Shown: one piece after another, positions 1-64,000 of the stretch
Position numbering within the stretch: the first letter of the stretch is position 1
Layout of the letters: each line of letters starts with the position of its first letter
Assembly: GCA_965283725.1 (NCBI GenBank)
Contig: CBDIPT010000001.1
Span: forward strand, 719,730 to 783,729
Source of the DNA: Limisphaerales bacterium
Lineage (GTDB): Bacteria > Verrucomicrobiota > Verrucomicrobiia > Limisphaerales > JAEYXS01
DNA length: 64,000 nt
Direction of reading: 5' to 3'
Position numbers and translations under genes: made by a program
Notes under the pieces: model-generated
What the model saw: the letters and a program-made list of their open reading frames with translations, nothing else
Database searches by the model: none
What the model was told of the DNA's origin: nothing

Positions 1-1
1 G

Positions 2-253
2 GACGCATGGCTGGCCAAGATCAAAGAACGTTTGCCGGATTATCAGCCCAATCGCAGCGGCGATCATAACGCGGGCATGCCGACTTCCAAGTATTGGGGC
101 TATGAGAAATATGGCATGGCCGCCATTACCTTTGAATTTGGCGATAATACAGATCGCGGTTTCATACGGGAGCTGAGCCGCGTGGCCGCGGAGGAGATGA
201 TGAAGCTGATGATCGAGGCGGAGAAAGTGCAGAATCCGCCGCCGCCTCAGTAA
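2..253 (+). CDS. 3' fragment of a gene running off the left edge; possibly an M14-type zinc carboxypeptidase-like protein
   Basis: The frame is open from nt 2 ([15 protein letters not shown]...) to the TAA at 251-253. The [15 protein letters not shown] stretch resembles the conserved T-x-E-x-G strand near the C-terminus of M14 peptidases. The function is a weak guess. Confidence 0.35.
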
Positions 254-960
254 GGCGTGGCGGTGACGCCGTTGCTCAGGATTTTCCAGATCTCATCTTG
301 CGCCGCATTGTTCGTCGGGCTGATGGTAGTGCAGCCGGAGAGGGGAGTATTGAACTTCGCGCGGTCCACCCAATCCGCACTGCCATCACCCATGATGATG
401 TTCACGCCGTTCACATGACGTGTATCCAGTCGTTCGGGCAATCCGGGTGTGTCCGCGAGAATCGCTGCCTTGTTGAGGCGTTCCAGTCGTGGCCAGATGT
501 TGGGCCGATTCGTGGAAGCCCAGTCCACCACGGGTGTGGAGGCGTAACCACCTTGCACGTTCACGCCGTTGGTGCCGGGTGGCCAAGGGTTTTCAGAAGT
601 GGCGTAGGATTGCGAAGCGGCCCGTTCGGCCGGGCAATACATCATCTTGGGATTCTCCAGCAAGTTCACCTGATACAGCCGACCGAAGATGACGAAGTGA
701 TTCACGGTGCCGCTGAAGACCATCGTGTTCCACTGCTTGCGTCCACCCCGATACCCCAGTGGGACGGCGCCATTATTATCCAGGGAGTAAATCTGGAAGA
801 GCGCGTAAAGCTGCCGCATGTTGCTCAGGCAAGAAGTACGTTGCGCCTTCGCCTTGGCCATCGCCATCGCGGGCAAGAGCATGCCCGCCAGAATGCCGAT
901 GATCGCGATGACCACCAGCAGTTCGATGAGCGTGAATGCCTGTTTGCTTCCGTGCTTCAT
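247..960 (-). CDS. Prepilin-type N-terminal cleavage/methylation domain protein, DUF1559 (H-X9-DG) family
   Basis: The N-terminus [30 protein letters not shown] is a textbook type IV pilin-like leader plus hydrophobic helix. The remainder looks like the DUF1559 family that is expanded in Planctomycetota and Verrucomicrobiota. Confidence 0.85.
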
Positions 961-3155
961 TTCTTTGGTTCCGGCAGGGCGAAGGCGACATAAGCATCAC
1001 CTTGCGGAGTCGCCAGTTTGCCACCACCACTGGCGGGAATCACGACATATTGACGGCCATTCACCTGGTAAGTCGCAGGCGGCACATTCCCGCCGAAGGG
1101 CAGCTTCACCGACCACAATTCAGCACCAGTATCGGCATCGAAGGCGCGGAACTTTTCATCGCGTGTGCCCCCGCTGAAGACCAGCCCGCCAGCGGTCACG
1201 ATCGCGCCACCAAAGTTCTCCGTGCCTGTCTTGGGTATGCCTTGTTTGGTCAGTTCAGGGTATTCACCGAGCGGAACCTTCCAGAGCAATTTGCCCGTGT
1301 TCAAATCCAGGCAATTCAGTGTGCCCCAAGGTGCCTTTGTGGCCGGGTAACCGTCTTGATCCAAGAAACGGTTCCAACCTGCTTGCACGTAGCTGGGGCG
1401 TTCAGGCTTCACATTCGTCGCCGGTGGCAGAGGGCGATCACGCAGGAAAAGGAAATCGAGCAACGCCTTTTGATCCTCCGCATTCATTGGTGGTGCGACG
1501 GGCATCAAGCCGCGGCCTGTCTGCAACAGTGTGACAACTTCCGCGTCTTTTAGTCGGTGACGCAAACCGCGCAGCGGCGGAGCCACACCGATGCCCATAC
1601 GGTCATTGCCATGGCATTGAGCACAAGTCTGACGGAAGAGTTCTTCACCCCGTGTGGGTTTCGCTTTTGGATCGAAGGGCGGCTCATCGTTCACAATGAG
1701 GTTCATCAGCCATGGGATTTCATTCGCGCTGACGTAGAGGCGGCCTTTCGTGGGATCGGTGGCCGCGCCGGTCCATTCCGCGCCACCATGCACGCCGAAG
1801 AACACCGTCACCTTGCGGTCGCTCAAGGGTTGGAAAAAGCCGTATTGCAGGCTCTTGATGCGATCACGAACAAATTCAGCAGCCTCTTCCGTGCGCGTCG
1901 TGACATTATCCGGCGTGAATTCCTGTTTAGTGAATGGCTCGGGCAGTTCGATGGCGGGCTGATACGGCGCAGTGATTTCACCGGGTAAGATGGACGTGGG
2001 GGCGCGGCGAAGACGCACGGGGAAGATAGGTTTTCCGGTCACACGATCGAGCAAGAGCGTGTTGCCGATCTTCGTAACGGACGCAACGACGTCCACCTTC
2101 TTGCCGTTGTATGTAATTGTGCTTAGGACAGGCGGGGAGGGGATGTCCAAGTCCCAGATGTCGTGCCGGATTTCTTGGAAATGCCAGAGACGTTTACCGG
2201 TGCGGGCGTCGAGGGCGATGACGCAATTCGCGAACAGATTCTCGCCGCGATGTTGCATGCCCATGAAATTTGGCTTGGGCGAACCCGTAGCGATGTAAGC
2301 GATGCCGCGGACTTCATCGAGCGCCATGCCACCCCAGCAATTCGCTGCGTTGCCTTGCGGCCGGTCCCATGTCTCGAAACCATACTCACCAGCCACGGGC
2401 ACCGTGTGAAACGTCCACAGAGGTTTGCCCGTTACGGTATCGAATGCCCAGACATCTTTCTCATAACCGGGCACGATGAGGATGTTTTGAAAGATTGTGG
2501 GGCCTGCCGTAGCGGCACCAAAAGCCCCCGGTGCTTTACCCGGTAATTCTGCACGGCCTTCTTGACCGAAATCTCGTACGGGCAATCCCGTTTTGGCATC
2601 GAGGGAGTAGAGATACTTGCCTGCACTGAAGAAGAGGCGTGCGCCGTTCTTGCTCGCCCAATAAATCAACCCTCGATAAGCGGGACGTCCTTCGGGCTTG
2701 AAGCGCCAGAGTTCTTTGCCGTTCGTGGCATCCACGGCCACCACGTTCTGGCCCACTGTGGGGACATACATCACGCCATCCACGATCACCGGATTGCACT
2801 GGATGTTTCCTTTGCCATCGCCGGAATGATAAATCCACGCCTGCGTCAGATTGGTCACGTTCGCCTTGTTGATCTGCGTCAACGCGGAGAAACGGGCGGA
2901 ACCATTGTCACCGTGCGAACGGCTCCAGTTGCTGAACGTGTCGCTCTTGGGAAAACCATTGGCGGGCGTCAACTCATTCGGCTTCGCGGCGGGAATCACT
3001 TGGAACGGCGGCAACTTCGCACGTGCCGCCGCATCTTCCACCGCCCAATAATCTGGTTTCTCAGCGGCAGAAAGAGTGAACAGGGGAAGGGTAGCCAACA
3101 ACGTCCCAAGGAAGACTTGGCGCGAGGACTGGCGAAATTGGTCGAATCGGGACAT
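957..3155 (-). CDS. PQQ-dependent (quinoprotein) glucose/quinate-type dehydrogenase with an embedded c-type cytochrome domain
   Basis: It has a beta-propeller quinoprotein signature ([20 protein letters not shown] and repeated D-x-x-T-G-K-x-x-W blades). A CAQCHG haem-binding motif is followed by more propeller blades. I chose the ATG at 3155 (MSRFDQF..., then signal-like [13 protein letters not shown]) because the longer ORF would overlap the upstream gene. Confidence 0.8.
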
Positions 3156-3234
3156 GCCCGGACAAATTGGCATAACCCATAGACGCGGCAAGACGGGAAT
3201 TTTATTCAGCCGAAGCCCGTAAACCGCAAATCTT

Positions 3235-4053
3235 TTAGTCATCCCATCCAGCCCGATGCGGCCATTGCTGGATGTAGGCGAGCTGTGCTTCGCGATCAGG
3301 GACATCCGTGCGTTGGGAGCTGGTGAGGAAACGCTCCGTATAAGCGGCGTCGAGGGCTTGGACGTTCACCACGTTGCCATCCACCGTGAAGACTGCACGC
3401 CACGCGCCACAGCCTATTTCAAAGACTCCGGTGCGACGACGCTTGATGCGCCGGGTGCGGTGCGGGGCGGGATCGCGCGCGAGGAACTCATTCATGCGCG
3501 GGCGGAAATCGATGCCCCAATTCGCCTTGAGCCATTCGGCTTGCGTTTGCGCCAGAGCAGAGAGAGCTACGGTGAATTGTGGCGGGGCTTGGTGCAACGC
3601 TTCCACTTCATCCGTCCAGCCGGCTTTCTCGCCGGGGAAAATATCGTAAGCGGGGATGTAAGGTTTGATATCGAAGACGGGTGTACCATCCACGAGATCG
3701 CACGCGCCGAGGATGAGCTTGCGGCCTTCCACGCCGATGAGTTGCACGGGCGTGAGGCCAAGCGGATTCGGGCGGTAAGGCGAACGCGTGGCGAAGACGC
3801 CGCGTCGTTTCGAAGGGCCTCGTGGTGGCAGCACGAGCGGCTTCCACGCGCTGTTCCGATGAAACCACCAGATGAGCCAGATGCGCGTGAACCCGGCGAC
3901 ATCTTGCAAGGCCTGCTCGTAATCATAATCCGGCAGCAGCTCGAGGATGTTCCGCTCGGGCTCTTCTTCCAACGGCTGGTGCCGCGCATGAAACTTAAGT
4001 GGTTTCTGCGTGGCGATAAACCCAATGGGTTTTAATTTGAGCCCGTTGTCCAA
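3235..4053 (-). CDS. TsaA/TrmO-family protein (tRNA m6t6A37 methyltransferase-like) with a C-terminal extension
   Basis: The conserved TrmO/YaeB core motifs are RIWLIWWFH, GVFATRSPYRPNPLGLTPVQL and DGTPVFDIKPYIP. Confidence 0.7.
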   Translation of the reverse strand: MDNGLKLKPIGFIATQKPLKFHARHQPLEEEPERNILELLPDYDYEQALQDVAGFTRIWLIWWFHRNSAWKPLVLPPRGPSKRRGVFATRSPYRPNPLGLTPVQLIGVEGRKLILGACDLVDGTPVFDIKPYIPAYDIFPGEKAGWTDEVEALHQAPPQFTVALSALAQTQAEWLKANWGIDFRPRMNEFLARDPAPHRTRRIKRRRTGVFEIGCGAWRAVFTVDGNVVNVQALDAAYTERFLTSSQRTDVPDREAQLAYIQQWPHRAGWDD

Positions 4054-4110
4054 AGTGCTTGTCCGTTCAACTAGTAACCAGATTTCGTGATCACGTCGAG
4101 AACGAGACGC

Positions 4111-4479
4111 TTACGATTGTGGCCCGCGATACACGCACCGCGCCGTGCATGTCTCGGCCACGACGACTTCGCTGAGCAACGGCAAGCGTGGCTTCAACTC
4201 GTTCCAGATCCAGATGGCGAGGTTTTCGCTCGTGGGATTTTCGAGGCCTTTGACTTCGTTCAGGTAGTAGTGATCGAGGCGGTCCCAGAGCGGTTTGAAA
4301 GCGGCCTTCACATCGGCGTAATCCATCACCCAGCCAAACGCGGGATCGACTTCGCCGGTGACGACGATCTCCACCTGAAAACTGTGGCCGTGCAGGCGAC
4401 GGCATTTGTGCGTCTCCGGCAGGTGAGGCAGGAGGTGGGCGGCTTCAAATTGAAAGGTGCGGCGCAGGTCCATTTTCAT
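4111..4479 (-). CDS. queD: 6-carboxy-5,6,7,8-tetrahydropterin synthase / 6-pyruvoyl-tetrahydropterin synthase family (QueD-like)
   Basis: [58 protein letters not shown] carries the PTPS/QueD Zn-binding and catalytic pattern (H...C..LHGH). The ATG at 4479 forms an ATGA overlap with the stop of the upstream luxC-like gene. An alternative start lies at 4497. Confidence 0.75.
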
Positions 4480-5846
4480 ACAGAATCTTTCTCCCAATCA
4501 GTCCACGTCACGAGGTCGTTGAGGGCCGGGCGGCCATCATGACGCCACGTGAGCGGCGGTTTTTGCATCTTGCCGAGCGAGCAGATGCGCGTGACACCCC
4601 ATTGGGCGAAACGTAAGGCCAGCTTTTGCGCGGTGACATCCGTCGCCGCCAGGCCGACCGTGGAAATCTGGCCGCGCATCGGTTCCAGCGTGCGCAGCAA
4701 TTGCTCCTGTCCCGTGATCTCTTTCACGTAGATGAACCGGTTTAGGCAGGAGAGCTGGAAGCCAGTGTCGCTCTCGAAAATAACCGTCCACGCAGTGGAG
4801 TTTTCACTGCACCAGAGTTGCGTGCCGGGTAAGTGCGCGGCGCGGACTTCGTAGAAGGCGCGGCGGGTTTGGATGGCCGCTGCACTGTGAGTGTCCAGCG
4901 GTCCACGCGGTTCGGCCGTTTCGCGGGTGGCAAGTTCATCAGCGAGCTTGGCCGCGAATTGGGCCGGATCAACGGAACCGCCGCGCTCCACATAGATGAC
5001 GTGCGGGCTGAGGCAACCGAGTTGGTTCCACGCCACGATGTCATCGGCCGCCTGCTTCACAATGTCCGCCATGGTCCAATCACTCAGCATCTCGCCCGCG
5101 ATGTAACCAAAGCTCACGCGATGACCGTAGCCGAGGAAGCGCACGCGAATGGGCAGACGCTGGCGGATATCCGCAAGCGCTTCATCTGAGCCCGTGGCGG
5201 TGACGCAATCGGCTTCGGAAAAGAGGGCGTGTTCGATCTCCCGTTCACCACCCGGCCACTCAGCGAGTTCAAGGCACGCGCCTAGTTTGGCATCGGCTTC
5301 ATAGAGCGAATGCGCGAAGAGACGAGGCAAGAACGAAGCACCGCGTGCGCATTTCACGAACTGGGCGGAGCGCGTGAGCAAGCCGAGGATGAGGCTCATC
5401 CACGTAGGGTTCGGCAAGTTGCCTGCCGCGATGTGCACGAGCAGTTCCGGCCCACTGGCGAAGGAGGTGCGATCACCGATACGTTCCTCTTTGCTCGCTG
5501 TGAACGCATCAAGGCGCTTAGCGTGGCCGAGCTCTTGTACGAGTAATGTCTCTAAGTTCTCTTCGGTGATCTGGCTGAAGAAATCATCGATGCCGCGTTC
5601 GATGGTGTGCCTGGAAAAGCCGGTGTGACGCGGGCCTTCATTCAAGGCGAGTTGACGGAAGGAATAGGTCTTCTGCTGCCATTGCGCCGCCACTTCACAG
5701 AGCAGACGGACGATACTGCTCGTGGGTCGTGCGATGAGGAACTGCTGCCGGTTCCGCTTCAACGTTTGACATGCTTCCGTGATGAGCGCTCCGGTGAGGG
5801 AGGCTTCCGGTGGCAGATCGGCGAGGAAGTAGTTGGGCAGGTTCAT
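4476..5846 (-). CDS. LuxC-like acyl-CoA (fatty acyl) reductase, aldehyde-dehydrogenase superfamily
   Basis: [29 protein letters not shown] and the catalytic-Cys context [13 protein letters not shown] match the LuxC family pattern. The length of about 456 aa is typical. Confidence 0.7.
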
Positions 5847-5861
5847 GGCGCGACAGTAGTT

Positions 5862-7112
5862 TTAGGCTTTGGGCGGATGTTCCAAGGCTTGTTCACGTTT
5901 ACGGATCGCGTGCAAGCACGGCAGGCCGATCAAGGAGACCAGCACGGTGACCATGAGCATGATGTAGATGGGATAGAACGCCGTCGGATTTCCCGTCGCG
6001 GAGGTATCGAGCCTTTTCACCCAATCGCCGATGATCCACGGAGCCAGACTGCCGGTGCAGCCGCCGATGGTGATGAAGAAACCGAACACGCGTCCGCGAA
6101 TGGAATCGGGCACGGCATCCATCAAGGCAGCTTCGATCATCGGGTAGCTGCCCATGAAGAAGAAGCCATAGACGAATAACGGCAGGAAAATCAATTCGGC
6201 CGGAAAACGCGGCGTGATAAAAACGAGCAGACCAGCAGCTACTAGAACCACCGCCGTCCAGCGCATCCGGTTCTTCACATGACCGAACACCAGATTGCTG
6301 AGAGTAGCGGCCAAGAAGATGATGCTCAGCGTGGAGCCCGTCAGCTTGGTGTCGAAGTGATGGGCTTTTTGCAGGAAAAGTGAGCTAAGGCTGCCCATGC
6401 CGAAGCCGGTGAAATCCCGCAGACCAAAGAAGCATGCGGCCGCGATAAAAAAGATCCAGAGCGCCTGTGTGGGGAACAAGGGCACGGATTTGGCTGCGGC
6501 ATGGGAGTCAGCATGCGCCTCGGTTTGGCAATCCGAGGCAAAGCGGTTGAAGATCGCCGCCATGATGAGTCCCGCAAGGCCGAATTCGAAGACTGGTTTG
6601 CGCCACGCCGAAGGACCGATCATCGGTTCTAGCATTTCCGCCCGCCAACCGGCGTAGATTGGGCCGATGAGAAAGCCGATGCCAGCACCGATGCCCAGCA
6701 AACCGATGGCCCGGCCCGTGTTTTCGGGGTAGAGCCGCGCGACGAGTGAAGTCGCTGCCGGATGGAAGAGGCTGCCACCCAGACCGGCGACGATGACGCA
6801 GGCCAGGGCGGATTGATAAGAATTTGCATTGGCCAGACCGATGAAGCCCACGCCATTGATCGCGAGGCCGATGGCGAGCAGATGTTTTTTGCTGAACTTG
6901 TCCGCCAGGATGCCCGCGAGGTAACTGGGCAGGAAGTAAGATAGCATCATCACTGTGACCAGCGATGTGGCTTTGCCTTCGCCGTCGAATTCCAAGTCGT
7001 CACGGATGAGCAGGTAAAGCGGTACGAGGGCGACCTGATAGACATGCGTGAAGGCATGCAGGACGGCACTCAGGAAGAGCGTGCGGGAACGATGCTCGGC
7101 AGGTTTACTCAT
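5862..7112 (-). CDS. MFS transporter
   Basis: It is a 416-aa polytopic protein with about 12 hydrophobic segments. It has an MFS-type loop motif (GILADKFSKKHLL) between TM2 and TM3. Confidence 0.85.
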   Translation of the reverse strand: MSKPAEHRSRTLFLSAVLHAFTHVYQVALVPLYLLIRDDLEFDGEGKATSLVTVMMLSYFLPSYLAGILADKFSKKHLLAIGLAINGVGFIGLANANSYQSALACVIVAGLGGSLFHPAATSLVARLYPENTGRAIGLLGIGAGIGFLIGPIYAGWRAEMLEPMIGPSAWRKPVFEFGLAGLIMAAIFNRFASDCQTEAHADSHAAAKSVPLFPTQALWIFFIAAACFFGLRDFTGFGMGSLSSLFLQKAHHFDTKLTGSTLSIIFLAATLSNLVFGHVKNRMRWTAVVLVAAGLLVFITPRFPAELIFLPLFVYGFFFMGSYPMIEAALMDAVPDSIRGRVFGFFITIGGCTGSLAPWIIGDWVKRLDTSATGNPTAFYPIYIMLMVTVLVSLIGLPCLHAIRKREQALEHPPKA

Positions 7113-7121
7113 GTAAATTGT

Positions 7122-8312
7122 TTATCGGGCCATCAGCGAACAGCCGCGCGATTCAGCTTGGGCGGCGCGGCCAAGCAGTTCAAAACCAGCTTCGTGACGG
7201 ATGGCGAGGTCTTCGGTCTGGACGGCAGCGATGGACCACACGTTGGCCAGATCATGGATGCGTACCAAGCCGGTTTCACCCACGGTGGCTTCCGCTCCGG
7301 TCTCGGGCGATACGATGACCACCCGTGCCCAAGGGGGAAAGCGGAAGCGGCGAGGGGAAGCGGCGCTACAAACGCGGTCATAGGCTTGGGAACTGAGCTC
7401 GCTCATGCCGTACTCGCAGAGGATGGCTTCATCCGGGATGCCGAGACGAATTGAAAGCTGGCGATGCAGTTCGGCCTTGGGCAGTTCGCGGGAGCGCCCT
7501 TTGTAGCCGCCAGTTTCCATAAGCCGCGAACCCGGAGGGAGCTTGAAATGCAGGTTGCGCTGTTCCAATTCATCCAGTAGGTGAACGAAGAGGAAGGCGG
7601 TGCCGAGCAAAAGGACCGGTTGCTGCGAGGTGATAGACCCCTCAACCGTCGCAAAAACTTCGGCGAAGTTGATCTCCCAAGTTTTGTCTAAATTTAGTGT
7701 GCCAAAGAATTGCGTTTTGCCGGGGGTGAATGCGTTTTGCACGGTCTCGAACATGTGGATGAGCGAGGAATTGGGGCAAGACGCGGGCGGTGGCGTGAGA
7801 GGGAGGATATGGATGTTGGCTTGAAACGACTCACACCTTACCCCGGTCCTCTCCCCGTTGAGGGGAGAAGGAGAAGATGTGGTCGCTGCGAGTTTGGGTG
7901 CGGCGCTTATCGTTGGTAGCACATGCTTCTGAAACCACGGGAGCAGTGAGTGCTCGTAAACCGCCAAAGATTCCACACTATGAAAATGGCGGCTGGGACG
8001 TTGCTCGGTGGTGCCGCTGGAGTGGAATACGGTCGTGCGTCCGGAATTAGGCAAACTGCTCAGTTCCAAATCCTTAAAGGCTGTTGTAGGGAGCGCGGGA
8101 ATATCCTGCCAAAGGGTAACCGTAGAGGGGGTTTTACGACGGCGATCACACAAACTACGGTAGGGGGTGATGGCGTCGTATTGCAGTCGAAACAGGTCTA
8201 AAGCCAAGATTTGGAACTCGTTCTCGCCCAAGGACTCAGGCTGGCTGGCGGCACGGGAAATCGCATCGCATAAGCGACGGGCGAAGTCTTGAAATGGACG
8301 TTGATTCGTCAT
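7122..8312 (-). CDS. LuxE-like acyl-protein synthetase / acyl-adenylate-forming enzyme
   Basis: VFHSSGTTEQRPSRHFH (SSGTT AMP-binding-like loop), METGGYKGRS and CEYGMSELSSQAY match the LuxE-family pattern. Only 9 nt separate it from the MFS gene. Confidence 0.7.
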   Translation of the reverse strand: MTNQRPFQDFARRLCDAISRAASQPESLGENEFQILALDLFRLQYDAITPYRSLCDRRRKTPSTVTLWQDIPALPTTAFKDLELSSLPNSGRTTVFHSSGTTEQRPSRHFHSVESLAVYEHSLLPWFQKHVLPTISAAPKLAATTSSPSPLNGERTGVRCESFQANIHILPLTPPPASCPNSSLIHMFETVQNAFTPGKTQFFGTLNLDKTWEINFAEVFATVEGSITSQQPVLLLGTAFLFVHLLDELEQRNLHFKLPPGSRLMETGGYKGRSRELPKAELHRQLSIRLGIPDEAILCEYGMSELSSQAYDRVCSAASPRRFRFPPWARVVIVSPETGAEATVGETGLVRIHDLANVWSIAAVQTEDLAIRHEAGFELLGRAAQAESRGCSLMAR

Positions 8313-8434
8313 GTGCGGTTTTTATTGGAGACGCTGATTTGGATCAGCGCCACCGGCTGGTTTTCCGCGACAGCCGGACGGATAATGAAGCAGGCTAAGG
8401 CTGCTTGTGCAAGTGCGGGATTAGCAGGCTTTGG

Positions 8435-8767
8435 CTAGGCGTTATCCCCGGTTTGCTCCACATGACTATCAAGTTCACCGGCGAAGGCCTTACGGGTCAG
8501 CTCGATGTGTTCTTTGAGCAGGGAGGATTCGTCCACCGACAGGTTGCCGCGCGTCTTGAATTCCAACATTTCCAGCAGATCGATAAACATCTTGGCGGAT
8601 TCGAGGTCTTTCGGCGCGGCCAGACCGGTTTCGGGGTCGGCGATCTGCCCCAGCATCATCATGGCGAGCTGGGAATGCTGCAAAACGAGGCCGGTGAACA
8701 GATGGGCCATGATTTCATCCCGGTCGGCTTGGGCCAAAGATTCGTCTGAAGGAAACGTATGTTTCAT
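8435..8767 (-). CDS. DUF1844 domain protein
   Basis: FTGLVLQHSQLAMMMLGQIADPETG...DLESAKMFIDLLEMLEFKTRGNL fits the DUF1844 consensus as I recall it. It has a 4-nt overlap with the upstream Lon-N gene. Confidence 0.6.
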   Translation of the reverse strand: MKHTFPSDESLAQADRDEIMAHLFTGLVLQHSQLAMMMLGQIADPETGLAAPKDLESAKMFIDLLEMLEFKTRGNLSVDESSLLKEHIELTRKAFAGELDSHVEQTGDNA

Positions 8768-9453
8768 TTTTTGCCAGTGTTACGAGCGCGTTTGATGACG
8801 GCGAGCAGGAAATGCACGAGATGTTTCAGGCGTTCCTCGATCGCGGGCGTCTCCAGCAGCACCTGCCGTTCGGCGGGGCTGGTCAGGAGCATGCCGCCGA
8901 TGGCATCCACAAATATCTCGGGTTCCTCGATTTTTTCGATCTGGCGAAGAAATTGCTTATAGGATTCCGCGGTTTGGGCATCAACGGGCGAACTGGTCTC
9001 GTCGCCGGGCACTTTTTGGATGATCTCCGCGCCGGGATAGAGCCCTTCATCGAAGATCAGGGCGACCAGCTCGCGGGCTTTGCCCATGAGTGCATCGGCG
9101 GTGACGGGGTTGGCCGGAGCCGCGGGCAAAACCTCGATCTGATGCACCCGGTAGGGTTTGGACTGGGTCTGCTTGCCGAGTTGAATTCTGGTCAAACCTT
9201 GAACAATCAGGTGCGATGTTCCGTCTTTATTCTCGACGGAAGCGCGGATGAGGCCGATACCGGCTACTTCGGTGGGCGTTTCGCGGACCCGGTCAGGGTG
9301 CTGCATGGCCACGGAGAACATCCGGTGCGTGGCCAAGGCATCAGCCAGCATGGTGCGATAACGCGGCTCAAAGATATAGAGCGGCAGGATGGTATGCGGG
9401 AACAAAATAGCGTTCGGCAAGACCATCACCCCGATCTCTGACGGTAAATCCAT
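8764..9453 (-). CDS. LON N-terminal substrate-binding domain protein (no AAA or protease domain)
   Basis: IGVMVLPNAILFPHTILPLYIFEPRYRTML is the canonical start of the Lon N-domain. The protein is only 229 aa. Confidence 0.75.
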   Translation of the reverse strand: MDLPSEIGVMVLPNAILFPHTILPLYIFEPRYRTMLADALATHRMFSVAMQHPDRVRETPTEVAGIGLIRASVENKDGTSHLIVQGLTRIQLGKQTQSKPYRVHQIEVLPAAPANPVTADALMGKARELVALIFDEGLYPGAEIIQKVPGDETSSPVDAQTAESYKQFLRQIEKIEEPEIFVDAIGGMLLTSPAERQVLLETPAIEERLKHLVHFLLAVIKRARNTGKK

Positions 9454-9545
9454 GGCCGTAATGTAGAACTGGTCTGGCGGTATGCAAGCGGCACGGTGCG
9501 TGCTGATGCCTTTACAAATCGAATAACGAAAAGCAAAGTGAACTT

Positions 9546-10421
9546 ATGAAGTCGAAAGTGGCAATAATCGTTCTGGTGATCGTTTGCGGGATTCTCGCCC
9601 TCTGCTGGCGGCGTGACAAGTCTGAGGCCGCCAAGCAAAAGGAGGCCGATGCCCTGGTGATCCAGACGCGTGATGGCGAAGTGACCAAGCTCAAGGGTGA
9701 CCTGCACCAGCAGAAGCTCGTCAACGACAAGCTGGACAGCACGGTGCAAAACCTGACGCAGGAAACCCTGAGCCTCTCCAACAACCTGACCCGCACCTCG
9801 GCGGACCTGACGAAGACGAGCAGCGATCTCTCCAAGACCGCCGCCCAGTTGAAGCAGACTGCGCAAGAGGCGGAAGAGACGAAGCGCCGGGCGGAACAGG
9901 CGGCGGAGATCGCGAAGCAGGAAATCGCCAAGCGTGATGCCCAGATCGCCGAGCTGGAAGTGAACCGCGACCAGTTGACGAACAAGATGGCCGCGTTGAG
10001 CACCTCCATCCAGGGCTTGGAAAAGAATATCGCCGACACGCAGCAAAAGCTCACCGCCGCGCAAGGTGACCGGGAGTTCCTGCTGAAGGAATTGAAACGT
10101 TTGCAGACGGAAAAAGCCGAGCTGGAACGCCAGATGGCGGACCTCGATTTCCTGCGCAAGCAGATCTCGCAATTGCGGGAAGAGCTGAACATCCAGAAGC
10201 GCCTCGAGTGGATCCGCCGCGGCATCTACGGTGCCGGGGATAACCGCAAGGGTGGCCAGTTGATGACGGATGGCTTCATCAAGCCGCCGACCAGCACGAA
10301 GGAAGGCACCAACAGCGCACCGGGTCTCGAAGTGGAGATCAAGCGGGATGGTGGCGTGAAGATCAATTCAACGCCGACGAACGCCCCGGCCGCTCCCGCA
10401 CCTGCAACGGTGCCTAAATGA
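9546..10421 (+). CDS. Membrane-anchored coiled-coil protein, function unknown
   Basis: An N-terminal TM helix (VAIIVLVIVCGILALCW) is followed by about 200 aa of heptad-like, K/E/Q/L-rich sequence. It has an ATGA overlap with moaA. Confidence 0.6.
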   Translation: MKSKVAIIVLVIVCGILALCWRRDKSEAAKQKEADALVIQTRDGEVTKLKGDLHQQKLVNDKLDSTVQNLTQETLSLSNNLTRTSADLTKTSSDLSKTAAQLKQTAQEAEETKRRAEQAAEIAKQEIAKRDAQIAELEVNRDQLTNKMAALSTSIQGLEKNIADTQQKLTAAQGDREFLLKELKRLQTEKAELERQMADLDFLRKQISQLREELNIQKRLEWIRRGIYGAGDNRKGGQLMTDGFIKPPTSTKEGTNSAPGLEVEIKRDGGVKINSTPTNAPAAPAPATVPK

Positions 10422-11485
10422 GTCACGCCCAACTGCTGACCGATTCTTATGGCCGGGTGATGCGGGACCTTCGGGTCAGTGTCACCGACCGGTGTAACTT
10501 TCGCTGCCTCTACTGTCTGCCGGAGACGGAAGAGGCAGCGAATTTTTATCGTTCCAAGTTCGATATCCTCAAGAATCCCAATCCGGCCAAACCCATCGCG
10601 CTGAACTGGAAACCCAAGGCGCAGATACTCACGCTGGAAGAGATCGAGCGGGTGGTGCGGCTGTTCGCGGGCTTGGGCATCGAGAAGATACGCATCACAG
10701 GTGGCGAACCACTCTTGCGCAAAGGCGTGGAGCAGTTGATCGGTAACATTGCTAAGATCCCAGGGGTGCAGGATATCGCCATCACCACGAACGGGTTTCA
10801 TTTCCAACCGAAGGCGCAGGCCTTGCGCGCGGCCGGCTTGAAGCGGGTGAGTTTCAGTCTGGATTCACTGGACCGGGACAACTTCAAGAAAATCACGGGC
10901 CGGGATGGTTTGCAGGAAGTGCTGGATGGTATCCGGTTGGCGCGGCAATTGGGCTTTGCGCCCATCAAGGTGAATGCCGTGCTTATCCGCGGGGTGAATG
11001 ATCACGAGCTGGAAGCACTCGCGGAGTTTGCCCGCGCCGAGGACGTCTCGTTCCGTTTCATCGAGTTCATGCCGTTGGATTCCAAACATGCCTGGCTCAA
11101 GGAATTGGTTGTCAGTGCCAAGGAAATCCTGGCGCGTTTGCAGGCGAAGTTTGATCTGCAGCCGGTAAAGTCCACGAATGTCTCGGAGACGGCCAAGCGG
11201 TGGGCGTTCCCGGATGGGCGAGGGGAGATCGGCATCATCGCTCCAGTCAGCGAACCGTTCTGCGGCCACTGCAATCGCATCCGGCTGACGGCTGACGGCA
11301 AGATCCGCACCTGCCTGTTCAGCCTTGGTGAGCATGATCTGAAACCGCTGTTGCGCGGCGGGGCGAGTGATGAGGAGATTCGCCAGCAACTGAAGGGGAT
11401 CGTGTTGCAGAAGGAAGACCGGCACCACATAGGAGAACCGGAATTTCAGCAGCCGGAGCGCTCGATGAGTTGTATCGGGGGATAA
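10418..11485 (+). CDS. moaA: GTP 3',8-cyclase MoaA (radical SAM, molybdenum cofactor biosynthesis)
   Basis: LRVSVTDRCNFRCLYCLPE is the CxxxCxxC radical-SAM cluster motif. The C-terminal CGHCNRIRLTADGKIRTCLF is the second cluster motif. Confidence 0.9.
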   Translation: MSHAQLLTDSYGRVMRDLRVSVTDRCNFRCLYCLPETEEAANFYRSKFDILKNPNPAKPIALNWKPKAQILTLEEIERVVRLFAGLGIEKIRITGGEPLLRKGVEQLIGNIAKIPGVQDIAITTNGFHFQPKAQALRAAGLKRVSFSLDSLDRDNFKKITGRDGLQEVLDGIRLARQLGFAPIKVNAVLIRGVNDHELEALAEFARAEDVSFRFIEFMPLDSKHAWLKELVVSAKEILARLQAKFDLQPVKSTNVSETAKRWAFPDGRGEIGIIAPVSEPFCGHCNRIRLTADGKIRTCLFSLGEHDLKPLLRGGASDEEIRQQLKGIVLQKEDRHHIGEPEFQQPERSMSCIGG

Positions 11486-11516
11486 GGAAGTCAGTTCTCC
11501 CTCGTCATCTCGGGGG

Positions 11517-12485
11517 CTACCAAGGGAGGCCGTGAAAATTTGTCTTCAGCGGCGCATCGTCATTTAATTCCATCGTCAGATAGCCGCCATCTTTCAATAG
11601 TTGCATCCCGGCTAACGAAGGACAGAGTTGCACGTTGAATGGTTTCCATGCCCGAGCCCGATTCAGCGCTTGCGTGATGCGGCTGATGCCGGGACCCATG
11701 AAATGAACGGGCGGAAGACCGGACATCAATCTGGCTTGGCGGAAAATCAGATTGGAATGTAGGTGGCCGATGATGGTGCGCTCAATCTGCGGGGCAAAGG
11801 AACGGATAACGGCATCGTCCCACAGAAAGGGGATGGCCGTCGGGTCATGACAGAACAGGATGACGCGCTGCGAGGATTGGATGCCCCGAAACAACTCACG
11901 TATCTCCGCCATGTGCTGGTGGTGTTCAGCCAGCCACATGGCTTGTTCCTCAGCGGATTGATCACCCGTCATGGCGGGGACGGCTGCCAGTGAGGAGGTC
12001 ATGCCGATGATGACGTAGCGGCCTAATTCTATGCGCCAGCTCGTGGGGAGCTTAAGCGTTTCGCGGGTGGCTTTCAGGCTCGCCAGCTTCATGCCGCCGG
12101 TGCCAGCCCCGAGGCTTTTCTTCCCGAATTCGTGATCCCCGATCGTGGTGCGCAATTGCGGGCCGAAACGTTGGCGCAACTTCCCCAGACATTCTAAAGC
12201 GCTCGCGCAAGCGGCGTCGTCACTGACGCCGATAAACGCGGAATCGCAGGAGTAATCACCGTTCGCCACTACGAAGTCCGCAGTTGGGCATTCGGCGAGG
12301 AAACGATCAAGTTGATGGTTGTGGGCAAAAGGATTGCGCAGCCAGAGGTGATGCCGCCAGAAGCGGACGGCCCAGCGCCGGACGGGGTACGGGATGGCAC
12401 GAGACTCATAATCACTGCCGCGCGCCTGTTCGGCGGCGCCAGCGTAATGGATATCGCTTAAAATGACGAAGCGGTGCCGGGCCAT
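11517..12485 (-). CDS. Metallophosphoesterase family protein
   Basis: FVILSDIHYAG, VVANGDYS and IGHLH are calcineurin-like phosphoesterase motifs. I chose the start at ATG 12485 (MARHRF). Confidence 0.7.
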   Translation of the reverse strand: MARHRFVILSDIHYAGAAEQARGSDYESRAIPYPVRRWAVRFWRHHLWLRNPFAHNHQLDRFLAECPTADFVVANGDYSCDSAFIGVSDDAACASALECLGKLRQRFGPQLRTTIGDHEFGKKSLGAGTGGMKLASLKATRETLKLPTSWRIELGRYVIIGMTSSLAAVPAMTGDQSAEEQAMWLAEHHQHMAEIRELFRGIQSSQRVILFCHDPTAIPFLWDDAVIRSFAPQIERTIIGHLHSNLIFRQARLMSGLPPVHFMGPGISRITQALNRARAWKPFNVQLCPSLAGMQLLKDGGYLTMELNDDAPLKTNFHGLPW

Positions 12486-12614
12486 GCGCGGAAAAGGTGG
12501 CGGTTCGGGAGGGGGAGGGCAAGTCAGGGATTGGGATCGCCGGAGGGCGTCCCCCATTTTCTACGCCACGTGCCGCTTGCGCTTGGACGGGTTAAGCGCA
12601 TAATAACCAGCACA

Positions 12615-13505
12615 ATGCAGTTCATACGGGACATTCATAAGGCGTGCGCGCAGGCGCAGCGTCCGGCCATTTCGTTCGAATTCTTTCCGCCCAAGACGGC
12701 GGAAGGCGATGCGTCTCTCTTGGAGAAGACGATTCCCGAACTGATGTCCCTGCGTCCTGATTACTGCTCTGTCACCTACGGCGCGGGGGGCAGCACGCGG
12801 GACAAGACGTTGATGATCGTGGACCGCATCCAGCGCGAGCATAAGCTTACCGCGATGTCCCATCTGACGTGCGTGAACAGCACCAAGGATGAACTGGCAG
12901 CCGTGCTCAAGCAGGCGAAGGACTTGGGCATCAAAAATATCTTGGCCTTGCGCGGTGATCCGCCGGGCGGCACAGGCGAGTTCAAGAAGACCGAGGGCGG
13001 TTTTGAGTTCAGCTACGAGCTCGTGGCTTACTTGAAGCAGTTGAACGAGTTTTCCATCGGTGTGGCCGGCTTTCCGGAAGGGCACATTGCCTGCAAGGAA
13101 GGCAAGCACGTGGACTGGCAGCGGTTGGCCGCGAAGATTGCGCATGGCGCCGATTTCGTGGTCACGCAGTTGTTCTTCGATAACGCTGATTTCTTTGAAT
13201 TTCGCGATTACCTCACGAAGCTGGGCGTCAAAGTGCCGATCGTTCCGGGCATCATTCCGGTGATGAGCGGTTCCCAGATCAAACGCTTCACCGCGCTGTG
13301 CGGGGCGCAATTGCCCGCCAAGTTGCTCAGCCGTTTGGACCCGCTCGGCGACAATGATGAGGCCGCGAAAGAATTCGGCATCGAGTATGCCACGGAGCAA
13401 TGCCAGGAACTCATCCGAGGCGGCGTGCCGGGCATCCATTTCTACACCTTGAACAAGGCGTATTCTACGAGCCGCATCGTGAAAAACCTCAATCTGCCGA
13501 AGTAA
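12615..13505 (+). CDS. metF: Methylenetetrahydrofolate reductase
   Basis: ISFEFFPPKT, SVTYGAGGSTR, HLTC, LALRGDPP and GFPEGH are MetF signature blocks. I chose the start at ATG 12615 (MQFIRDIH). Confidence 0.9.
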   Translation: MQFIRDIHKACAQAQRPAISFEFFPPKTAEGDASLLEKTIPELMSLRPDYCSVTYGAGGSTRDKTLMIVDRIQREHKLTAMSHLTCVNSTKDELAAVLKQAKDLGIKNILALRGDPPGGTGEFKKTEGGFEFSYELVAYLKQLNEFSIGVAGFPEGHIACKEGKHVDWQRLAAKIAHGADFVVTQLFFDNADFFEFRDYLTKLGVKVPIVPGIIPVMSGSQIKRFTALCGAQLPAKLLSRLDPLGDNDEAAKEFGIEYATEQCQELIRGGVPGIHFYTLNKAYSTSRIVKNLNLPK

Positions 13506-13527
13506 ACGGCCTGGTTTTAAAAATAAA

Positions 13528-13558
13528 AAAGCCGCGCATCAACATGCGCGGCTTTTGC
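13528..13558. terminator. Bidirectional rho-independent terminator between the convergent metF and fadL-like genes
   Basis: GCCGCGCAT-caac-ATGCGCGGC forms a 9-bp GC-rich stem. It is flanked by an A-run upstream and a T-run downstream. Confidence 0.6.
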
Positions 13559-13573
13559 TTTTAAGCCCGGAGA

Positions 13574-14794
13574 TCAGAACCGATACCCGACGGAAAAGTT
13601 CAGGGAATGGTTGAAGAATTTGAAGGTGCCGTCTGCAGATTGGCCGCCGATCGAGGGCGTGCTGCCCGTGATGGTGCGGGCGGGGCCGGTGATGATCTGA
13701 TACGAGACCGCCCAGCTCCACTTTTCCAATTGCCGACCGATACCAAAGCTGCCCACGTGCAGGTTGGTGTCCGGCGTCAGCGGGTTGAAGTTCACTTCGG
13801 AGGTCGAGTTCTCGCTGTAGAAGTAGCCGATGCTGGCGTAGTAACCATCCCTCAGCTTGCGGGTGATGCCGAACTCATAGAGGAACGAGGATTTCCAATT
13901 GAAAGCGAACGGTGTGTTGCCGGAAGCCTTTTCGAAAGTCACGGTGTTCAGGGAATCCCAATCCGTCCAATCGATGTTGAATTCAAAGTTCCAGTCCGGC
14001 GTGGGCCGGTAGGAGATGCCGCCCATGATATATTGGGGGAATTGGATGGTGGCCCGGGTGGTTTCCTCGGCGGCATAGGGCATGGCGACGGAGTGACCAC
14101 GGAAGGTCATCTCGGAAGGGCAACGGTAGTTGACCCCGAAAGCGAGCTTTTCATGCGGCTGCCAGCGGCTGGAGAGGGTGAACCCGTAGTCCCAGCCGAT
14201 CCCCTTGAACTTGAATTCATCCCCTGCAGTGGGCAGGAAAATGCCTTGGCGCAACTCGACGCGGCCATAATTGATCGTGGGGCCGACGGCGAAGGATAAC
14301 GAAGGCAGCGCTTGCCAGGCGATCACCGGATTCACCGTGGAATACATCAGGCGGCCTTCCAGAGCCATGGTGCGGAAACCGCTGGTCTCCGGCCATTCTA
14401 TGCCTAAACCAAAGGGGGCGTAAGTACCCACACCGAAAGAGAAGTCACTGTCTTTAAGGGAATGGACGAGATACATCTGCGGCACGGGCTGGACCTCGAA
14501 CAGGGAATGCGCGGTGCCGCCGGTGGGCGAATGGTAGGTCGAGTTGACTGAGGTGATGTAAAAGCCCAATTGAGCCTGGGTCCCCTCCAGTTGCGTGATA
14601 CCAGCGGGGTTGTAATACATCGCGGCCGGCGTATCCGCCGTCGCGGTGAAGGCATTGCCCCGGGCGATCGCCGCGGCATCCTGGTTGGCGATCCGGAAAC
14701 CGATCGCGTGGGTGGTGTTGGCGGTGAGCAGGCTGCTGGCCGCCAAGGTCAGCGCACAAAGCTGGTTCCGTTGGGTTTGGGTTGGAGTCCGCAT
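13574..14794 (-). CDS. FadL/OmpP1/TodX-family outer-membrane hydrophobic-compound channel
   Basis: It has a signal peptide followed by GFRIANQDAAAIARGNAFTATADTPAAMYYNPAGI, the conserved FadL N-terminal hatch region. The rest is an alternating beta-strand pattern ending in a terminal F. Confidence 0.8.
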   Translation of the reverse strand: MRTPTQTQRNQLCALTLAASSLLTANTTHAIGFRIANQDAAAIARGNAFTATADTPAAMYYNPAGITQLEGTQAQLGFYITSVNSTYHSPTGGTAHSLFEVQPVPQMYLVHSLKDSDFSFGVGTYAPFGLGIEWPETSGFRTMALEGRLMYSTVNPVIAWQALPSLSFAVGPTINYGRVELRQGIFLPTAGDEFKFKGIGWDYGFTLSSRWQPHEKLAFGVNYRCPSEMTFRGHSVAMPYAAEETTRATIQFPQYIMGGISYRPTPDWNFEFNIDWTDWDSLNTVTFEKASGNTPFAFNWKSSFLYEFGITRKLRDGYYASIGYFYSENSTSEVNFNPLTPDTNLHVGSFGIGRQLEKWSWAVSYQIITGPARTITGSTPSIGGQSADGTFKFFNHSLNFSVGYRF

Positions 14795-15126
14795 GGCTTT
14801 TGTTTAGTTGCCTGATGTCAGGCTTGTAGGGAAGTAAAAAATTGTCTTAGCATCGGCTAAATCCGTTTCCCCTTTAGCAAAATGTGCCAACTGGCCAGGG
14901 TATTTACATGAACCGCTTGCGCCTCAACAGTTTTGCCCGGTGCGGTGGTTTAGCCGGGGTGGCCGGAGTGGGCCAGAATCTTAACTGTAAATTCGCAAGT
15001 TCTTGGCTTGCAGAAGAAAAAACATTGTCCGGGGCTGGCTGATTCTGATAATCCATAACGCATTCTAAAGGGGAGGGATGAGTTGTATTTTTGTGACTTA
15101 ACGGGCGGTAGCGGCAGACGTATCAA

Positions 15127-16557
15127 ATGGAAAACGAAAATGTCATCGCACAGCCATCCCGGGACCGGGACAGCTTTATTGTGTGCCGAAATAGCCAGGG
15201 AGTTGAGGTTCGCGCCACGCTCCTTCGTTTAACGCGATATCTGGTTGTTTTCGAGGTCTACAATCCTTACAGCATTCTCCAGCTCTCGGAGGTGTTATCG
15301 GATTTCCGTATCATCATCCGTGACCGGCTCGTGTATTCCGGTCGCGCGGTCGTCAGCAATCTCGTCAACACCGGCATCGTGCTGGTTTGCGAGACCGCGC
15401 TGGATGAAGCGTGGGTGGATGTCGACTTCCTGGTTTCCAGCACGCAGCCGAACCGGTTGCGCGATGAATTCAACGAATTCATCACGGAATGGGGCAAAAA
15501 CCAGCGGGTCACGCCGGATTTCAAGGTGGTGGTCGCCGACATGCAGACGCTGCTGGCCGATCTCCGCCGTTGGCTGGAGCAGGTGGAACTGAGCATCCGC
15601 TCCGACCCCGGTGGCGACCGGCAAAAGCGCGAGCGCGACGTCATTTCGGAACTGAGCCATCCGATGTTGCCCGTGGTGAACGATTTGTTCATCCGTTTTG
15701 AGGACATCGCCCAGAAAATCGATACCGATCTCCAACCGATTCACCGCACCTATGTGAAACGGCAGTTGCATCCGCTCTTGTTGTGCTCGCCCTTCATGTA
15801 TCGCATCTATCAGAAGCCGCTGGGTTATGCCGGCGACTATGAGATGGTGAACATGATTTTGCGCGATCCCTATGAAGGCAGCTCGCTCTTCGCCAAGATC
15901 CTGAATGTCTACATCCTGAATCAGGCTCCTGCCGAGGCGCATCGGAACCGCGTCAAATATCTGACCCAACGTCTGGCGGAAGAGACCCGCCGGGTATCAC
16001 GCTTGGGACGTCCCTGCCGGGTGCTCAATCTGGGCTGCGGACCGGCGAAAGAGATCAATGACTTCCTGGAACAGGACGATATCTGTGACCGGGCGCAATT
16101 GACCTTGCTGGATTTCAACGACGAAACGCTGGAAGCCACCGGGCAGAAGCTGAATGAGGTGAAGGCGCGTTACCGCCGGTTCACGGGCTTGCAGTTCACG
16201 AAGAAATCCGTGCACCAGATCCTGAAGGAAGCCAGCAAACCGATGTTCCTTGGGCAGCAGTATGATTTCATCTATTGCGCGGGGCTGTTCGATTACCTGA
16301 GCGACCGTATCTGCAAGCGGTTGATGACGATTTTTTACGAACAGTTGGCACCGGGTGGGCTGGTGGTGGCGACGAATGTGGATTCGTCCAACCCCATCAA
16401 GAACATCATGGAATATATCTTCGAGTGGCACTTGGTGTATCGGGATGACAACCAGTTGAGCAATCTGATACCGGACGATGCCACCAAAGGGATGTGGTCG
16501 GTGAAAGCTGATCACACGGGGGCGAATATTTTTGTGGAAGTCCGCAAACCTCTCTAA
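15127..16557 (+). CDS. Large class I SAM-dependent methyltransferase with an N-terminal accessory domain; PhcB-like architecture
   Basis: The C-terminal half has SAM motif I (VLNLGCGPAKE), post-I LLDFNDE and FIYCAGLFDYL. The roughly 270-aa N-terminal region is of unknown fold. It directly abuts a sensor kinase gene: its TAA stop ends at 16557 and the kinase ATG begins at 16558. Confidence 0.6.
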   Translation: MENENVIAQPSRDRDSFIVCRNSQGVEVRATLLRLTRYLVVFEVYNPYSILQLSEVLSDFRIIIRDRLVYSGRAVVSNLVNTGIVLVCETALDEAWVDVDFLVSSTQPNRLRDEFNEFITEWGKNQRVTPDFKVVVADMQTLLADLRRWLEQVELSIRSDPGGDRQKRERDVISELSHPMLPVVNDLFIRFEDIAQKIDTDLQPIHRTYVKRQLHPLLLCSPFMYRIYQKPLGYAGDYEMVNMILRDPYEGSSLFAKILNVYILNQAPAEAHRNRVKYLTQRLAEETRRVSRLGRPCRVLNLGCGPAKEINDFLEQDDICDRAQLTLLDFNDETLEATGQKLNEVKARYRRFTGLQFTKKSVHQILKEASKPMFLGQQYDFIYCAGLFDYLSDRICKRLMTIFYEQLAPGGLVVATNVDSSNPIKNIMEYIFEWHLVYRDDNQLSNLIPDDATKGMWSVKADHTGANIFVEVRKPL

Positions 16558-17940
16558 ATGGTGAACCAACAGGACGTCCAGACGGCCTTTGCCGAGTACG
16601 ATAAGAAGGTGCGAATCAGCAATTCGCGCCTCGGGGCGATTTGGGCCATGATCTTGATGCCAGCGGGCATTACGCTGGACCTGATGGTCTATCCCGGCCT
16701 GTGGAAGGAGTTCTTCTGGCTGCGCGTGCTCTGTTCGATTTCCGTCTGGGGCGTGCGGGTTCTGTTCAATACGCCCTTTGGTGACCGGAACTATCGTTTC
16801 CTGGGGATGGTTTGGTACATGCTTCCGGCCTTCACCATCGCCGGTATGATCTATGCCTCGGACGAGGTGACGTCGCCTTACTATGCGGGGTTGAACATCG
16901 TCTTGATCGGTGCCGGGTTGTTCTTGCCGTGGACCTATTTTGAAAATTTGCTGGCCTGCCTGCTGGTCACGGCGATGTATGCCCTGGCCGTCCTGTTCAT
17001 CGAGCCGACCTTTGAGTTTCACCTGGTGTTCAACAACCTTTACTTCCTGTTGCTCACCGGCCTCATCGTGGTGGTTTCCAGCTTTTATACGGGGGATAAC
17101 CGCTACCGGGAGTTCGCGTTGCGCTTTGAACTGGACCGGAACAAACAGACTTTGGAAGAGGCGAACCGGCAGCTGAAGGAGTTGGACGAAGTGAAGACGC
17201 GGTTCTTCGCCAACATCAGCCATGAACTGCGCACACCGTTGACGCTTTTGTTGGCCCCGATTGAGTCGATGCGCCGGCAGAAGGCACATCTCTTCGATGA
17301 TCAGACCCGTGAATGGTTATCAACCATGGAGGCCAATGGTCTCCGGTTGTTGAAGCTGATCAACGACCTGCTGGATTTGGTCAAGCTGGAGTCCGGCCAC
17401 ATGCAAGTGAAGAACGAACAGGTCAGCCTCAGTGAATTCCTCCGGGGCCTGTGCAGTTCCGTGCAGAAGATGGCGGATGACAAGCGCGTGCACTTGGGAA
17501 CAGTGGTGGATGACAGCCTCGGCAGCGTTCGCACGGACCGGGATAAACTGGAGAAGATCATGCTGAACTTGGTCTTTAACGCCATCAAGTTCACCCCGGC
17601 AGGCGGGCAGGTGACCTTAAAAGCCAAAAAGGACGGTAATTTCTTCCAGATCGAGGTGATCGATACCGGTATGGGTATTGCGGCCAAGAACCTTCCCTAT
17701 CTGTTTACCCGCTTTTGGCAGGCGGATACCTCCGCCAGAAGAAAATATCAAGGAACAGGTATCGGTCTTGCCTTGGTGAAAGAATTGGTCGAAATTCAGG
17801 GCGGATCAGTCACGGCGGCAAGTGTCGAAGGACAGGGCACCAATATGACGGTGCGCTTGCCGCTGACTGCGGAAAAGGAGGAAGGAGTACCCGTGTCACC
17901 TAACATGCCTGTACCTATCACCAGAATCAGCCGTCCTTGA
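16558..17940 (+). CDS. Polytopic membrane sensor histidine kinase (PhcS-like position)
   Basis: About 6 predicted TM helices fill the first 190 aa. They are followed by a coiled coil, a HisKA H-box (FFANISHELRTPLT), an N-box (LVFNAIKFT) and G-boxes (DTGMGI, GTGIGLALV). Confidence 0.85.
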   Translation: MVNQQDVQTAFAEYDKKVRISNSRLGAIWAMILMPAGITLDLMVYPGLWKEFFWLRVLCSISVWGVRVLFNTPFGDRNYRFLGMVWYMLPAFTIAGMIYASDEVTSPYYAGLNIVLIGAGLFLPWTYFENLLACLLVTAMYALAVLFIEPTFEFHLVFNNLYFLLLTGLIVVVSSFYTGDNRYREFALRFELDRNKQTLEEANRQLKELDEVKTRFFANISHELRTPLTLLLAPIESMRRQKAHLFDDQTREWLSTMEANGLRLLKLINDLLDLVKLESGHMQVKNEQVSLSEFLRGLCSSVQKMADDKRVHLGTVVDDSLGSVRTDRDKLEKIMLNLVFNAIKFTPAGGQVTLKAKKDGNFFQIEVIDTGMGIAAKNLPYLFTRFWQADTSARRKYQGTGIGLALVKELVEIQGGSVTAASVEGQGTNMTVRLPLTAEKEEGVPVSPNMPVPITRISRP

Positions 17941-17974
17941 GGACAAAGCCGAACCTTCACCGCAAGGTGAGTGG

Positions 17975-19243
17975 TTGCAAGGGCTATACCGTCGTGCGGA
18001 GTTGTTCCCGTCACTCACGGCCTTGAAGGAAAGTATCCGCCCGTTGCAACCGGCGGGCAAAGGACAACGTGCCAAAGTGCTCGTCGTGGATGATGAGCCG
18101 GACATGCTCCGGTTCCTCAAATCCGAGCTGCTGCAGGAGTATGAAGTGATCGAAGCGGCAGACGGACGGCAGGCGTTGGCTCTTGCAGCGCAATTCCTCC
18201 CGGACATCATCTTGTGTGACATGATGATGCCGGAGATGGACGGCATCCAGGTATGCCGTGAGTTGCGCGCCAAGAGCACCACGCAGAACATTCCGGTCTT
18301 GTTGCTCACCGCGCGGGCAGATGAGGACACGAAGCTGACGGCTCTGTCCCATGGGGCCAGTGACTTTCTGAGCAAACCGTTCTCGGTCACCGAACTGAAC
18401 GTCCGGTTGAAGAACCTCATGACCGCCTACCAGATGCAGCGCAAGCTCGCGCGGCAGAACCAGGTGCTCGAGGCCACGCTGGAACAGCTCAAGGAGACGG
18501 AGACGCAACTCGTGCAGACCGAGAAGCTCGCTTCCTTGGGCCGGATGAGCGCCGGCATCATCCATGAAATCAACAATCCGTTGAACTATGCCAAGACGGG
18601 TCTGTTCACCTTGCGGAAGAAGTCCAAATACATCACAGCCGAGCAGAAGGAAGAGTTCGAAGAGGTGTTGAAGGATGTGGAAGACGGCGTTGATCGCGTG
18701 AAGAACATCGTTTCGGATTTGCGCACCTTCAGTCATCCCAAGGAGAACCAGCTGGAACCGATGCCGATCAGCAAGCCGATCACTTCGGCCCTGCGTTTTC
18801 TTTCTGGCGAGATCAAGGACAAGGTCGTCTTGCACCAGAACTTTGACGCCCAGCAGATCATCCAGGGCAACGAGAGCACCTTGATCCAGGTGATCACGAA
18901 TCTGCTCCAGAACGCCGTCGATGCCATGACGGCCAAAGGGGCGAAAGGCGATGCGCCGACCATCTGGCTGGAAGACAAATTGACCGAGAACCATTATCGG
19001 TTGATTATACGCGACAATGGCCCCGGCATCCCAGATGATGTGATGAACAAAATCTTTGACCCCTTCTTTACGACCAAAGATGTGGGCCAGGGGATGGGGC
19101 TGGGGCTGACTATCTGTTACCGGATCATGCAAATGCACGGGGGGCGTATCCACGTGCGTACAGAACTGGGCAAGTTCACCGAATTCACTTTGGAGTTCCC
19201 GTTGAAAGCGGTCCCGGCGGAAGCCGTCATGCAGGAAGCCTGA
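17975..19243 (+). CDS. Receiver-first hybrid: N-terminal REC domain plus HisKA-like/HATPase_c domain (PhcR-like architecture)
   Basis: REC motifs are VLVVDDEPD, ILCDMMMPEMDG and SKPF. An H-box-like IIHEINNPLN follows, then the ATPase blocks NLLQNAVDAM, DNGPGIP and GMGLGL. Confidence 0.85.
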   Translation: MQGLYRRAELFPSLTALKESIRPLQPAGKGQRAKVLVVDDEPDMLRFLKSELLQEYEVIEAADGRQALALAAQFLPDIILCDMMMPEMDGIQVCRELRAKSTTQNIPVLLLTARADEDTKLTALSHGASDFLSKPFSVTELNVRLKNLMTAYQMQRKLARQNQVLEATLEQLKETETQLVQTEKLASLGRMSAGIIHEINNPLNYAKTGLFTLRKKSKYITAEQKEEFEEVLKDVEDGVDRVKNIVSDLRTFSHPKENQLEPMPISKPITSALRFLSGEIKDKVVLHQNFDAQQIIQGNESTLIQVITNLLQNAVDAMTAKGAKGDAPTIWLEDKLTENHYRLIIRDNGPGIPDDVMNKIFDPFFTTKDVGQGMGLGLTICYRIMQMHGGRIHVRTELGKFTEFTLEFPLKAVPAEAVMQEA

Positions 19244-19263
19244 TCAATTTTTAACCAAGCACT

Positions 19264-20505
19264 ATGCAGAACTTTTACGACTACAAGAAGTACCTGATCA
19301 TCTACGTGGATGACGAAGAGAAGTCGCTGAAATACTTCTCCCGCGCCTTTGCCGACGAGTTTCGTATCCTGACAGCGACGAACGCCCAGGATGGGTATCA
19401 ATTGCTGGAGGCCAACCGCGACATGGTAGCGGTCCTGATGACGGATCAGCGCATGCCGGGTGAGAAGGGTGTGCAATTGCTCGAGAAAGCCCGCCAAGTC
19501 AGCCCGCGTTCCATCCGTATCTTGGCGACGGCCTATTCCGATCTCGATGCCGCCATCGATGCCGTGAACTCCGGAGCCATTTACAAATACGTCACCAAGC
19601 CTTGGGATATCCCGCAGTTGGAGACGACCCTGAAGCGTGGCATCGAGTTCTTCATCGTGCAACGGGAGCGCGATCAGCTCATGCGCGAGAAGCTTTCCGT
19701 GCTGCACAACATGATGATCACGGACCGCGTGGTCAGCCTGGGCGTGATGGCGGCGGGGCTGAGCCATCACCTGCGGAATCCGCTAGTCGCCGTCCGGACC
19801 TTCCTCGATCTGGCCCCGGCCAAATTGCAGGAAGAGAAGGTGACGATGGATGAGTTGCGCAATCCCAATTTCTGGCGGGATTTCTATGACCATGTGCGCG
19901 CCCAGGTGGATCGCATCTCTTCCCAGTTGGATAATCTGGGTCTGCTCGGTGCCACGGCGCGCTCGCGCGATTCGGTAAAGCTCTCGGAGGTGGTCACCGA
20001 GGCCTTGCAGGTTTCATCCCCGATGCTGGCCGAGCGCAAGATCACCTTGGAGAACCGTGTGCCGGACAATCTGCCTTTGCTCAGCACCGAAAGGCCGCAA
20101 TTCATCCGGATGCTGCAACTCCTGTTGCAAGAGACGGTGGCGCAGCTCGGCGCGGGTGGTCACATCTGGCTTTCGGCGGAAGCCGTGGAAGGCGGCATCA
20201 AGCTGGTGGTGGAAGATGACGGTCCGGGGTTGCCGGCGGAATCCTTGCGCAAGGTGTTTGATCCTTTCTTTGCCCGGAGTGGTCATCCCGAGGACTTCGG
20301 CATCAATTTGATGGCCTTTTACTTCCTCGCGTATCACTTGGGCGGCCGGGTCCGGGCCGAGGCCCGCGATCCGAAGGGGGCCAAGTTCACGCTGCAATTC
20401 CCGTTGGAGAAATCCACGCAGATATCGACCAATGATGAGCGCGACTTCATCAACAAGGTGCTCTTGAACGACGCCTTGTGGGAGAAGTTGCTCTCGGGTG
20501 AGTAA
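19264..20505 (+). CDS. Receiver-first protein: REC domain plus histidine-kinase-like domain (PhcQ/RpfG-like receiver)
   Basis: REC motifs are IIYVDDEEK, LMTDQRMPGEKG and YKYVTKPWD. These are followed by LSHHLRNPL (H-box-like) and DDGPGLP. The G2 region looks degenerate. Confidence 0.8.
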   Translation: MQNFYDYKKYLIIYVDDEEKSLKYFSRAFADEFRILTATNAQDGYQLLEANRDMVAVLMTDQRMPGEKGVQLLEKARQVSPRSIRILATAYSDLDAAIDAVNSGAIYKYVTKPWDIPQLETTLKRGIEFFIVQRERDQLMREKLSVLHNMMITDRVVSLGVMAAGLSHHLRNPLVAVRTFLDLAPAKLQEEKVTMDELRNPNFWRDFYDHVRAQVDRISSQLDNLGLLGATARSRDSVKLSEVVTEALQVSSPMLAERKITLENRVPDNLPLLSTERPQFIRMLQLLLQETVAQLGAGGHIWLSAEAVEGGIKLVVEDDGPGLPAESLRKVFDPFFARSGHPEDFGINLMAFYFLAYHLGGRVRAEARDPKGAKFTLQFPLEKSTQISTNDERDFINKVLLNDALWEKLLSGE

Positions 20506-20525
20506 ACCGCCAACCGAGACATCCT

Positions 20526-21824
20526 GTGAATCCATCAACCAGCCACAAACCGGGAGCCGTCGAGCCGAAGCCAACTAAAACTGGTGCCAGCGCGGACCAA
20601 TCCCCACGGCGCACGTTGCTGGTAGTGGATGACGATGAGAGCCCGCGTCAGGCGATCGGGATGATCTTTGGCGATGACTATGAACTGCTGCTGGCGGAGA
20701 ACGGCCAGCAGGCGCTGGACTTGGCGCGCACGCACCTGATTGATACAGCCATCGTGGATATCCGCATGCCCGGCATGTCGGGTATCGAAGTGCTGGCGGG
20801 CTTGAAGCAGATCGATCCCGCCATCGAAGTGGTCATCGTTACCGCTTATCAAACATTGGAGACCGCGCGGCAGGCGTTGCGGCTGGGAGCGCGTGATTAT
20901 CTGATGAAGCCTTTCGGTGTGCCGGAGATCCGCCAGGTGGTGACGGCGGCGATGGAGCATCGTAATGCGACGGGTCGGTTGATCGAGAACGCCCGGTTGC
21001 TGAGCGAATTGCAGGAAGAGTTGGAGACACAACGCCAACAGGTGGATTCATCCCACATCAAGGGCGAACTTTACGCGGGTATCATTCATGATCTGAACAG
21101 CCCGTTGACGGTGGTCTCTGGCATGGCTGAACTGCTGGGCGAGCGCTTGAGCGGCGTGACGTTCGTTAGCGGGGAACAACTGTCGCACATGCGGCAGGAA
21201 GTGTCCCAGCTCTCCAAGCACGTAGAGCGGTGTCTGGAGATTTCCCGGCGTTATCTGGAGCTGTTCCGCAAACGCGCCCAGAGTGAGCCAGAAACCCGCA
21301 TTGCTTTGGCGATGCGTAATCTGCAAGAATTGCTGCTCATCCATCCGGCAGCACGGGCGAACCAGCTCATCTTCGAATCGCAAGTGGGTGAGGCCTTGGC
21401 CCAGATGAACAGCCTGGATCTGGAGCAGGTGCTGGCGAATCTCATCCTGAACGCTTTGACCTGCACGAGCCAGAGCCACACGGTCTGGGTCACGGCGCGG
21501 TTGCGATCTGAGCCGCTCTCGGTGCAGGAATTGGAAGCTGGCCCCAAAGCGGTAGTCATCAATGAATCACGGTTTCAGAATAAACCGCCCTTTGTGGAGT
21601 TGGTAGTGCGTGATGACGGTAAAGGTATTCCCGAAGCCGTGATGCAGCGCATGTTCCAACCGTATTTTTCCGCGCGTGAGGCCGGGCAGGGCACTGGCCT
21701 GGGGCTCTCCGTGGTTCGCCACCTGGTTTCAGAGACGACAGGCCTGCTCCGGGTGGAGAGTGAATACGGTCACGGAGCCAAGTTCACCCTGATGTTGCCG
21801 GCCATTACTTCGCCCAAGCACTGA
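20526..21824 (+). CDS. Receiver-first hybrid: REC domain plus HisKA/HATPase_c
   Basis: REC motifs are LLVVDDDESP, IVDIRMPGMSG and MKPF. These are followed by IIHDLNSPL (H-box), NLILNAL, DDGKGIP and GTGLGLS. Confidence 0.85.
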   Translation: MNPSTSHKPGAVEPKPTKTGASADQSPRRTLLVVDDDESPRQAIGMIFGDDYELLLAENGQQALDLARTHLIDTAIVDIRMPGMSGIEVLAGLKQIDPAIEVVIVTAYQTLETARQALRLGARDYLMKPFGVPEIRQVVTAAMEHRNATGRLIENARLLSELQEELETQRQQVDSSHIKGELYAGIIHDLNSPLTVVSGMAELLGERLSGVTFVSGEQLSHMRQEVSQLSKHVERCLEISRRYLELFRKRAQSEPETRIALAMRNLQELLLIHPAARANQLIFESQVGEALAQMNSLDLEQVLANLILNALTCTSQSHTVWVTARLRSEPLSVQELEAGPKAVVINESRFQNKPPFVELVVRDDGKGIPEAVMQRMFQPYFSAREAGQGTGLGLSVVRHLVSETTGLLRVESEYGHGAKFTLMLPAITSPKH

Positions 21825-21874
21825 TTTGGGCTTGCCTCCGGGTGCTTTCCTCGTCCGTATTGTGTCCATACGAT

Positions 21875-22501
21875 ATGAAGCTTTACGGATTAACGGGCGG
21901 GATTGGCGCCGGTAAAAGCGCAGCCGCCGAGATTTTACGCAGTCGCGGCGTCATGGTCCTCGATACCGATACCATTGCCCGCCAATTGGTGGAGCCAGGA
22001 CAGCCTGCTTTGCAAGAAATCGCGGCCCGCTTCGGGGATGGCGTTCTGACGCCCAGCGGCTATCTGGATCGTTCCGCCCTAGCCAAACTCGTGTTCGGTG
22101 ATGAAACCGCCCGCAAGGATTTGGAAACCATTTTGCATCCGCGCATTCGTGCAGTATGGCAGGCGGAAGTGGAGAAATGGCGACAGGAGGGTTATCCCGC
22201 CGGCGTCGTGGTGATTCCGCTGCTGTTCGAGACGGGAGCGGAATCCAGTTTCGATGCCGTCATCTGCTTGGCGTGCTCGGTGGTGACTCAACGTGAACGG
22301 CTAAGCCGGCGCGGTTGGTCGGAGGCGGAGATGGATCAACGGCTGGCTTCGCAACTGCCGCTGGAAAAGAAGATGAACCGTGCGAACTACGTGGTGTGGA
22401 ATGAAGGCAGCCTGGAAGCCTTGGCGGACCAGCTCGACCGGATCATTCCGCACAGCAAACCGGCGGATTATTTTCTCGATGAAGAAACGGAGACGGCCTG
22501 A
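21875..22501 (+). CDS. coaE: Dephospho-CoA kinase
   Basis: MKLYGLTGGIGAGKS (P-loop), IPLLFE and the overall length fit CoaE. I preferred the start at ATG 21875 over GTG 21842. Confidence 0.85.
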   Translation: MKLYGLTGGIGAGKSAAAEILRSRGVMVLDTDTIARQLVEPGQPALQEIAARFGDGVLTPSGYLDRSALAKLVFGDETARKDLETILHPRIRAVWQAEVEKWRQEGYPAGVVVIPLLFETGAESSFDAVICLACSVVTQRERLSRRGWSEAEMDQRLASQLPLEKKMNRANYVVWNEGSLEALADQLDRIIPHSKPADYFLDEETETA

Positions 22502-22551
22502 ACTGGTCCGGCCCGCTTGCAATCTGCCGCACCTTGTTGTCTGTTGCTGCT

Positions 22552-22731
22552 ATGGAAGATGACGCTTCAGTTTCCTGTCCCTATTGCGGGCAGGAGAGCA
22601 CCTTGGTGCTGGATGCTACGGTGCGCAGCCAGACGTTCACGACGGATTGCGAGGTGTGCTGCCGTCCCTTCAGCGTCCATGTGGAATGTTCTGGTGGCGA
22701 GATTCTAAGCTTGGATGTGACGGCGGATTGA
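22552..22731 (+). CDS. CPXCG-motif cysteine-rich small protein (zinc-ribbon-like)
   Basis: CPYCG...CEVCC gives two Cys pairs in about 60 aa, typical of the CPXCG family. The start is uncertain (22534 or 22552). Confidence 0.6.
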   Translation: MEDDASVSCPYCGQESTLVLDATVRSQTFTTDCEVCCRPFSVHVECSGGEILSLDVTAD

Positions 22732-22765
22732 TTGACAGTCCGGATCGTTGGTTTTTTATCAAGTT

Positions 22766-23053
22766 ATGACGCCGAATACTGTTTTGTGGGTTTATATCGT
22801 TCTGTTGGTCCTGGGTGGGGTGATGGGGTTCGTGAAAGCAGGCAGCAAAGCCTCGCTGATCGCCTCCAGCATCTTCGCCGCCATCTTGGCTCTGTGTGCC
22901 ACTGATGTCATCAAGTGGGCGCACGCGGCGGATGTCGTGCTCGCCTTTCTGCTCGTGTTCTTCGGGATGAAGTTCGCCAAGGGCAAGAAGTTCATGCCGT
23001 CCGGGCTGATGTGCATCCTGACGGTGGTGGCACTGGCCTTGCGCCATATCTGA
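22766..23053 (+). CDS. TMEM14/UPF0136-family small membrane protein
   Basis: It has four short hydrophobic helices and GGVMGFVKAGSKASLIAS, which is typical of TMEM14. An alternative start lies at 22748. Confidence 0.6.
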   Translation: MTPNTVLWVYIVLLVLGGVMGFVKAGSKASLIASSIFAAILALCATDVIKWAHAADVVLAFLLVFFGMKFAKGKKFMPSGLMCILTVVALALRHI

Positions 23054-23076
23054 GCGCGCTGGATCGCTAAATGATG

Positions 23077-23136
23077 AATCGTTAAACCGGAGAAAATCCA
23101 GTTTAACGATTCAACTGTTTTAACGTTTAACGAATC
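23077..23136. repeat. Three copies of a 12-nt GTTTAACGA(A/T)TC motif; two form a 12-bp hairpin
   Basis: GAATCGTTAAAC (23077-23088) is the exact reverse complement of GTTTAACGATTC (23101-23112). A third near-copy, GTTTAACGAATC, lies at 23125-23136. The motif sits in a convergent intergenic gap, so it probably acts as a terminator hairpin. Confidence 0.45.
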
Positions 23137-23174
23137 CAGTCAGTTCCGCCTCGTTACCTCGCCGGCTACATGGC

Positions 23175-24239
23175 TCAGATCAAGCCTGCTGTTTCCGGGA
23201 AGCCGCTGAGGATATTGAAACTCTGCACGGCTTGGCCGCTGGCGCCTTTCACAATGTTATCTTCCGCACTGAGCACGAGTAACCGGCCCGTTCGCACATC
23301 GAGACGCCAGGCGATCTCCACCATATTGGTGCCCACGACGTTTTTGGTATCCGGCAGAGCCTTGCCTTCGAGCACGCGGACAAACGGTTCGTTCATATAA
23401 GCCTGTTGGTAGCATTCTTTGATCTTCTGATTCAACGTGGCAGCTTCGGCTTCCGTGGAGAAGTGTTCTGCTGGCGCGAGATAAAGCGTTGAATGGATGC
23501 CACGGTTCACCGGAATCAGATGCGGGGTGAATTGGATAGTCACTTGACTGCCCGCTGCGAGGGACAGTTCTTGTTCGATCTCCGAGAGATGCCGGTGTTT
23601 GGGAATACCATAGGCGCGCACGCTTTCGTTGCACTCTACGAAGAGGTAATCAATCTCTGCCTTACGCCCTGCACCGCTGACGCCGCTCATGGAATCCGCG
23701 ATGATGCCTGTGGGCTTGATCAAGCCCGCCTTCAGCAACGGCAGGATCGGCAGCAGGATGCTGGTAGGGTAGCAGCCGGGTGAGGCGATGAGCTGGGCGT
23801 CTTTGATCTGCGAGCGATAAACTTCGGGCAGACCGTAAACCGACTTGGCGAGCAACTCCGGCGCGGGATGATCATGTGCGTAGAATTCTTTATACACGCT
23901 CGCGCTCTTCAAACGGAAATCCGCGCTCAGATCAATCACACGGCAACCGAGCTGGAGCAGGGGAATGGCGAACTCCGCTGCCACGCCATGCGGCAGTGCG
24001 AGGAAGACGACGTCGGCCTGCTTGGCGAGCAGTTCGGTGTTCGGGTCCGAGAAGTGCAATTCACGCGCTTTCGGGTAATGCGCGAATTTCGGGAAAATCT
24101 CCGCGATGGTCTTGCCTGCCGATTGGCGCGAGGTGACGGCCGTCAACTCGGCGTGAGGATGGCGCAGCAGCAAACGGACGAGTTCTTCCCCGGAATAACC
24201 GGATGCTCCGACAATGGCGACACGAACTGTTTTCGACAT
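23175..24239 (-). CDS. argC: N-acetyl-gamma-glutamyl-phosphate reductase
   Basis: VAIVGASGYSGEELVRLL, the catalytic PGCYPTS Cys and DLSADFRL are ArgC signatures. The start is at 24239 (MSKTVRV) or 24251. Confidence 0.9.
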   Translation of the reverse strand: MSKTVRVAIVGASGYSGEELVRLLLRHPHAELTAVTSRQSAGKTIAEIFPKFAHYPKARELHFSDPNTELLAKQADVVFLALPHGVAAEFAIPLLQLGCRVIDLSADFRLKSASVYKEFYAHDHPAPELLAKSVYGLPEVYRSQIKDAQLIASPGCYPTSILLPILPLLKAGLIKPTGIIADSMSGVSGAGRKAEIDYLFVECNESVRAYGIPKHRHLSEIEQELSLAAGSQVTIQFTPHLIPVNRGIHSTLYLAPAEHFSTEAEAATLNQKIKECYQQAYMNEPFVRVLEGKALPDTKNVVGTNMVEIAWRLDVRTGRLLVLSAEDNIVKGASGQAVQSFNILSGFPETAGLI

Positions 24240-24247
24240 AGCGACAA

Positions 24248-24727
24248 TCAATTTCCTGTTGCCTCATTTGGCAAGCAGAGTTTGTAAGGATTTACGTTAC
24301 GAATCTCCATGAACCGCTGTGGTTCTCCTAATGGAGCAAAACCGGACTGGGCGTAAAGCCCGTGGGCATCCTTGGTCGCCAGCAGGAAGCGGCGCAGGCC
24401 TTGCAACCCGGGATGGGTGATGAGAGTGCCGATGAGCAGTTTGCCAATGCCGTGGCCGCGCTCGCTTTCCGTGACGATGACATCGCACAACCAGGCAAAG
24501 GTGGCTTGATCCGTGACCACTGCGGCATAGGCGATCTGGCAGTCACCACGATAAACCCCAAAACAAAGCGAATTCTCGATGGCCCGGTCCAAGGTTGCGC
24601 GCGGAATGCCTTTGGCCCAATAGGTCTGTGTCAGTTCGCCGTGAATGAAGTCCCGGTCCAGGCGCGATTTGTCGCAAGAGATAGTGATCTCTCCGATTTG
24701 CCGCACAAAGGGGATGTCCGTGTCCAT
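24248..24727 (-). CDS. GNAT-family N-acetyltransferase
   Basis: The acetyl-CoA binding motif ERGHGIGKLL (Q/R-x-x-G-x-G/A) is present. I chose the start at 24727 (MDTDIPF) because the longer ORF would run through the rpsI terminator into rpsI. Confidence 0.8.
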   Translation of the reverse strand: MDTDIPFVRQIGEITISCDKSRLDRDFIHGELTQTYWAKGIPRATLDRAIENSLCFGVYRGDCQIAYAAVVTDQATFAWLCDVIVTESERGHGIGKLLIGTLITHPGLQGLRRFLLATKDAHGLYAQSGFAPLGEPQRFMEIRNVNPYKLCLPNEATGN

Positions 24728-24732
24728 GGGGT

Positions 24733-24770
24733 AAAAACAAAAAACCCCGCCGGTAAGAACCAGCGGGGTG
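24733..24770 (-). terminator. Rho-independent terminator after rpsI
   Basis: On the minus strand the sequence reads CCCCGC-tggttcttaccg-GCGGGG followed by TTTTTTGTTTTT. Confidence 0.6.
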
Positions 24771-24788
24771 TTGAGAGTGAGCTTGAGA

Positions 24789-25184
24789 TTAGCGCTTGCT
24801 GAATTGGAAGCGCTTACGGGCACCCGGCTGGCCGTATTTCTTACGTTCCTTCATACGAGGATCGCGAGTCAGGAGGCCTTCGGCTTTGAGGGCAGGACGC
24901 AGGTTAGCGTCGAACTGCAGCAAAGCACGGGCGATACCGTGACGAACCGCACCGGCTTGGCCGACCGGGCCGCCGCCAGCCACATTGACATTCACGTCCA
25001 GCTTGCTGGCGGTGTCAGTGACCTTGAGGGGCTGGTTGACCAGCGAGCGCTGGGCTTCCGTCATGAAATAAGCAGCAACTTCGCGACCGTTCACGGTGAT
25101 TTTGCCGGAACCGGAGGCGAGGCGAACACGGGCGACGGAGGTCTTGCGACGGCCCGTGCCGAGAAATTCAGTGGTGGTAGCCAT
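24789..25184 (-). CDS. rpsI: 30S ribosomal protein S9
   Basis: [14 protein letters not shown]...[19 protein letters not shown]...[27 protein letters not shown] is the canonical S9 sequence. Confidence 0.95.
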
Positions 25185-25202
25185 ATCTCTGAGTAAAAAT
25201 GA

Positions 25203-25637
25203 TTAGTTGGCGGCGGTGAGGGCAGCCGGCTGTTGCGCCGAGTGCGGGTGTTCCGCGCCGGTGTAAACCTTCAGCTTGGTGAGCATACGGGCACCGAGGC
25301 GATTCTTCGGGAGCATACCTTTCACAGCGTGCAGAATCAGGCGTTCCGGATGGTTTTCGCGGACTTGGGCGACAGTCTTATACTTTTCGCCACCTTTCCA
25401 ACCGGAGTAGGTCATGAATTCCTTCTCCGTTTCCTTCTTGCCGGTGACAACAATCTTCTCGGCATTGATCACAACCACGAAATCACCCGCGTCGAGGTGG
25501 GGTGTAAAGACAGGTTTGTTCTTCCCGCGCAGGATGTTAGACACCTGAACGGCCAAGCGGCCAAGGACAGCTCCGTTGGCATCGACAACATGCCACTTCT
25601 TCTGGTCCGCGTTAATCTTCGGCAAATACGTTTTCAT
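25203..25637 (-). CDS. rplM: 50S ribosomal protein L13
   Basis: KWHVVDANGAVLGRLA...ILRGKNKPVFTPHLDAGDFVVVINAEKI...Y.GWKGG is canonical L13. I chose the start at ATG 25637 (MKTYLPK). Confidence 0.95.
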   Translation of the reverse strand: MKTYLPKINADQKKWHVVDANGAVLGRLAVQVSNILRGKNKPVFTPHLDAGDFVVVINAEKIVVTGKKETEKEFMTYSGWKGGEKYKTVAQVRENHPERLILHAVKGMLPKNRLGARMLTKLKVYTGAEHPHSAQQPAALTAAN

Positions 25638-25935
25638 CCAAAATCTTATCGAAAGAGCCGGGACAATATCAAAAGGCTCCTTTGAGTCAATAGACATTTG
25701 TAGAAAAATCGGAGGATTTTATGTGGGGTGATGGAATCCGCTGCTTCATCGGCGGTGAAAGCCTTTGGTGGTGGTCGAAGTTTAGCTGGTCCACAGCATA
25801 TAGTAGTGGTCAGCGGTAGAGTATATATGGTTAGGTATGGGGTGTTGAGCGGCGGGTTGAAAAATAACCTAAATTCGGGCTTGCGTCATCCGTGATGCAT
25901 CATTATTGTTCGCCCTCTTTAATTGAACTTTAGTT

Positions 25936-26205
25936 ATGTCGAAAATTTGCGAACTGACAGGCAAGCGCCCCATCAAAGGCAGTCATATCTGGCGCTCAGG
26001 TAAGGCCAAGAAAAAAGGCGGTATCGGTACCCACGTGACCGCGATCACGAAGCGCCGTTTCCTCCCGAACCTGCAACGCGTGAAGGCTGTGGTGGATGGC
26101 GAAGTTCGCTATATCCGCGTGACGGCCAACGCCATCAAGCAAGGTCTCGTGACGAAGCCGCTCAAGCGCACCTGGAAGAAGCCCGCTGCGGCTGCTGCCA
26201 AGTAA
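25936..26205 (+). CDS. rpmB: 50S ribosomal protein L28
   Basis: MSKICELTGKRPIKGSHIWRSGKAKKKGG...RRFLPNLQ matches L28. Confidence 0.9.
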   Translation: MSKICELTGKRPIKGSHIWRSGKAKKKGGIGTHVTAITKRRFLPNLQRVKAVVDGEVRYIRVTANAIKQGLVTKPLKRTWKKPAAAAAK

Positions 26206-26227
26206 GCTGTACGGAATAATTTGAAGA

Positions 26228-26257
26228 AGGCGGAGCATTTTGCTCCGCCTTTTTTTT
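26228..26257 (+). terminator. Rho-independent terminator after rpmB
   Basis: AGGCGGAGCA-ttt-TGCTCCGCCT forms a 10-bp stem followed by a T-run. Confidence 0.7.
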
Positions 26258-26307
26258 ATTTCCTAAATTGCCGTGAACCGGCGAAGTCTTCCGGCCGCGG
26301 AAGTTGT

Positions 26308-26763
26308 TCAGCGCCCCTTCATGCTGTGCATCAGCACGCGCTTCATTTCCTTGTCGGACTCGCGCTTCTTCAGGTCTTGCCGTTGATCCTGGTGATCTTT
26401 GCCTTTGCCGACGGCCAGTTGCACTTTCACTTTGCCGTTCTTCCAGTAAAAGGAGAGGGGAACAAGCGTATTACCTTTGATCGTGGCCACCCCATGCAGC
26501 TTGCGGATCTCGCTGCGGTTGAGCAGCAGTTTGCGCGGGGATTTGGGCTGATGGTTGAAGCGGTTGCCCTTAGCGTATTCGTCGATATGCGCGTTGTAGA
26601 GCCAAACCTCATCCTTTTCCACGCGGGCGAAGGCGTCGCTGATCTGGCCTTTGCCGGCGCGCAGAGCTTTCACCTCGGTGCCATGCAGGACGATGCCTGC
26701 CTCGTAGGTCTCGAGGATTTCGTAATCTCTTCTGGCTTTGGCGTTGGTCAGGATGTCAGCCAT
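26308..26763 (-). CDS. smpB: SsrA-binding protein SmpB
   Basis: NAKARRDYEILETYEAGIVLHGTEVKALR...GNTLVPLSFYWKNGKVKVQLAVGKGK is canonical SmpB. Confidence 0.9.
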   Translation of the reverse strand: MADILTNAKARRDYEILETYEAGIVLHGTEVKALRAGKGQISDAFARVEKDEVWLYNAHIDEYAKGNRFNHQPKSPRKLLLNRSEIRKLHGVATIKGNTLVPLSFYWKNGKVKVQLAVGKGKDHQDQRQDLKKRESDKEMKRVLMHSMKGR

Positions 26764-26800
26764 ATAAACAAAACAGCCAGGAGAGTATAGCTCCTGGCTG
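26764..26800 (-). terminator. Terminator-like hairpin after rpoZ, directly abutting the smpB start
   Basis: CAGCCAGGAG (26774-26783) pairs with CTCCTGGCTG (26791-26800) as a 10-bp stem. On the minus strand it is followed by TTTTGTTTAT. Confidence 0.5.
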
Positions 26801-26831
26801 ATTGCAAAACAATGTCAGGGTTGAAAACCTG

Positions 26832-27053
26832 TTATTCCGTAGGGATCTCGTTGGCCAGTTCGTAGCTCAACTTGTCTTCGGAGATTTCGCGCATGGCGAT
26901 GTCCGCTGCGCCCAGATTGCCGTAATCCTCGATGAGCGGGCGACCGCTGCCGCCACCCGAGTTCAACTGCCGCACGCGCCGTGATACGATATTGATCAAG
27001 ACGTTCGGGTTGATGACTTTGTCCAGTGCCTTACGGGTCAATTCAGCGTTCAT
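26832..27053 (-). CDS. rpoZ: DNA-directed RNA polymerase subunit omega
   Basis: NPNVLINIVSRRVRQLN...AADIAMREI is RpoZ-like, and the protein is small. The start is at ATG 27053 (MNAELT) or 27077. Confidence 0.75.
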   Translation of the reverse strand: MNAELTRKALDKVINPNVLINIVSRRVRQLNSGGGSGRPLIEDYGNLGAADIAMREISEDKLSYELANEIPTE

Positions 27054-27204
27054 AGTATCTATCTTCGAGAGCTCCACACTTTACTTGGTCGTCAAGCGGA
27101 CGCAATAGGAAAAATCATTCAGGAATCAATCAAGCGAGCGGAAGTAGAAGAGAATTCTGCCGACGCAACGTCTGCGCTGGCAGGCCGTTAGGTCTTTGAG
27201 GGGA

Positions 27205-28053
27205 TTACCAAAGGGGCTGGTTGGAGATTTCGATGTCGTCCAGATACAAAGTATTCGTGAACTTTTGGCTACCATTGGCGGTGATGCCGACTTGGAGCCG
27301 GTTATAGACCGTGCGGCCGGTGGGCAAGGTCTTGCCCTTGGCATCCAGCACTTTCGCATCGTCCTGCCAGACTTCCATCACGCCATCGTTGCCTTCGGAA
27401 AGGATAAGATGCACCCGCAGGTGAACCCACTGATCCTTGGGAAACTTGGTTTCTTGGCCTTTCGTTTGGCGAAAGGTCTTCCCGGTCCACCATTTGCCGA
27501 GGTCTGAGGCGAGCCATTCGCCGTTCTGGATATAGAGGCGGCGACCGGGTGAATTGCGATACTGGGTGGTTTCCAAGTCCCAAAGAAAAGTCAGCCCGGC
27601 ATCCGTGCCGCCCACCAAATAATACCAGCCCGAGAACCACACCTGGTGGCCTTTGCCGAAGGCGAGCTTTTCCAATTCGATGTCTGCCTTCGATGCTGTA
27701 TGGCCGTCATAAGGCACTGCCCGAAGTTTCAATGAATTCGTCCCGGAATGAACGATGTTCGTGTCCAGTATCAGGAAGTTAGCCTCGGGCTTGGGGCCAG
27801 ATTCGCACTGTAGGCCATGCCAGCGGCTGTAATCATGGGGGAACAGATTGGTGATGGTCGTGGCATTCTCGAAGCCGTCGGCGAAATGAAAGGGCGGTCC
27901 AGGCGGGCGATTGGGTGCCGGCCACCACAGCCAGCCCAAGGCCAGCAAAAGCAGGAGGCCGAGCGTGAGGCAGAAGCGTATGAGCTTGGTGGCGATGCGG
28001 AGATGAAAGCAGTTTAGCGCCAAATCCGTAAAGCGGGAACGCGCTTGGCCCAT
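27205..28053 (-). CDS. Secreted or membrane-anchored hypothetical protein; possibly a concanavalin-like / polysaccharide-lyase-like fold
   Basis: It has an N-terminal hydrophobic anchor (LTLGLLLLLALGWLWW). It is W/G-rich and beta-rich, ending in LYLDDIEI, which is reminiscent of the PF14099-type family. The function is not secure. Confidence 0.45.
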   Translation of the reverse strand: MGQARSRFTDLALNCFHLRIATKLIRFCLTLGLLLLLALGWLWWPAPNRPPGPPFHFADGFENATTITNLFPHDYSRWHGLQCESGPKPEANFLILDTNIVHSGTNSLKLRAVPYDGHTASKADIELEKLAFGKGHQVWFSGWYYLVGGTDAGLTFLWDLETTQYRNSPGRRLYIQNGEWLASDLGKWWTGKTFRQTKGQETKFPKDQWVHLRVHLILSEGNDGVMEVWQDDAKVLDAKGKTLPTGRTVYNRLQVGITANGSQKFTNTLYLDDIEISNQPLW

Positions 28054-28132
28054 GTATTATTCTGGTGGGAATTGGCGATACCCGTGATTCACCGCTTGCT
28101 CTATTTGGGCCGTTTCCGTAGAAAACCACCCC

Positions 28133-29054
28133 ATGCCGACCGCCACTTCCAAGTCTGCCAGCAAAACGGCGACTTTTGACCTGAACGCGTATCTCGCTGA
28201 GCGCACCGCGCAAGTGAATGACGCGATGGACCAATTTCTGCCCAAAGCCAAGACCAAGCCTGCCGTGCTGCATGAGTCCATGCGCTATTCCATCTTCGCT
28301 GGTGGCAAGCGCATCCGCCCGGCCATCTGCTTGGCTGCCGCTGAAGCCTGTGGTGGTGAGATTGAACCCGCTTTGCCGCTCGCGTGTGCCGTGGAGTGCA
28401 TCCACACGTACCCTGATCCATGACGATCTGCCCGCGATGGATAACGACGATTACCGTCGTGGCAAGCTGACGAATCACAAGGTGTTCGGCGAAGGCATGG
28501 CGATTCTCGCCGGTGATGCACTGCTCACCCAGGCATTTGAGATCGCCGCCTTGAGCAAAGGCTGGCCGCGTTATTCGCATAAGGATTTGATCCTGGAGAT
28601 CGCCAAGGCATCCGGCTCCCTGCAGCTCATCGCCGGTCAGGCGGCGGACCTGCAAGGGGAGGGGAAGAAGCTCTCCGTGCCCGAGTTGCGCTACATCCAT
28701 GAGCGCAAGACCTCGGCACTGCTGTGCTGCTCCGTGCGCCTCGGCGGCATGAGCGCGAACTGCACGCCCGCGCAACTCCAGGCCCTCACCGATTTCGGTT
28801 ACCACGTCGGCCTCGCCTTCCAGGTCATCGACGACATCCTCGACGTCACCCAGACGAGCGAGAAGCTCGGCAAGACCGCTGGCAAAGACACCGCCGCACA
28901 GAAGGCCACGTATCCCTCCATCGTCGGCTTGGAGAAATCCAAGAAGATCGCGAAGCAACTCACGGACAAAGCATTCGCCGCGTTGAAGCCGTTCAAAGGC
29001 AAGGCCGTAGCGTTGGAAAGCATCGCGAGCTATCTGCTGAAGCGGGATAACTAA
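28133..29054 (+). pseudogene. Polyprenyl diphosphate synthase (IspA/GGPP synthase family) interrupted by a frameshift just before the first DDxxD motif
   Basis: ORF 28133-28423 ends ...AVECIHTY then PDP-stop. The +1 frame continues with LIHDDLPAMDNDDYRRGK...GKDTAAQKATYP. The family consensus is ECIHTYSLIHDD, so the Ser codon appears reduced to the single C at 28412 (2 nt missing). Confidence 0.85.
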
Positions 29055-29082
29055 TTCTTCGCACATTGATTTCAAAAAGAGA

Positions 29083-29112
29083 GCTGACCGATTTGGTCAG
29101 CCCTTTTTGTTT
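29083..29112 (+). terminator. Rho-independent terminator after the polyprenyl synthase gene
   Basis: GCTGACC-gattt-GGTCAGC is followed by CCTTTTTGTTT. Confidence 0.5.
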
Positions 29113-29166
29113 CTGCGCACAGAGAGTTGAAGTGCAAGCGCGTTTCGCTACGCTTCGCCGAAATTT

Positions 29167-30330
29167 ATGCCATCAACAGCCACACGTCTGGCCGGTTTCA
29201 CGGAGTCCGTCATTCGCGGAATGACGCGGCTGGCGAACCGTCATGGTTCCATCAATCTTGCCCAGGGCTTCCCTGATTTCGAACCGCCCGCCGAATTGCT
29301 CGCGGCACTGAAACGCGCGGCAGATGGCCCGTATCATCAATATGCCGTGACGTGGGGCGCACCACGCTTTCGGGAGGCGTTGGCGAAGAAGATCCGGCAC
29401 TTCAGCGGGTTGCCTATCGAGGCGGACAAGCATCTAGTCGTCACTTGTGGCAGCACGGAAGCGATGATGGTGGCCATGATGACCGCGTGTAATCCCGGCG
29501 ACAAAGTCATCGTGTTCTCTCCCTTCTACGAGAACTACGCCGCCGATGCGATTCTCTGCGGCGCCACGCCTATCTACGTGCCATTGCGTCCACCGCAATT
29601 TGATTACACCAAAGAAGAACTGGTCGCCGCCTTCGCACAGAAGCCGAAAGCCATCATCCTGTGCAATCCATCGAACCCCTGCGGCAAGGTGTTCACGCGC
29701 GCGGAGCTTTTGGAGATCGCCGCACTCGCTCAAGAACATGACGTGTTCGTCATCGCGGATGAAGTGTATGGACACATCGTCTATCCGCCGTATGAACACA
29801 TCAGCGTGGCGACGTTGCCCGGCATGTTCGAACGGACCATCACTTGCAACTCACTTTCCAAAACGTATTCCATCACCGGCTGGCGTTTGGGCTATGTGCA
29901 GGCCGCGCCGGAAGTGATCGCGCAGGCACGCAAGGTGCATGACTTCCTCACCGTCGGTGCTGCGGCTCCGTTGCAAGAGGCGGCGGTCACAGGCTTGGAA
30001 TTTCCGCCTGAGTATTACGCTGATCTGCAACAGAGCTACCTCAAGAAGAAGGAAGTCTTCCTCAGCTACCTCGCACAAACCGGTCTGCCTTACTCCGACC
30101 CGCAAGGTGCCTATTACGTGCTGATGGATATTTCGTCGCTCGGGTTCGCTAATGACACCCAAGCGGCCGAATGGTTAACCACGGAGATCGGGGTGACCGG
30201 CGTGCCCGGCTCCAGCTTCTTCCGCGAACCCGTGAACCATCTCATCCGGTTCCACTTTGCGAAGAAAGAGGAAACACTGCGGGCGGCAGGGGAGCGGTTG
30301 TTGCAATTAAGGACGAAAAGGCCGCAATGA
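29167..30330 (+). CDS. Class I/II PLP-dependent aminotransferase (methionine/kynurenine-oxoglutarate aminotransferase-like)
   Basis: INLAQGFPDF, CNPSNPCGKVF and the PLP-lysine context NSLSKTYSITGWRLGY are present. Confidence 0.85.
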   Translation: MPSTATRLAGFTESVIRGMTRLANRHGSINLAQGFPDFEPPAELLAALKRAADGPYHQYAVTWGAPRFREALAKKIRHFSGLPIEADKHLVVTCGSTEAMMVAMMTACNPGDKVIVFSPFYENYAADAILCGATPIYVPLRPPQFDYTKEELVAAFAQKPKAIILCNPSNPCGKVFTRAELLEIAALAQEHDVFVIADEVYGHIVYPPYEHISVATLPGMFERTITCNSLSKTYSITGWRLGYVQAAPEVIAQARKVHDFLTVGAAAPLQEAAVTGLEFPPEYYADLQQSYLKKKEVFLSYLAQTGLPYSDPQGAYYVLMDISSLGFANDTQAAEWLTTEIGVTGVPGSSFFREPVNHLIRFHFAKKEETLRAAGERLLQLRTKRPQ

Positions 30331-30355
30331 CAATTAGGACTTTTTGAAAAGCAAA

Positions 30356-30379
30356 GGGCCGGTCCGACTGGACCGGCCC
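30356..30379. terminator. GC-rich hairpin between convergent genes (bidirectional terminator candidate)
   Basis: GGGCCGGTCC-gact-GGACCGGCCC forms a perfect 10-bp stem. Confidence 0.5.
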
Positions 30380-30404
30380 CTTCTGTTTAGATTCACCTGA
30401 CGGC

Positions 30405-31799
30405 TTACTTCTTCGCGGCGTAGTACGCGTCCACCTTGTTGGCCACGTCTTTGTAGCCGATGTCCACTTCGTAGATCACCTTGTATTGTTCGATAGATTC
30501 TTCGGGCTTGCCCATCTTCTCGTAGAGGCCGGCCAGGGTGTAGATCATGTCTTTCTTCTCGTCATCCATCGCCAATTTTTCCTTCAGCGCTTCCTGGAAG
30601 CGAGCCACGGCGAAGTCGTTCTTGCCGGTGGCCATGAAGATCTTGGCCATGTGGATGGTGGAGGCGATCTTACGGCTGCCGTGGTTGCGGGTCTTCTGGA
30701 ACTCGACGAGCGCTTCGTTGTAGCGGGCGAGCTTGTAGAGCATCACCGCGTAATCGTAACGGATCAGCAGATCGTTCGGATACTTCTCCACGCGCCGTTT
30801 GACGTCCTCGATCTGGAATTCCGCCTTCTGACGTTCGATCTCCGCACGTTGCTGATCGTAGTCCGGTGAGTTCTTGTCGAGGTTGATGATGTCCTGGTCG
30901 AACTTCTTGGCTTTCAGCTCGGCGACGGTCTTTTCCATGCCGGCATCCGAGACGCCGCACTCCATCAACATGCCGTAATACTTCAGCGCTTTGTCGTAAT
31001 TCTTTGTCTGGGTATAAAAGTCCGCCACGACTTTCGCCTGTTGGAAATTGGAAGGGTCTTCGCGCAGCTTGTCGACGGCTTCGTCGAGCAGCTTCATGGT
31101 ATGCTCGATGGAACGTACCTGTTTGGATTCCTGTTCGAGCGCCACCGCCTCCTCTTTGTTCTTCAGGATGTCGCGATAGGATCCCTTGCCATCCGCCAGA
31201 CCATCATAACCGCCTTCCTTCATCGTGCGCTTGGCCGACAAATTCTTCAGCAGGTTGGTGATCTCGGTATCGTTCGGGGCTTTATTCTGCAAGTCGATGT
31301 AAACCGACTCGGCCTTGGCCAGTTGGCCGGAGGCGATGTAAGCATTGGCGAGCAGCAGGGCGGCGGCCCGATCCTCGGGGTTGTTCTTACGGTTATGCTC
31401 CAGTGAGAAGACGGCAGTCTTGGGCAGGTCCGCATTCAGTGCGGCCTCTGCCAAAGTCCTGTGCGCCATACTGTTATTGGGATCGCTATTGAGGATCTGT
31501 TCGCAGGTATAAATGGCCTCCAGCGGATTCTTGGTCTTGGAGAGGTTGGCCTTGGCGATGAGCGGGGAGCTGCCGGCGGTGCCGACAATCTTCTTGAAGA
31601 AGCTCGTATTACGACTGGCCTTGGTCAGTTGCGCCGCGCGCAGTTCCTGACGGCATTCGAAAAAGCCGGGTTCTTTCTGCAAGGCCTGATTATAAAACAG
31701 CAGCGCGTAGTCCCAGTTTTCCTTCTGCGCGGCCGCTTTCCCTTTTTCCATCAAGTCCCTAACGTCACGAGGGATCTCTGCTGTACTCTTCTCTGGCAT
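30405..31799 (-). CDS. TPR-repeat protein
   Basis: It contains multiple 34-aa A/Y/L-patterned repeats (for example ALLFYNQALQKEP and LANAYIASGQLAKAESVY). The start is at ATG 31799 (MPEKST) or 31835. Confidence 0.7.
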   Translation of the reverse strand: MPEKSTAEIPRDVRDLMEKGKAAAQKENWDYALLFYNQALQKEPGFFECRQELRAAQLTKASRNTSFFKKIVGTAGSSPLIAKANLSKTKNPLEAIYTCEQILNSDPNNSMAHRTLAEAALNADLPKTAVFSLEHNRKNNPEDRAAALLLANAYIASGQLAKAESVYIDLQNKAPNDTEITNLLKNLSAKRTMKEGGYDGLADGKGSYRDILKNKEEAVALEQESKQVRSIEHTMKLLDEAVDKLREDPSNFQQAKVVADFYTQTKNYDKALKYYGMLMECGVSDAGMEKTVAELKAKKFDQDIINLDKNSPDYDQQRAEIERQKAEFQIEDVKRRVEKYPNDLLIRYDYAVMLYKLARYNEALVEFQKTRNHGSRKIASTIHMAKIFMATGKNDFAVARFQEALKEKLAMDDEKKDMIYTLAGLYEKMGKPEESIEQYKVIYEVDIGYKDVANKVDAYYAAKK

Positions 31800-31940
31800 G
31801 GAGTTAACTTTATTTCGTGGGCGGAAAAAATCCATAGGAAATCGATGCTTTCTTTGGAAAGGGTCCGAGAAAGAAGTGCTTACAGAAGTGAAAATCCGCT
31901 TGCACTCGGGGCGTTTCGCGGTTTCATTACTGCCTCGGTC

Positions 31941-32025
31941 GCGGTTATGGCGAAATTGGCAGACGCGCTACCTTGAGGTGGTAGTGGGGTAACCCGTGCA
32001 GGTTCAAGTCCTGCTAACCGCACCA
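31941..32025 (+). tRNA. tRNA-Leu (anticodon GAG), class II with a long variable arm and encoded CCA
   Basis: The cloverleaf was folded by hand. The acceptor stem is GCGGTTA/TAACCGC. The anticodon stem is CTACC/GGTAG with loop TTGAGGT. The T-arm is GCAGG-TTCAAGT-CCTGC. The discriminator is A, followed by CCA. Confidence 0.9.
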
Positions 32026-32544
32026 ATTCTTCCGAGTTCCAAGTTTCCTTAGGCCAAGTTTTTTAGGCCGAATCTTATCTTGGGGCTGGAACAGAGAAAC
32101 TGATGGTTCTGAGTCCTTTCCAATCCTGCTCGGTTGAGTTAGGGGTGTCGGGGAAGTAATTTTGAACTGTTTGCGGGAGAAGTGGTCACAAAGACAGAGA
32201 GAGACGGGCTGCAAACTCGTTTTCGTGCGGTTTGAGAGTGAATGAGGTTGCGTGGACAAGAAAAGGTTGGGTTTGGCGGTTTAGCCAAACTGATAAGCTA
32301 CGGGATAGCTGGTATCTTTAAGTTCTGATAAAAAACTAGTTGCAATTAAGGGATATTAGGTTTAGTTACACCAACGTTGCAGGTATTAACCGACCCCAAG
32401 CAGTGTGGTTTCTTAGTTTTCAATGTTCATTGGGGTTTCGGTTCTCCCTAGACGATTCAGCGTTCCGAGCGAACCTCATCTTTTGATTTGGACTTGGTCC
32501 CCCGTCAGGGAAGCACCCAATTTTTTACGACAACACAGTATTAT

Positions 32545-33675
32545 ATGAGCAAACCGGCAGTTACAGCGACGACCCCAGAGACGGGTTCTGGGTTCCTGGA
32601 AATATCAGAAAAAGGCTTTGGCTTCCTGCGTTCCCCAGAGAATCGTTACCAACCCAAACCGACGGATATTTTCGTCACGCCTGACACCATCAAACGTAAC
32701 TTCCTGCGGGAAGGCGCTTTGGTCGCCGGCCTGTTGCAGCCGCCGCATCGGGGCAACAGCCCGCAATTACGCGAAGTGCAGACGGTCAATGGCATGGCTT
32801 TCTCGGATTACACCAAGCTGGTGCGCTTCGAGAACCTGACCTCGATCGATCCGACCGAGAAGTTCATTTTGGAGACTGCGCCAGATATCTACGAAACCCG
32901 CATCATCGACCTCGTCACGCCCATCGGCAAAGGCACGCGCGGTCTCATCGTGGCCCCGCCGCGCACGGGTAAAACGACTATTCTCAAGCAGTTAGCCAAC
33001 GCGGTGACGACCAATCACCCGGAAGTGCACGTCATCGTGCTGCTCATCGATGAGCGCCCGGAAGAAGTCACCGATTTCCAACGTTCCGTGAAGGCCGAAG
33101 TGGTGGCCTCCTCGAACGACATGGATCTGGAAACGCACGTGCGTCTCTCCCGCTTCATGATCGAACGTTGCCGCCGCATGGTGGAATGCGGTCAGGACGT
33201 GCTCGTTCTGCTCGACTCCATCACCCGCGTGGCTCGCGCTTACAACAGTGTGCACGGTGGCAGCGGTCGCACGATGACCGGTGGTGTGGATGCCCGCGCG
33301 CTGGAAATCCCCCGCAAGATGTTCGCCGCTGCGCGTAACATCGAAGGTGGCGGTTCCCTCACGATTTTGGCCACGGCCCTGGTGGATACTGGCAGCCGTA
33401 TGGATGAACTGATTTTCCAGGAGTTCAAGGGCACGGGTAACATGGAACTCATCCTCGACCGCAAGCTGTCTGACCGCCGTCTGTATCCGGCCATCGACAT
33501 CCCGAAGTCGGGCACGCGCAAAGAAGAGAAGCTCTTCGCCGCGAAGAATGTGGAATCCATCCGCAAGCTGCGCCGTATGATGGTGGACTTGAACCCGGTC
33601 GAAGCGATGGAAACGTTGCTGGCTGCGCTCAAGAAGCACAAGACCAACGACGAGTTGCTCGCGAAGCTCGGCTGA
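32545..33675 (+). CDS. rho: Transcription termination factor Rho
   Basis: GFLEISEKGFGFLRSP (RNA-binding domain), the Walker A motif PPRTGKTT, LLIDERPEEV and LVDTGSRMDELIFQEFKGTGNMEL are canonical Rho. I preferred the ATG at 32545 over the TTG at 32488. Confidence 0.9.
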   Translation: MSKPAVTATTPETGSGFLEISEKGFGFLRSPENRYQPKPTDIFVTPDTIKRNFLREGALVAGLLQPPHRGNSPQLREVQTVNGMAFSDYTKLVRFENLTSIDPTEKFILETAPDIYETRIIDLVTPIGKGTRGLIVAPPRTGKTTILKQLANAVTTNHPEVHVIVLLIDERPEEVTDFQRSVKAEVVASSNDMDLETHVRLSRFMIERCRRMVECGQDVLVLLDSITRVARAYNSVHGGSGRTMTGGVDARALEIPRKMFAAARNIEGGGSLTILATALVDTGSRMDELIFQEFKGTGNMELILDRKLSDRRLYPAIDIPKSGTRKEEKLFAAKNVESIRKLRRMMVDLNPVEAMETLLAALKKHKTNDELLAKLG

Positions 33676-33694
33676 TAACATCCGGTTTTCTCGA

Positions 33695-33731
33695 ACGGCG
33701 TGACTGCTTGGGCAGTCACGCCGTTTTTTTA
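33695..33731 (+). terminator. Rho-independent terminator after rho
   Basis: AACGGCGTGACTGC-ttgg-GCAGTCACGCCGTT forms a 14-bp stem followed by TTTTT. Confidence 0.7.
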
Positions 33732-33795
33732 TGCCTTCCTTCCTTGGTGGTTGGAGCTTTAAAGATTCATTTCTTGCTTTGAAAAGCGCGCGGAC

Positions 33796-34851
33796 ATGCC
33801 GGATACTTCGCCCGGTTCACACAGGGTAAAAAGCATGGCCAAGAAATCCCAGAAGCCGGTCAAAGAAGAGCGGAATATGCCCGTAACGCGTCCGCCGTTT
33901 GAACGGATGATGCGCATCCATCAGGAATTGCAGTCGGGCAAGTATCCGAACGCCACCTCGCTAGCGCGTGAACTGGAGGTCAATCCCAAGAGCATCCACC
34001 GGGATATGGAATTCATGCGTGACCGTCTGGGCTTGCCGGTCGAGTATGATTCGGTCAAACGTGGCTATCACTATACGGAAGAGGTTGGAGCCTTTCCGAC
34101 CCTGCAGATCACGGAAGGAGAATTGTTCGCCCTCTTGGTGGCGGAAAAGGCCCTGCAACAATATCGCGGCACCAGTTTTGAGAAGCCTTTGTTGTCGGCC
34201 TTCAAAAAGATGGCTGCCTCTTTGCCAGACACCGTTTCGCTGAACCTGGCGGATTGGGAGCAGACGATCTCCTTTCGGACCACGGCGGAACCCATCTTGA
34301 ATTTGGAAGTTTTTGACCTGCTGGGGAAAGCAGCGGGAGCGTGCAAACAGCTTAGGTTGCAGTATCGCAAGCCCGGTCAGAAAGAGCCGGAAGAACGGAT
34401 TGTTGACCCGTATCATCTGGCGAACATCAACGGGGAGTGGTTTCTCTTCGCCTATGATCATCTGCGGAAAGATTTACGGACCTTCGCTCCGGCGCGGATT
34501 ATCAGCGCGGACCCGACCGGAAAGAAATTCACGCGTCCGGAGAAGTTCTCCTTGGAACGGCGCTTGCGGGATAGCTTCGGCGTTCACTCCGGCCAGAAGG
34601 AGTTTGCCGTGGTCATCCGCTTTGATGAATTTGCGGCGGATTACATCCGCGAGAAGCGCTGGCATCCTTCGCAGCAGCTCAAGGAACTCGAGGGCGGAGG
34701 TGCTGAACTGACGATGAAGCTCTCCAGTCTGATCGAAGTGCAGCGTTGGATTTTGGGTTGGGGCGGTCATGCCCAAGCCGTCGAGCCACCCGAACTGATC
34801 GAGGCGGTGAAGACGGCGGTGGCAGCGTTGGGCAAGAGCTTCGAGAAGTAG
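33796..34851 (+). CDS. HTH-WYL-WCX type transcriptional regulator (PafB/PafC-like architecture)
   Basis: An N-terminal winged HTH (RMMRIHQELQSGKYPNATSLARELEVNPKSIHRDMEFMRD) is followed by a WYL-like core (DPYHLANINGEWFLFAYD) and a C-terminal extension. The start is uncertain (33796, 33835 or 33877). Confidence 0.8.
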   Translation: MPDTSPGSHRVKSMAKKSQKPVKEERNMPVTRPPFERMMRIHQELQSGKYPNATSLARELEVNPKSIHRDMEFMRDRLGLPVEYDSVKRGYHYTEEVGAFPTLQITEGELFALLVAEKALQQYRGTSFEKPLLSAFKKMAASLPDTVSLNLADWEQTISFRTTAEPILNLEVFDLLGKAAGACKQLRLQYRKPGQKEPEERIVDPYHLANINGEWFLFAYDHLRKDLRTFAPARIISADPTGKKFTRPEKFSLERRLRDSFGVHSGQKEFAVVIRFDEFAADYIREKRWHPSQQLKELEGGGAELTMKLSSLIEVQRWILGWGGHAQAVEPPELIEAVKTAVAALGKSFEK

Positions 34852-34912
34852 ATGATGGAGAGTGTGTTGCTAGGCCAGTTGCGTTCCGTCCAAAAGAGAT
34901 TACTGTGCCTCT

Positions 34913-36628
34913 ATGGCTGGCCAAAAGAAGCAGTCAGGCGGTTCCTCGCAGCCGCCTAAACCGGAAGAAGCCGTTCCCGGCGAATCCGCGGTGCCTCCTA
35001 TTTCCGATATCCTAAGTCGCGAAGAGCTGGATTCTCTTTCCACCCTGCAGTTGGTCGATCTCATCGCCAGCAAGATGCCGCTGCGCAGCAGTGTTTTGCT
35101 GGATCTAGTTTATTTGCGCGACCGCATCACGGCCATCGAGGAGATGAATGATCAGGCGCGTGAGGTCATCGAGAAGCTGGATCAAGCGGTGGAGAAGCTT
35201 CGCTCGCCGGCATTTCGCGTGGGGACGTTTCTCGCACCGTTGGCGCAGGAGCAGGTGCACATCTGTCTTGGTGGTACGGATTACGTATGCAAGGTGGATC
35301 CGGCGATGCCCATCACGAGTTTGCAGATCGGCCAGCGTGTGTTGTGCAATGAAGCGTTCGTGGTGATCCGCAGTCTGGGTTTTGATCAACACGGGCCGAT
35401 CGTGCGGGTGGATGAGACGCTTTCCGATGGCCGCTTGCGCATCGGTCAGGAAACCGGCGCGATGCCGTTGGTGGTGCAACGCTCGGCGCTCTTGCAGAAG
35501 GAGAAGCTGAAATCCGGCATGGAAGTGCGGCTGGATGCGAATCAACGCGTGGCCCTCGAAGTCATCGGCCACGGCAAGCGAATTGACCGTACTTTGGATG
35601 TCGTAGGCGAGGTGCCATGGTCTTCCATCGGTGGACAAACCGAGGCGGTGAAATCTATTCGTGATGCCATCGAACTGCCGTTCCTGCATCGCGAACTCTA
35701 CAAACGGTTTGATCATCGCATCCCGAAAGGTTTCCTGCTGCATGGGCCGCCGGGTTGCGGCAAGACGCTCTTGGGTAAAGCGACGGCTTACAACCTGCGC
35801 CAGCAGTTGAAGCAGCAAACGGGTGTGGATCATCCGGAGTTCTTCCTGCACATCAAGGGGCCGGAGCTGCTCAACATGTGGGTGGGCGAATCCGAGCGGC
35901 AGGTACGTGATCTTTTCCAGCAATGTCGTGAGCGGGCGGCGGAAGGCTATCTCGCGTTTCTCTTCATGGATGAGGCGGAATCGCTTCTAGGTGTGCGGCA
36001 TGGCGGCCGGTTCAATTCCATGTCGAGCACGTTGGTGCCGATGTTCTGTGCAGAGATGGATGGCTTGGAAGCGCTGGCAAATGTTGTCGTCATCCTAGCG
36101 TCCAATCGGGCGGACTTGATTGATCCGGCGATTTTGCGACCGGGGCGCATCGACCGGAAAATCAAGGTGGCGCGGCCAGACAAAGAAGGAGCGCGGGCTA
36201 TTTATGAGATCTATTTACGCGATACCTTGCCATTGGCCGAACCGGGTGCGGAACTGGCCCGGCGCATGACGGAAGCGCATTTTGCGAAGACGGAGGAGAA
36301 CGCATTTCTTGAAGTGAATTACCGGAGTGGACGGAAAGAGACGTTCTATCGCGGCGATTTTGCGAGTGGTGCGATCATTGCAGCCGTGGTGGAGCGTGCG
36401 AAAGCCGGAGCCATACAGCGATCGATTACCAGTGGTAAGGAATCACCGATCACATATGAGGATTTGTTGGCGGCGTTGCGACAGGAGTATGCGGAGAGCA
36501 GCTTGTTCCCGTCGAATGACATGACGGAGGATTGGTTGAAGCTTACGGATCTGGACCCGGAGAACGTGGCGCGCTTGACGCCGATCCGGCCACGCAAGGC
36601 AATGGGGTATGCGTCACAAATCGTGTAG
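34913..36628 (+). CDS. Proteasome-associated AAA+ ATPase (ARC/Mpa-like)
   Basis: It has an N-terminal coiled coil (RDRITAIEEMNDQAREVIEKLDQAVEKL) and an OB-like region. The AAA module has Walker A (GPPGCGKT), Walker B (FLFMDEAES) and ILRPGRIDRKI. The C-terminal region parallels Mpa (GDFASGAIIAAVVERAK). Confidence 0.85.
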   Translation: MAGQKKQSGGSSQPPKPEEAVPGESAVPPISDILSREELDSLSTLQLVDLIASKMPLRSSVLLDLVYLRDRITAIEEMNDQAREVIEKLDQAVEKLRSPAFRVGTFLAPLAQEQVHICLGGTDYVCKVDPAMPITSLQIGQRVLCNEAFVVIRSLGFDQHGPIVRVDETLSDGRLRIGQETGAMPLVVQRSALLQKEKLKSGMEVRLDANQRVALEVIGHGKRIDRTLDVVGEVPWSSIGGQTEAVKSIRDAIELPFLHRELYKRFDHRIPKGFLLHGPPGCGKTLLGKATAYNLRQQLKQQTGVDHPEFFLHIKGPELLNMWVGESERQVRDLFQQCRERAAEGYLAFLFMDEAESLLGVRHGGRFNSMSSTLVPMFCAEMDGLEALANVVVILASNRADLIDPAILRPGRIDRKIKVARPDKEGARAIYEIYLRDTLPLAEPGAELARRMTEAHFAKTEENAFLEVNYRSGRKETFYRGDFASGAIIAAVVERAKAGAIQRSITSGKESPITYEDLLAALRQEYAESSLFPSNDMTEDWLKLTDLDPENVARLTPIRPRKAMGYASQIV

Positions 36629-36739
36629 CGCAGGTTGTCAACCTGCTGTGTCGCCGACTGGCAGTCGGCGTGGCGTTCGAATATTTAACGGTCTGCAGAC
36701 CACCGATCTGCGACACAGCAGACAGCCAGTCTGCGCTAC
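36625..36739. repeat. About 115-nt imperfect palindromic (REP/MITE-like) intergenic element overlapping the arc stop codon
   Basis: The termini GTAGCGCAG (36625-36633) and CTGCGCTAC (36731-36739) are reverse complements. Inner arms CTGCTGTGTCGC (36644-36655) and GCGACACAGCAG (36710-36721) also pair. A nested hairpin CGCCGACTG/CAGTCGGCG lies at 36652-36670. Confidence 0.6.
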
Positions 36740-36761
36740 AACGGACTGAGTTTTTAGGGAT

Positions 36762-38278
36762 ATGGATACGCTGCCAATTTTATTCGGGATTGAGACCGAG
36801 TATGGCATCGCGCGGGATGGCGCGGAGGATCTGGACGTGGTTCAGGAGTCCATCGATCTCGTACGCAGTGCGGCCAGCGCGGGCGTGAAGCAGCGCTGGG
36901 ATTATTCGGCAGAAGATCCGCATCTGGACATGCGCGGCTTTAGGGTGGTTGAGCTGCGGCAGGATTACGATGAAGCGAATTACACCCGGCAGGATGAAGA
37001 ACGCGAACTGAGTTTTCAGGAAATCAAAAGCGATCATGTGTTGCCGAACGGGGCGCGCTTCTACAATGACCACGCGCACCCCGGTACTGCACGCCGGAAT
37101 GTCGTTCGTTTGCGGACATCGTCCTGCAAGACCGCGCGGGAGAACGCATCGTAGAGGCCTGTGCGCAGAAGCTTTCTGAGCGGCGGGGCAGTAAAGTGCG
37201 GGTCTATAAGAACAACACGGACTTTTGGGGGCACAGCTATGGTTGCCATGAGAATTACCTGCTGCCGCGTTCATTAGCCTGGCAGACGTTGGCGGAAGGA
37301 ATGGAAGCGTTTCTCGTCACACGCCAGATCTACGCCGGGGCAGGGAAGTTTGGCATCGAAGCGGAAGACTCCTTTGAAGCGCCCGGATTTCAGATCGCGC
37401 AACGCAGTGACTTTTTCAGTGAGTTGCAGAGTGTGGACACGATGCAGCGGCGGCCCATCATCAATACCCGTGATGAGCCGCATGCGAATGCACGGCTCTA
37501 TCGCCGTTTTCACGTCATCATCGGCGATGCGAACATGTCGCCCTTTGCCACGCGCTTGAAAGTCGGAGTGACGGCACTCGTGCTGGAAGCCATGGTGCTG
37601 GATGCCAAGCGCGCGCATCCGCGTTTGAAGGAACCTTTAGTGGCGTTACCATCCATTTCACAGGATGCCAGCTACAAATGGGAAGTAGCGTTGATAAATC
37701 GCAAGCAGAGCACGGCCTTGGAGATACAACGGCATTACTTGGCGTGTGTGAAAGAAGTGTGTGATTTGAGTTCGGTTGAGCGGCAGGAATTGGTGGCGGA
37801 TTGGGAAACGGTGTTGAATGATCTGGCACTGGATTACCGGAAGTGCCGCGACCGACTTGATTGGGTGGCGAAGCTGATGCTCGTCAAAGAATTCCAAGCG
37901 GCGGAGAAAGTGGCGGACGATGATCCGTGGTTGCGCAGTTTGGACTTGGCTTACCATCTGGTAGATGAAGCGGAAGGGTTGCATGCTGGTCTGGAACACG
38001 CGGGCGTGATGCGTGGGGTGCCGGACGAAAAGGCCGTGATGGAGGCGGCGAACCAGCCGCCGAAGGATACGCGGGCATGGATTCGGGGCCGTTGCGTGGC
38101 GAAGTTCGCCGATGCTGTCATCTCTGCCCAATGGGACCATGTGACCCTGCGCGGCAAGCGGGGGCGGCTGCGCATTTCGTTGCTCGATTTATTCGCGCCG
38201 GAAGATATTTTGCGCTATGCTCAATGCATAGAGCGGGCGGTGACGCCTGATGACCTGCAAGCCATTGCGGAAACCTAG
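36762..38278 (+). pseudogene. dop: Pup deamidase/depupylase Dop-like (Pup-ligase/glutamine-synthetase-like fold), interrupted by a 1-nt frameshift
   Basis: The N-terminus is FGIETEYGI...NGARFYNDHAHP, after which the frame is lost at about 37083. The -1 frame continues with EYCTPECRSFADIVLQDRAGERIVE...VYKNNTDFWGHSYGCHENYLL and runs to the end at 38278. Restoring one base (CCC-GnG-TAC) gives the family motif HAHPEYCTPEC. Confidence 0.8.
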
Positions 38279-38282
38279 CTAT

Positions 38283-38456
38283 ATGCCTGATCAAACCCAA
38301 AAACAACGTCCGACCCCGCCTGCACCCGGCGGCGGTGGTGGCGAGGGGCCACGGGAACCCCAGGTGGAGAAGCCGAACACGGAAGACCTCCTGAAGCGGA
38401 TGCGCAAGGTCGATCCCGACCAGGCACGCCGCTACCGTCAACGCACCGGCCAATAA
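38283..38456 (+). CDS. pup: Pup/UBact-like small modifier (57 aa, C-terminal ...RQRTGQ)
   Basis: It is a small ORF exactly at the pup position between dop and prcB. It has a G-rich, disordered N-terminal half, a short helix-prone C-terminal half and a terminal Gly-Gln. The ATG at 38283 lies 5 nt after the dop stop, and the ORF ends 1 nt before prcB. Confidence 0.7.
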   Translation: MPDQTQKQRPTPPAPGGGGGEGPREPQVEKPNTEDLLKRMRKVDPDQARRYRQRTGQ

Positions 38457-38457
38457 C

Positions 38458-39231
38458 ATGAATACCGGGATAGCAGGGGATTTCTTAGGATTGCTGGCTC
38501 AGAACAATCTGCGACCGCTCTCTGCGGAGGCATCATCGCGAGCGCCGGAGCAGACGCATGCCACGACCGTTTTCGCCTTTCGTTTTCGTGATGGCGTTTT
38601 GGTGGCAGGTGATCGCCGCGCGACGGCCGGCAATGTCATCGTGGCCGATGATGTGACCAAGATCATCGAGATTGATCGTTCTTCCGTGCTGGCCATCGCG
38701 GGCGTTCCAGCCATGGCCTTTGAGATGGCCCGGACAATGCAGGTTTCCTTTGCCTACTATCGCCGCAGCCAGCTTCAGCCCTTGAGTCTCGAAGCGAAGG
38801 TGCGGGCTTTGGCGCGCTTGCTGCGCGAGAATCTGCCGCTGACCTTGCAAGGTGTTGGCGTCGTCGCCCCGCTGTTTGCCACCGTGGAAACGTTGGGAGA
38901 CAAGGTGCTCCCGCGCATTTATTTTTACGATCCACTGGGCGCGCAATTTGAAGCCGTGAACTTCGCGGCGTCTGGTTCCGGCTCTGGCACCGTTCGCAGC
39001 GTGCTCAGCTTTCAAGAGCGTTTCGGTGAAGTGAAACCCTCGGCGATGACGCTCAACCAAGCCGTGCGGTTTGCGCATAATGTTTTGATGGTGGCCTCGG
39101 AATTTGATGCGGCCACGGGCGGACTTGATCCTTTGCGCACGGTGTGGCCGGTCATCAAAGTGCTCGATGATAAAGGTGTTCGTGACTTGCAAACAGCGGA
39201 ACATCTCACCGCGCAGAAGGAGGGGGCATGA
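38458..39231 (+). CDS. prcB: Proteasome beta subunit with propeptide
   Basis: ...QTHA/TTVFAFRFRDGVLVAGDRRAT shows Thr1 after the propeptide, the G-D-x-R-A-T block, and IAGVPAMAFEMAR. Confidence 0.85.
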   Translation: MNTGIAGDFLGLLAQNNLRPLSAEASSRAPEQTHATTVFAFRFRDGVLVAGDRRATAGNVIVADDVTKIIEIDRSSVLAIAGVPAMAFEMARTMQVSFAYYRRSQLQPLSLEAKVRALARLLRENLPLTLQGVGVVAPLFATVETLGDKVLPRIYFYDPLGAQFEAVNFAASGSGSGTVRSVLSFQERFGEVKPSAMTLNQAVRFAHNVLMVASEFDAATGGLDPLRTVWPVIKVLDDKGVRDLQTAEHLTAQKEGA

Positions 39232-39965
39232 CCGAGGAACCATTTCGCTGGTTGGAGGCGATCGCGAATCGCCGGGATTACGTGCAGCAACAGATCGCGA
39301 CGGGCTCGCCGGTCTTCGCGGTGAGCTTGGAGGTGGGCATCTTGTTGCTCGGCGTGGGCAGTGGGCAATCGAAAGTGTTCGAGATATTTGACCGGCAGGC
39401 GATGGCGGCATTGGGGCATCCGGCGGATATCGAGCGTGTCCGCCAAATCCTCATTGATGCCGCGCATCTGGAAGCGTTCACGCGGGCGGCGGCGGATGTG
39501 AATGTGCGGCGCTTGGTGAGCTTTGGCCTGAGTCCGCAGCTCAAGCAAAGCTTCGAGCAAATCTTTCAGGCCCCCTTCATGATTGATTTGCTGCTGGCGG
39601 AAGTCGCGGAACGTCCGGCTTTGGATGTACTGGTGAAGGTAAATTTTGATGGCGGTTTCCAGATCCAGCATGGTGGTGTGATGGTGGCGGCGGCCAAACC
39701 GGAGCAGGTCGCGACGACGGCTGAATGGTTGAAGAAGAACATCGATGCCAAGCTGCCACCGTCTAAAGCGGCGTTGATCTTGCTGGTGGCTTGGGATGCC
39801 CTGGTGCGCAATCAAGCATTGCCGGAGACGCTGGATTTATCCGGCGGTCTGCCGCCTGCCTGCTTGGAACAGCTTAATGGCAAAATGGTGGAGGCGGCTT
39901 TGCTCGAACGGCAAGGCAGCAGCGCGGCGCGCTACACACCCTTGATTCCCTTGTTAACCGGTTAA
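39228..39965 (+). CDS. prcA: Proteasome alpha subunit
   Basis: It has an ATGA overlap with prcB. The Ntn-fold pattern lacks an N-terminal Thr (GSPVFAVSLEVGILLLGV...FEIFDRQAMAALG). Size and position are as for bacterial PrcA. Confidence 0.8.
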   Translation: MTEEPFRWLEAIANRRDYVQQQIATGSPVFAVSLEVGILLLGVGSGQSKVFEIFDRQAMAALGHPADIERVRQILIDAAHLEAFTRAAADVNVRRLVSFGLSPQLKQSFEQIFQAPFMIDLLLAEVAERPALDVLVKVNFDGGFQIQHGGVMVAAAKPEQVATTAEWLKKNIDAKLPPSKAALILLVAWDALVRNQALPETLDLSGGLPPACLEQLNGKMVEAALLERQGSSAARYTPLIPLLTG

Positions 39966-39969
39966 TGTT

Positions 39970-41388
39970 ATGAACCGCATCGTCGGCCTGGAGACCGAGT
40001 ATGGTTGCCTGATCAACGAGACAGGTGCGCCGCCGGGATTGATTGGCCGGGTGCGTAACTGGTTGTTCGAGGCGAATCGATTCGGCCTGCCCGATCTGCA
40101 CCAACGTGATTGGGACGAGCCGGCGGGCAATGGGGGATTTCTCTTCAATGGCGGTCGCGCGTATGTGGACATGGGCCATCTGGAATACTGCACGCCTGAA
40201 TGCCTCACCGTGCGGGATGTCATCAAGTATGATCGCGCCGGGGATGCGATGCTCAATCTGGCCTTGCAGCAGTTGGATTTCACGGAGGTCGCCGGCTTCG
40301 TGCGAAACAACGTGGACCACTATTCCGGTGCGACGTTTGGTTGCCATGAGAATTACCTCGTCCGGCGGCAAGCGCCGTTGACCGAAAAGAATGTCCTGTC
40401 TTTGCTCACGTTTTTGACGGTGAGGTTATTGATGGTCGGTGCGGGCAAGGTGGGCGCCTCACCAGGCGTGGAGCAGGGGAACGCGCCGTTCCCTACAGGC
40501 AAAGTGCCCAAGTTTCAGATCAGCCAGCGGGCGGATTACATCAACAACGATCTCTTTGAATGGGTGCAATTCAATCGCGCTATCATCAATACCCGCGATG
40601 AACCGTTGGCGGATGGCCGGAAGTATCGTCGTTTGCATCTCCTGCATGGCGATACCTCGGTCCTGCCTTCAACGCTGGCCTTGAAGGTGGGCACCGCCGC
40701 GCTCGTGCTCGACTTGTTAGAGATCGATCATTTGCCAGAGATTGCCTTGGCGGATGCGGTGATGACTTTTCACACTTTGTCACATGACATCGACGGACCT
40801 TGGCTGGTGCAGTTGAGTGACGGACGGCAAATGGATGCCTTGGAGTTGCTCGACCTTTACCGGCGGAAGGCACAGAGCGAGTTCGGCGGGCGCGATGCCG
40901 AGACAGACGATGTGCTAAGACTTTGGCAGGGAACCATCGAGCGGCTGTGCAAAAAACGGGAAGAGCTGGTAGGGGTGGTGGACTGGGTGACCAAACGGTG
41001 GTTGTTTGAACAATTTATTGCCGAGCAAGGTCTGGACTGGGGTGATCCTTGGCTGAAGTCCCTGGATCTGGAATTCCATCATATCGCCCCGGGACGTGGA
41101 TTGGGGCTATCGTTGGACAAGGCGGACCTCGGGTGGTCCCCTGCGGGTGAGAGTATTTTGCAAGCCATGCAACAAGCGCCGGATAATACCCGGGCAGGAT
41201 TGCGTTCCCGCCTGATGCACGAGTTGAATCACCGGGCGTTGCGGTATTACGTCGATTGGGAAGTGATCGATGCCGCCGGGACGAAGACCTTGGAGCTCTC
41301 CAACCCCTTTCAGGTGGAATCGCCGGAAGCGACGGCTTGGTTGAAGGCGTTAGATGAGGCTCCCCCAGTGACACCTGAGCCTGAATAG
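39970..41388 (+). CDS. pafA: Pup-protein ligase PafA-like
   Basis: VGLETEYG, GGRAYVDMGHLEYCTPEC, GCHENYLV and INTRDEPLAD form the same fold family as the dop-like gene. It lacks the long insertion seen after the first beta-hairpin of the dop-like paralog. Confidence 0.8.
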   Translation: MNRIVGLETEYGCLINETGAPPGLIGRVRNWLFEANRFGLPDLHQRDWDEPAGNGGFLFNGGRAYVDMGHLEYCTPECLTVRDVIKYDRAGDAMLNLALQQLDFTEVAGFVRNNVDHYSGATFGCHENYLVRRQAPLTEKNVLSLLTFLTVRLLMVGAGKVGASPGVEQGNAPFPTGKVPKFQISQRADYINNDLFEWVQFNRAIINTRDEPLADGRKYRRLHLLHGDTSVLPSTLALKVGTAALVLDLLEIDHLPEIALADAVMTFHTLSHDIDGPWLVQLSDGRQMDALELLDLYRRKAQSEFGGRDAETDDVLRLWQGTIERLCKKREELVGVVDWVTKRWLFEQFIAEQGLDWGDPWLKSLDLEFHHIAPGRGLGLSLDKADLGWSPAGESILQAMQQAPDNTRAGLRSRLMHELNHRALRYYVDWEVIDAAGTKTLELSNPFQVESPEATAWLKALDEAPPVTPEPE

Positions 41389-41626
41389 GAATCAATATGC
41401 GAAACTGATACCTGAGCGACATAGTCGGTGCGGGCAGTCTGGGTAGTAACTTTAAGATTCTGCAAAACCACTACTTACCAAATGGTAAGTTGACTTGGGA
41501 GTGCGGCTAGGGCACTTTATCCCCCTATTTGAGTGGAATCCGTGGGGAATTGACGCTTGACGGTACCTTTAACGATTTTTACCTTATACAAAACGATTTA
41601 TTGCTGGGTCGGCCAGCAGCGAGCGT

Positions 41627-41657
41627 AAGTCGGAGATAAATTCTGCCGACTTTTTTA
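41627..41657 (+). terminator. Terminator/attenuator-like hairpin in the nusA leader
   Basis: AAGTCGG-agataaattctg-CCGACTT is followed by TTTTATT, about 35 nt upstream of the nusA ATG. A second hairpin, TGCTGG-gtcgg-CCAGCA, lies just upstream. Confidence 0.4.
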
Positions 41658-41690
41658 TTCCCCAAATGGGGAGAACAGTGACAGCAACCT

Positions 41691-42959
41691 ATGAACGCTG
41701 AGTTTTTAGCCAGTCTGGAGTTTTGGGAAAAAGAGAAGGGGATCAGCAAGCAAACTCTGGTAACGGCGGTTGAAGAAGCGTTGGTGTCTGCGGCCAAGAA
41801 AGCCGTGGGACCAGCGCGCGAGTTGCGTTGTAGCATCAATCCGAAAACCGGTGATATCCAAGCGTTTGCACGCTTGATCGTCTCCGAGAAGGTGATTTCG
41901 CGTCACGATCAGATTTCCCTCATCGACGCCCGCCGGATCAAAGCCGATGCCGTCATCGGTGAAGAGTTGGACGTGGAAGTGACCCCGACCGGCTTCGGCC
42001 GCATCGCCGCGCAGTATGCCAAACAGGCTCTGTTGCAGCAGGTTCGTCGTGCTGAAAAGGATTTGATCTACGCTGAGTTCAAGGATGGTACGGGCGATAT
42101 CGTCAGTGGCGTCGTCCGCCGCTTTGAGCGCTCGGATGTCATCGTGGACTTGGGGCGTTACGAAGCTTTGATGCCGAACCGGGAACGTGTGCCGATCGAG
42201 GAATATCAGGTCGGCGAACGTATCCGTTGCTTCGTCAAGGCGGTGGATCATACGAACCATGGGCCGGAAATCATCCTGTCCCGGGCTGACCCACAATTTG
42301 TGGTGAAGCTGTTCCAACTGGAAGTTTCCGAGATCAGCGATGGCACGGTGGAAGTGAAGTCCGTGGCCCGTGAACCCGGTTTCCGCACGAAGCTGGCGGT
42401 CTATTCCCGTGATTCCAAGGTGGATCCGGTCGGCGCTTGCGTCGGTCTGCGCGGTCAACGCGTGAAGAATATCGTCCGCGAACTCAACAATGAGAAGGTG
42501 GACATCATCAAGTGGGATGCGAACATCCGCACGTTCATCGCGAACGCGCTGGCCCCGGCCCAATTGAAGAATTTTGAAGTGGACGAGCAAAACCGCCGCG
42601 TGCGGATTCTCGTCAGTGAAGACCAGTTGTCTTTGGCGATCGGCAAGCGTGGTCAAAACGCGCGCCTGACCTCAAAGCTTACTGGTTGGCACGTGGACAT
42701 CCAGCAGGAGCAGGTGACGACGGTTGGCTTTGAGCAGAAGGTGGCTCTGGCGGTGAAGGAAGTGGCGGCCATTCCGGGTATCACGGCAGCCGACGCCGAC
42801 GTGCTGGTGCACCACGGTATGCTGGGTTTGGAAGCTTTGCTGCAAATCGAACTGGCTGATTTTCAGGAGATCCCTGAATTGGCCGGCCGTGCGCAGGTGA
42901 TTTATGACGCGGTTCAGGCCGAGTCGCTACGCCGCCGTCTCCTCGGAGACAGCAAATAG
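41691..42959 (+). CDS. nusA: Transcription termination/antitermination factor NusA
   Basis: It has an N-terminal RNAP-binding domain, an S1 domain (GDIVSGVVRRFERSDVIVDLG) and KH domains (VGACVGLRGQRVKNIVREL and AIGKRGQNARLTSKLTGW). Confidence 0.95.
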   Translation: MNAEFLASLEFWEKEKGISKQTLVTAVEEALVSAAKKAVGPARELRCSINPKTGDIQAFARLIVSEKVISRHDQISLIDARRIKADAVIGEELDVEVTPTGFGRIAAQYAKQALLQQVRRAEKDLIYAEFKDGTGDIVSGVVRRFERSDVIVDLGRYEALMPNRERVPIEEYQVGERIRCFVKAVDHTNHGPEIILSRADPQFVVKLFQLEVSEISDGTVEVKSVAREPGFRTKLAVYSRDSKVDPVGACVGLRGQRVKNIVRELNNEKVDIIKWDANIRTFIANALAPAQLKNFEVDEQNRRVRILVSEDQLSLAIGKRGQNARLTSKLTGWHVDIQQEQVTTVGFEQKVALAVKEVAAIPGITAADADVLVHHGMLGLEALLQIELADFQEIPELAGRAQVIYDAVQAESLRRRLLGDSK

Positions 42960-43048
42960 GGTAAACGCGCTTAAGGCTGTTCAATTTGAACTGCTGCGGG
43001 ACCCATGGAGACGACGCGGAAAAGAGCGGAGATTAGAGAAAAATTAAT

Positions 43049-45769
43049 ATGCCGGTTCGTATTTACGACATTGCAAAGAAGCTGGGAATTGAAAGCAAGG
43101 ACGTCCTTGCCAAGGCAAAAGAACTCGGCATAAACGAGGCGCGGGTCGCGTCTAGTTCCCTCGACAAGATCACCGCGGAATATCTGGAGTCGCAGTTCAG
43201 CGGCGCGACAGCGCCTGACAGTGCGCCAGCGCCGGCTGCGGAAGCCGCGCCGATCAAGATCATTTCGGCACCACCACCTGAGCCAGAGCCGGAGCCGACC
43301 GCGCCAGAGCCGGTGGCCGAGGAGCAGGCACCCGCCGAAGAAGTTTACGAAGCGCCCGCCGCCGAACCCGCTGATGCACCCGTGGAAGCCCGTGCCGATG
43401 CAGAGCCCACCGCCGAGGTGGACGATGCGCCTGCGGCGCAAGCCCCGGTTGCTGAAGCTGCCTCTGCGCCAGCCACGCAACCAGAAACCGCCAAGACCCC
43501 GGAAGCTCCGAAACCGGAAACCGCCAAGCCGGCGGATGCCGCGCCCAAGCTCGGTGAGAAGATCGGTTTTATCCAGTTGCCCAAGAAACCCACGCCTCCC
43601 GGCGCGCCAAAAGTTGGCGACAAGGTGGGTTCCGTGCAATTGCCTCCGCGTCCCGGCAGCAATCAGCCGCAACGCCCCGGTGGTCCGCAACAGAACCGCC
43701 CCGGTCAGCAACAGCCGCAACAACGCCCCGGTGGTCCGCAACAATTTCAGCAGCGTCCCGGTGGACCGCAGCAGAACCGTCCTGGTCAAGGCCAAGGTCC
43801 CGGCCAAGGCCGTCCCGATTCCCGTTTTGGCAATCGTCCCGGTGGTGGCGGATATCAGCAACAGCAACCTTTCGGTCGTGGTCCGGCCGGTCAAGGTGGT
43901 CCGCAGCAGCAACGTCCCGGTCAGCCGCAGACGGGCAACCGCCCCGGTGCGAACAAGTCCGATCTCCCGAGCGATGCTCCGGTGATCACCATGAAGCCGC
44001 CCATCGTGGTGCGCGATCTGGCCGAACAATTGAAACGCAAGCCGTTCCAGTTGATCGCCGACCTCATGGAATTGGGCGTGTTTGCGAACGTCAATCAGGC
44101 GGTCGAAGAAGACATCGCCAAGCGTCTCTGCGCCAAGCACGGCGTCAAGTTCGAGCTGGAGAAGCGCGAACGTGGCGGCGGGGTGGTGCACGCGCCGGTC
44201 AAGAAGATCGAGATCGATGCCGACGACAAGCCGGAACAGCTCAAGCCGCGTCCGCCAGTGGTCACCATCATGGGGCACGTTGACCATGGCAAGACGACGT
44301 TGCTCGACAGCATCCGCAAGGCGAACGTGGTCTCCGGTGAAGCCGGTGGCATCACGCAGCACATCGGTGCTTACACGATCGCTTTCCCGCATCCGGAGCG
44401 CAAGGGCGAGATCCAGCAGATCACGTTCCTCGACACTCCTGGTCACGCAGCGTTCAGCGCTATGCGTGCCCGTGGGGCGAACGTCACGGATATCGTGGTG
44501 CTCGTGGTGGCGGCGAATGACGGCGTGATGCCGCAGACGTTGGAAGCCCTCAGCCACGCGCAAGCGGCCAACGTGAAGATCATCGTGGCCGTCAACAAGT
44601 GCGATCATCCGAACGCGAACCCGATGAAGGTCCGCCAGCAGTTGCAGGAAAAAGGCCTGGTGCCGGATGATTGGGGTGGTGAAACGATTTATGTCGATTG
44701 CTCCGGTCTCACGAAGCTCGGTGTGGACAAGCTGTTGGAGATGATCCTCCTGCAGGCGGACTTGCTCGAACTCAAGGCGAACCCGGACCGCAAGGCCAAG
44801 GGCAACGTCATCGAGTCCGGTCTCCAGCCTGGCGGTCCGACCGCTACGGTGCTGGTGCGCAAGGGCACGCTCAAGGTGGGCGATGTCATCCTCTGCGGTG
44901 AGCACTACGGCAAGGTACGTGCGCTCATCAACGAAGAAGACAAGCGCATGAAGGAAGCCGGTCCGTCCCACGCCGTGAAGGTCTTGGGTCTGAACGGTGT
45001 GCCGGAAGCCGGTGCTGAATTCATCGTGGTGGACAACGAAAAAGCCGCCCGCGAAGAAGCGGAGAAACGCGAACTCGAAGCCCGCGCCGAAGCCTCGCAA
45101 GAGAGCCGTGCCAAGGTCACGCTCGAGACGCTGTTCAGCACGCTGGCCGAAAGCTCGGCCAAGGTGCTCAAGATCGTGGTCAAGGCGGATACCCAAGGCT
45201 CGATCGAAGCCATTGTGGATGCCTTGAACAAGATCGAGTCCGACAAGGTCTCGCTCGAAGTCATCCATTACGCGGTGGGCACCATCACGGAATCCGATGT
45301 CTTGCTGGCCTCGGCTTCCAAGGCCATCGTCCTCGGCTTCCATACCCGCATTGATAACGGCGTGTCTGATGTCGCCAAGCGGGAAGGAGTCCAGATCAAG
45401 CTTTACTCGATCATCTATGAGTTGATCGACCAAGTGAAGGACGCGATGTCCGGCCTGCTCGACCCTCTGATCAAAGATGTGGTCGTGGGCTCGGCCGAAG
45501 TGCGCCAGCTCTTCGAATTGTCCAAGGGCGGTTGCGTGGCCGGTTGTGCCGTCACTTCCGGGCGTATCGTCAAGGGCAAGGTCCGGGTCATGCGCCGCAA
45601 GAGCCTCGTGTTCGAAGGCGGTACCACCTCGCTTCGCCGCTTCCAGGACGAAGTCAACGAAGTGCGCTCCGGCATGGAATGCGGTATCCGTCTGGACGGG
45701 TTCAACGAATTCCAGATCGGTGACGTCATCGAATGCTTCTCGCAAGAGAAAGTGGCGCAGAAGCTCTAA
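43049..45769 (+). CDS. infB: Translation initiation factor IF-2
   Basis: The G-domain motifs are [21 protein letters not shown] and NKCD. It has the C-terminal IF-2 domains and a long, low-complexity P/Q/G-rich N-terminus. Confidence 0.95.
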
Positions 45770-45789
45770 CCGGTCTAAATTAAGCAGTC

Positions 45790-46146
45790 ATGCCATCCGT
45801 CAGGGCAGAGCGAGTCCGCGAGCTTATCAAGCGCGCATTGGGTGAGATCATTCGCCGGGAAATCCCGGTGAATGAATACGGGGTCATTTCGGTGAATGAT
45901 GTCCACGTGTCGGGCGACTTCCAGTCGGCCACCGTCTTCCTCAGCATCATCGGCTCCAAAGCTCAAAAAAAATCGGGCGAAGAAAAACTGCAAACGGACC
46001 GCAAACACATCCAGGGCCTTTTGGGCAAGGAAGTGGTGCTGCGCTATACGCCGGTGCTGCGTTTTGTCGTCGATGACTCCATTGAGCGCGGTGACCGTGT
46101 GCTCCAGATCATCCAAGACTTGGAGAAGACCGATCCCGCTTCATGA
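45790..46146 (+). CDS. rbfA: Ribosome-binding factor A
   Basis: RVRELIKRALGEIIRRE...VSGDFQSATVF...RYTPVLRFVVDDS matches RbfA. Confidence 0.9.
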   Translation: MPSVRAERVRELIKRALGEIIRREIPVNEYGVISVNDVHVSGDFQSATVFLSIIGSKAQKKSGEEKLQTDRKHIQGLLGKEVVLRYTPVLRFVVDDSIERGDRVLQIIQDLEKTDPAS

Positions 46147-47129
46147 AAGCCGTCCCGAAAATCGTTCAGCGCATCATCGATACGGTGCGCGAGTGCCAGA
46201 CTATTTGTGTAGTGGGGCACATCCGGCCAGATGGGGACTGTATCGGTTCCCAGCTGGGTTTGACCTTGGCCCTGCGCAATGCGGGCAAGGATGCCGTCTG
46301 CTGGAATCAAGATCCCGTTCCCGCCAAGCTCGCTTTCATGGACCCGGACAAAGTCGTCACGACGCCTAAGGCGAACAAGCGTTTCGATTGCGTCATCGCC
46401 ACGGATGCGGCGAGTTTTGAGCGGATCGGCACGGTCACCGAGTTCATCAAGGATCGGGGCGTGTTCATCAATATCGATCACCACGGCAGCAATACGAAAT
46501 ACGGAGATATCAACTGGATCTCACCCGAACAGCCATCCTCGGGTGAGTTGATTTTTCAGTTGTTGCAAGCCGCTGATTGGCCCATCACCCCGGCCATCGC
46601 CAACTGTCTTTTCACTGCGGTGAGCACGGACACGGGCTCCTTCCAGTATCCATCCACCCGGCCCAGCACGTATCATACGGCGGCGGAGTTGGTGGAGTGC
46701 GGGGCGGATCTGGGCAAGATTTGCCACGAGGTTTATCAATCTTATCCGCTCTCTCGCGTGCGGCTGTTGCGGCACGTTTACAACTCGTTCCGCCTGACGC
46801 ATAACGACGAGATCGCCTATTTCTGGCTCAAGCCCGCAGACTTTGCGCGCACCGGCGCAACCACGATGGATAGTGAAGGTTTGATCGATCACGTCCGTGA
46901 CATCGAGCCTGTTATCGTCGCTTGTGTCTTTGAAGAATTGGAACCGGAAGTCACCCGCATCAGCCTGCGCTCCAAAACGGAGCAGGTGAATGTGAGTGCC
47001 ATTGCCCAACAGTTCGGTGGGGGTGGGCATCCGGCGGCCGCAGGAGCGCGCATCAAAGGCCGCCCGCTTTCGGTGCAGCGGAAGGTCTTGCAGGCCGTGC
47101 GCAAAGCTTTGGACGCAGTCAAATCATGA
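46143..47129 (+). CDS. nrnA: DHH/DHHA1 family phosphoesterase (NrnA-like oligoribonuclease/pAp phosphatase)
   Basis: It has GHIRPDGDCIGS, NIDHH, DTGSF and GGGHPAAAG motifs. It has an ATGA overlap with rbfA. Confidence 0.8.
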   Translation: MKAVPKIVQRIIDTVRECQTICVVGHIRPDGDCIGSQLGLTLALRNAGKDAVCWNQDPVPAKLAFMDPDKVVTTPKANKRFDCVIATDAASFERIGTVTEFIKDRGVFINIDHHGSNTKYGDINWISPEQPSSGELIFQLLQAADWPITPAIANCLFTAVSTDTGSFQYPSTRPSTYHTAAELVECGADLGKICHEVYQSYPLSRVRLLRHVYNSFRLTHNDEIAYFWLKPADFARTGATTMDSEGLIDHVRDIEPVIVACVFEELEPEVTRISLRSKTEQVNVSAIAQQFGGGGHPAAAGARIKGRPLSVQRKVLQAVRKALDAVKS

Positions 47130-47839
47130 GTTTGTCGAATTTCGATGCGCTGGACGGCGCACTTCTCGTAGATAAGCCCGCTGGCATGACCTCGCACGAT
47201 GTCGTGGACGAGATCCGCCGCTATTTCGGGATCAAGAAGGTCGGGCACTGCGGCACGTTGGACCCCAATGCCACCGGTCTGTTGATCCTTGTCTTGGGCA
47301 AGGCCACCAAACTCTCCGAACGCCTCATGTCGGATGACAAGGTGTATGAAGGGACGGCCAAGTTGGGCGAAACCACGGACAGCTATGACATCGATGGCGA
47401 ACTGGTGAGTTCATTGCCGGTGCCGCCGATGACCTTGGATATCTTGAACCAGGAAGCGGATTCGTTTGTCGGGGATATCCTGCAAACGCCCCCGATGGCC
47501 TCGGCCATCAAGAAGGACGGCGTGCCGTTGTACAAGCTCGCACGCAAGGGCATTGAAGTGGAGCGCAAACCGCGCCTCATCCATATCTACAAGTACACTT
47601 TTACTTCCTACGAAGAGCCGTTGGCGCAATTCCGCGTGGCCTGCACAAAGGGCACTTACGTCCGCAGCCTTGTGCATGATCTCGGCCAGAAGTTGGGCTG
47701 TGGCGCCCACCTGACCGCCTTGCGCCGCACGGTCTCGGGCAAATTCGATGTCGCGGATGCCATGCATCTGGACAAGATTCTCGGCCTCTCGCCGAAAGAA
47801 TTCACCGCTCGCGTGATTCCGTTCCTCAAGCTAAGCTAA
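47126..47839 (+). CDS. truB: tRNA pseudouridine(55) synthase
   Basis: GALLVDKPAGMTSHDVV...GHCGTLDPNATGLL contains the catalytic Asp motif, and QTPPMASAIK is also present. Confidence 0.9.
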   Translation: MSLSNFDALDGALLVDKPAGMTSHDVVDEIRRYFGIKKVGHCGTLDPNATGLLILVLGKATKLSERLMSDDKVYEGTAKLGETTDSYDIDGELVSSLPVPPMTLDILNQEADSFVGDILQTPPMASAIKKDGVPLYKLARKGIEVERKPRLIHIYKYTFTSYEEPLAQFRVACTKGTYVRSLVHDLGQKLGCGAHLTALRRTVSGKFDVADAMHLDKILGLSPKEFTARVIPFLKLS

Positions 47840-47848
47840 ACGCCCGTC

Positions 47849-48784
47849 ATGAAAGTCATCCGCTCCGCCCGAGAACTCTTGCCCGGCGGACGAAAAGTGT
47901 CTTTTGCCATCGGCTACTTTGACGGCGTTCACCTCGGCCACCAGCAAGTCATCCGCCAAACCATCTCCGATGCCCAGCAACAGGAAGGCATCTCCTTGGT
48001 GGTCACGTTTGACCGGCATCCGGCGGAAGTGGTCGCGCCCGAGCGCGTCCCGGCCCTGATTTACAACACGGAACAACGGGTGGAAGGCATCCGTAGCGTC
48101 GGGGCCGATGCATTGCTGTTGCTCCCTTTTGATGAAGCGCTCAGCCGTCTGGATGGTGAGACGTTTGTCCGCCAGTTGATCGCGGATATTGGCTGGGTGC
48201 ACAGTGTGTGCGTTGGCAGCAATTTCGTCTTTGGTTTTCAACGCAGCGGGAATGTGGACCTGTTGCGGCGCTTGGGGCGGGAAATGAATTTTTCCGTGCA
48301 TGGTCTGGAAGCGGTTTCCTTGGGGGATGCCCCGGTGAGCAGCACGCGCATCCGTGAAACCATCCGCAAAGGCGAGTTGGGGCTGGCCAGCCAGTTGTTG
48401 GGACGCGACTACATGTTGAAAGGTGAAGTGGTGCCGGGCGATCAAGTTGGCCGTAAACTCGGTTTTCCCACGGCTAATATCGCGGTGCAAGGCCGCGTGG
48501 TCCCGCCGAACGGGGTTTACGCCGTGCATGTTAAAATCGGCAGCCAGACTTATCGTGGTGCTTTGAACATCGGTTTTCGTCCGACCTTGCAGCAGCCGAG
48601 CCCGCAGTTGCACGTGGAAGTGCACTTGCTCGATTTCAGCGGTGATCTTTACCACCAATCCGCGGAGCTTAGTTTCGTCAGCAAGTTGCGGGATGAACGC
48701 CGCTTTGCCTCGCTGGATGAATTGAAGGCGCAGATTGCGGCAGATGTTCAAAAAGTCCGTGCTATCTTCGCTGAAAGCCGTTGA
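47849..48784 (+). CDS. ribF: Bifunctional riboflavin kinase / FMN adenylyltransferase
   Basis: It has AIGYFDGVHLGHQ, GFPTANI and the C-terminal RF-kinase block EVHLLDFSGDLY...RDERRFASLDELKAQIAAD. Confidence 0.9.
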   Translation: MKVIRSARELLPGGRKVSFAIGYFDGVHLGHQQVIRQTISDAQQQEGISLVVTFDRHPAEVVAPERVPALIYNTEQRVEGIRSVGADALLLLPFDEALSRLDGETFVRQLIADIGWVHSVCVGSNFVFGFQRSGNVDLLRRLGREMNFSVHGLEAVSLGDAPVSSTRIRETIRKGELGLASQLLGRDYMLKGEVVPGDQVGRKLGFPTANIAVQGRVVPPNGVYAVHVKIGSQTYRGALNIGFRPTLQQPSPQLHVEVHLLDFSGDLYHQSAELSFVSKLRDERRFASLDELKAQIAADVQKVRAIFAESR

Positions 48785-48859
48785 TTGGTTGCTTTCTGCA
48801 ATCCGCTCTTAGACTGGTCATCGTCCGTTAGTTTTCTTTCATCGCGGGTCACTTTTGCT

Positions 48860-48888
48860 TTCACCCTTGTGCCGGATGGCACTATACT
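48860..48888 (+). promoter_or_regulatory. Candidate sigma70-type promoter upstream of the TPR/exosortase genes
   Basis: TTCACC, a 17-nt spacer and TATACT end about 19 nt before the GTG start at 48907. This is a pattern match only. Confidence 0.25.
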
Positions 48889-48906
48889 GGCCGGTAAGAG
48901 TTACAC

Positions 48907-51804
48907 GTGATAAAGCAGCTAAAATTGATTTTCCTCTTCGGCGCGATCGGTTTGCTCCTGACCGGTGCAGGCTGCAAGCGGCGCAGTGAAGATTTCGAGG
49001 CCAAAGCCAAGCAGGCAGAAACCGCGGGCGATCGCGTCAATGCCATCACGTATTACGAAAACGCCATCCGCACGCAGCCGGCTGATCTGGCTTTACGCGA
49101 GCGGCTTGTGAACCTGCTCATGCAGGAATCGCGGGAGGCAGATGCGGTGCCGCATCTGCTGTTCATGGCGCGAAACCGGCGCGATGACGGCGCGCTGCTG
49201 GTGCGGACGGTAAATCTGCTGCTTGATTTCGGCGGCTGGAAGGAATCGAAAGAACTTTTGGATGCGGCTCCCGCCACTGTCCTAAGCCTGCCGGAAGTGC
49301 AGGAGATGAATGCTGAGTTGCTGGCGCGTGAGGGGAAACTGGAGCCCGCCATCAAGGTGCTTACGACGCTGATCGAGGAAACGAAGACCCCGGTGAAAGT
49401 GGTTCAGTCCGCGCATCTGCGACGCGGCCGCATGCTGAACCAGATGGGCAAGTCATCCGCCGCCTTGGCCGAATTCAATACGGTGCTGGAAAAGTTTCCG
49501 GATGATTCAGAAGCCTTGTTGCTGCGCGCCAATCTCCTGATGGTCATGGGCCGGAATGACGATGCTCGCAAAGCTTATCTGGACCTCCTTCAAAAGCATC
49601 CCAACGCGCACGAAGCACTCATCGGCTTGGCCTCTTTGTCGGTGATCGGTAACAAGAAAGACGAGGCCATCACTTATTATCAGCAAGCTCAGAAGCTGGC
49701 GCCCAAGGATGTGAACATCCTGTTCTGGCTGGCGGAACTCCACTTTGAACGGCACGACATGGCCACCTTGAAATTGCTTTCTGACAAGTCCGAGGGCCGG
49801 AAATGGGAGCGGGAGATTTTTCAGGGTTATCTGCGTGGTTTAATCCAGATGCTGACGGGGGATTTCACGGCCGCACTCAAGGAACTGGAACGTCTGCAAC
49901 CTTTGCTTACGACGTATCCGGGCCTCTATGATAAGATCGGTCTTTGCCATCTGAAACTCGGCAATCCGTTGCAGGCTGAGAATGCTTTTTCCCGTATCAA
50001 TCATGATGAAGCAGTGCAGAACCAAGTATGGGGTGCCTTGGGGCGCGGCTATTTGGCAGTGACCAATTATTCCCGTGCGGTCCGCTGGCTGGAAGTGGCG
50101 CGAGACAAGGAACGCATTGGCCCCTTGGCGCAGGCGCAGTTCGGGGCCGGGGATTTGCGCAACGCATACAAGAACGCGCTCCTTTGGCTGCAGGATGATC
50201 CTGATTCCTCGGCCGCCCGGTTGATCGCTGCGGAATCGGCCCGCCGTTTGGAGATAGACGGGCAGGGGAAAGTTTACTTTGAGCAGTTGGCCCGTAACTC
50301 GCCTGATTCACCGGCTGGGGTCTATGCACGGGCGCAATTGCTTGTGAGCAGCAACCGGCTTGATGAGGCGGCGGTATTGCTCACCAGCAAGGTGACAGAC
50401 ATCGAGAAACAATCCGGGCCAACTTTGTTGCTGGCGGAGATCAGTCTGCGACTAGGCAGAGAAGCGGAGGCGGAGAAGTATCTGAACCGCACATTGGAAT
50501 TGGACCCGCAATCGGCCCGTGCCCATTCGCTTTTCGGCATGTTAAAACAGAGCAAGAAAGACTTTCCTGCCGCCGAAAGGCATTTCACCTCGGCTTTGGC
50601 TGCCGATCCTTTCAACCGCCTGGCATTGATGGGCAAGGGCTGGTTGACGTATGACCGTCAGGAGTTTGCTACTTCTGCCGAACTGTTCGAGAAGGCCGCC
50701 AGTTTGCGCAACCCGGACACCGAAGCGGCTTTGCTCTGGTCGCTTTCAGAGTTTGGTCGCGGGGATGCCAAGCGTGCCCTAGTCGCGGCAGAGAAAGCCG
50801 TTGCTTTGAATGCCACCAATACGTTCGCCCGTTATCTCGAAGTGCGGGGCAACATCGCCACCGCGCAATGGAAACGCGCAACCCCCAAGGCACTCGAGTT
50901 GAACCGGCTTAACCCGACGTACGGCCCTGGCTATCACGCGCTGGCGTTGATCGCCTTGAGCACGAACGATGTGGCGCAAGCGCTCGCCTACACACAGGCT
51001 GGCTTGAAGCAGCAGCCGAAGAATTTGTTGCTGCAACCGCTGGAGGTTGAGTTGCTTCGCGTGCTGAAACAGATCGATCAGGCCCAAGCCCGCTTGGAAA
51101 ATTTCCGCCGTGATTTCCCGGCTGATCCGGATCTGTTTCTGGCTGAAGTCAATCTGCTCTTCGACCGGAAGGAGTTCGCGCAAGCCCGGGCGGTCAGCCT
51201 CAAAGGACTCGCCATCAATCCGGCGGATCGCCGCTTGCAGCAGCGTGTGCTCGACAGTTTTGTGCTTTTGAAGCAGGAAAAAGAAGCGGCTCCGGTGTTG
51301 GAAGAATTGCTCAAGGCAGATCCCAAGCACGACGCGCTGCGTTTCATTTGCGCGCGGTTGCACGAAATCCGTGGCGAATGGAAAATGGCGGAAGATCACT
51401 ACCGTCTTATTTTGGAGAATGATCCCAAGAACGTCGCGAGCCTGAATAATTTGAGCATCGTGATCGGTCGTGATCCGGACAAGCTGGATGAAGCGTTGAA
51501 GGTGGCCAAGCGTGCTTACGCTTTGGACAGCAGCAATCCCGCGGTGGCCGATACCCTCGCGGACTTCATGCTGAGGGCAGGGGATGTCCGGCCGGCGCGG
51601 ATCATGTTGCAAGCCGCGAGCAAGCAGGCACCTAAAAATTTAGAGATACGTTTGCATCTGATCGAGGCGTTGGCTGCCGAAGGCAATACCCGGGATGCGA
51701 AGAAGGAGCTGCAACAACTCGAGCAAGACCTGCCAACCGTCCGCGAGCACAGCAAGTATTCGCCGCTTGTGACCAAACTTAACAGCGTCAGCAACGCCAA
51801 ATGA
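48907..51804 (+). CDS. Large TPR-repeat protein, PrsT-like (PEP-CTERM system TPR lipoprotein-like)
   Basis: It is 965 aa and almost entirely TPR repeats. An N-terminal signal ends LLLTGAGC, a possible lipobox Cys. It has a 4-nt overlap with the exosortase gene. Confidence 0.7.
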   Translation: MIKQLKLIFLFGAIGLLLTGAGCKRRSEDFEAKAKQAETAGDRVNAITYYENAIRTQPADLALRERLVNLLMQESREADAVPHLLFMARNRRDDGALLVRTVNLLLDFGGWKESKELLDAAPATVLSLPEVQEMNAELLAREGKLEPAIKVLTTLIEETKTPVKVVQSAHLRRGRMLNQMGKSSAALAEFNTVLEKFPDDSEALLLRANLLMVMGRNDDARKAYLDLLQKHPNAHEALIGLASLSVIGNKKDEAITYYQQAQKLAPKDVNILFWLAELHFERHDMATLKLLSDKSEGRKWEREIFQGYLRGLIQMLTGDFTAALKELERLQPLLTTYPGLYDKIGLCHLKLGNPLQAENAFSRINHDEAVQNQVWGALGRGYLAVTNYSRAVRWLEVARDKERIGPLAQAQFGAGDLRNAYKNALLWLQDDPDSSAARLIAAESARRLEIDGQGKVYFEQLARNSPDSPAGVYARAQLLVSSNRLDEAAVLLTSKVTDIEKQSGPTLLLAEISLRLGREAEAEKYLNRTLELDPQSARAHSLFGMLKQSKKDFPAAERHFTSALAADPFNRLALMGKGWLTYDRQEFATSAELFEKAASLRNPDTEAALLWSLSEFGRGDAKRALVAAEKAVALNATNTFARYLEVRGNIATAQWKRATPKALELNRLNPTYGPGYHALALIALSTNDVAQALAYTQAGLKQQPKNLLLQPLEVELLRVLKQIDQAQARLENFRRDFPADPDLFLAEVNLLFDRKEFAQARAVSLKGLAINPADRRLQQRVLDSFVLLKQEKEAAPVLEELLKADPKHDALRFICARLHEIRGEWKMAEDHYRLILENDPKNVASLNNLSIVIGRDPDKLDEALKVAKRAYALDSSNPAVADTLADFMLRAGDVRPARIMLQAASKQAPKNLEIRLHLIEALAAEGNTRDAKKELQQLEQDLPTVREHSKYSPLVTKLNSVSNAK

Positions 51805-53308
51805 TGAATGCCGCCCTCTCGCGCTTGATCGACACCGGTCGTCGATTCCCAGTGGCGAGCGGTTTTCTGTTGGTTACGGCGTTGCTGTATGCGCCGGCAT
51901 TCTTGTGGCTGGCGCGCGAACATTGGCTGACTTATGGCGGCAGTTTGCTGGGCGTGATTCCGTTGGTTCTGGGGGCTTATGGTTTGGTGAGGTTCTGCCA
52001 GGAAGTGCCGTTGGGCAATGCGTCATTCAGCATCCCGGCCATGCTGCTGCTGACGCTGGGCCTGTGGATCTTGCTGGCCGGTGAGGTGGCTCAGGCCACC
52101 GCCATCATGGGCTGGTCGTTGGCGTTGGTTTTCCCGGCTTGATGTGGCTTTATGCGGGGCGCGAAGGTTTGCGCCAAAGCTGGTTCCCGGCCTTGTGTCT
52201 CGCGATAGCTTTTCCCATCCCCAACTTGGTGGAACATTATCTCGGTCTTTATGCGCGGCTCTGTTCGGCGAGCCTGGCCAAAATCCTTCTCGGCCTGTTC
52301 GGTATGGCTTTGGAGCGCACCGGCACCTTGTTGACCACGGGCACAGGGGTTCAGCTTGAAGTGGGCAACGCGTGCAGTGGGGTGAAGACCATGCATGTCT
52401 TTATCGTTTCAGCCTTGGTGCTGCTGCAACCACTGCGCTTGCAGCCCAAGCGTTTCTTCGCCTTGCTGCCCATCTTCTTTCTGGCCTCGGTCTTTGCCAA
52501 CAGCGTGCGCGTGGCCGCTTTGGTGTTGATCGCGGAAAAACTTGGCCCTGCCTGGCTGGCTGGTGCCAGCCATGAACTGACCGGTCTGCTATTCTTTTTG
52601 ATCACGTTCATTCCGCTCGCGGTAATGACGGCCCGATGGGGGACGAGGGGACAGTTAGCTGCGGATGCGAGCGAGGCGATTAAGCGTGATAACGAAGTGC
52701 CGCGCATGACTTTGGCGGTGCATGGTATGCTGCTGGCATTGGCGGCGGCTTTTCTGGTCCTGACATACCGCCATAAACATGAGGTGACCCAGGTCGTCCT
52801 GCCTGAGGTGCCATATTTGGTGGCTGACTGGTCGGGCAAGGATGTTATTCTTGCGCCGCATGAGATCCAGTTTTATGGGGTCAGCGGTTTGCGCAAACGC
52901 GCTTATCGGCGGGGGAATCTGGAGGTGGAGTACGTCAGTAATACCGCACCGGTCTCACGCGAAGGATTGCACGAACCAACCGGTTGCTTTACCTCAATTG
53001 GCTGGCGGTTGCTGGAACGGCGGGAAGTTGTTACGGAAGGCAAGCTGCCCGCCGTGCGGTTAAGGCTGGAGGCACCGAAGGGAGACTTCGTGCAGTTGGT
53101 TTTGTTTTGGTTTTCTCAGCCGCGTGCCGGAGTTCTAGCCAGTGAACGGGAACTTACTTTGAGGATGTTGCAACGCCGGATCATGTTGCAACCGGAAGAA
53201 GTTTGGACGCTGCATTGCCTCGCGGTTCCCGTTCAGGAGGCGAATTGGTCAGAGGCCCAGAGGGTCGCGGAAAAACTGGCCGAGGAAATCCAGCAGCACA
53301 GCAAGTGA
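51801..53308 (+). pseudogene. Exosortase (EpsH/Xrt family) fused to an EpsI-like domain, split into two ORFs by an apparent 1-nt deletion
   Basis: ORF1 (51801-52142) encodes the first 3-4 TM helices. ORF2 (52139-53308) carries the catalytic motifs EVGNACSGVKTM (Cys), FANSVRVAAL (Arg) and SHELTGLLFF (His), followed by a soluble EpsI-like C-terminal half. The frames differ by -1, and the second frame is open from 52085. Adding one C to the CCC run at 52133-52135 would join them into about 500 aa. Confidence 0.65.
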
Positions 53309-53319
53309 AGCGGTGCGGC

Positions 53320-53994
53320 TCAGGCCACGGGACTGGCTTGCCGGGCGGCCAGCCAGCGGGAGATATCTTCACGTTTCAACCAGCCGACGACGCCGATGGC
53401 GAGAAACATCATGGCCCATTCATGCGCTTCCGGCACACCCGTGACGACACCACTGACGTTCAACGCCGTGGGGCCACCACCAGAATTGAACACTTCAAAA
53501 CGCAAAGTATTGGTGCCAGTGACGAAATAAGCCTGCGTAGAATTGGTGAAAGAGACCGGTGCGGAATTCCAGATGACGGCGGACATAGCCATGATCTCGT
53601 TGCCGTTCAGCAAAACACGCACTTGGTCATCAGCCCACGCCAAACCGCCGACGGCCAGATTCTGCATCCCCGCACTGAGCACAAATTGATACTCATAAGC
53701 GTAGGTGCCGTTTTGCCCATTATAGCTGGTGCCACGGGTAATCAGGCCGGTACCAGCCATCGGTATTCCAGAATACCAACCCGGTTCAGGAGCAGTCGTG
53801 ATAGCGGCCCGGGGGAAAGTGCCATCAGAGCCACCAGTGAGGCTGACTAACTGCCAGTTAGTATCTGCCACCCCATTGGCCAAGACCGTGCCTGTGGATT
53901 CATCGACACCGGTTTTAAAGGTATCAATGGTAGCGGCGTTTGCACCTAAGTAGGGTAGGGCTGCAATTGCGAGGGCTATGAGAATTGGCCTCAT
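53320..53994 (-). CDS. PEP-CTERM-type secreted protein (putative exosortase substrate)
   Basis: It has a signal peptide (MRPILIALAIAALPYLGANA). The C-terminus is GVPEAHEWAMMFLAIGVVGWLKRED, a PE motif plus TM helix plus basic residues. It is convergent with the exosortase gene, 11 nt away. Confidence 0.7.
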   Translation of the reverse strand: MRPILIALAIAALPYLGANAATIDTFKTGVDESTGTVLANGVADTNWQLVSLTGGSDGTFPRAAITTAPEPGWYSGIPMAGTGLITRGTSYNGQNGTYAYEYQFVLSAGMQNLAVGGLAWADDQVRVLLNGNEIMAMSAVIWNSAPVSFTNSTQAYFVTGTNTLRFEVFNSGGGPTALNVSGVVTGVPEAHEWAMMFLAIGVVGWLKREDISRWLAARQASPVA

Positions 53995-54155
53995 AACGTT
54001 ACTATGCACCGTTCATTAGCTTGGGTCAACGAGTCGTTAATAGGCTGTTTTTGCCATTAATTTATCGGAAACAGCTGGTTGTGGCTTAAGTGGAATTTCT
54101 TGCTCTAATCGTAATCCCTTCTTAAAGAGCATGTTAGGCCCTACTCTATGGGGGG

Positions 54156-57100
54156 CTATCCGGCCGGTTGGATGGTCGATTCTAAAGTCTTGGCCAAATC
54201 CTGAATCTTGTAAGGCTTAGAAAGCACGCCGACGAAGCCATTCTCGCGGTGATTCGCCATGATCGGGTCGTTTGAATAACCGCTGGAGACAATGGCCCGG
54301 ACTTTGGGGTCAAGGTCCTTAATAAGATTCAACGCTTCTTTGCCGCCCATGCCACCGGGCACGGTGAGATCCATGATGGTGGCATCGAACCGTCTGCCAG
54401 CGGACATCGCATCCCGGTAACTGTTTACGGCCTCGTTACCGTTGGCCGTCACTTCCACCTGATAGCCCAGTGCTTCCAGCATGGATTTCAGCAATTCACG
54501 GATGCGTTCATCGTCATCCATGACCAAGATGCGACCTTGGCGACGGATGAAGTGCGTGGTGTCTGAATTATCCTTCTTCAGCGGTTTGTCCGAGGCGGGC
54601 AGATAGACCTTGAAGATCGTGCCTTCACCGACGATGGACTGGACGGTCATCAAGCCATTGTGGTTGCGGACAATCGAATAAGACGTCGCCAGGCCCAAGC
54701 CACTGCCGGAAGCTTTGGTGGTGAAATAGGGGTCGAAAATCTTGGGCAAGATCTCCGGTGGAATGCCGGTGCCTTCATCCTGCACGCAGACCTGCACATA
54801 CTTGCCAGCCGGAAGATGGAGACCGGAATTGGCCTCAAGGGTGACATTATGGCTGCTGACCAAGATGCGACCGCCTTTGGGCATGGCCTGCACGGCGTTG
54901 ATGACCAGGTTATCAATGACCTGGCTGATCTGGCCTTCATCCACTTCCACTGGCCAGAGATGCGGCTCCAGGTCAAACACACATTGCGCTTTGGAACCAT
55001 GCAGGACAAAACCCGCCGTATCCCGCAGCAATTCGGTGATGGAGGCCGTTTGCTTGATCGGCGCACCGCCCTTGGCGAATGTCAGCAATTGCAACGTCAG
55101 ATCACGGGCTTTGAGACTGGCCTTTTCTGCTTCATCCAAACGGGTGGAGGCAGAACTGCTGGCCGGGGTCTGCATCTTGGCGATGGAGATGTTGCCGATG
55201 ATGACTGTCAGGATGTTGTTGAAATCATGCGCAATGCCGCCAGCCAGAATGCCGAGCGATTCCAGCTTGCTGGCTTTCAATAACTCTTCTGCGGTGCGTG
55301 CCTCATCGGAGACATCGCGGAAAACCAGCACGCTGCCCAGCAGATGGCTGTCGCCGCCATAGATCGGATTACACGAATAGGAGATGCGCCGCTCAATCGG
55401 CACGCCGACGAGCATGGCCTGCTGGCTATGCAGGGAAATCTGGCCATTGGCCCGCAAGACTTTCGTTACCGGATTCTCCACCATCATACCGGTCTTCAGA
55501 TGTTGCAGCTTCAACCAGCGGCTCAGGGGATGCCCGATGACATCATTCTGATGGCAGCCGAGCAGATGTTCCGCCACGCGATTGATCAAGACTATGTTTT
55601 CAGCGGTATCGGTGGCGATCACGGCTTCACCGATAGAGCGCATCGTAACGGTCAGGAGCTCTTTTTCTTCCGCCAGAGCATCTGCGAAATGGCGTTGCTC
55701 GGTGACATCCATCGCAAGGGTAATGACGCTGATCACCTTTCCGTCGCGATCGACCACCGGTGTGTTATACCAGTCACAAACGATGATGCGACCGTCTTTG
55801 GTGCAGTTCTGGTTGGTGCTGCGTTGCCCGTGGCGGTTTGCCAGCAGCAGACTTTGCCAGATCTCGTTCACATGGCGGCGGGATGCCTCCGGCACAATCA
55901 GTTCGGAAGCGTGCTTGCCGATGGCCTCTTGCGCCGTATAACCAAAGGTCTTTTCTGCGCCGGGATTCCAATCGACGGCCTGGAAGCTCAGATTCCACTC
56001 GATGACGGCGAGGGGCGTCTGCTCGAAGTGCAGCTTCAGCTTTTGTTCGGAACGGTAGCGCGCTTCCTCGGCTTTCTTGCGATCGGTGATGTCCATCATG
56101 GACCCGATCATGCGGATGACTTCACCCTTTTCATCCCGCAAGATGTAGCCGCGGTCGATGACCGTGGAGTAATTGCCATCACCCCGGAGGAAACGATACT
56201 CGTCTGCCCAGAACTCACCGCCCTTCTTTAAGGCTGATTCCAGACCGCGTACGACGCGGACGCGGTCCAGCGGGTGAACCCGTTCTTCCCACCATTGCAC
56301 TGAAGGCGCGATCTTTTCTGGGGCATAATTGAAGCTCAAGGACATCGCTTCATTCCAAGTGATCCTGTCTTTCGGGACATCCCAGTCATACACGATATCG
56401 TTCGTGGCTTTGTTCACCAGCCGGAAGCGTTCTTCGCTGGCGGCCAGATTGCCGGAGAGCTTCTCCGCCAGACTGCGGGCGCGGACCTGTCCCCAAGTGA
56501 TGCCGAACAATGCCGCGCTGATCAGTAACCCGCCGACGATGCTGAGCTGGGGGAGGTAATTCTCCGAGGTATCGAAGAATGCCTCTTGCGCTTCGATATC
56601 AAGCAGCCACGCCCGGCTGGCAAATACGAAGGTCCTGGCCTCGCGGAAATCGGCAGCCACCGGATAGGCCCGGACAATGCTTCTGTTATCTGGCGGGTAA
56701 AGCTGCTGGCGCGGTGATTGGGGCAATTCTTCGCTGATGGTGAAGTTCAGCAGGTCACGGCGGGTGTTTTCGAGTAATACCGAGAAAAGCCGTTCCAATT
56801 CGAGGAAGCCCACCAGATATCCTTCCACCTTGCTTAGCCCGGCAACCTTCGTCCGGTTATAGATTGGCAACAACAGCAAGATATAGGATTTCTTCTGGTT
56901 ATCCGGCCAGAGGGAAAGCGTGATGGCTTGGGTGGCCTCTGGCTTACCGGTTTCGGCCGCCAGCTCCATCGTTTTAAGCGCTTCCGGGATGGCGGCCAGA
57001 TTGAAAGCCTGCTCGTTCAGCGGGATAAGCTGTTCGGGCGATAACAGGGTGAGAGGAAAGTAATCCACGTTGCTGACCGTATTCGTGAGCCGGTAATTGG

Positions 57101-57404
57101 GGGCGCCTTGTCCTTGTTTCTCTTTTTCGAAAGCGGTCTTTTCCTCCAGTGGTATCCTTTTGGCGAACCCCACGGCATTAAAGGCCGGATAACGGAGGCC
57201 CAGTTCCATGTTGGCGATGTAGCGGGTCCACTCGTCAGGCTCGACCTTTTCACTGGCCTGAAAGAAGCCCCGCATGGTGGTGAGGGCCGAGAGGTGATGC
57301 CGGACTTTCAGATCCATGTCCCGATGGCTTTCCCGGACCATGAGACGGAAATGCGCCGCTTCCTTGTCCTTCACAGTATCCTTGACGCGGCTCCAGACCA
57401 CCAC
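54156..57404 (-). CDS. Hybrid sensor histidine kinase: CHASE domain, 3 PAS/PAC domains, HisKA, HATPase_c and a C-terminal REC
   Basis: It has a CHASE-like periplasmic region, a TM helix (LSIVGGLLISAALFGITW) and repeated PAS blocks. These are followed by the H-box GIAHDFNNIL, the ATPase blocks QDEGTGIP and GSGLGLA, and the REC motifs ILVMDDDE, TIMDLTVPGGMGG and SKPY. The N-terminus is probably incomplete (see findings). Confidence 0.85.
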   Translation of the reverse strand: MVVWSRVKDTVKDKEAAHFRLMVRESHRDMDLKVRHHLSALTTMRGFFQASEKVEPDEWTRYIANMELGLRYPAFNAVGFAKRIPLEEKTAFEKEKQGQGAPNYRLTNTVSNVDYFPLTLLSPEQLIPLNEQAFNLAAIPEALKTMELAAETGKPEATQAITLSLWPDNQKKSYILLLLPIYNRTKVAGLSKVEGYLVGFLELERLFSVLLENTRRDLLNFTISEELPQSPRQQLYPPDNRSIVRAYPVAADFREARTFVFASRAWLLDIEAQEAFFDTSENYLPQLSIVGGLLISAALFGITWGQVRARSLAEKLSGNLAASEERFRLVNKATNDIVYDWDVPKDRITWNEAMSLSFNYAPEKIAPSVQWWEERVHPLDRVRVVRGLESALKKGGEFWADEYRFLRGDGNYSTVIDRGYILRDEKGEVIRMIGSMMDITDRKKAEEARYRSEQKLKLHFEQTPLAVIEWNLSFQAVDWNPGAEKTFGYTAQEAIGKHASELIVPEASRRHVNEIWQSLLLANRHGQRSTNQNCTKDGRIIVCDWYNTPVVDRDGKVISVITLAMDVTEQRHFADALAEEKELLTVTMRSIGEAVIATDTAENIVLINRVAEHLLGCHQNDVIGHPLSRWLKLQHLKTGMMVENPVTKVLRANGQISLHSQQAMLVGVPIERRISYSCNPIYGGDSHLLGSVLVFRDVSDEARTAEELLKASKLESLGILAGGIAHDFNNILTVIIGNISIAKMQTPASSSASTRLDEAEKASLKARDLTLQLLTFAKGGAPIKQTASITELLRDTAGFVLHGSKAQCVFDLEPHLWPVEVDEGQISQVIDNLVINAVQAMPKGGRILVSSHNVTLEANSGLHLPAGKYVQVCVQDEGTGIPPEILPKIFDPYFTTKASGSGLGLATSYSIVRNHNGLMTVQSIVGEGTIFKVYLPASDKPLKKDNSDTTHFIRRQGRILVMDDDERIRELLKSMLEALGYQVEVTANGNEAVNSYRDAMSAGRRFDATIMDLTVPGGMGGKEALNLIKDLDPKVRAIVSSGYSNDPIMANHRENGFVGVLSKPYKIQDLAKTLESTIQPAG

Positions 57405-57633
57405 GGCGGGAACGAGTGAGATGATAAGAACAAGATAAGCCGCCCAAAACTGACGCAGATGGTTTCCAGGATAGACTTCGGCTTTGGCAACATAGCAGCC
57501 CCAAGAGCTTCGTTAAGAATAGGTTAATTAATTCTTAAGGCAAATGGATTCCTGATTGCTTTCCTGCCTTTGAGAGCTTTTTCTGAACGCATCACCTTCC
57601 GGGTTGTCTCTGGGAGTAAGAGAATTTGAACAA

Positions 57634-58623
57634 ATGAGCTCAGGAATCAGTGCTATCAATGCCGCCGTCCAAGAGGCGTCGGCTTTTGTCCCCGGGTTGC
57701 TGGGGGAAATCAACCGTGTCGTGGTAGGCCAGAAATACCTGGTCGAGCGTCTGGTCATCGGGTTGCTGGCCAACGGGCATGTGTTGCTGGAGGGCGTGCC
57801 GGGTCTGGCCAAGACGTTGTCGGTCAAAACGCTCGCCAATACATTGAGCGTCCGGTTCTCCCGGCTGCAGTTCACGCCGGATATGCTCCCGGCAGATGTC
57901 ATTGGCACCCAGATTTACAACCCCCAGTCCGGTGCTTTCACCACCCGGCGCGGACCGGTCTTTGCCAATATTGTCCTCGCGGACGAAATCAACCGGGCTC
58001 CCGCCAAGGTGCAAAGCGCTTTGCTGGAAGCCATGCAGGAAAGACAGGTGACCATTGGTGATCAGACCTATGCCTTGGAAGATCCGTTTCTGGTGTTGGC
58101 CACGCAGAACCCCATTGAGCAGGAAGGGACGTATCCTTTGCCCGAGGCGCAGGTGGATCGCTTCATGTTGAAGCTGAAGATCGGGTATCCCTCCCGCGAT
58201 GAGGAGCGCCAGATTCTTGATCTGATGGCCCGTACCTCGGGTTTGCCGGTGGCCCAACCAGTGGTCTCGCCGAAACAGATCATGGATGCCCGCAAGGTCA
58301 TCAACGACATCTACATCGATGACAAGGTGAAGGATTACATCGTGGACCTCGTCTGTGCTACGCGCAATCCGAAGACCTACAAGATCAATCTGGAAGGCAT
58401 GATCCAGCTCGGGGCGTCACCGCGTGCGACGATCGCGCTGACACTTTCCGCCAAAGCACACGCGTTTCTGAAAGGCCGTGGTTATGTCACGCCACAAGAC
58501 GTAAAGAGCGTGGCGATGGATGTGCTTCGCCACCGTGTCGCCGTCACCTACGAGGCTGAGGCCGAGGACAAGACGAGCGAAACGATCGTGCAGAAGATCT
58601 TGGATGAGCTGCCGGTGCCGTGA
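57634..58623 (+). CDS. MoxR-family AAA+ ATPase
   Basis: GHVLLEGVPGLAKT (Walker A), VLADEINRAPAKVQSALLEAMQE (Walker B/sensor) and ATQNPIEQEGTYPLPEAQVDRF are present. I preferred the ATG at 57634. Confidence 0.9.
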   Translation: MSSGISAINAAVQEASAFVPGLLGEINRVVVGQKYLVERLVIGLLANGHVLLEGVPGLAKTLSVKTLANTLSVRFSRLQFTPDMLPADVIGTQIYNPQSGAFTTRRGPVFANIVLADEINRAPAKVQSALLEAMQERQVTIGDQTYALEDPFLVLATQNPIEQEGTYPLPEAQVDRFMLKLKIGYPSRDEERQILDLMARTSGLPVAQPVVSPKQIMDARKVINDIYIDDKVKDYIVDLVCATRNPKTYKINLEGMIQLGASPRATIALTLSAKAHAFLKGRGYVTPQDVKSVAMDVLRHRVAVTYEAEAEDKTSETIVQKILDELPVP

Positions 58624-58696
58624 TCTCAAGTATGTGTTATGAGTTCAGGAGTCTGAAGCTTGCTTCGCACTTCGTGATTCATAGATCGCCCCAGAT

Positions 58697-59628
58697 ATGA
58701 TTCCCCGCGAGATACTGAAGAAAGTCCGACAGATCGAGTTGCGCACCAATCGCTTGGTGAGCGAGTCGCTTTCCGGCCGTTATCACAGTGCGTTCAAGGG
58801 GCAGGGGATGGATTTCGACGAAGTGCGGGAATACCAGCCGGGTGATGAAGTTCGCTCCATCGATTGGAATGTCACTGCGCGGATGAACCATCCGTTCGTG
58901 AAGAAGTTCGTGGAGGAACGCGAGTTGACGGTGATGCTGCTGGTCGATGTCAGCGCCTCCGGTTGGTTTGGCTCGGGGGCGCAATCCAAGCGTGAACTCG
59001 CCGCCGAGATCGCCTCCGTGCTGGCGTTCTCTGCCATCCGCAATCAGGATAAAGTCGGCGTATCCTTTACACCGATACGGTGGAGAAATACATCCCGCCC
59101 CGTAAGGGCAAGCGGCATGTCCTGCGGGTCATCCGCGAAGTGTTGTGTTTTGAGCCGAAATCGCGCGGCACGGATCTGAAGCAGGCGATGGAGTTTCTGA
59201 ATCGCGTCATCACGCGGCATGCCATTGTGGTTTTAGTGTCGGACTTTTTGGAACAGAACCGGGCGGGCCTACCGCTTTCCCGGCATGAGCGCAAACTGTC
59301 CGCCATCGCCACAACTGTGCTGCGGCAGGCGAACCGGCGCCATGATGTCGTGGCGGTGCAGATCACAGACCGGCATGAAATGGAACTGCCCAAGGTGGGG
59401 CGTTTGGTTTTGCGAGACGCGGAATCCGGCAAAATGCTGGAAGTGAACACGCAGGATGAAGGGTTGCGCCGGCGTTACAACGAGGTGCAGGAAAAGGAAC
59501 TGGCTGAATTGGGCAAATTCTTCCGTTCCTTGGGGATCGATGCCATCCGCCTGCGCACGGATGAGTCTTATAGCGCGGCTTTGGCCGCCTTTTTTGAAAC
59601 GCGCGAGAAGCGCCGTCGTCACGGATGA
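58697..59628 (+). pseudogene. DUF58-family protein (MoxR partner) interrupted by a 1-nt frameshift
   Basis: ORF1 reads ...GMDFDEVREYQPGDEVRSIDWNVTAR...LLVDVSASG...NQDKVGV and is then lost. The -1 frame continues (I)LYTDTVEKYIPPRKGKRHVLRVI...VVLVSDF. One base appears to be missing at about 59062/59063. Confidence 0.8.
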
Positions 59629-60485
59629 TCAAGAGCACTGGAGCAGTTGTGGTCCCGTCGCCCTCATCCGCCACGAATTCGCTGGCGGGCGGGGAGTTGC
59701 ATGATATCCGCCCGTTGATCCATGTGCCAGATGATTGGTTTTGGCTGAGCTGGATCACCACGAGTTTGGTCGGTGCGTTGATCGTCTGGAAAATCTGGCA
59801 GTTATGGCAGCAGCGCCCGCCCGCTTCCGAGCGGCGACCCAAAGTTTCCCCCGAGCAGAAAGCGCATCAGCAACTGGATGCGGCTTTGCGCCATGTGTTG
59901 GACCCGAAACTCTTTTGCTCCACGGTTTCCGACGCTTTACGGCTCTTTTTGGAGGAACGGTTCCGTTTCCGTGCACCCGAACGCACCACGGAGGAATTCC
60001 TTAACGAGTTGCAGCAAAGCCCGCGGTTGAATGCCGAGCAGAAGAGCCTGCTGGCGAATTTTTTGGAACGCTGTGACCTCGTGAAATTTGCGCGCCATGA
60101 ACCGGCCGAAACGGAATTGCGCGAGCTGCATTCCGTGGCGCATCGCATGGTCGATGACTTTAGCCTGGCCCCCAACACCGTGTCGTTCTCCCAGCAAGTC
60201 GGGGAAAAGGAAGTTGCCGTTCCAGTGGAATCGCCGGAAGTGGTCAAGCGATCCATCATCACGCAGTCCGTATTGGCGTTTCTGAGTCTGGGTTTCGGTA
60301 TTCTCATGTGGGTTTGGTCCGCCGGGCAAATGCTCGGACCCAACAACGGGAGCAAGCGCTGGCTGATCCTGTCCCGCTTGTTGGATACGGTTTGGTCCAG
60401 GCCGCTGGGCACTGCGTTGATCGTCTTGGGGTTGGTGTACATATTTGCTGCGGTAACGCGTAAACCACGGAGGCTGCCCGTATGA
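59625..60485 (+). CDS. DUF4381-like membrane protein of the Bat operon
   Basis: It sits between the DUF58 and batA-like genes. It has a TM helix (WITTSLVGALIVWKIW) and the CDLVKFARHEP motif typical of this family as I recall it. There are extra C-terminal TM helices. Confidence 0.55.
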   Translation: MIKSTGAVVVPSPSSATNSLAGGELHDIRPLIHVPDDWFWLSWITTSLVGALIVWKIWQLWQQRPPASERRPKVSPEQKAHQQLDAALRHVLDPKLFCSTVSDALRLFLEERFRFRAPERTTEEFLNELQQSPRLNAEQKSLLANFLERCDLVKFARHEPAETELRELHSVAHRMVDDFSLAPNTVSFSQQVGEKEVAVPVESPEVVKRSIITQSVLAFLSLGFGILMWVWSAGQMLGPNNGSKRWLILSRLLDTVWSRPLGTALIVLGLVYIFAAVTRKPRRLPV

Positions 60486-61486
60486 GGTTTGCCCAGCCAT
60501 GGTTCCTGCTTTTGCTGCTGCTCTTGCCACTCCTGGCCTATTGGCGGGCGCGGCGCACCGGGCGGGCGGCGTTCATGTTTTCCTCGTTGGGGGTATTGGG
60601 CGAGGTGCAGGCGGTCCGCCGGGATGTGGACAGTTTCATGTTGGCCCTGCTGCGTTGGTTGAGTCTGATCTTGTTCATCGTGGCCCTGGCGCGGCCCCAG
60701 TGGATCCGGGGGGAATCAAAGATTTCGGCCAGTGGTATCGATATCGTGGCGGCGTTCGATTTGTCGGACAGCATGGCGGCGGAGGACGAAGGCTTTACCT
60801 TCAAAGGAGAACAGGTGAACCGCCTCTTTATCTCCCGGCAGGTATTGCATGATTTCATCGCCAAGCGGGCTAATGACCGCATCGGTCTGGTGGCTTTCTC
60901 TGGCCAGGCTTACATCGCCGCTCCACTGTCCTTGGACCATGATTTTCTGCTGACCACGCTCGAACGTTTAAACCTCGACACCATCAAAGAAGAGGGGACG
61001 GCGATCGGCGATGCCATCACGGCCTCCATCAACCGGCTGCGCGATATCCAGTCGAAGAGCAAGATCATCATCCTGATCACCGATGGGCAAAGCAATGCTG
61101 GCAAGATTTCTCCGCTGACCGCGGCGGAGGCGGCCAAGGTCTTGGGCATCAAGGTCTATACGATCGGGGTCGGTACGCGGGGCGTTTCGCGGTTGCCCTA
61201 CACGGACGTTTTTGGCCGGAGAGGCTACCGGCAGGTGAATGTGGACATCGATGAGGATACGCTGACCAAGATCGCCAATATGACTGGCGGGAAATATTTT
61301 CGGGGCGACAAGACAGATACCTTGCGGAACATCTATGCGGAGATTGACCGTTTGGAACGGACCGAAGTAGAAGTTCAGCATTACCAGCATTTCACGGAAC
61401 TGTTCCCGTGGTTGCTTTGGCCGGGCATGGCCTTTTTGTTGCTGGAAGTGCTGTTGGCCCACACTATCTGGCGTCGCCTGCCATAA
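60482..61486 (+). CDS. BatA-like VWA-domain membrane protein
   Basis: The N-terminus MRFAQPWFLLLLLLLPLL is followed by the VWA MIDAS motif AAFDLSDSM, ILITDGQSN, YTIGVG and a C-terminal TM helix. Confidence 0.8.
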   Translation: MRFAQPWFLLLLLLLPLLAYWRARRTGRAAFMFSSLGVLGEVQAVRRDVDSFMLALLRWLSLILFIVALARPQWIRGESKISASGIDIVAAFDLSDSMAAEDEGFTFKGEQVNRLFISRQVLHDFIAKRANDRIGLVAFSGQAYIAAPLSLDHDFLLTTLERLNLDTIKEEGTAIGDAITASINRLRDIQSKSKIIILITDGQSNAGKISPLTAAEAAKVLGIKVYTIGVGTRGVSRLPYTDVFGRRGYRQVNVDIDEDTLTKIANMTGGKYFRGDKTDTLRNIYAEIDRLERTEVEVQHYQHFTELFPWLLWPGMAFLLLEVLLAHTIWRRLP

Positions 61487-61493
61487 TAGAGAG

Positions 61494-63533
61494 ATGAACG
61501 ACAACGAGAACATACAGTTCGGTGCGCCGATGATGCTTTGGATAGCATTGGCGGCGGTGCCTTGCGTGGTGCTGTTCTTTGTCTGGGTATGGCGACGCAA
61601 ACAGGCCGCCATGAACTTATTCATCCCTACGCGCCTGTTCGAGACCTTGCTCGTGGGATATTCGGCCAAACGGGAGAAGATACGTTATGGACTGTTGGGA
61701 ACGGCTTTGATCCTGGCATTGCTGGCTTTGACGAGCCCGCGTTGGGGATACGATTGGGAAGAGGTTCGGCAGAAGGGGTTGGATGTCGTGGTGGCGGTGG
61801 ATACCAGCCGGAGCATGCTGGCGCCGGATATCGCTCCGAACCGGCTCGAACGTGCCCGGCTCGCGTGCATCGATCTGATGCGGGCCGCCAAGACGGATCG
61901 CCTGGGATTGGTCGCCTTTGCCGGCAGCGCGTTTCTGCAATGTCCTTTGACGTTTGATAATGAGGCCTTCCGGCTTAGCCTGAATGCTCTGGATACCGGT
62001 ATCATTCCGCAGGGTGGCAGTTCTTTGGCGGAGGCTATCAAGACGGCCCAGGAATCCTTCAAGCAGGACGAGGATAATCACAAGGTGCTGATTCTGATCA
62101 CGGACGGCGAGGATCACGAGGAAGGGGCAGTAGAAGCCGCCAAGGCAGCGGTCAAAGCTGGTATCAAGATCTACACCATCGGGGCCGGCACGCCTAACGG
62201 GGAACTGCTCAGCTTCAAAGGGGAAAACGGCAAACAAGATTTTATCCGTGATGATGCCGGCAATATCGTGCGCTCCAAGTTGAATGAAGGTTTGCTGCGG
62301 GAGATCGCCACAGTGGGCGGCGGATTCTATCTGCCGCTTTCCGGGGCGAAGACGATGGAGACGCTGTATCAGCATCCGCAAGGACTCGGCTCGTTGCCGA
62401 AGTCTGATTCCCAAGCCAAGTTTGTCCGCCGTTATCAGGAGCGTTATCAATGGCCTCTGGCGTTCGCTTTCGTGCTCCTGCTGGTCGAATGGGTGATACA
62501 GACCCGGCCTGCGACGAAGGAGGTTCCGGCCGCGGGGAAATCCCCGGCGATTGCTCCGGCCAAATCGGCTGTCACGGCGTTGTTGCTTTTGACGATGACG
62601 CTGAGCGCCTTCGCTTCCCCTTCGGAGGCGCGTAAGGCTTACGAGAAAGGGGACTATCGTTCCGCCTTGGAAGAATATTCACGCTTGGCCAAGGAACGGC
62701 CCGACGACGCGCGGTTGCAATACAATGCCGGCGCAGCGGCGTATCGGGCGGAGGATTATGAAACGGCGGCCAACCGCTTCAACGACGCGCTTCGCACTAC
62801 GGATTTGGAGCTGCAACGCAACGCCTATTATAATCGCGCCAACGCCCGCTATCTTCAGGGGGACAAGACCGCCGAAGCGGGCGACAAACAGAAGTTCTGG
62901 GAATCTTCCTTGGAGGATTACGAACGGGCTTTAAAGTTGAAAAAGGACGATGCCGATGCGGCTTACAACCGGGATCTCGTCAAACGCAAGCTGGAAGAGT
63001 TGAAGAAACAGCAGGAGCAGCAGCAAAAGCAGCCTGATAATAAGAATCAGGACAACAAGGATAACAAGGACGATAAAAAAGATCAGCAAAAGCAGGATAA
63101 GAACGAGCAGCAGCAGAAGCAGGACTCCAAGCAAAACGAGCAGCAATCCAAAGACCAGCAAAAGGGCCAGAAGCAGGACGATAAGCAGAAGCAGGATCAA
63201 AAGAAGCAGGCCGAAAAGGACAAGCAGGAGCAGGCGAAGAAGGACCAGCAAAAGCAGGACGAGCAAAAGGGTGATCAAGACATTGCGCAGCAACAGGCCA
63301 AGAAGCAAAGCGATGGCAAGCAGGACAAACAGGGCGAAAAGAAACCGGATGAGCAAGGCGGCCAGCCCATGATGGCGCAAGGCAATGCGGAGATGACACA
63401 ACAGCAGGTGATGCAGCTTTTAGACACGCTTAAAGCACAGGAAAAAGCCCTGATATTTCAACCCCCAGGCGATGCGAAGAATCGCCCGAGAGTTTCAAAG
63501 ACTGGTGATGTATCCGGCCAAGCTAAATCTTAA
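61494..63533 (+). CDS. BatB-like VWA domain fused to BatC-like TPR repeats, with a K/Q/D-rich low-complexity tail
   Basis: The VWA MIDAS motif is VAVDTSRSM, with LILITDGEDH and YTIGAG. A TM helix and TPR repeats (YEKGDYRSALEEY...YNAGAAAYRAEDYETA) follow, then about 120 aa of KQ-rich sequence. Confidence 0.8.
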   Translation: MNDNENIQFGAPMMLWIALAAVPCVVLFFVWVWRRKQAAMNLFIPTRLFETLLVGYSAKREKIRYGLLGTALILALLALTSPRWGYDWEEVRQKGLDVVVAVDTSRSMLAPDIAPNRLERARLACIDLMRAAKTDRLGLVAFAGSAFLQCPLTFDNEAFRLSLNALDTGIIPQGGSSLAEAIKTAQESFKQDEDNHKVLILITDGEDHEEGAVEAAKAAVKAGIKIYTIGAGTPNGELLSFKGENGKQDFIRDDAGNIVRSKLNEGLLREIATVGGGFYLPLSGAKTMETLYQHPQGLGSLPKSDSQAKFVRRYQERYQWPLAFAFVLLLVEWVIQTRPATKEVPAAGKSPAIAPAKSAVTALLLLTMTLSAFASPSEARKAYEKGDYRSALEEYSRLAKERPDDARLQYNAGAAAYRAEDYETAANRFNDALRTTDLELQRNAYYNRANARYLQGDKTAEAGDKQKFWESSLEDYERALKLKKDDADAAYNRDLVKRKLEELKKQQEQQQKQPDNKNQDNKDNKDDKKDQQKQDKNEQQQKQDSKQNEQQSKDQQKGQKQDDKQKQDQKKQAEKDKQEQAKKDQQKQDEQKGDQDIAQQQAKKQSDGKQDKQGEKKPDEQGGQPMMAQGNAEMTQQQVMQLLDTLKAQEKALIFQPPGDAKNRPRVSKTGDVSGQAKS

Positions 63534-64000
63534 TCGGTCACGCCTGATCGCCCGCCTCGTGTGTCTGGTGTGTTTGCTGCCTTTGGTGCTCAGGGCGCAG
63601 GTGCAGTTGGTTCTGGATCGCAACGCTGTTTCCGTTGGTGACACCGTGCAGTTGACGGTGGTGGTGCAAACCAATGATGCGGTCCCACAGCCTGAGGTGC
63701 CGCCGGTCCAAGGACTGCAGTTCACTTTCCTGGGGGGAGGCGCCCAAAAGTTCAATGTAAATGGCGTGCGGATGGAGCGGAAACTGAATGTGTTCAGCGT
63801 GAAAACCACCCAGCCGGGAAATTTCATGCTAGGACCGGTAAAAGTCACGGTTGGCAATCAGGTGGTTCAATCTCAAACGGTGGCGCTAAAGGTTTCTCCT
63901 GCCAATGCCGCAGCAGAGGACGCCACGCCAAAGACCGCATTTCTCCAGTTGGCTGTCCCGAAAACGGAGTATTCCCTGGGTGAAGTTTTTCCCGTAGAGA
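63508..64000 (+). CDS. BatD-like (oxygen-tolerance) protein, 5' part; runs off the right edge
   Basis: My own translation from ATG 63508 reads MYPAKLNLNRSRLIARLVCLVCLLPLVLRAQVQLVLDRNAVSVGDTVQLTVVV...GNFMLGPVKVTVGNQVV. This is the typical BatD N-terminal Ig-like repeat, and the frame is open to nt 64000. The ORF is absent from the supplied ORF track because it has no stop in the window. Confidence 0.65.
   Translation, partial: MYPAKLNLNRSRLIARLVCLVCLLPLVLRAQVQLVLDRNAVSVGDTVQLTVVVQTNDAVPQPEVPPVQGLQFTFLGGGAQKFNVNGVRMERKLNVFSVKTTQPGNFMLGPVKVTVGNQVVQSQTVALKVSPANAAAEDATPKTAFLQLAVPKTEYSLGEVFPVE

Follow-up and report, generated by a model that had tools for sequence, protein, structure and literature searches.

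The textbook bacterial route to queuosine has a single way from 7-carboxy-7-deazaguanine (CDG) to preQ1: QueC converts CDG to the nitrile preQ0 with ATP and ammonia, and QueF reduces preQ0 to preQ1 with NADPH. FolE or FolE2, QueD and QueE act upstream of this branch, and Tgt and QueA act downstream. The LuxC-LuxE complex of Photobacterium phosphoreum (7XC6) consists of two proteins, an ATP-dependent acyl-protein synthetase and a thioester reductase. Cascades of a carboxylic-acid reductase (CAR) with an omega-transaminase, and PigE of prodigiosin synthesis, lead from an acid or thioester through the aldehyde to a primary amine. On the regulatory side, preQ1-I riboswitches (RF00522), whose types I-III are reviewed in PMC11625349, are RNAs of about 35-45 nt with a P1 of 5-7 bp and an 11-nt loop, followed by an A-rich tail and, beside the start codon, a 3' segment that complements the loop. 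We compared these systems with a locus in the window, that is, the whole stretch of 64,000 nt of DNA that was analysed, from a Limisphaerales bacterium. The locus has the following features:

8382..8413, minus strand: putative promoter-like region (TTGCAC ... CATTAT) ahead of the leader
8313..8380, minus strand: conserved leader RNA of preQ1-I-like layout
7122..8312, minus strand: luxE-like acyl-adenylate-forming enzyme / acyl-protein synthetase, 396 aa (Pfam LuxE, 57.9 bits)
5862..7112, minus strand: MFS transporter, 416 aa, lying between luxE and luxC as an optional insert (Pfam MFS_1, 119.6 bits)
4476..5846, minus strand: luxC-like acyl-thioester reductase of ALDH type, 456 aa, with Cys278 in QLGCLSP (Pfam LuxC, 243.8 bits)
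4111..4479, minus strand: queD, 6-carboxy-5,6,7,8-tetrahydropterin synthase, 122 aa from its ATG (Pfam PTPS, 124.9 bits; TIGR03367)
3235..4053, minus strand: trmO/tsaA-like tRNA methyltransferase, 272 aa, TTG start (Pfam TrmO_N, 125.4 bits; TIGR00104)

Sequence comparison makes it fairly probable, in our judgement, that leader, luxE, the optional mfs, luxC and queD form a queuosine-precursor operon that supplies the QueC and QueF steps. A LuxE/LuxC pair in one operon with queD, behind a leader resembling a preQ1 riboswitch and in a genome that lacks queC and queF, probably represents an undescribed route to preQ1.

The ORF coordinates confirmed the minus-strand order luxE-like, MFS, luxC-like, queD, and the spacing reported in the earlier note was exact throughout: 9 nt between the luxE-like and MFS genes, 15 nt between the MFS and luxC-like genes, an ATGA overlap of the queD ATG (4479-4477) with the luxC TGA (4478-4476), and 57 nt between queD and the trmO-like gene. 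LuxE lay upstream of LuxC in all 59 informative loci, and QueD followed LuxC on the same strand in 74 of the 75 loci of other species with room for it, so the arrangement is not a product of chance. The adjacency of luxC and queD, on whose conservation the earlier note had made its reading depend, is conserved. The LuxE-LuxC-QueD trio is conserved in related loci while its flanks vary, and the same order was found in two distant lineages too. The MFS gene, which the earlier note had taken for a possible exporter, matched no specific NCBIfam family; only 17 of 59 loci have it at this place, between luxE and luxC, and it is an optional member of the operon. The trmO-like gene belongs to the TrmO/TsaA family (TIGR00104, 121 bits against a cut-off of 93.25). 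It follows queD after 57 nt here, as had been noted, but was not near queD in six close loci or in four genomes of the same genus; its adjacency is peculiar to this genome and it is not a conserved member of the operon.

The luxC-like protein is a member of Pfam LuxC (PF05893; 243.8 bits against a cut-off of 21, model positions 5-401 of 401) and the luxE-like protein of Pfam LuxE (PF04443; 57.9 bits against 24.9). Both scored far below the NCBIfam equivalog models of LuxC proper (NF052251; 67.5 bits against a cut-off of 750) and LuxE proper (NF052244; 36.1 bits against 550), which sets the pair far from the enzymes of luminous bacteria. Neither the window nor 79 related loci have a luxA, luxB or luxD-like gene adjoining the cluster, and apart from LuxE no lux partner was found in the window or related loci. 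Both results bear out the earlier note, which had reported these genes missing and had argued against bioluminescence.

An alignment placed Cys278 of the luxC-like protein on the Cys of the DQQAC motif in 7XC6 chain A, which we take to be the acylated catalytic Cys of LuxC, and the motif D-Q-x-G/A-C-x-S-P, Cys278 included, was invariant among 10 distant homologues. Among solved structures, 7XC6 chain E comes nearest to the luxE-like protein (E=5e-8), and the two align at the SSGT motif; SSGT, ETGG-KG, EYGM-EL-SQ and a C-terminal R/K-G-C were likewise invariant among 10 distant homologues. The R/K-G-C motif lies about five residues from the C-terminus, is kept in a classical-type fusion too, and its Cys would carry the acyl group. 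With the catalytic Cys and adenylation motifs conserved, a carboxylate-to-aldehyde module, as the earlier note had suggested, acting here on a substrate other than a fatty acid, is a fair reading. The locus thus shares with 7XC6 both Pfam domains, the reductase Cys and the SSGT and C-terminal Cys motifs of the synthetase. It differs in that the relationship is remote (E ~1e-8), luxD and luxAB are missing, the pair's genomic links are with queD, queE and an aminotransferase instead of lipid genes, and the proposed substrate is a 7-deazapurine carboxylate.

An element of about 40 nt preceded every luxE start, with exact core 8-mers in 56-57 of 63 leaders, even though LuxE itself is only about 50% identical. 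The element is single-copy in the genome and was seen in one verrucomicrobial order only, in front of luxE; of 75 informative metagenome contigs that bear the leader motif, 74 had luxE as the next gene. The copy in the window scored 51.8 bits with the leader covariance model. Its P1 pairs 8377-8371 with 8359-8353 around the loop UCGCGGAAAAC at 8370-8360, a lineage-specific hairpin is inserted at about 8350-8330 with an A-rich tail after it, and CCGC at 8318-8315, 2 nt ahead of the luxE AUG, is complementary to GCGG of the loop at 8368-8365.

The element matches preQ1-I riboswitches in length, P1, loop, tail and the loop-complementary segment beside the start codon, and it also shares their contact positions. 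Across 65 distinct leader sequences the P1-closing G, the U after the 5' strand and the AC before the 3' strand were invariant, as were the A-rich tail and the P2 beside the AUG. All five features are among the preQ1-I hallmarks given in PMC11625349, and the invariant G, U and AC, with its specificity C, fall where preQ1-I contacts its ligand. The leader differs from preQ1-I in its P2, which is GC-only, spans 4 bp and ends 0-2 nt before the AUG instead of lying over a Shine-Dalgarno sequence, and in being missed by the Rfam models: none, RF00522 included, matched either 171 nt of the window or an 81-nt segment with a minimal copy, both searched at E<=10, and none matched at gathering score in 30 related loci. 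A TTGNNN-N16-18-TANNNT pattern ended 5-9 nt before the leader hairpin in 41 of 62 related loci; the promoter-like copy in the window departs from it, and a scan of the window with a generic promoter consensus found nothing.

The leader might not be a riboswitch, acting instead as a protein-binding operator (GGCTG-N11-CAGCC) or as a plain 5' stabilising hairpin in a conserved translation-start context. We regard this as unlikely. The core is indeed an inverted repeat, no Rfam model fits it, and in the alignment, in which 96.4% of cells are paired, five P1 pairs and the four putative P2 pairs are constant, so nine of the 11 proposed pairs provide no structural test. Against an operator or plain hairpin, the two outer P1 pairs covary in a compensatory manner (pair 5-27: CG 35, AU 6, UA 6, GC 4), neither the non-palindromic 11-nt loop nor the distant CCGC varies, the promoter-like site would have the transcript begin with the hairpin, and the invariant positions match the ligand contacts of preQ1-I.

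The earlier note had also held that the operon does not look like queuosine biosynthesis, and this claim finds no support. By the test that the note had set itself, QueD is canonical: it exceeds the QueD equivalog cut-off (TIGR03367, 107.6 bits against 89.25), its sequence HKCRRLHGH fits CxxxHGH, the QueD active-site motif of the COG0720 family, and it is the sole PTPS-family match in the genome. The genome further encodes FolE2 (291 bits) and QueA (466 bits), both above their equivalog cut-offs, a QueE-like protein whose top matches are all five QueE models, and Tgt (473 bits) with a GGVSVGE motif, which presumably marks the bacterial preQ1-type pocket rather than the queuine type. The genes folE2, queE, tgt and queA are scattered over the genome. 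QueC (PF06508) is absent from it, the sole match (22.6 bits) being GuaA, and QueF (PF14489) had no match. This inventory took in FolE2, QueD, QueE, QueC, QueF, Tgt and QueA.

The same pattern extends to other genomes. LuxC and QueD were present in all 21 genomes made up of this one and 20 relatives (adjacent in 20), and Tgt in 20 of them. QueC and QueF were absent from 19 of the 20 relatives; the only one of the 21 to have them, G312, holds an additional complete queF-queC-queE-queD-folE2 cluster and hence both routes. Eight further Verrucomicrobiota with this LuxC type, from four further families and two classes, all had QueD and all lacked QueF, and seven lacked QueC. Verrucomicrobiota without LuxC had QueC, QueF and QueD together in 19 of 20 genomes, and the one genome with a classical LuxE-LuxC fusion (G297, n=1) carries QueC and QueF as well. 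Taken over all these Verrucomicrobiota, QueF was absent from 28 of 29 genomes with the LuxC type, and QueC plus QueF were present in 20 of 21 without it (Fisher p = 9e-12, with no phylogenetic correction, so that among such kindred genomes the test overstates independence). With both routes in G312 and a weak QueC-like match in G174 (108 bits), the complementarity is imperfect.

A candidate for the amination step came from gene neighbourhoods. G008 has the order aminotransferase-LuxE-LuxC-QueD, and the best match to its aminotransferase in the present genome (46%) is an orphan class-III gene at C11:151269-152573, distinct from the HemL, BioA-like and ArgD-like genes. This enzyme scored 252.6 bits with the PigE model, below the model's cut-off. 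Among 80 loci of the aminotransferase subfamily, queE lay directly upstream on the same strand in about 52, and luxE or luxE-luxC adjoined the gene in 10, labelled Myxococcota, Eremiobacterota, Deltaproteobacteria, proteobacterium and Verrucomicrobia; two of these 10 read queE-aminotransferase-luxE-luxC. Both the aminotransferase gene and queE are unlinked to the operon in the present genome.

From the observed gene content, synteny, absence of QueC and QueF, neighbourhood links and leader conservation we infer a substrate, an order of steps, a role for the aminotransferase and a ligand for the leader. FolE2 would convert GTP to dihydroneopterin triphosphate, QueD of the operon would form 6-carboxy-tetrahydropterin (CPH4), and QueE, encoded elsewhere, would form CDG. 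The luxE-like enzyme would then adenylate the CDG carboxylate and bind it through a thioester to its C-terminal Cys; Cys278 of the luxC-like enzyme would accept the acyl group, and reduction with NAD(P)H would give 7-formyl-7-deazaguanine. The orphan class-III aminotransferase may turn this aldehyde into 7-aminomethyl-7-deazaguanine (preQ1), which Tgt would insert into tRNA and QueA would carry on toward queuosine. The leader of about 40 nt may fold into an H-type pseudoknot for preQ1 or a close 7-deazaguanine, and ligand binding would hide the nucleotides just ahead of the luxE AUG and so provide feedback control. QueD most likely acts before the reductase, not after it as the earlier note had proposed. 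Start (CDG) and end (preQ1) of the proposed branch are those of the canonical one, as are the enzymes upstream and downstream; it differs in running from acid through thioester and aldehyde to amine, with no amide or nitrile intermediate, and in using LuxE/LuxC proteins unrelated to QueC and QueF, which most carriers lack. Compared with CAR cascades and PigE, separate LuxE/LuxC-type proteins would do the work here in place of a multidomain CAR or PigE fusion.

The operon includes queD, not queE, so the reductase could take the product of QueD as its substrate, converting 6-carboxy-tetrahydropterin to 6-formyl-tetrahydropterin, with amination and QueE ring contraction to preQ1 to follow, or with a separate pterin as the end product. 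It is queD that is translationally coupled to luxC, in an order kept in 74 of 75 loci, and CPH4 and CDG both bear the required carboxylate. This order of events is nevertheless improbable, for QueE would have to accept a carboxylate-free substrate, the same pair is joined with queE and the aminotransferase in other lineages, a folate (FolB) bypass is needless, FolB being present in all 21 genomes, and a pterin side product would not account for the supply of Tgt and QueA where QueC and QueF are missing.

We give somewhat less credence still to the possibility that preQ1, preQ0 or queuine is salvaged while QueD, QueE, LuxE/LuxC and the MFS protein make and export another 7-deazapurine or a pterin. 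Export would be in keeping with the MFS gene that the operon includes here and in 17 of 59 loci, but most loci lack it, the system is single-copy in every one of 21 genomes across a whole order and so looks like housekeeping, it is complementary to QueC and QueF, and the Tgt motif reads as preQ1 type, not queuine type. Finally, the pair is very unlikely to be an ordinary fatty-acid reductase (serving the metabolism of fatty aldehyde, alcohol or wax) whose old operon happens to include a housekeeping queD: this reading has in its favour the Pfam names LuxE and LuxC and a sole solved relative that is a fatty-acid reductase complex (7XC6), and against it the scores well under the LuxC/LuxE equivalog cut-offs, the lack of luxD, luxAB or lipid genes nearby, a trio conserved where its flanks are not, the coexistence of the one classical-type fusion (G297) with QueC and QueF, and the complementarity to QueC/QueF and the links to queE and the aminotransferase, which it leaves unexplained.

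A search of the available library found no paper tying LuxC or LuxE to queuosine. For the wider reading, that a complete preQ1 route free of QueC and QueF, running through the LuxE/LuxC thioester, 7-formyl-7-deazaguanine and a dedicated class-III aminotransferase, is standard for the order and for lineages in several other phyla and is controlled within the order by a hitherto unrecognised fourth, preQ1-I-like type of riboswitch, we consider the case from sequence evenly balanced. If the operon does make preQ1 as proposed, the step from CDG to preQ1 would have a second solution, and many genomes scored as queuosine-incapable or salvage-dependent would be producers, which would bear on how micronutrient exchange is predicted for soils and microbiomes. 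LuxE/LuxC-type two-protein reductases would gain a defined non-lipid substrate, which is relevant to thousands of orphan 'acyl-CoA reductase' annotations and to biocatalytic acid-to-amine conversion, and the leader would be a new small riboswitch type whose ligand is readily testable.

The genome holding the window belongs to the Verrucomicrobiota (5.7 Mb, 16 contigs, 90.7% complete). On the minus strand, five tandem genes each score above their Pfam cut-off:

7122-8312, minus strand, luxE-like gene
5862-7112, minus strand, MFS transporter gene
4476-5846, minus strand, luxC-like gene
4111-4479, minus strand, queD
3235-4053, minus strand, trmO-like gene

The luxE and MFS genes are 9 nt apart and MFS and luxC 15 nt; luxC and queD overlap in ATGA, and 57 nt separate queD from trmO. 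We re-checked ORF coordinates, gaps and Pfam assignments, and the gene-by-gene description of the operon in the earlier note was right throughout. The LuxE-like and LuxC-like proteins are far from the NCBIfam equivalogs of luminous bacteria (36 bits for a cut-off of 550 and 67.5 bits for a cut-off of 750, respectively). QueD and TrmO pass their NCBIfam cut-offs, with 107.6 vs 89.25 and 121 vs 93.25, respectively. Scanning the operon for sigma-70 promoters and for terminators yielded nothing informative. The LuxE-like protein carries a low-complexity insertion of ~30 residues (…ISAAPKLAATTSSPSPLNGERTGVRCESFQAN…; window 7800-7900, minus strand), which is missing in distant homologues, differs in length among close relatives and overlaps a GC-rich hairpin in the DNA.

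The queD gene is the sole PTPS-family gene of the genome, and its product contains HKCRRLHGH, which we read as the Cys-x3-His-Gly-His motif that marks QueD-type enzymes within this family. The earlier note had proposed a QueD-type lyase or condensation step and had itself named canonical QueD residues, with other que genes in an obvious regulon, as grounds for refutation. By that criterion, the canonical active site argues against an exotic lyase with the QueD fold.

The luxC-queD adjacency that the earlier note had singled out is widely conserved. We sampled 79 loci of other species, whose LuxC is about 60-85% identical. In 74 of the 75 with room for it, QueD lies less than 1 kb downstream of LuxC and on its strand, and LuxE precedes LuxC in 59/59. 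An MFS gene lies between LuxE and LuxC in only 17/59. Two distant verrucomicrobial lineages also have the LuxE-LuxC-QueD order; one belongs to another class, and its LuxC is only 25% identical. One protein of this LuxC family carries the name of the cultured species Pedosphaera parvula Ellin514 as its source. The flanks are not conserved: the next commonest neighbours, seen in about a third of loci, are housekeeping genes, and MutY, a class-V aminotransferase, MetRS and MscS each occur in a minority. Because six close loci and four congeneric genomes have no trmO-like gene beside queD, the trmO-like gene is a local neighbour and not an operon member. A possible LuxE-LuxC fusion in one compared genome (G153) was ruled out, as luxE and luxC are two separate genes in different frames there. 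A scan with the LuxC of another genome, G008, as query matched only itself.

Several further features were seen around these loci. In L004 (3794-4381) and several close relatives, a 195-aa ORF, by eye resembling a hexapeptide-repeat acetyltransferase, lies between a DUF1844 gene and the luxE leader; it is missing from the window, which has a 122-nt spacer at this place. By-eye MFS-like ORFs, unrelated to the window MFS by tblastn, occur immediately after luxC in a Myxococcota-labelled locus (L131 10899-12077) and ~450 nt after the aminotransferase in Eremiobacterota- and proteobacterium-labelled loci (L114 8986-10299 and L107 8976-10307, respectively), and the association of a transporter with LuxE/LuxC or the aminotransferase may be recurrent. 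Molybdenum-cofactor genes lie close to LuxE/LuxC genes in two lineages (L011 6271-6774; L014 6254-7263; window 10418-11485): MoaA is ~2 kb from luxE in the window, and a small-genome family has a MoCF_biosynth-domain gene (Pfam) and a by-eye MoaC-like neighbour. Both pathways begin with GTP; the proximity is probably a coincidence. A TPP riboswitch (70.2 bits) lies at 15434-15548 of L014, from a small-genome verrucomicrobium, ~5 kb from the LuxE/LuxC pair and not adjacent to it. At window 13448-13638, a strong GC-rich hairpin (AAAAGCCGCGC…GCGCGGCUUUU), flanked on both strands by runs of A and T, has sub-threshold Rfam matches to terminator-containing families and resembles an intrinsic terminator that serves two convergent genes from either side.

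The rest of the queuosine pathway is largely present in the genome. FolE2 and QueA both exceed their equivalog cut-offs, a QueE-like radical-SAM protein has five QueE models as its top matches, and Tgt scores 473 bits with the motif GGVSVGE, presumably the bacterial preQ1-type pocket. Neither QueF nor QueC was found in the genome, the lone weak Pfam match for QueC being GMP synthase. What is missing is exactly the stretch that leads from the carboxylic acid 7-carboxy-7-deazaguanine (CDG) to the corresponding aminomethyl compound, preQ1. A bypass through FolB of the folate pathway by way of 6-formyl-tetrahydropterin was considered because this compound and the folate intermediate are isomers; it fails, since FolB is present in 21/21 genomes tested.

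We compared gene content in a close set, comprising the genome itself and 20 relatives from 14 families of its order. All 21 genomes have LuxC and QueD, 20/21 have Tgt, and G312 is the only one with genuine QueC and QueF. This relative has a complete queF-queC-queE-queD-folE2 cluster on another contig, besides its leader-luxE-luxC-queD operon; the two loci are L098 8515-10826 (G312:C67) and L099 (G312:C205). The genome is 82% complete, and its two routes may stem from faulty binning, from a recent gain or from a state of transition. Among 29 further Verrucomicrobiota genomes, the eight with the same LuxC type lack QueF (8/8) and, in seven cases, QueC, and all eight keep QueD; the eighth carrier has a QueC-like match of 108 bits on a tiny contig. 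Nineteen of the 20 genomes without LuxC have QueC, QueF and QueD, and one is missing all three. The single genome whose LuxE and LuxC are truly fused, in the classical form, also has QueC and QueF. Pooled, the association gives p = 9e-12 in Fisher's test, although the genomes are related, so that the effective support comes from about five separate lineages.

An aminotransferase is linked to the same genes. In G008, a class-III aminotransferase gene lies immediately upstream of LuxE-LuxC-QueD. Its best match in our genome (46%) is an orphan class-III aminotransferase of 434 aa (C11:151269-152573), which is distinct from the HemL, BioA-like and ArgD-like genes and falls under every NCBIfam cut-off. 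Scanning with this subfamily yielded 80 loci. In ~52 of them, one from a record labelled Methylacidimicrobium, a canonical queE lies directly upstream on the same strand, and these aminotransferases are 58-71% identical to the copy in our genome. In ten of the 80 (labelled Myxococcota, Eremiobacterota, Deltaproteobacteria, proteobacterium and Verrucomicrobia) the gene adjoins luxE or luxE-luxC, two of them in the order queE-aminotransferase-luxE-luxC. By record names, at least eight assemblies are common to the aminotransferase and luxE-luxC-queD sets. These neighbourhoods thus tie QueD, QueE, LuxE, LuxC and this aminotransferase into a single web.

In our genome, queE (C8:162296-163048) and the aminotransferase gene are linked neither to one another nor to the operon. 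The genome has no second queE, and this one differs in subtype from the queE that precedes the aminotransferase in most relatives, with about 32-37% identity between them. In this genus, the operon of queE and the aminotransferase has apparently come apart. A gene for a 1003-aa dehydrogenase/cytochrome c stands upstream of the aminotransferase gene, in the place of queE. Separately, the ArgD-like aminotransferase ORF (C2:567271-568449) has an odd low-complexity C-terminus (…RVWASCLVLSCRLICRRSRRVTRLPPSSSSIACTAWA), which suggests a frameshift or sequencing error.

The luxE gene is preceded by a conserved leader. Its 8-mers of GCGGAAAACCAGCC recur in 56-57 of 63 luxE leaders, although LuxE itself is only ~50% identical; leaders of queE, or queE-aminotransferase, from similar genomes contain nothing comparable (best 8-mer in 11/48). 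The element reads GGCUGU(G/C)GCGGAAAACCAGCC, an A-rich linker of 7-12 nt (with an inserted hairpin in the genus of our genome), CCGC and AUG; a 45-nt RNA of the leader reads GGCUGUGGCGGAAAACCAGCC...AAAAACCGCAUG. In 41/62 loci a promoter-like TTGNNN-N16-18-TANNNT ends 5-9 nt upstream. The element is single-copy in the genome, and no further copies preceded other genes there or in 95 sources totalling 1.33 Mb; with 1.33 Mb of other loci covered, a covariance model picked it up nowhere but here and in G312. Weak matches in L124 and L153 fall within DnaA-like coding regions and were discounted. On metagenome contigs, 74 of the 75 informative exact matches precede luxE.

Pairing was analyzed in 65 distinct leaders. 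The two outer pairs of the hairpin stem P1 show compensatory changes; the five inner pairs and the four between loop GCGG and distal CCGC (P2) are invariant and hence show no covariation. In preQ1-I riboswitches, a G closes P1, a U follows the 5' strand, 'AC' precedes the 3' strand with its C as specificity base, L3 is A-rich and P2 occludes the ribosome-binding site (PMC11625349). The invariant positions of the leader match the preQ1-I positions described there. No Rfam family matched the leader in the window, in a minimal copy or in 30 related loci. We consider the leader a candidate for a new type of preQ1-I-like riboswitch, its ligand and pseudoknot being predicted from sequence.

Searches of the available literature turned up no paper that connects queuosine synthesis with an aldehyde intermediate, an acyl-protein synthetase, LuxC or LuxE. 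In the LuxC-like protein, a Cys aligns with that of the DQQAC motif in LuxC of the Photobacterium phosphoreum fatty-acid reductase complex (PDB 7XC6), and the LuxE-like protein retains the SSGT adenylation motif and a C-terminal R/K-G-C. The pair may act on CDG or on the QueD product, the orphan aminotransferase is a candidate partner, and salvage may operate as well. The simplest chemistry from CDG to preQ1 would have the LuxE/LuxC-like pair convert CDG through an acyl-adenylate and an enzyme thioester to the aldehyde, which transamination would turn into preQ1, the same logic as in carboxylic-acid-reductase/transaminase cascades.

Follow-up and report, generated by a model that had tools for sequence, protein, structure and literature searches.

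The window analysed here is a 64,000-nt stretch of Limisphaerales bacterium (GCA_965283725.1, contig CBDIPT010000001.1, positions 719,730–783,729, forward strand), and its region 13574–21824 is probably a Phc-family signal-synthase/receptor operon of a Pedosphaera-like, soil-type Verrucomicrobium, with a methyl-ester relay as its proposed mechanism. ORF calls and Pfam located all six ORFs of the original prediction, together with their domains and the SAM motif: a FadL gene on the minus strand, then a methyltransferase, a kinase, and three receiver-kinases, all on the plus strand. Their interpretation as a counterpart of the Ralstonia solanacearum phc operon is supported at the level of sequence. 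As the same cassette recurs in differing genomic contexts, the clustering of the genes is non-accidental. The literature searched contains no description of a Phc-type system in Verrucomicrobia, in agreement with the novelty originally claimed, and phc has been described as restricted to Betaproteobacteria (PMC10653808). The features of the region are as follows.

13527–13556 (−): terminator-like hairpin with 13-bp stem and T-run, just past the FadL stop
13574–14794 (−): outer-membrane channel of the FadL/TodX family, passing hydrophobic molecules and transcribed away from the operon (Pfam PF03349)
14795–15126: divergent intergenic region, 332 bp
15127–16557 (+): putative signal synthase of 476 aa, a SAM-dependent methyltransferase of the PhcB family (BLASTP, region-wise identity, KEGG phcB naming of homologues)
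15172–15402 (+): its N-terminal six-stranded beta-domain, aa 16–92, with predicted PilZ-like fold (AF2 and Foldseek)
15448–16002 (+): its helical region, aa 108–292 (AF2 pLDDT mostly >85; covered by no Pfam model)
16015–16545 (+): its Rossmann-fold SAM-binding catalytic domain, aa 297–473 (Pfam; motif I VLNLGCGPAKE at nt 16021–16053)
16558–17940 (+): N-terminal part of a hybrid kinase, with membrane sensor module (aa 26–174, nt 16633–17079) and classical kinase core (His222)
17913–17914 (+): extra base (CC versus C) splitting the hybrid kinase gene (alignment with the 97%-identical locus L084)
17975–19243 (+): C-terminal part of the hybrid kinase (RK2), with receiver (Asp82) and second kinase core (His197, HEINNP H-box) (hhalign, motifs)
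19264–20505 (+): RK3, PhcQ-like receiver protein (Asp61) with degenerate kinase-like C-terminus (BLASTP, hhalign, motifs)
20526–21824 (+): receiver-kinase of PhcR-like architecture with Asp78, His188, and a complete set of ATP-binding boxes (Pfam, hhalign, motifs)

Methyltransferase and its relation to PhcB

In Ralstonia, the SAM-dependent methyltransferase PhcB produces methyl 3-hydroxymyristate or methyl 3-hydroxypalmitate. The congeneric Ralstonia sp. R-29 and Cupriavidus orthologues stood in for R. solanacearum PhcB as the reference. From its gene sizes, its upstream regulator, and its identity to Cupriavidus, the R-29 locus is a genuine phcBSRQ locus. Its genes code for 464, 447, ≤384, and 339 aa, respectively, the published sizes being 464–468 aa for phcB, 368–374 aa for phcR, and 336–337 aa for phcQ (PMC8578825). 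A response-regulator gene lies about 640 bp upstream, and a regulator upstream of the phc locus has been described as phcX (PMC10653808). R-29 PhcB is 67% identical to Cupriavidus PhcB, which falls in the range given for JMP134 (PMC2842291).

A BLASTP comparison with PhcB had been proposed as a check of the original prediction. In it, the window methyltransferase was 42% identical to R-29 PhcB over residues 15–472 of 476 (E 5e-122) and 40% identical to PhcB of C. pinatubonensis. Similarity confined to the Rossmann core, named beforehand as a refuting outcome, was not what the comparison gave: it extends outside the core, with 47% identity in the N-domain and 42% in the helical region against 41% in the Rossmann fold. 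The non-Rossmann part makes up 60% of the enzyme and is homologous to PhcB too, its two regions having Z-scores of 37 and 63 against shuffles. Pfam recognised class-I methyltransferase domains (Methyltransf_31/23/25/12) at residues 297–428 only, and motif I lies at residues 299–309, in the C-terminal half as predicted. Homologues of the enzyme have already been given the KEGG name phcB by JGI/IMG pipelines. These sequence comparisons show that the 476-aa enzyme is homologous to PhcB from end to end, but at 42% identity the two could act on different acyl substrates.

The N-domain modelled alone in AF2 has pLDDT 82, and its best Foldseek PDB matches are PilZ domains (TMq 0.55–0.64, E about 1e-2). 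According to the model, the N-domain, which is common to PhcB, has a PilZ-like fold. Pfam PilZ did not match it at E up to 10, nor does any Pfam model match the domain, and the PilZ motifs RxxxR and (D/N)xSxxG were neither recognisable nor conserved when the homologue alignments were read. Arg29 of this domain aligns with Arg22 of PhcB and is invariant in 52 homologues; substitution R22C in PhcB lowers signal output (PMC6989110). In the helical region, the motif KPLGYAGDY (aa 230–238, nt 15814–15840) is invariant across an 18-sequence family-wide alignment.

The nearest folds to the methyltransferase found in Foldseek are 3ocj and small-molecule/PKS methyltransferases, not protein methyltransferases. 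The structure 3ocj, an uncharacterised methyltransferase of Bordetella parapertussis, resembles the helical cap and Rossmann half (residues ~175–476; TMt 0.63), as do short class-I methyltransferases of ~260–300 aa from rhizobial plasmids (26–31% identity in tblastn). However, both are without the PilZ-like N-domain and first helices and are unlinked to kinases.

Hybrid sensor kinase and receiver-kinases

The kinase ORF abuts the methyltransferase without a gap, as predicted, starting at 16558, the base right after the methyltransferase stop (16557). Pfam identified HisKA and HATPase_c in it, and the H, N, G1, and G2 boxes of this first kinase core are complete. Hydropathy agrees with the six transmembrane segments originally counted, placing six hydrophobic segments at residues 26–174, and the six-segment membrane layout is common to this kinase and PhcS. 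In profile–profile alignment by hhalign, the membrane modules of the two proteins matched with 100% probability (E 8e-40, 31% identity, 177 columns), which shows at profile level that the six-segment, loop-poor module is homologous to the PhcS sensing module. MASE8 (PF20968) scores 18.4 bits on the window kinase, below the cutoff of 26.2, and has unmarked precomputed matches in the orthologous hybrids of loci L084, L002, L085, and L087. Despite the profile–profile homology, Ralstonia PhcS has no MASE8 match at E<0.01.

Response_reg, HisKA, and HATPase_c were found by Pfam in each of the products of 17975–19243, 19264–20505, and 20526–21824, which upholds the three receiver-first kinase-like proteins of the original prediction in domain content, but the first of them is part of the preceding kinase in relatives. 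In L084, the two are a single protein of 894 aa, and a fused hybrid kinase gene of ~890 aa adjoins the methyltransferase in all 37 related loci with enough flank. In the window, the 1-bp insertion creates the stop codon at 17938–17940 that ends the kinase ORF; this extra base could reflect either a genuine lesion or an error in sequencing. RK2 aligned with the PhcS core with an hhalign score of 440 (35% identity), against 181 for the first core, and in terms of sequence PhcS corresponds to the hybrid's membrane module joined to its second kinase core. His230 of PhcS is its functional phospho-His and is needed for sensing (PMC11960443).

RK3 is the closest match to PhcQ by sequence, with 39% identity in BLASTP (residues 12–248, E 1e-43) and 43% in hhalign over the receiver plus linker (score 354). 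It has kept His168 and the G1 box and is missing the N and G2 boxes, while PhcQ has lost all of these, and RK3 looks like an intermediate state. The receiver-kinase coded at 20526–21824 aligned with PhcR over its full length (hhalign score 309); all three receiver-kinases do so, with scores of 273–334, and no single one-to-one orthologue stands out. Of the four kinase cores, three retain intact catalytic His, Asp, and ATP boxes. None of the receiver-kinase proteins carries a DNA-binding domain. The gene order said to mirror Ralstonia phc is retained for the PhcB-type synthase followed by a PhcS-type kinase, but the PhcR-like gene comes after the PhcQ-like one, RK3 keeps a kinase-like C-terminus, and the kinase of relatives is a fused hybrid with an extra kinase core and receiver.

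FadL channel and neighbourhood of the cassette

The FadL gene matches PF03349 (Toluene_X/FadL) with E 4.6e-37 and 127.9 bits (cutoff 29.7) over profile positions 3–371 of 421. Its divergent upstream position holds for the window. The linkage recurs elsewhere, which counts in favour of the operon reading: of 48 related loci, 19 have a FadL-family gene no more than 2 kb upstream of the methyltransferase. Four further loci have an OprB porin, which brings outer-membrane channel genes to 23 of 48. The terminator-like hairpin suggests that FadL is a monocistronic unit. The promoter-like site at 15025–15052 (+) is a candidate only, because the number of promoter-like matches in the intergenic region is not above shuffled expectation.

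Beyond the hybrid kinase and FadL/OprB, no other conserved neighbours of the cassette were found across related loci. No conserved regulator gene stands beside it in 85 loci, and PhcA, the LysR output of Ralstonia, is next to none of them. Methyl-cycle genes sometimes adjoin the cassette, metF in the window and in L084, and metK with ahcY in locus L001. The methyltransferase family counts at least 712 clusters at 50% identity (E<1e-30), and the enzyme is 62–72% identical across many contigs. Taxon labels of MAG carriers outside Verrucomicrobia may be binning errors.

Proposed mechanism, alternatives, and related systems

In the proposed mechanism, the methyltransferase would O-methylate a carboxylate of fatty-acid type, in the simplest case a 3-hydroxy fatty acid, to a neutral membrane-permeant ester, which would cross the outer membrane both ways, aided by the adjoining FadL channel. 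The accumulating ester would partition into the inner membrane and bind inside the hybrid kinase's membrane module, altering autophosphorylation and a multi-step relay. This relay would run from the first kinase core to the internal receiver, to the second (PhcS-type) core, and to the PhcQ-like and PhcR-like receiver proteins. Output would reach unlinked targets via protein–protein contact and may also feed back on the synthase, as reported for PhcQ, which influences signal production (PMC6989110); a candidate handle for such regulation is the PilZ-like N-domain. Both the signal molecule and any density dependence are putative. Several observations count against the operon reading: FadL linkage in a minority of loci, a first kinase core and internal receiver without Ralstonia counterpart, the frameshifted hybrid kinase of the window, and PhcA beside none of the loci.

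It is also conceivable, if unlikely, that the genes are homologous to phc but serve no cell-to-cell communication. The methyl ester would then act privately and in cis, informing the membrane kinase of the cell's own fatty-acid/SAM status or envelope state, with FadL for uptake of exogenous lipids. The lack of a conserved DNA-binding or other output partner agrees with this, as do the breadth of the family, unusual for species-specific signals, its very strong conservation, and the occasional methyl-cycle neighbours. Those neighbours are not recurrent, however, the orthologous pair of Ralstonia and Cupriavidus has been demonstrated to work as an extracellular signal system (PMC8578825, PMC2842291, PMC10653808), and channel genes in nearly half of the loci fit an envelope-crossing molecule. 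Quite unlikely in our estimate is a cassette decaying or inactive in this genome, a remnant in which the frameshift uncouples the membrane sensor from the PhcS-type core. The insertion relative to L084 (~17913) and the gene being fused in every relative examined favour it, but all other ORFs are intact with conserved catalytic motifs, an in-frame TTG start for the downstream part is kept 35 nt past the stop, and separate PhcS and PhcR genes are natural in Ralstonia. Moreover, an identical IF-2 on a 1.19-Mb contig hints at long-read assembly, where single-base indels in short homopolymers would be a common error.

Modification of a protein by the methyltransferase instead of a small molecule, such as CheR-like adaptation methylation of kinases, is very improbable. 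The enzyme is tightly coupled to kinases, two homologues have a weak precomputed match to the CheR domain (PF01739), and docking or regulation could be the role of the PilZ-like N-domain. Against this, the window protein itself has no CheR match, no CheR is among the top 50 fold matches, led by small-molecule/PKS methyltransferases, and PhcB, to which the enzyme is orthologous over its full length, has been described as the signal synthase (PMC8578825, PMC10653808).

The Phc-family operon reading rests, in comparison with Ralstonia phcBSRQ, on a synthase homologous over its whole length, a homologous six-segment membrane module in the kinase coded directly downstream, a PhcS-type HEINNP kinase core, and receiver proteins that lack DNA-binding domains and include a PhcQ-like one. 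The region differs in the sensor, which is here a hybrid of ~890 aa (membrane module, classical core, receiver, PhcS-type core), while PhcS consists of just the module and PhcS-type core. In the PhcQ-like protein, encoded ahead of the PhcR-like one, a partly degenerate kinase domain persists, a FadL or OprB gene is often attached, neither PhcA nor PhcX is nearby, and the host phylum is Verrucomicrobiota. Tentatively, with a little less than even confidence, Phc-type methyl-ester signalling could represent a streamlined offshoot of a signalling cassette that is old and very widespread in bacteria, and not a peculiarity of Ralstonia or Betaproteobacteria. In its common form, this cassette would combine a methyltransferase with PilZ-like domain, a hybrid kinase with membrane module, and receiver-kinases, in many cases together with an outer-membrane channel of its own, and it would abound in Verrucomicrobiota as well as in other lineages of soil and freshwater. 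Losing an internal kinase–receiver unit would have given rise to PhcS, and decay of a kinase domain to PhcQ. With the same cassette widespread in environmental bacteria, the Phc chemical language may extend well past the plant pathogens of its discovery.

Cqs/Lqs systems (CqsA/LqsA, the six-TM kinases CqsS/LqsS, and LqsR) similarly have a synthase clustered with a polytopic, loop-poor kinase (PMC10653808 for Lqs), a hydrophobic fatty-acid-derived signal (alpha-hydroxyketone) detected in the membrane, and a phosphorelay to receivers without classical DNA-binding outputs. They are not homologous, however: a PLP-dependent acyltransferase takes the place of the SAM methyltransferase as synthase, and no sequence relationship was detected. 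The DSF system of Xanthomonas and Burkholderia (RpfF, RpfC, RpfG) shares a fatty-acid-derived diffusible signal, a hybrid membrane kinase with internal receiver, and a receiver protein without DNA-binding domain, and the RK3/PhcQ receiver resembles receivers of HD-GYP-type regulators (NosR-family model, E 5.6e-36, receiver only). Its synthase is a crotonase, its output an HD-GYP phosphodiesterase, and no methyltransferase takes part; the likeness is one of functional analogy and generic receiver similarity. Leptospira LvrA/LvrB have the same receiver-first REC-HisKA-HATPase architecture, and RK2 aligns full-length with the LvrB model at 140 bits, but scores are far under the 500-bit model cutoff and Lvr has neither methyltransferase nor PhcS-type membrane module; this likeness is architectural only.

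Organization of the cassette and its split kinase gene

All six ORFs named in the original prediction, which had read the region as a phcBSRQ-like cassette for lipid-signal quorum sensing, were recovered.

Features of the cassette (window coordinates)
13574-14794, reverse strand: FadL/TodX-family gene (Pfam E 4.6e-37), divergent from and upstream of the methyltransferase gene
15127-16557, forward strand: methyltransferase of 476 aa, matched by generic class-I methyltransferase models of Pfam at residues ~297-428 only
15172-15402 (aa 16-92), forward strand: predicted PilZ-like N-terminal beta-domain of the methyltransferase, corresponding to residues ~9-85 of Ralstonia PhcB in locus L047
16558-17940, forward strand: membrane kinase HK1, with Pfam HisKA and HATPase_c and a weak MASE8 match over the membrane part
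~17913-17914: 1-bp insertion (CC, against C in the relative L084), shifting the frame to a stop at 17938-17940
17975-19243, 19264-20505 and 20526-21824, forward strand: receiver-kinases RK2, RK3 and RK4, each with Pfam Response_reg, HisKA and HATPase_c

The kinase gene does abut the methyltransferase gene, its start being the base after the methyltransferase stop, and hydropathy agrees with the proposed six transmembrane segments, connected by very short loops. NCBIfam gave only generic two-component matches for the cassette proteins, all below cutoff. The membrane kinase and the first receiver-kinase are parts of one hybrid gene of ~850-945 aa in all relatives, among them L084 (894 aa), which is 97% identical to the window; each of the 37 loci with 3 kb or more of downstream sequence has the fused form. 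The window gene is split because one extra base shifts the frame and creates the stop; this base could be an artefact of assembly, or the split could be a genuine lesion. A promoter and terminator scan of the operon region returned no sites above shuffled sequence except the FadL terminator, and the sole Rfam match was a distant tRNA, with no riboswitch close to the operon. Translation factor IF-2 of the window is nearest to that of Verrucomicrobiota MAGs (75%), Pedosphaera sp. (71%), and Pedosphaera parvula (65%), so the assignment to Verrucomicrobia stands independently of the cassette.

Comparison with Phc proteins

Neither Pfam nor NCBIfam holds a PhcB-specific model, and only generic methyltransferase matches were obtained. 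Close JGI homologues among the matches listed bear the KEGG product name phcB; as this is a pipeline label, genuine Phc loci were sought for comparison. Among plasmids, tblastn detected a homologue of full length in Paraburkholderia graminis, with genes for a kinase and response regulators after it, and GTDB genomes were scanned with a family alignment headed by this protein. The scan gave at least 80 Betaproteobacterial loci, including at least four Ralstonia species and many Cupriavidus, and 46 of these loci share the four-gene pattern of Ralstonia sp. R-29. On chromosome 1 of R-29, the ORFs are 464, 447, at most 384, and 339 aa long; published sizes are 464-468 aa for PhcB, 368-374 aa for PhcR, and 336-337 aa for PhcQ (PMC8578825). 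A response-regulator gene lies ~640 bp upstream, and phcX is the response-regulator gene upstream of the phc cluster (PMC10653808). R-29 PhcB shares 67% identity with the C. pinatubonensis protein; strain JMP134 of this species was reported to possess a complete Phc system (PMC2842291). On the basis of gene sizes, the phcX-like neighbour, and the Cupriavidus identity, the R-29 locus was taken as the Phc reference and, with Cupriavidus orthologues, stands in for R. solanacearum PhcB.

The P. graminis operon (L003, plasmid pPHS1_P, 8980-13355) is phc-like and is carried on a conjugative plasmid of 494 kb. Its PhcR position is held by a receiver-only protein of 134 aa, and the kinase-like part has therefore been lost. 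Burkholderiales-type phcB genes, with products 53-58% identical to the Paraburkholderia protein, were also found on contigs binned as Synechococcus and Rickettsiales (L078, L081); these taxon labels are probably binning errors, or else the genes were transferred.

The predicted likeness to PhcB holds past the Rossmann core. The window methyltransferase is 42% identical to R-29 PhcB over residues 15-472 of 476 (E 5e-122). By region, identity is 47% (N-terminal domain), 42% (helical region), and 41% (Rossmann fold), and the two non-Rossmann regions reach Z-scores of 37 and 63 against shuffled sequence. Identity across all three regions makes it a genuine PhcB-family member, and by sequence comparison the window proteins are almost certainly homologues of PhcB and of the sensor module of PhcS. 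The AlphaFold model (mean pLDDT 80) consists of a beta-domain (aa 16-92), a helical region (108-292), and a Rossmann fold (297-473). The nearest solved folds are 3ocj, an uncharacterised Bordetella methyltransferase, and small-molecule/PKS methyltransferases, with no protein methyltransferase among them. Residues 1-107 and 108-292 had no Pfam match at E up to 10, and a sequence search against solved structures gave nothing useful.

When the N-terminal domain was modelled by itself from an alignment of greater diversity, its pLDDT reached 82, and its Foldseek neighbours are nearly all PilZ proteins (MrkH, BcsA, PP4397, VCA0042, YcgR, and Alg44; TMq 0.55-0.64, E ~1e-2). The models thus point to a PilZ-like beta-barrel fold common to the whole PhcB family; canonical c-di-GMP motifs are not recognisable in the domain, and a literature search found no paper tying PhcB to such a fold. 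In Ralstonia PhcB, substitution R22C lowers signal output (PMC6989110). R22 aligns with window Arg29, which is inside this domain and invariant in 52 close homologues. PhcQ affects signal production and not transduction to PhcA (PMC6989110), and on that basis a receiver protein might plausibly regulate the synthase.

Membrane-module profiles of window-type kinases and PhcS were aligned by hhalign with 100% probability (E 8e-40, 31% identity, 177 columns), and both modules have the same six-segment layout. In profile comparison, the PhcS kinase core is nearest to that of RK2 (score 440, 35% identity), with a score of 181 for the membrane-attached HK1 core. Ralstonia PhcS thus corresponds to a window-type hybrid without its first kinase core and internal receiver. 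His230 of PhcS is experimentally required (PMC11960443); it sits in a HEINNP-type H-box, whose counterpart in the window is that of RK2 His197. By the same comparison, PhcQ is nearest to RK3 (43% identity over receiver and linker), while PhcR resembles RK3, RK4, and RK2 with no clear one-to-one partner. The H, N, G1, and G2 boxes are complete in HK1, RK2, and RK4; RK3 keeps the His and G1 boxes and lacks N and G2, and Ralstonia PhcQ has lost all four. The phospho-acceptor Asp is retained in all three receivers. The original interpretation is essentially right as to a Phc-like gene set, with PhcB, the PhcS module, and a PhcQ-like RK3, but its gene correspondence has to be corrected for the fused hybrid and the lack of a one-to-one PhcR.

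Conserved neighbours

Conservation was followed in 80 metagenome loci with methyltransferases 51-67% identical to that of the window. The methyltransferase is always succeeded by the hybrid kinase, and one or two receiver-kinases of ~420 aa usually come next. When all flanking ORFs were clustered, a FadL-family gene was the only further recurrent neighbour apart from OprB, and no DNA-binding regulator or PhcA-like gene travelled with the cassette. Of the 48 loci with enough flank, 19 have FadL no more than 2 kb upstream; it is divergent, as in the window, in 11 and co-directional at ~150 nt in eight. It stays with the cassette in differing flanks, as in the window and L084 compared with the related locus L085. 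Where FadL is absent, four loci have an OprB-family porin gene in its place, directly upstream of the methyltransferase and co-directional with it (L089, 6268-7620; L147, 303-1724; L149, 1048-2556; L158, 2340-3926). A gene similar to the C-terminal part of lysyl-phosphatidylglycerol synthase (PF09924) precedes OprB in L089, L149, and L158; in L159 it is directly upstream of the methyltransferase, and no OprB gene was detected there.

Methyl-cycle genes adjoin the cassette in the window and L084 (metF, 12474-13505 in the window) and in L001 (metK and ahcY, 7032-9628), but this linkage was rejected as not recurrent across 85 loci. A FabG-like short-chain dehydrogenase gene is upstream in about five loci, and in one locus genes for a FabF-type ketoacyl synthase and an ICMT-like methyltransferase also occur, on the downstream side (neighbours of these kinds are at 5413-6429 in L122 and at 1-419 and 7850-9624 in L002). 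Such neighbours may supply substrate; the idea was set aside, since they are too sporadic and generic. In one sub-clade with co-directional FadL (L095, 3182-5005; L098, L100, L110, and L140), a HATPase-receiver protein of ~600 aa is encoded ~3 kb upstream on the opposite strand and might be an additional part of the system.

Range, proposed signal and alternatives

An exhaustive search of representatives of 50%-identity clusters gave 4,646 at E<=1e-3 and 712 at E<=1e-30, the latter mostly full length; 20 representatives whose clusters were looked up carried no Ralstonia names. In a crude, midpoint-rooted NJ tree, Betaproteobacterial phcB is one compact clade amid many deep lineages, and branches with the fused-hybrid architecture are several and lie apart from one another. 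Among the matches listed, the close homologues with a named source come from Verrucomicrobia-type MAGs and from single Chloroflexi and Omnitrophica MAGs; the latter two labels may be binning errors. The phc cluster was described as restricted to Betaproteobacteria within Proteobacteria (PMC10653808), and it appears as an 'unusual' system of Ralstonia in a review from 2026 (PMC13220807). A literature search found no relevant paper joining phcB and Verrucomicrobia, in line with the earlier statement that no such system was described there. The homology is already implicit in automated KEGG labels, but the cassette, its variant architecture, channel linkage, and range appear undescribed.

The window cassette is a variant of the Phc-type system in another phylum, Verrucomicrobiota. 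By orthology and gene context, its methyltransferase probably makes a hydrophobic methyl ester, which FadL would help across the outer membrane and which, once extracellular, would report cell density and be detected by the hybrid kinase within the membrane. The main rival, an ester acting in cis as a private metabolic or envelope cue, is considered unlikely. Inactivation of the window copy by the frameshift is rather improbable and would concern the strain, not the family; the stop and the fusion in all 37 relatives speak for it, but the base may be an assembly artefact. Modification of a protein by the methyltransferase is very improbable, given the fold neighbours and PhcB orthology, and on these grounds CheR-like methylation was rejected.

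The literature regards Phc signalling as peculiar to Ralstonia and Cupriavidus; here a full-length PhcB/PhcS pair is present in Verrucomicrobiota. Pairs of this type are kept in every related locus examined, and their family numbers hundreds of sequence clusters. Volatile methyl esters of fatty acids may accordingly be a widely shared signal language among the bacteria of soil and fresh water, habitats with abundant but poorly understood Verrucomicrobia. The cassette also places the puzzling proteins PhcR and PhcQ in an evolutionary context, as decayed receiver-kinases, and does so for the uncharacterised 60% of PhcB as a PilZ-like N-domain plus helical region. Quorum-quenching biocontrol and cross-talk with the wilt pathogen are fields where this may be relevant.

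Elsewhere in the window, a Pup-proteasome-type AAA ATPase is encoded at 34913-36628 (TIGR03689, 428 bits, below the 505-bit cutoff). A PEP-CTERM/PrsT-like TPR protein of 965 aa (48907-51804) and a BatA/BatB-like VWA-TPR protein of 679 aa (61494-63533) also match below model cutoffs. A second large hybrid histidine kinase of 1082 aa, with PAS and a C-terminal receiver, is encoded at 54156-57404 on the reverse strand and is unrelated to the cassette.

Follow-up and report, generated by a model that had tools for sequence, protein, structure and literature searches.

Gram-negative phyla reportedly harbour UBact loci, as set out by Lehmann, Udasin, Livneh and Ciechanover in 2017 (BBRC 483:946). 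Pup-like loci outside the Actinobacteria, e.g., in Methylacidiphilum (Verrucomicrobia) and in Nitrospirae, were described by Iyer, Burroughs and Aravind in 2008 (PMC2588565), who classed the non-actinobacterial tags as Pup orthologues. The locus that we analyzed resembles theirs in its sporadic occurrence outside Actinobacteria and in a tag of 50 to 90 aa with a C-terminal G[EQ], whereas curated models now separate such tags as UBact. On a Limisphaerales-like verrucomicrobial chromosome, in a window of 64 kb (the whole stretch of DNA analyzed), rho and the nusA-infB operon flank the locus, which is very probably a UBact–proteasome system, the equivalent in Verrucomicrobiota of the Pup-proteasome system found in Actinobacteria. 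Because publications from 2008 and 2017 already describe such loci, the present one is an ordinary example of the UBact and bacterial proteasome cluster already catalogued for Verrucomicrobiota. The initial annotation was right in assigning this part of a PVC (Verrucomicrobiota) genome to Pup-like (UBact) conjugation and the 20S proteasome, and in stating that such loci had been noticed bioinformatically (Iyer et al. 2008, PMC2588565; Lehmann et al. 2017). Compared with UBact loci (PF20513, NF033388), nothing essential is different: The tag scores above both curated cutoffs, ends in R-T-G-Q, and likewise adjoins Dop/PafA homologues, an ARC-type ATPase, and 20S subunits in Verrucomicrobiota, although here dop is frameshifted and only some of the clade has a linked WYL gene upstream.

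The actinobacterial Pup-proteasome system has the same seven protein families and the same mpa-dop-tag-prcB-prcA order, and it shares a Dop with a Dop-loop and a beta subunit with a propeptide and Thr1. It differs in its tag (Pup, ending in GGQ, versus UBact, ending in RTGQ), in the C-terminus of its ATPase (GQYL versus [IV][IV] in the UBact type), and in its regulators, pafB and pafC downstream of pafA, where the window has one WYL gene upstream; moreover, the window's pafA lies directly 3' of prcA, and its product lacks the PafA alpha-loop signature and falls in a clade of its own. The ORF map placed all seven gene families in a single co-directional, tightly spaced array on the + strand, at the positions originally proposed. 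The junctions also proved correct: dop and UBact are separated by 4 nt, the UBact stop (38456) and the prcB ATG (38458) by 1 nt, and the prcA stop (39965) and the pafA ATG (39970) by 4 nt, while the prcB and prcA reading frames overlap by ATGA (39228-39231). An intrinsic terminator after rho (33693..33726, + strand; a 15-bp stem with 9 GC pairs, then TTTTTTT) delimits the transcription unit on its upstream side. The cluster and its place were confirmed, but the seven intact genes were not: “complete” is wrong for this sequence because a frameshift splits dop. Apart from this frameshift, the catalytic residues that we checked are intact, namely Thr1, Asp17, and Lys33 of the beta subunit (the latter two as read from the sequence), the Walker motifs of the ATPase, and, in both Pup_ligase paralogues, the catalytic Asp and the GhExE, HxEY, GCHENY, and IINTRDEP motifs. 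The gene order recurs across Verrucomicrobiota metagenome-assembled genomes (MAGs), as rho-WYL-ARC-dop-UBact-prcB-prcA-pafA in L001, L003, L004, L006, and L008 and as ARC/dop-UBact-prcB-prcA-pafA in ~15 other loci of Verrucomicrobiota and one of Armatimonadota. The layout, which had been called more compact than the mycobacterial one, is common to every close relative, and ARC-dop-prcB-prcA-second ligase likewise occupies ~6.5 kb in several Actinomycetota MAG loci (L058, L061, and L071). The locus identity was confirmed, whereas completeness, compactness, and the PafA label need correction. Every component except UBact missed the NCBIfam equivalog cutoffs, which were built on Actinobacteria.

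The first gene (33796..34851, +) encodes an HTH-WYL-WCX transcription regulator, PafBC-like and present as a single gene, with Pfam matches to WYL (64 bits), WCX (60 bits), and, below cutoff, HTH_11; judged against relatives, its true start is probably at 33835 (MAKK...). Its best PDB matches were PafBC of Arthrobacter aurescens (6SJ9; E 6e-11, WYL domain only) and PafB of M. smegmatis (7P5X; E 3e-8, full length), which share its architecture and its linkage to a tag-proteasome locus, but the similarity is low and the window has neither a PafB/PafC pair nor a fusion. A WYL gene lies upstream of ARC in L001-L004, L006, and L008, a linkage seen in the closest sub-clades only. The second gene (34913..36628, +) was, like the regulator, rightly annotated: It encodes an Mpa/ARC-type proteasomal AAA ATPase in which a helical region at the N-terminus is followed by two OB domains, an AAA domain, and a further domain at the C-terminus (Pfam matches to Prot_ATP_ID_OB_N, Prot_ATP_ID_OB_C, and AAA); the protein scored 428 bits against TIGR03689 (cutoff 505) and 318 bits against M. 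tuberculosis Mpa over residues 46-555. It ends in ...GYASQIV, without the actinobacterial GQYL docking motif, and all 35 UBact-type orthologues that we examined end in two hydrophobic residues ([IV][IV] in 34, MV in one). Mpa needs GQYL for opening the 20S gate (PMC8142254), and the lack of this motif counts against the best explanation of the locus. The spacer between ARC and dop (36629..36761, +) holds a ~110-nt palindromic, REP-like element composed of 46-nt imperfect inverted arms and two perfect 8-9-nt palindromes, with a predicted RNA fold of -62.7 kcal/mol (z -4.3). The element occurs in the window and in L006, is missing from L001 and L002, and probably represents an accessory insertion, not a core component.

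The tag (38283..38456, +), 57 aa long and ending in ...RRYRQRTGQ, scored 80 bits against Pfam PF20513 (UBact; cutoff 27.8) and 81.5 bits against NCBIfam NF033388 (cutoff 35). Pup proper (PF05639) was rejected as its identity, with no match even at E<=10. As had been anticipated, this ORF is conserved in place across 20 related loci, and its C-terminal 29 residues are nearly invariant among them. PrcB, the 20S beta subunit with a 35-aa propeptide (38458..39231, +; Pfam Proteasome 90.5 bits), matched the beta subunits of Rhodococcus and M. tuberculosis at E 1e-28 to 1e-24, and the mature chains of these start at query residue 36. In agreement with the initial annotation, Thr36, following the propeptide in ...THA/TTVFAF, is predicted to be Thr1 of the mature chain; the cleavage site is kept among orthologues as HA/TT, QA/TT, or EG/TT. 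PrcA (39228..39965, +) is a divergent 20S alpha subunit: It has no Pfam match at E<=0.01, and its recognition depended entirely on NCBIfam TIGR03691 (E 3e-15, below cutoff) and on a profile of 13 orthologues searched against the PDB, where only the alpha subunits of Rhodococcus and M. tuberculosis matched (E 9e-15). By our own numbering, its invariant Lys49 aligned with M. tuberculosis PrcA Lys52, which we take to be the activator-pocket Lys.

The third and seventh genes both belong to the Pup_ligase family, as initially annotated (~365 bits each, Pfam). The seventh (39970..41388, +; 365 bits) lacks a Dop-loop and had been called a PafA-like ligase, a label that the sequence supports weakly. 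A database search at E<=1e-20 gave it more than 5,500 matching proteins, many of the closest being annotated “proteasome accessory factor PafA2 family protein” in Verrucomicrobiota; judged by such matches, the UBact–proteasome system is widespread. We presume that this loop-less paralogue is the UBact ligase (PafA-like). We consider it improbable that it is instead another hydrolase, or that it combines the activation of UBact-Gln with ligation in a single enzyme. The latter options draw on the ~34% identity that the paralogue, a separate clade, shows alike to verrucomicrobial Dop, actinobacterial Dop, and actinobacterial PafA, and on its near-equal HMM scores (273 bits for the PafA model TIGR03686, 267 bits for the Dop model TIGR03688). 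They also draw on a mixture of discriminating residues, where equivalents of the PafA-type Phe54, Gly66, and Asp439 (compared with PMC7947786) occur together with a Dop-type CTP motif and without the PafA alpha-loop residues, Val insertion, and ATA motif, and on the finding that an engineered Dop/PafA hybrid uses Pup-Gln directly (PMC7947786). Against them stand the missing Dop-loop, slightly higher scores against PafA structures (219 bits for 4b0t, 196-202 bits for Dop), and the best-supported tree topology, a split of Dop from PafA that grouped the paralogue with PafA (66% versus 21% bootstrap). Furthermore, a tag system needs a ligase, and the loop-less paralogue is the sole candidate in the locus.

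The third gene, dop, is broken at position 37083 (37083..37083, +), where alignment with L001, L002, L003, L004, L006, and L008 revealed that the HPEY motif has lost one base from its Glu codon: The window reads CCCG-GTAC where the relatives have CCCGAATAC or CCAGAGTAT at the Glu codon of HPEYCTPEC. The 5' fragment (36762..37154, +) contains GhExE, the Dop-loop, and the catalytic Asp (YNDHAHP), covers positions 2-90 of the Pup_ligase profile (Pfam) and 3-99 of TIGR03688, and then reads through out of frame to a stop 24 codons past ...NDHAHP. The 3' part (37079..38278, +), open from 37079 with a first possible start at GTG 37196, scored 367 bits over Pup_ligase positions 126-440 (Pfam). When repaired, the 505-aa product matched Dop (4b0r) at 331 bits and PafA (4b0t) at 212 bits. 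It carries the conserved RWDY...D.RGF motif of the Dop-loop and the Dop-type Pro, and its catalytic Asp is followed by DHA, as in Dop (PMC7947786, Table 1). We give an even chance to an assembly or sequencing artefact, where the organism would have an intact, working dop. A single base is missing from an ORF that is in all other respects fully conserved (92% aa identity to L001), in a Glu codon invariant among the relatives, and no relaxed selection was seen in dop; however, no independent sequence of the strain spans the site, as L081 begins ~450 nt downstream. Just short of even, in our estimate, is a genuine, recent mutation in a strain with a crippled system, where UBact-Gln would not be deamidated and conjugates would be irreversible, and the locus would therefore be inactive or starting to decay. 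In its favor, the deleted base lies outside any long homopolymer (CCCC-G[A]G-TAC), the 64-kb ORF map shows no other obviously split gene, and no second dop was found within the window. In addition, we counted only two gap openings over the 11.8 kb in common with a 98.4%-identical contig and zero stop codons in a codon-by-codon comparison of the genes from the 3' part of dop to nusA, such that the assembly does not look indel-prone. Yet an assembly or polishing error would likewise give a single consensus indel, the 398 codons downstream of the frameshift are still open, dop is intact in all six relatives, and both dop fragments are constrained like neighboring genes (ratio of replacement to silent codon differences against L001 of 0.23-0.26, neighbors 0.25-0.40). 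Programmed -1 ribosomal slippage on the CCCC run, where tRNA-Pro could re-pair on C-CCC as read from the sequence, seems highly implausible, given that the invariant HPEY Glu would become Arg, that the site has no canonical X XXY YYZ heptamer, and that the relatives all encode the protein in one frame.

We found no experimental work on any UBact system in the searchable literature; therefore, we infer every mechanistic step, and the functions of the locus components, only from homology with Pup, Dop, PafA, Mpa, and PrcAB. UBact, disordered and 57 aa long, would have its C-terminal Gln deamidated to Glu by the Dop-like enzyme, after which the loop-less paralogue would use ATP to phosphorylate the gamma-carboxylate of this Glu and ligate it to substrate lysines. 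A hexamer of ARC would then capture UBact, unfold the conjugate, and thread it into the alpha7-beta7-beta7-alpha7 core, while tag removal would also fall to Dop. The upstream WYL/WCX protein may act as a ligand-responsive transcription factor, like PafBC. Should the loop-less paralogue not be PafA-type, the division of labor would differ from that in Actinobacteria, and if the deletion in dop is real, UBact-Gln activation and tag removal would be lost.

The array at 33796-41388 is a known type of system, a UBact-proteasome locus, with a lesion in dop. Its genes are co-directional on the + strand and are bounded by an intrinsic terminator after rho (33693-33726) upstream and by the nusA-infB operon (from 41691) downstream. 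In order, they are a WYL regulator (33796-34851; Pfam: WYL, WCX, HTH_11 below threshold), the Mpa-type AAA ATPase ARC (34913-36628; two proteasomal-ATPase OB domains, OB_N and OB_C, plus AAA), a dop gene in two fragments (5' fragment 36762-37154, Pup_ligase profile positions 2-90; 3' fragment 37196-38278, positions 126-440), UBact (38283-38456; Pfam UBact), prcB (38458-39231; Pfam Proteasome), prcA (39228-39965; no Pfam match at E<=0.01), and a pafA-like gene (39970-41388; Pup_ligase over the full length). The junctions quoted in the initial annotation are exact (UBact runs into prcB as TAA-C-ATG, prcB and prcA overlap by ATGA, and prcA and pafA lie 4 nt apart), and a 4-nt gap also separates dop from UBact. 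A scan for promoters and terminators within the locus gave counts at chance level, the rho terminator excepted. All components but UBact score under the NCBIfam equivalog cutoffs, which were trained on Actinobacteria, and they are relatives rather than strict equivalogs. As read from the sequence, the parts are present and apparently catalytically competent. Around the array, a tRNA-Leu(GAG), the sole Rfam match, lies at 31941-32025 between a TPR-protein gene on the minus strand and rho; the infB product has a long N-terminal low-complexity region rich in Pro, Gln, and Gly; and two long antisense ORFs on the minus strand (42971-45745, 924 aa, opposite infB; 38533-39411, 292 aa, opposite prcB/prcA) are not genes but artefacts due to the high G+C content of the coding strand.

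The small Pup-like ORF ending in GQ proved to be UBact by curated models, with 80 bits for PF20513 (cutoff 27.8) and 81.5 bits for the NCBIfam equivalog NF033388 (cutoff 35), while the Pup model (PF05639) gave no match to it even at E<=10. The 57-aa protein ends in RRYRQRTGQ, in line with the family pattern ...RYRQR[TS]G[QE], and thus carries a C-terminal TGQ, not the Pup-type GG[QE]. The C-terminal half (ELLKRMRKVDPDQARRYRQRTGQ) hardly varies among 20 related loci, which have the same motif at the same position and in which the final residue is mostly Gln and in a few cases Glu.

The 20S beta subunit PrcB matched PF00227 with 90.5 bits (cutoff 22.4) and TIGR03690 with 163.6 bits (under the cutoff of 191.9), and it aligned with the Rhodococcus and M. 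tuberculosis beta subunits at E 1e-28 to 1e-24. The mature PDB beta chains begin at query Thr36, which bears out the initial assignment of a propeptide followed by Thr1; counting from Thr36, Asp17 and Lys33 are present, and position -1 holds Ala, an arrangement also seen in several Actinomycetota loci. PrcA matched TIGR03691 at E 3e-15 (56 bits, under the cutoff of 139), with Pfam under threshold. A profile of 13 PrcA orthologues matched only the Rhodococcus and M. tuberculosis alpha chains in the PDB (E 9e-15), and prcA occupies the syntenic position in related loci; PrcA is a divergent but real proteasome alpha subunit. Lys49, invariant in the profile, is presumably the equivalent of the activator-pocket Lys52 of M. 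tuberculosis PrcA.

The ATPase showed a clear departure from Mpa at the level of sequence. ARC aligned with Mpa over residues 46-555 (residues 39-584 of Mpa; 318 bits), including an Mpa-like C-terminal domain, and scored 428 against TIGR03689, under the cutoff of 504.75. In Mpa, a C-terminal GQYL is required to open the 20S gate (PMC8142254), whereas ARC in the window ends in ...GYASQIV. An ending of this kind recurs across the UBact type: 35 of 35 UBact-type ARC orthologues have two hydrophobic C-terminal residues ([IV][IV] in 34, MV in the remaining one, L005), none with a penultimate Tyr, while ARC ends in GQYL in all 20 GQYL-type loci of the set. Two Nesterenkonia loci have an ARC that lacks the GQYL end, and prcB and prcA were not found there by tblastn.

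The regulator, encoded by one gene upstream of ARC, has 351 aa and an HTH-WYL-WCX architecture, with PafBC and PafB as best PDB matches. It differs in arrangement from PafBC, which consists of paired paralogous chains (PafB plus PafC, or a fusion) downstream of pafA. Translation probably starts not at the ATG at 33796 but at 33835, which corresponds to Met14, where the proteins of relatives begin (MAKK/MAKR...).

The Dop-like gene is split over two ORFs in different frames: Frame 0 reads ...FYNDHAHP, after which it continues out of frame to a stop, while the other frame goes on with ...YCTPECRSFADIV.... In a nucleotide alignment, six relatives read CAC-CC[CAT]-GA[AG]-TA[CT] (H-P-E-Y) where the window reads CAC-CCC-G-GTAC, so that the Glu codon is one base short at 37083; both halves share one frame in every related locus. 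Once restored, the gene encodes a 505-aa protein that, in PDB comparisons, scored 331 bits with Acidothermus Dop (4b0r) and 212 bits with PafA. Its fragments reached 64.4 and 364.8 bits with the Dop equivalog TIGR03688, under the cutoff of 492.3. The ~40-residue Dop-loop is present, aligning with 4b0r residues ~40-85 and retaining RWDY...DMRGF, and so are the Dop-type residues of Table 1 in Hecht et al. 2020 (PMC7947786), namely, D-H-A after the catalytic Asp (NDHA) and the Pro103 equivalent (HPEYCTP). With 41% identity to actinobacterial Dop and 37% to PafA, this paralogue clusters with Dop rather than PafA at moderate support (66% of bootstraps for the split of Dop from PafA described below).

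Whether the missing base is a genuine mutation or an assembly error is an even call, and we consider the two about equally likely. The ORF map of the 64 kb shows no further gene that is conspicuously broken in two, and no second dop occurs within the window. The ratio of replacement to silent codon differences relative to the related locus L001 is 0.26 and 0.23 for the two dop fragments, as in the neighboring ARC, UBact, and prcB (0.25-0.28); the lesion, if real, would be recent. The exact PafA-like protein was found on one JGI metagenome contig, L081 (98.4% nucleotide identity), which begins ~450 nt downstream of the frameshift site; no record matched ARC, the WYL protein, or the truncated 130-aa Dop fragment exactly. 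Programmed slippage, which would rejoin the two frames during translation, is very unlikely because the invariant Glu would be replaced and the relatives, being in frame, need no slippage; the site also lacks a slippery heptamer. For a real lesion and an assembly error alike, the initial description of the locus as complete does not hold for the sequence as assembled, with dop one base short and divided between two frames, and we caution against that term for this copy before a check of the reads.

As a separate observation, the 3' part of dop (37536-38235) differs from L081 positions 1-700 by 3 to 9 nt per 100, with 7 of the 42 differences altering an amino acid, while the contig is otherwise 98-100% identical and, in almost every bin of 100 nt, the genes beside dop show 0 to 3 differences. 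This locally higher divergence suggests a dop allele recombined between strains.

The second Pup_ligase paralogue combines features of Dop and PafA. The Dop-loop is absent, with a distance from GLETEYG to YVDMGH of ~50 residues versus ~85 in the Dop-like paralogue. The protein reached 273 bits with the PafA equivalog TIGR03686 (cutoff 551.3) and 267 bits with the Dop model, and against PDB sequences it scored 219 bits for PafA and 196-202 bits for Dop. We compared it with the positions listed as PafA-specific by Hecht et al. 2020 (PMC7947786, Table 1), comprising the alpha-loop (H188/W190/E191/G192/S194/S195/A196/R199/S200), L63, the V65 insertion, G66, S67, A72-T73-A74, F54, and D439, and found just the F54, G66, T73, and D439 equivalents. 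The alpha-loop reads YINNDLFEWVQFNR and lacks the whole PafA signature, the V65 insertion is missing, and a Dop-like CTP stands where PafA has ATA. An AlphaFold model built from 34 sequences (mean pLDDT 61, <50 across the active-site region) was too poor to tell whether this alpha-loop is helical. In a neighbor-joining analysis of 42 sequences, with support counted as bipartitions, the second paralogue formed its own clade at 100% support, ~34% identical to each of the three other groups; a split between all Dop and all PafA-like sequences appeared in 66% of bootstraps and a lineage-specific duplication with its own Dop in 21%. The initial label "PafA-like ligase" finds weak support in the sequence. 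Because it lacks the Dop-loop and is the sole candidate, we refer to this protein as the presumed UBact ligase rather than a demonstrated PafA orthologue. At E<=1e-20, over 5,500 database proteins are related to it; among the closest, many carry the annotation "proteasome accessory factor PafA2 family protein" or "proteasome accessory factor A," and those with NCBI names come mostly from Verrucomicrobiota.

The gene order recurs in related loci. A search with one genome per species gave 580 relatives of Dop; uncultured Verrucomicrobiota MAGs hold the nearest ones (88-92% amino acid identity), and those next in identity (60-70%) are labelled Limisphaerales, Pedosphaera, or Verrucomicrobiales. 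The order rho-WYL-ARC-dop-UBact-prcB-prcA-pafA is kept in five related loci (L001, L003, L004, L006, and L008), and ARC/dop-UBact-prcB-prcA-pafA, with no detectable WYL gene, in many more, one Armatimonadota locus among them. The compactness that the initial annotation had singled out against the mycobacterial layout is not special, as ARC-dop-prcB-prcA-second ligase is packed equally tightly in several Actinomycetota MAG loci (L058, L061, and L071). A Dop-like gene, mostly with ARC just upstream, was also seen in further Verrucomicrobiota loci, many from Chthoniobacterales (L011, L015-L022, and L024-L051), where UBact, prcB, prcA, and the second ligase were not found within 8 kb; in L015, the genes after dop are unrelated. 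Either these genomes carry the system in separate places, or ARC and Dop form a reduced pair.

The spacer between ARC and dop (36629-36761) contains a ~110-nt palindromic element (RNA fold -62.7 kcal/mol, z -4.3) that comprises two perfect palindromes of 8-9 nt and inverted arms of 46 nt, which are imperfect. The element is shared with L006, where the arm sequences are exchanged, and is absent from L001 and L002 (spacers of ~20 nt); no further copy occurs elsewhere in the window. It resembles a REP/MITE-like insertion. The WYL-ARC spacer of L003 (5537-5871 of that locus) is ~330 nt long and full of short GC-rich hairpins, suggestive of REP-like insertions, compared to 61 nt in the window. A motif GCCAGTTGCGTTCC...AGATTACTGTG directly upstream of ARC is conserved among the window, L001, L002, and L003 apart from a few substitutions.

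By homology, Dop would convert UBact-Gln to UBact-Glu by deamidation, the loop-less enzyme would ligate UBact to substrate lysines in an ATP-dependent reaction, ARC would capture and unfold the conjugate for degradation by the 20S core, and Dop would also remove the tag. Our search of the searchable literature found no experimental papers on UBact, including its conjugation to lysines. One could imagine that UBact systems are more than plain copies of the Pup system, that the UBact ATPase docks on the 20S core via its conserved C-terminal [IV][IV] instead of GQYL, and that the loop-less paralogue is a Dop/PafA intermediate that uses UBact-Gln directly, a combination to which we give very little credence. 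If it were true and dop truly broken, tagging would still be possible but irreversible.

The UBact-proteasome system is already known: It is catalogued in Pfam and NCBIfam, and its tag is annotated automatically by curated HMMs. UBact reportedly owes its name to Lehmann et al. in 2017. Iyer et al. 2008 (PMC2588565) described Pup-like loci from Verrucomicrobia and further phyla outside Actinobacteria, and Verrucomicrobia are among the phyla with Dop/PafA homologues (Hecht et al. 2020, PMC7947786). Being reported in 2008 and 2017 and common in environmental Verrucomicrobiota, the system carries little weight here as a discovery. Its value is rather as a pointer, and the comparison of ~35 loci yields two testable contrasts with the mycobacterial paradigm: an ATPase that lacks the GQYL docking motif and a presumed UBact ligase that mixes Dop and PafA signatures.

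Follow-up and report, generated by a model that had tools for sequence, protein, structure and literature searches.

Two described systems lie closest to the locus considered here: the Pup-proteasome system of actinobacteria and the UBact-proteasome cluster of Gram-negative phyla, in which the genes run Mpa-Dop-UBact-PrcB-PrcA-PafA. Pup is known with either a GGQ or a GGE tail, a Gln/Glu dimorphism that is shared by UBact modifiers. The UBact system was reportedly named by Lehmann, Udasin, Livneh and Ciechanover in 2017 (BBRC 483:946-950). That paper is included in the reference list of PMC12751074. Reference enzymes for the Pup system are Dop of Mycobacterium tuberculosis and of Acidothermus cellulolyticus (PDB 4B0R) and PafA of Corynebacterium glutamicum (PDB 4B0T). 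The first-pass annotation of this DNA started from the premise that a C-terminal Gln on Pup requires deamidation by Dop, and for Pup the literature agrees: Gln-ended Pup needs Dop before PafA can ligate it (PMC9556782, PMC12288473), and PafA is unable to deamidate Pup-Gln (PMC12288473). The loop of M. tuberculosis Dop contains WDYEV, and both the motif and its role have been described (PMC9556782). A literature search found no bench work or biochemistry on UBact systems, and we infer all of the biochemical steps for UBact from the Pup system (PMC9556782, PMC12288473). By that analogy, a Dop-like amidase would convert the C-terminal Gln of UBact to Glu, a PafA-like ligase would phosphorylate the Glu side chain and join UBact to substrate lysines, and ARC would unfold the tagged proteins and thread them into the 20S PrcAB core; Dop would also remove the tag.

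We analysed a window of 64,000 nucleotides, the whole stretch of DNA presented above, from a verrucomicrobial genome. Within it, a co-directional cluster encodes a PafBC-like regulator, ARC/Mpa, Dop, UBact, PrcB, PrcA and PafA, laid out as follows in window coordinates.

33796-34851, plus strand: PafBC-like transcription regulator (HTH_11, WYL and WCX), first gene of the cluster; Pfam WYL 64.4 bits, WCX 60.2 bits, weak HTH_11.
34913-36628, plus strand: ARC/Mpa-like proteasomal AAA ATPase, 571 aa; TIGR03689 428.2 bits, below the cut-off of 504.75.
36762-37082, plus strand: N-terminal part of the dop-like gene in frame 0, codons 1-107, with the ETE motif, the Dop loop and NDHAHP; TIGR03688 63.9 bits over profile positions 3-98, Pup_ligase positions 2-86.
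37083-37084, plus strand: 'GG' left of the invariant Glu codon where 1 nt is deleted; in an alignment of 19 DNAs every relative has GAG or GAA.
37085-38278, plus strand: C-terminal part of the dop-like gene in the -1 frame, from YCTPEC to the stop; TIGR03688 361.9 bits against 310.3 for the PafA model, Pup_ligase positions 88-440, PDB Dop 4b0r 272.7 bits against PafA 4b0t 188.8.
38283-38456, plus strand: UBact modifier, 57 aa counted from the second ATG, ending ...RYRQRTGQ; NF033388 80.7 bits (cut-off 35), PF20513 79.9 bits (cut-off 27.8).
38458-39231, plus strand: proteasome beta subunit PrcB; TIGR03690 163.6 bits, below the cut-off of 191.9.
39228-39965, plus strand: proteasome alpha subunit PrcA, divergent; TIGR03691 56.3 bits, below the cut-off.
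39970-41388, plus strand: intact PafA-like paralog (ligase) of 472 aa that lacks a Dop loop; Pup_ligase 364.7 bits, PDB PafA 218.9 bits against Dop 201.8.

Gene order and content match the UBact-proteasome cluster of Gram-negative phyla, with the PafBC-like WYL regulator lying directly upstream. The modifier exceeds the cut-offs of the UBact models and has a tail of the ...RYRQRTG[QE] form, and the sole difference here is the 1-nt gap that the assembly shows in dop. UBact-proteasome clusters are known and catalogued, and this locus is a standard, ordinary example. With the actinobacterial Pup-proteasome system it shares homologous enzymes of the Pup_ligase fold and the placement of Dop upstream of the modifier.

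Several features around these genes can be recorded alongside. The C-terminus of the ARC/Mpa-like ATPase (36599-36628) reads ...KAMGYASQIV and lacks the penultimate Tyr of the GQYL type, a C-terminal motif that is mycobacterial. The spacer between arc and dop (36629-36761) is 133 nt long and holds a GC-rich inverted repeat (GCCGACTGGCAGTCGGC), possibly a terminator-like structure or a repeat element that was inserted; this spacer measures about 10-20 nt in a congener (G004) and in G003, the closest relative (92-93% identity in Dop), and in another relative (G001) the hairpin is a different one. The locus is also present on two verrucomicrobial MAG contigs (L045 and L050) whose public records bear the titles 'Chitinophaga pinensis' and 'Klebsiella pneumoniae'; these are evidently mislabelled bins.

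By its profile matches, the modifier is UBact and not classical Pup: it passes the curated cut-offs and ends in R-T-G-[QE]. The first-pass annotation had described a Pup-like modifier ending in ...TGQ; the Gln end stands (...RYRQRTGQ), and the family has to be amended from Pup to UBact (NF033388, PF20513). Pup is acidic with a GGQ tail, whereas the UBact encoded here is basic with an RTGQ tail. Its longest reading frame, 68 aa from the ATG at 38250, shares 29 nt with the end of dop; a start at the second ATG (38283) is likelier and would give the 57 aa found in relatives. The same ...RYRQRTGQ tail occurs in seven of seven genus relatives (L003-L009). More widely, UBact ends in Gln in most Verrucomicrobia, and in Glu in Nitrospirales, Latescibacterota and some Verrucomicrobia (L015 (G028), L049, L052-L058). 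In Chloroflexota MAGs (L063, L065, L066) the Dop-like gene is followed by a small modifier of a third kind, whose tail reads ...IREVPDPTPQPGGE; the PafA-like gene lies about 0.2-0.7 kb further on, with no space for prcBA between.

The dop-like gene spans 36762-38278 (505 codons) and is split in the assembly by one missing base at 37083, in the codon of the invariant Glu of the HAHPEYCTPEC block. Frame 0 opens at the ATG at 36762, reads MDTLPILFGIETEYG...NDHAHP up to codon 107, which ends at 37082, and then continues as junk until the stop at 37152-37154; the -1 frame, open from position 37073 on, reads YCTPECRSFADIV... from 37085 and stops at 38276-38278. We aligned this genome with 18 orthologous DNAs, seven from the same genus and eleven from the same order. 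A single column of the alignment is gapped, and the gap is in this genome alone (CACCCCG-GTACTGC against CCxGA[A/G]TA[C/T]TGC), all 18 relatives being intact at the break site. The break that the first-pass annotation had placed at about 37083 in this block is thereby confirmed for the assembly; the comparison with orthologues that it called for found none with the deletion. The deleted base lies outside any long homopolymer. The two pieces cover positions 2-86 and 88-440 of Pfam Pup_ligase, and therefore only the Glu codon of HPEY is lost; the assembly has no intact Dop frame with all active-site residues, and the other conserved blocks are all present. The N-terminal part is 92.5% identical to residues 1-107 of the G003 protein, and full-length dop is found in five genomes of the same genus, as open frames of 506-585 codons from stop to stop.

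Sequence comparisons support the assignment of the broken paralog to Dop, which is reasonable, but the enzyme falls outside the actinobacterial equivalog. Against PDB proteins it scores 261-273 bits with Dop (4b0r, 5lrt, 9cku) and 189 bits with PafA (4b0t, 4bjr), the top scores being 272.7 for Acidothermus Dop and 188.8 for Corynebacterium PafA. Its pieces reach 361.9-364.9 and 61.8-63.9 bits on TIGR03688 and both prefer the Dop model over the PafA model, and the UBact-system Dop-like enzyme scores 109 bits higher on the Dop model than on the PafA model. The TIGR03688 cut-off of 492.3 bits is not reached even by the intact G003 orthologue (448.4), unlike actinobacterial Dop, and the UBact-system Dop-like enzyme therefore sits outside that equivalog; the Micromonospora controls gave 748 bits (Dop) and 763 bits (PafA). 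A Dop loop is recognised as about 40 aa with a conserved WDY(E)... motif, absent from PafA. Here WDYSAEDPHLDMRGF aligns with the classical Dop WDYE.ESPLRDARGF (motif WDY..E.P..D.RGF), so that the WDY...RGF loop of the Pup-system enzyme (WDYEV in M. tuberculosis, PMC9556782) is common to both, and the motif is missing from both PafA groups. The loop is longer here, with 82 residues between ETE and NGxRxY against 66-75 in classical Dop. The insertion singled out in the first-pass annotation lies at the Dop loop position and is homologous to the Dop loop. Synteny points the same way, with arc followed by dop directly upstream of the modifier and prcBA.

The phylogenetic placement depends on the model, and one tree favours this assignment with moderate support. 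In an LG+C20 PMSF tree of a balanced set of 52 sequences, the broken paralog groups with classical Dop (UFBoot 84, SH-aLRT 80) and the PafA-like paralog with classical PafA, whereas a quick LG+G4 tree of 120 sequences, on which we place no weight, unites the two UBact-system paralogs and separates them from classical Dop and PafA. AU tests cannot separate these two topologies: the grouping of the UBact paralogs together is not rejected (p 0.47), and a topology that joins the broken paralog to classical PafA comes close to rejection (p 0.056). Synteny and the insertion, on which the original assignment to Dop was based, are thus strengthened by the profile and PDB scores, the loop motif and a moderately supported tree, and a placement with PafA, which would have told against the assignment, did not emerge. 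The PafA-like paralog scores 273.2 bits on the PafA model (TIGR03686, cut-off 551.3, which it does not reach) and 267.1 on the Dop model; this is no clear preference for the PafA model and is unlike actinobacterial PafA. As side observations on the family as a whole (L045-L124), its members fall into four clean groups, namely classical Dop, classical PafA, UBact-type Dop-like and UBact-type PafA-like; members of the last group obtain equal scores from the Dop HMM and the PafA HMM. How the groups pair varies with the model, and a separate Dop/PafA duplication within the UBact lineage is not rejected (AU p 0.47).

The break in dop has company throughout the genome. We took 400 kb of G003, the closest relative, and searched its ORFs of 250 aa or more against the whole of this genome (G000); 118 of them have an orthologue here that is 70% or more identical, and 15 of these orthologues (12.7%), dop included, are frame-split. 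The reverse test found no true splits in G003; three apparent ones were echoes of the G000 breaks (an antisense ORF and stop-to-stop extensions) and were discarded. At the nucleotide level the 15 breaks comprise ten 1-nt deletions, three 2-nt deletions and two in stretches too divergent to resolve, with no insertion among the resolved breaks. Across 59,322 aa aligned by tblastn, four in-frame stops were flagged, none of them a nonsense mutation in a gene: a shadow ORF holds two, another precedes the real start within an N-terminal extension, and the last is in a frameshift overlap. Housekeeping genes are hit too (GatB, TrpB, FPP synthase and PrmC), along with kinases and response regulators. 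Breaks occur about once per 13 kb of conserved coding sequence, and at that rate dop (1,517 nt) would be expected to carry 0.117 breaks, with a chance of about 11% of at least one. Four genes are broken in the window, where about four are predicted from the genome rate; those other than dop are the following, each frame-split by a small deletion.

About 17915-17937: hybrid histidine kinase.
About 28404-28412: FPP synthase (ispA, farnesyl-diphosphate synthase).
About 59062-59180: DUF58 gene.

Among the conserved genes sampled elsewhere in the genome there are eleven further breaks, on contigs C2, C3, C5, C6, C7 and C8, and include gatB, trpB and prmC. The assembly has 16 contigs totalling 5.7 Mb, the largest of 1.19 Mb, and its completeness is 90.7%, below that of far more fragmented relatives; low completeness despite long contigs is the effect expected when indels break marker genes. 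Many 1-2 nt deletions in conserved genes and long contigs with depressed marker-gene completeness are likewise typical of indel-rich long-read metagenome and draft assemblies, the difference being that the dop site here is not a long homopolymer. The gene itself shows no sign of decay or relaxed selection: its pairwise dN/dS to relatives is 0.04-0.07, against 0.03-0.06 among the intact relatives, and it carries nine lineage-unique replacements, compared with 3-11 in the others.

Taken together, the single-base deletion at 37083 is very probably a consensus indel error of this assembly, which is probably a long-read one, insufficiently polished, and we attribute the frame break in dop to that error with considerable confidence. 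Deletions only, spread across the genome and reaching essential genes that are under strong purifying selection, are what consensus error, and not decay, leaves behind. All comparable relatives in the genus keep dop together with a Gln-ended UBact. The genome has two Pup_ligase-family genes and one UBact gene, and a search of the whole genome for a second Dop-like gene or a second UBact gene found neither, so that loss of dop would be costly. Most likely, the organism has an intact dop gene of about 505 codons. An independent copy of the species was sought as well: an exact look-up of the UBact protein returned no record, the allele-tolerant pattern GACCACGCGCACCCCG-N{0,1}-GTACTGCACGCCGGAATG had no match in metagenome contigs or genome contigs, and the best database protein match is a 92%-identical orthologue from another species. 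With no independent assembly or metagenome contig of the species found, the case for an artefact is statistical, and reads carrying the missing base are something we infer.

The first-pass annotation had left two alternatives standing, a real block of the pathway and a sequence error, and the evidence favours the error and disfavours the block. A real deletion would amount to a very recent loss of dop function in this strain or population, which we think improbable. The lesion falls in an invariant active-site block and would be fully inactivating, and the lost base lies outside a homopolymer; lesions of the same type, however, affect 13% of conserved long genes, essential ones among them, insertions and nonsense codons are absent, selection on dop shows no sign of relaxation, and every comparable relative retains dop beside a Q-ended UBact. 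Such a loss would block tagging at activation and abolish de-tagging unless some unknown amidase compensated. Tolerance of dop loss in the genus might be suggested by G004, whose dop (L006, contig C34, 1188-1230) carries an independent out-of-frame deletion of 122 nt, equivalent to window positions 36793-36914, by which the ETE motif and the beginning of the Dop loop are lost and which is flanked by the 8-bp direct repeat TTATTCGG. G004 is a fragmentary MAG, 76% complete and apparently from short reads, and the lesion may be real or an artefact of its assembly or a variant. In the same genome, the stop codon of arc is changed from TAA to GAA, and arc runs on into dop. The deletion in G004 would fit a natural dop-null state in which one Gln-ended UBact, the PafA-like ligase (intact) and the proteasome are still encoded, a state to which we give slightly less credence still. 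A real dop-null here would have no obvious bypass, because the genome encodes one UBact, which is Gln-ended, and only two Pup_ligase genes, and PafA is unable to deamidate Pup-Gln.

Two further explanations would let the gene as assembled yield a functional enzyme. Programmed -1 ribosomal frameshifting, or transcriptional slippage, at CAC-CCC-G could restore full-length Dop, and a P-site tRNA-Pro could re-pair one base back on C-CCC; we regard this as very improbable and reject a programmed site, as an X-XXY-YYZ heptamer is absent, shuffled sequences fold just as well as the downstream RNA (z = 0.20), and none of the 18 relatives is frameshifted, which speaks against a conserved recoding site. 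The slip would also put Arg (CGG) where Glu is invariant in both paralog families. Still harder to credit is a split Dop, made as two separate pieces (130 aa, and 360 aa from a GTG at 37196) that assemble into a functional enzyme. Both ORFs are open and the downstream GTG is a possible start, but the break removes the invariant Glu, initiation at the internal start would drop about 37 residues including YCTPEC and DRAGE, and no relative has a split gene.

With a consensus error as the preferred explanation, the many broken genes of this genome would have one technical cause in common, and 'broken gene' findings in it (ispA, gatB, trpB, the DUF58 gene, kinases and dop) are best treated as assembly error until reads say otherwise. 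The protein-tagging pathway of this organism is most likely intact and ordinary. A real frameshift would be a natural test of whether UBact ending in Gln depends on its Dop. A true dop-null, taken with the deletion in G004, would imply one of two things: the genus can do without UBact tagging and is losing it, or UBact-Gln can be activated without Dop. Such Dop-free activation, by the PafA-like paralog or another amidase, would depart from the Pup paradigm.
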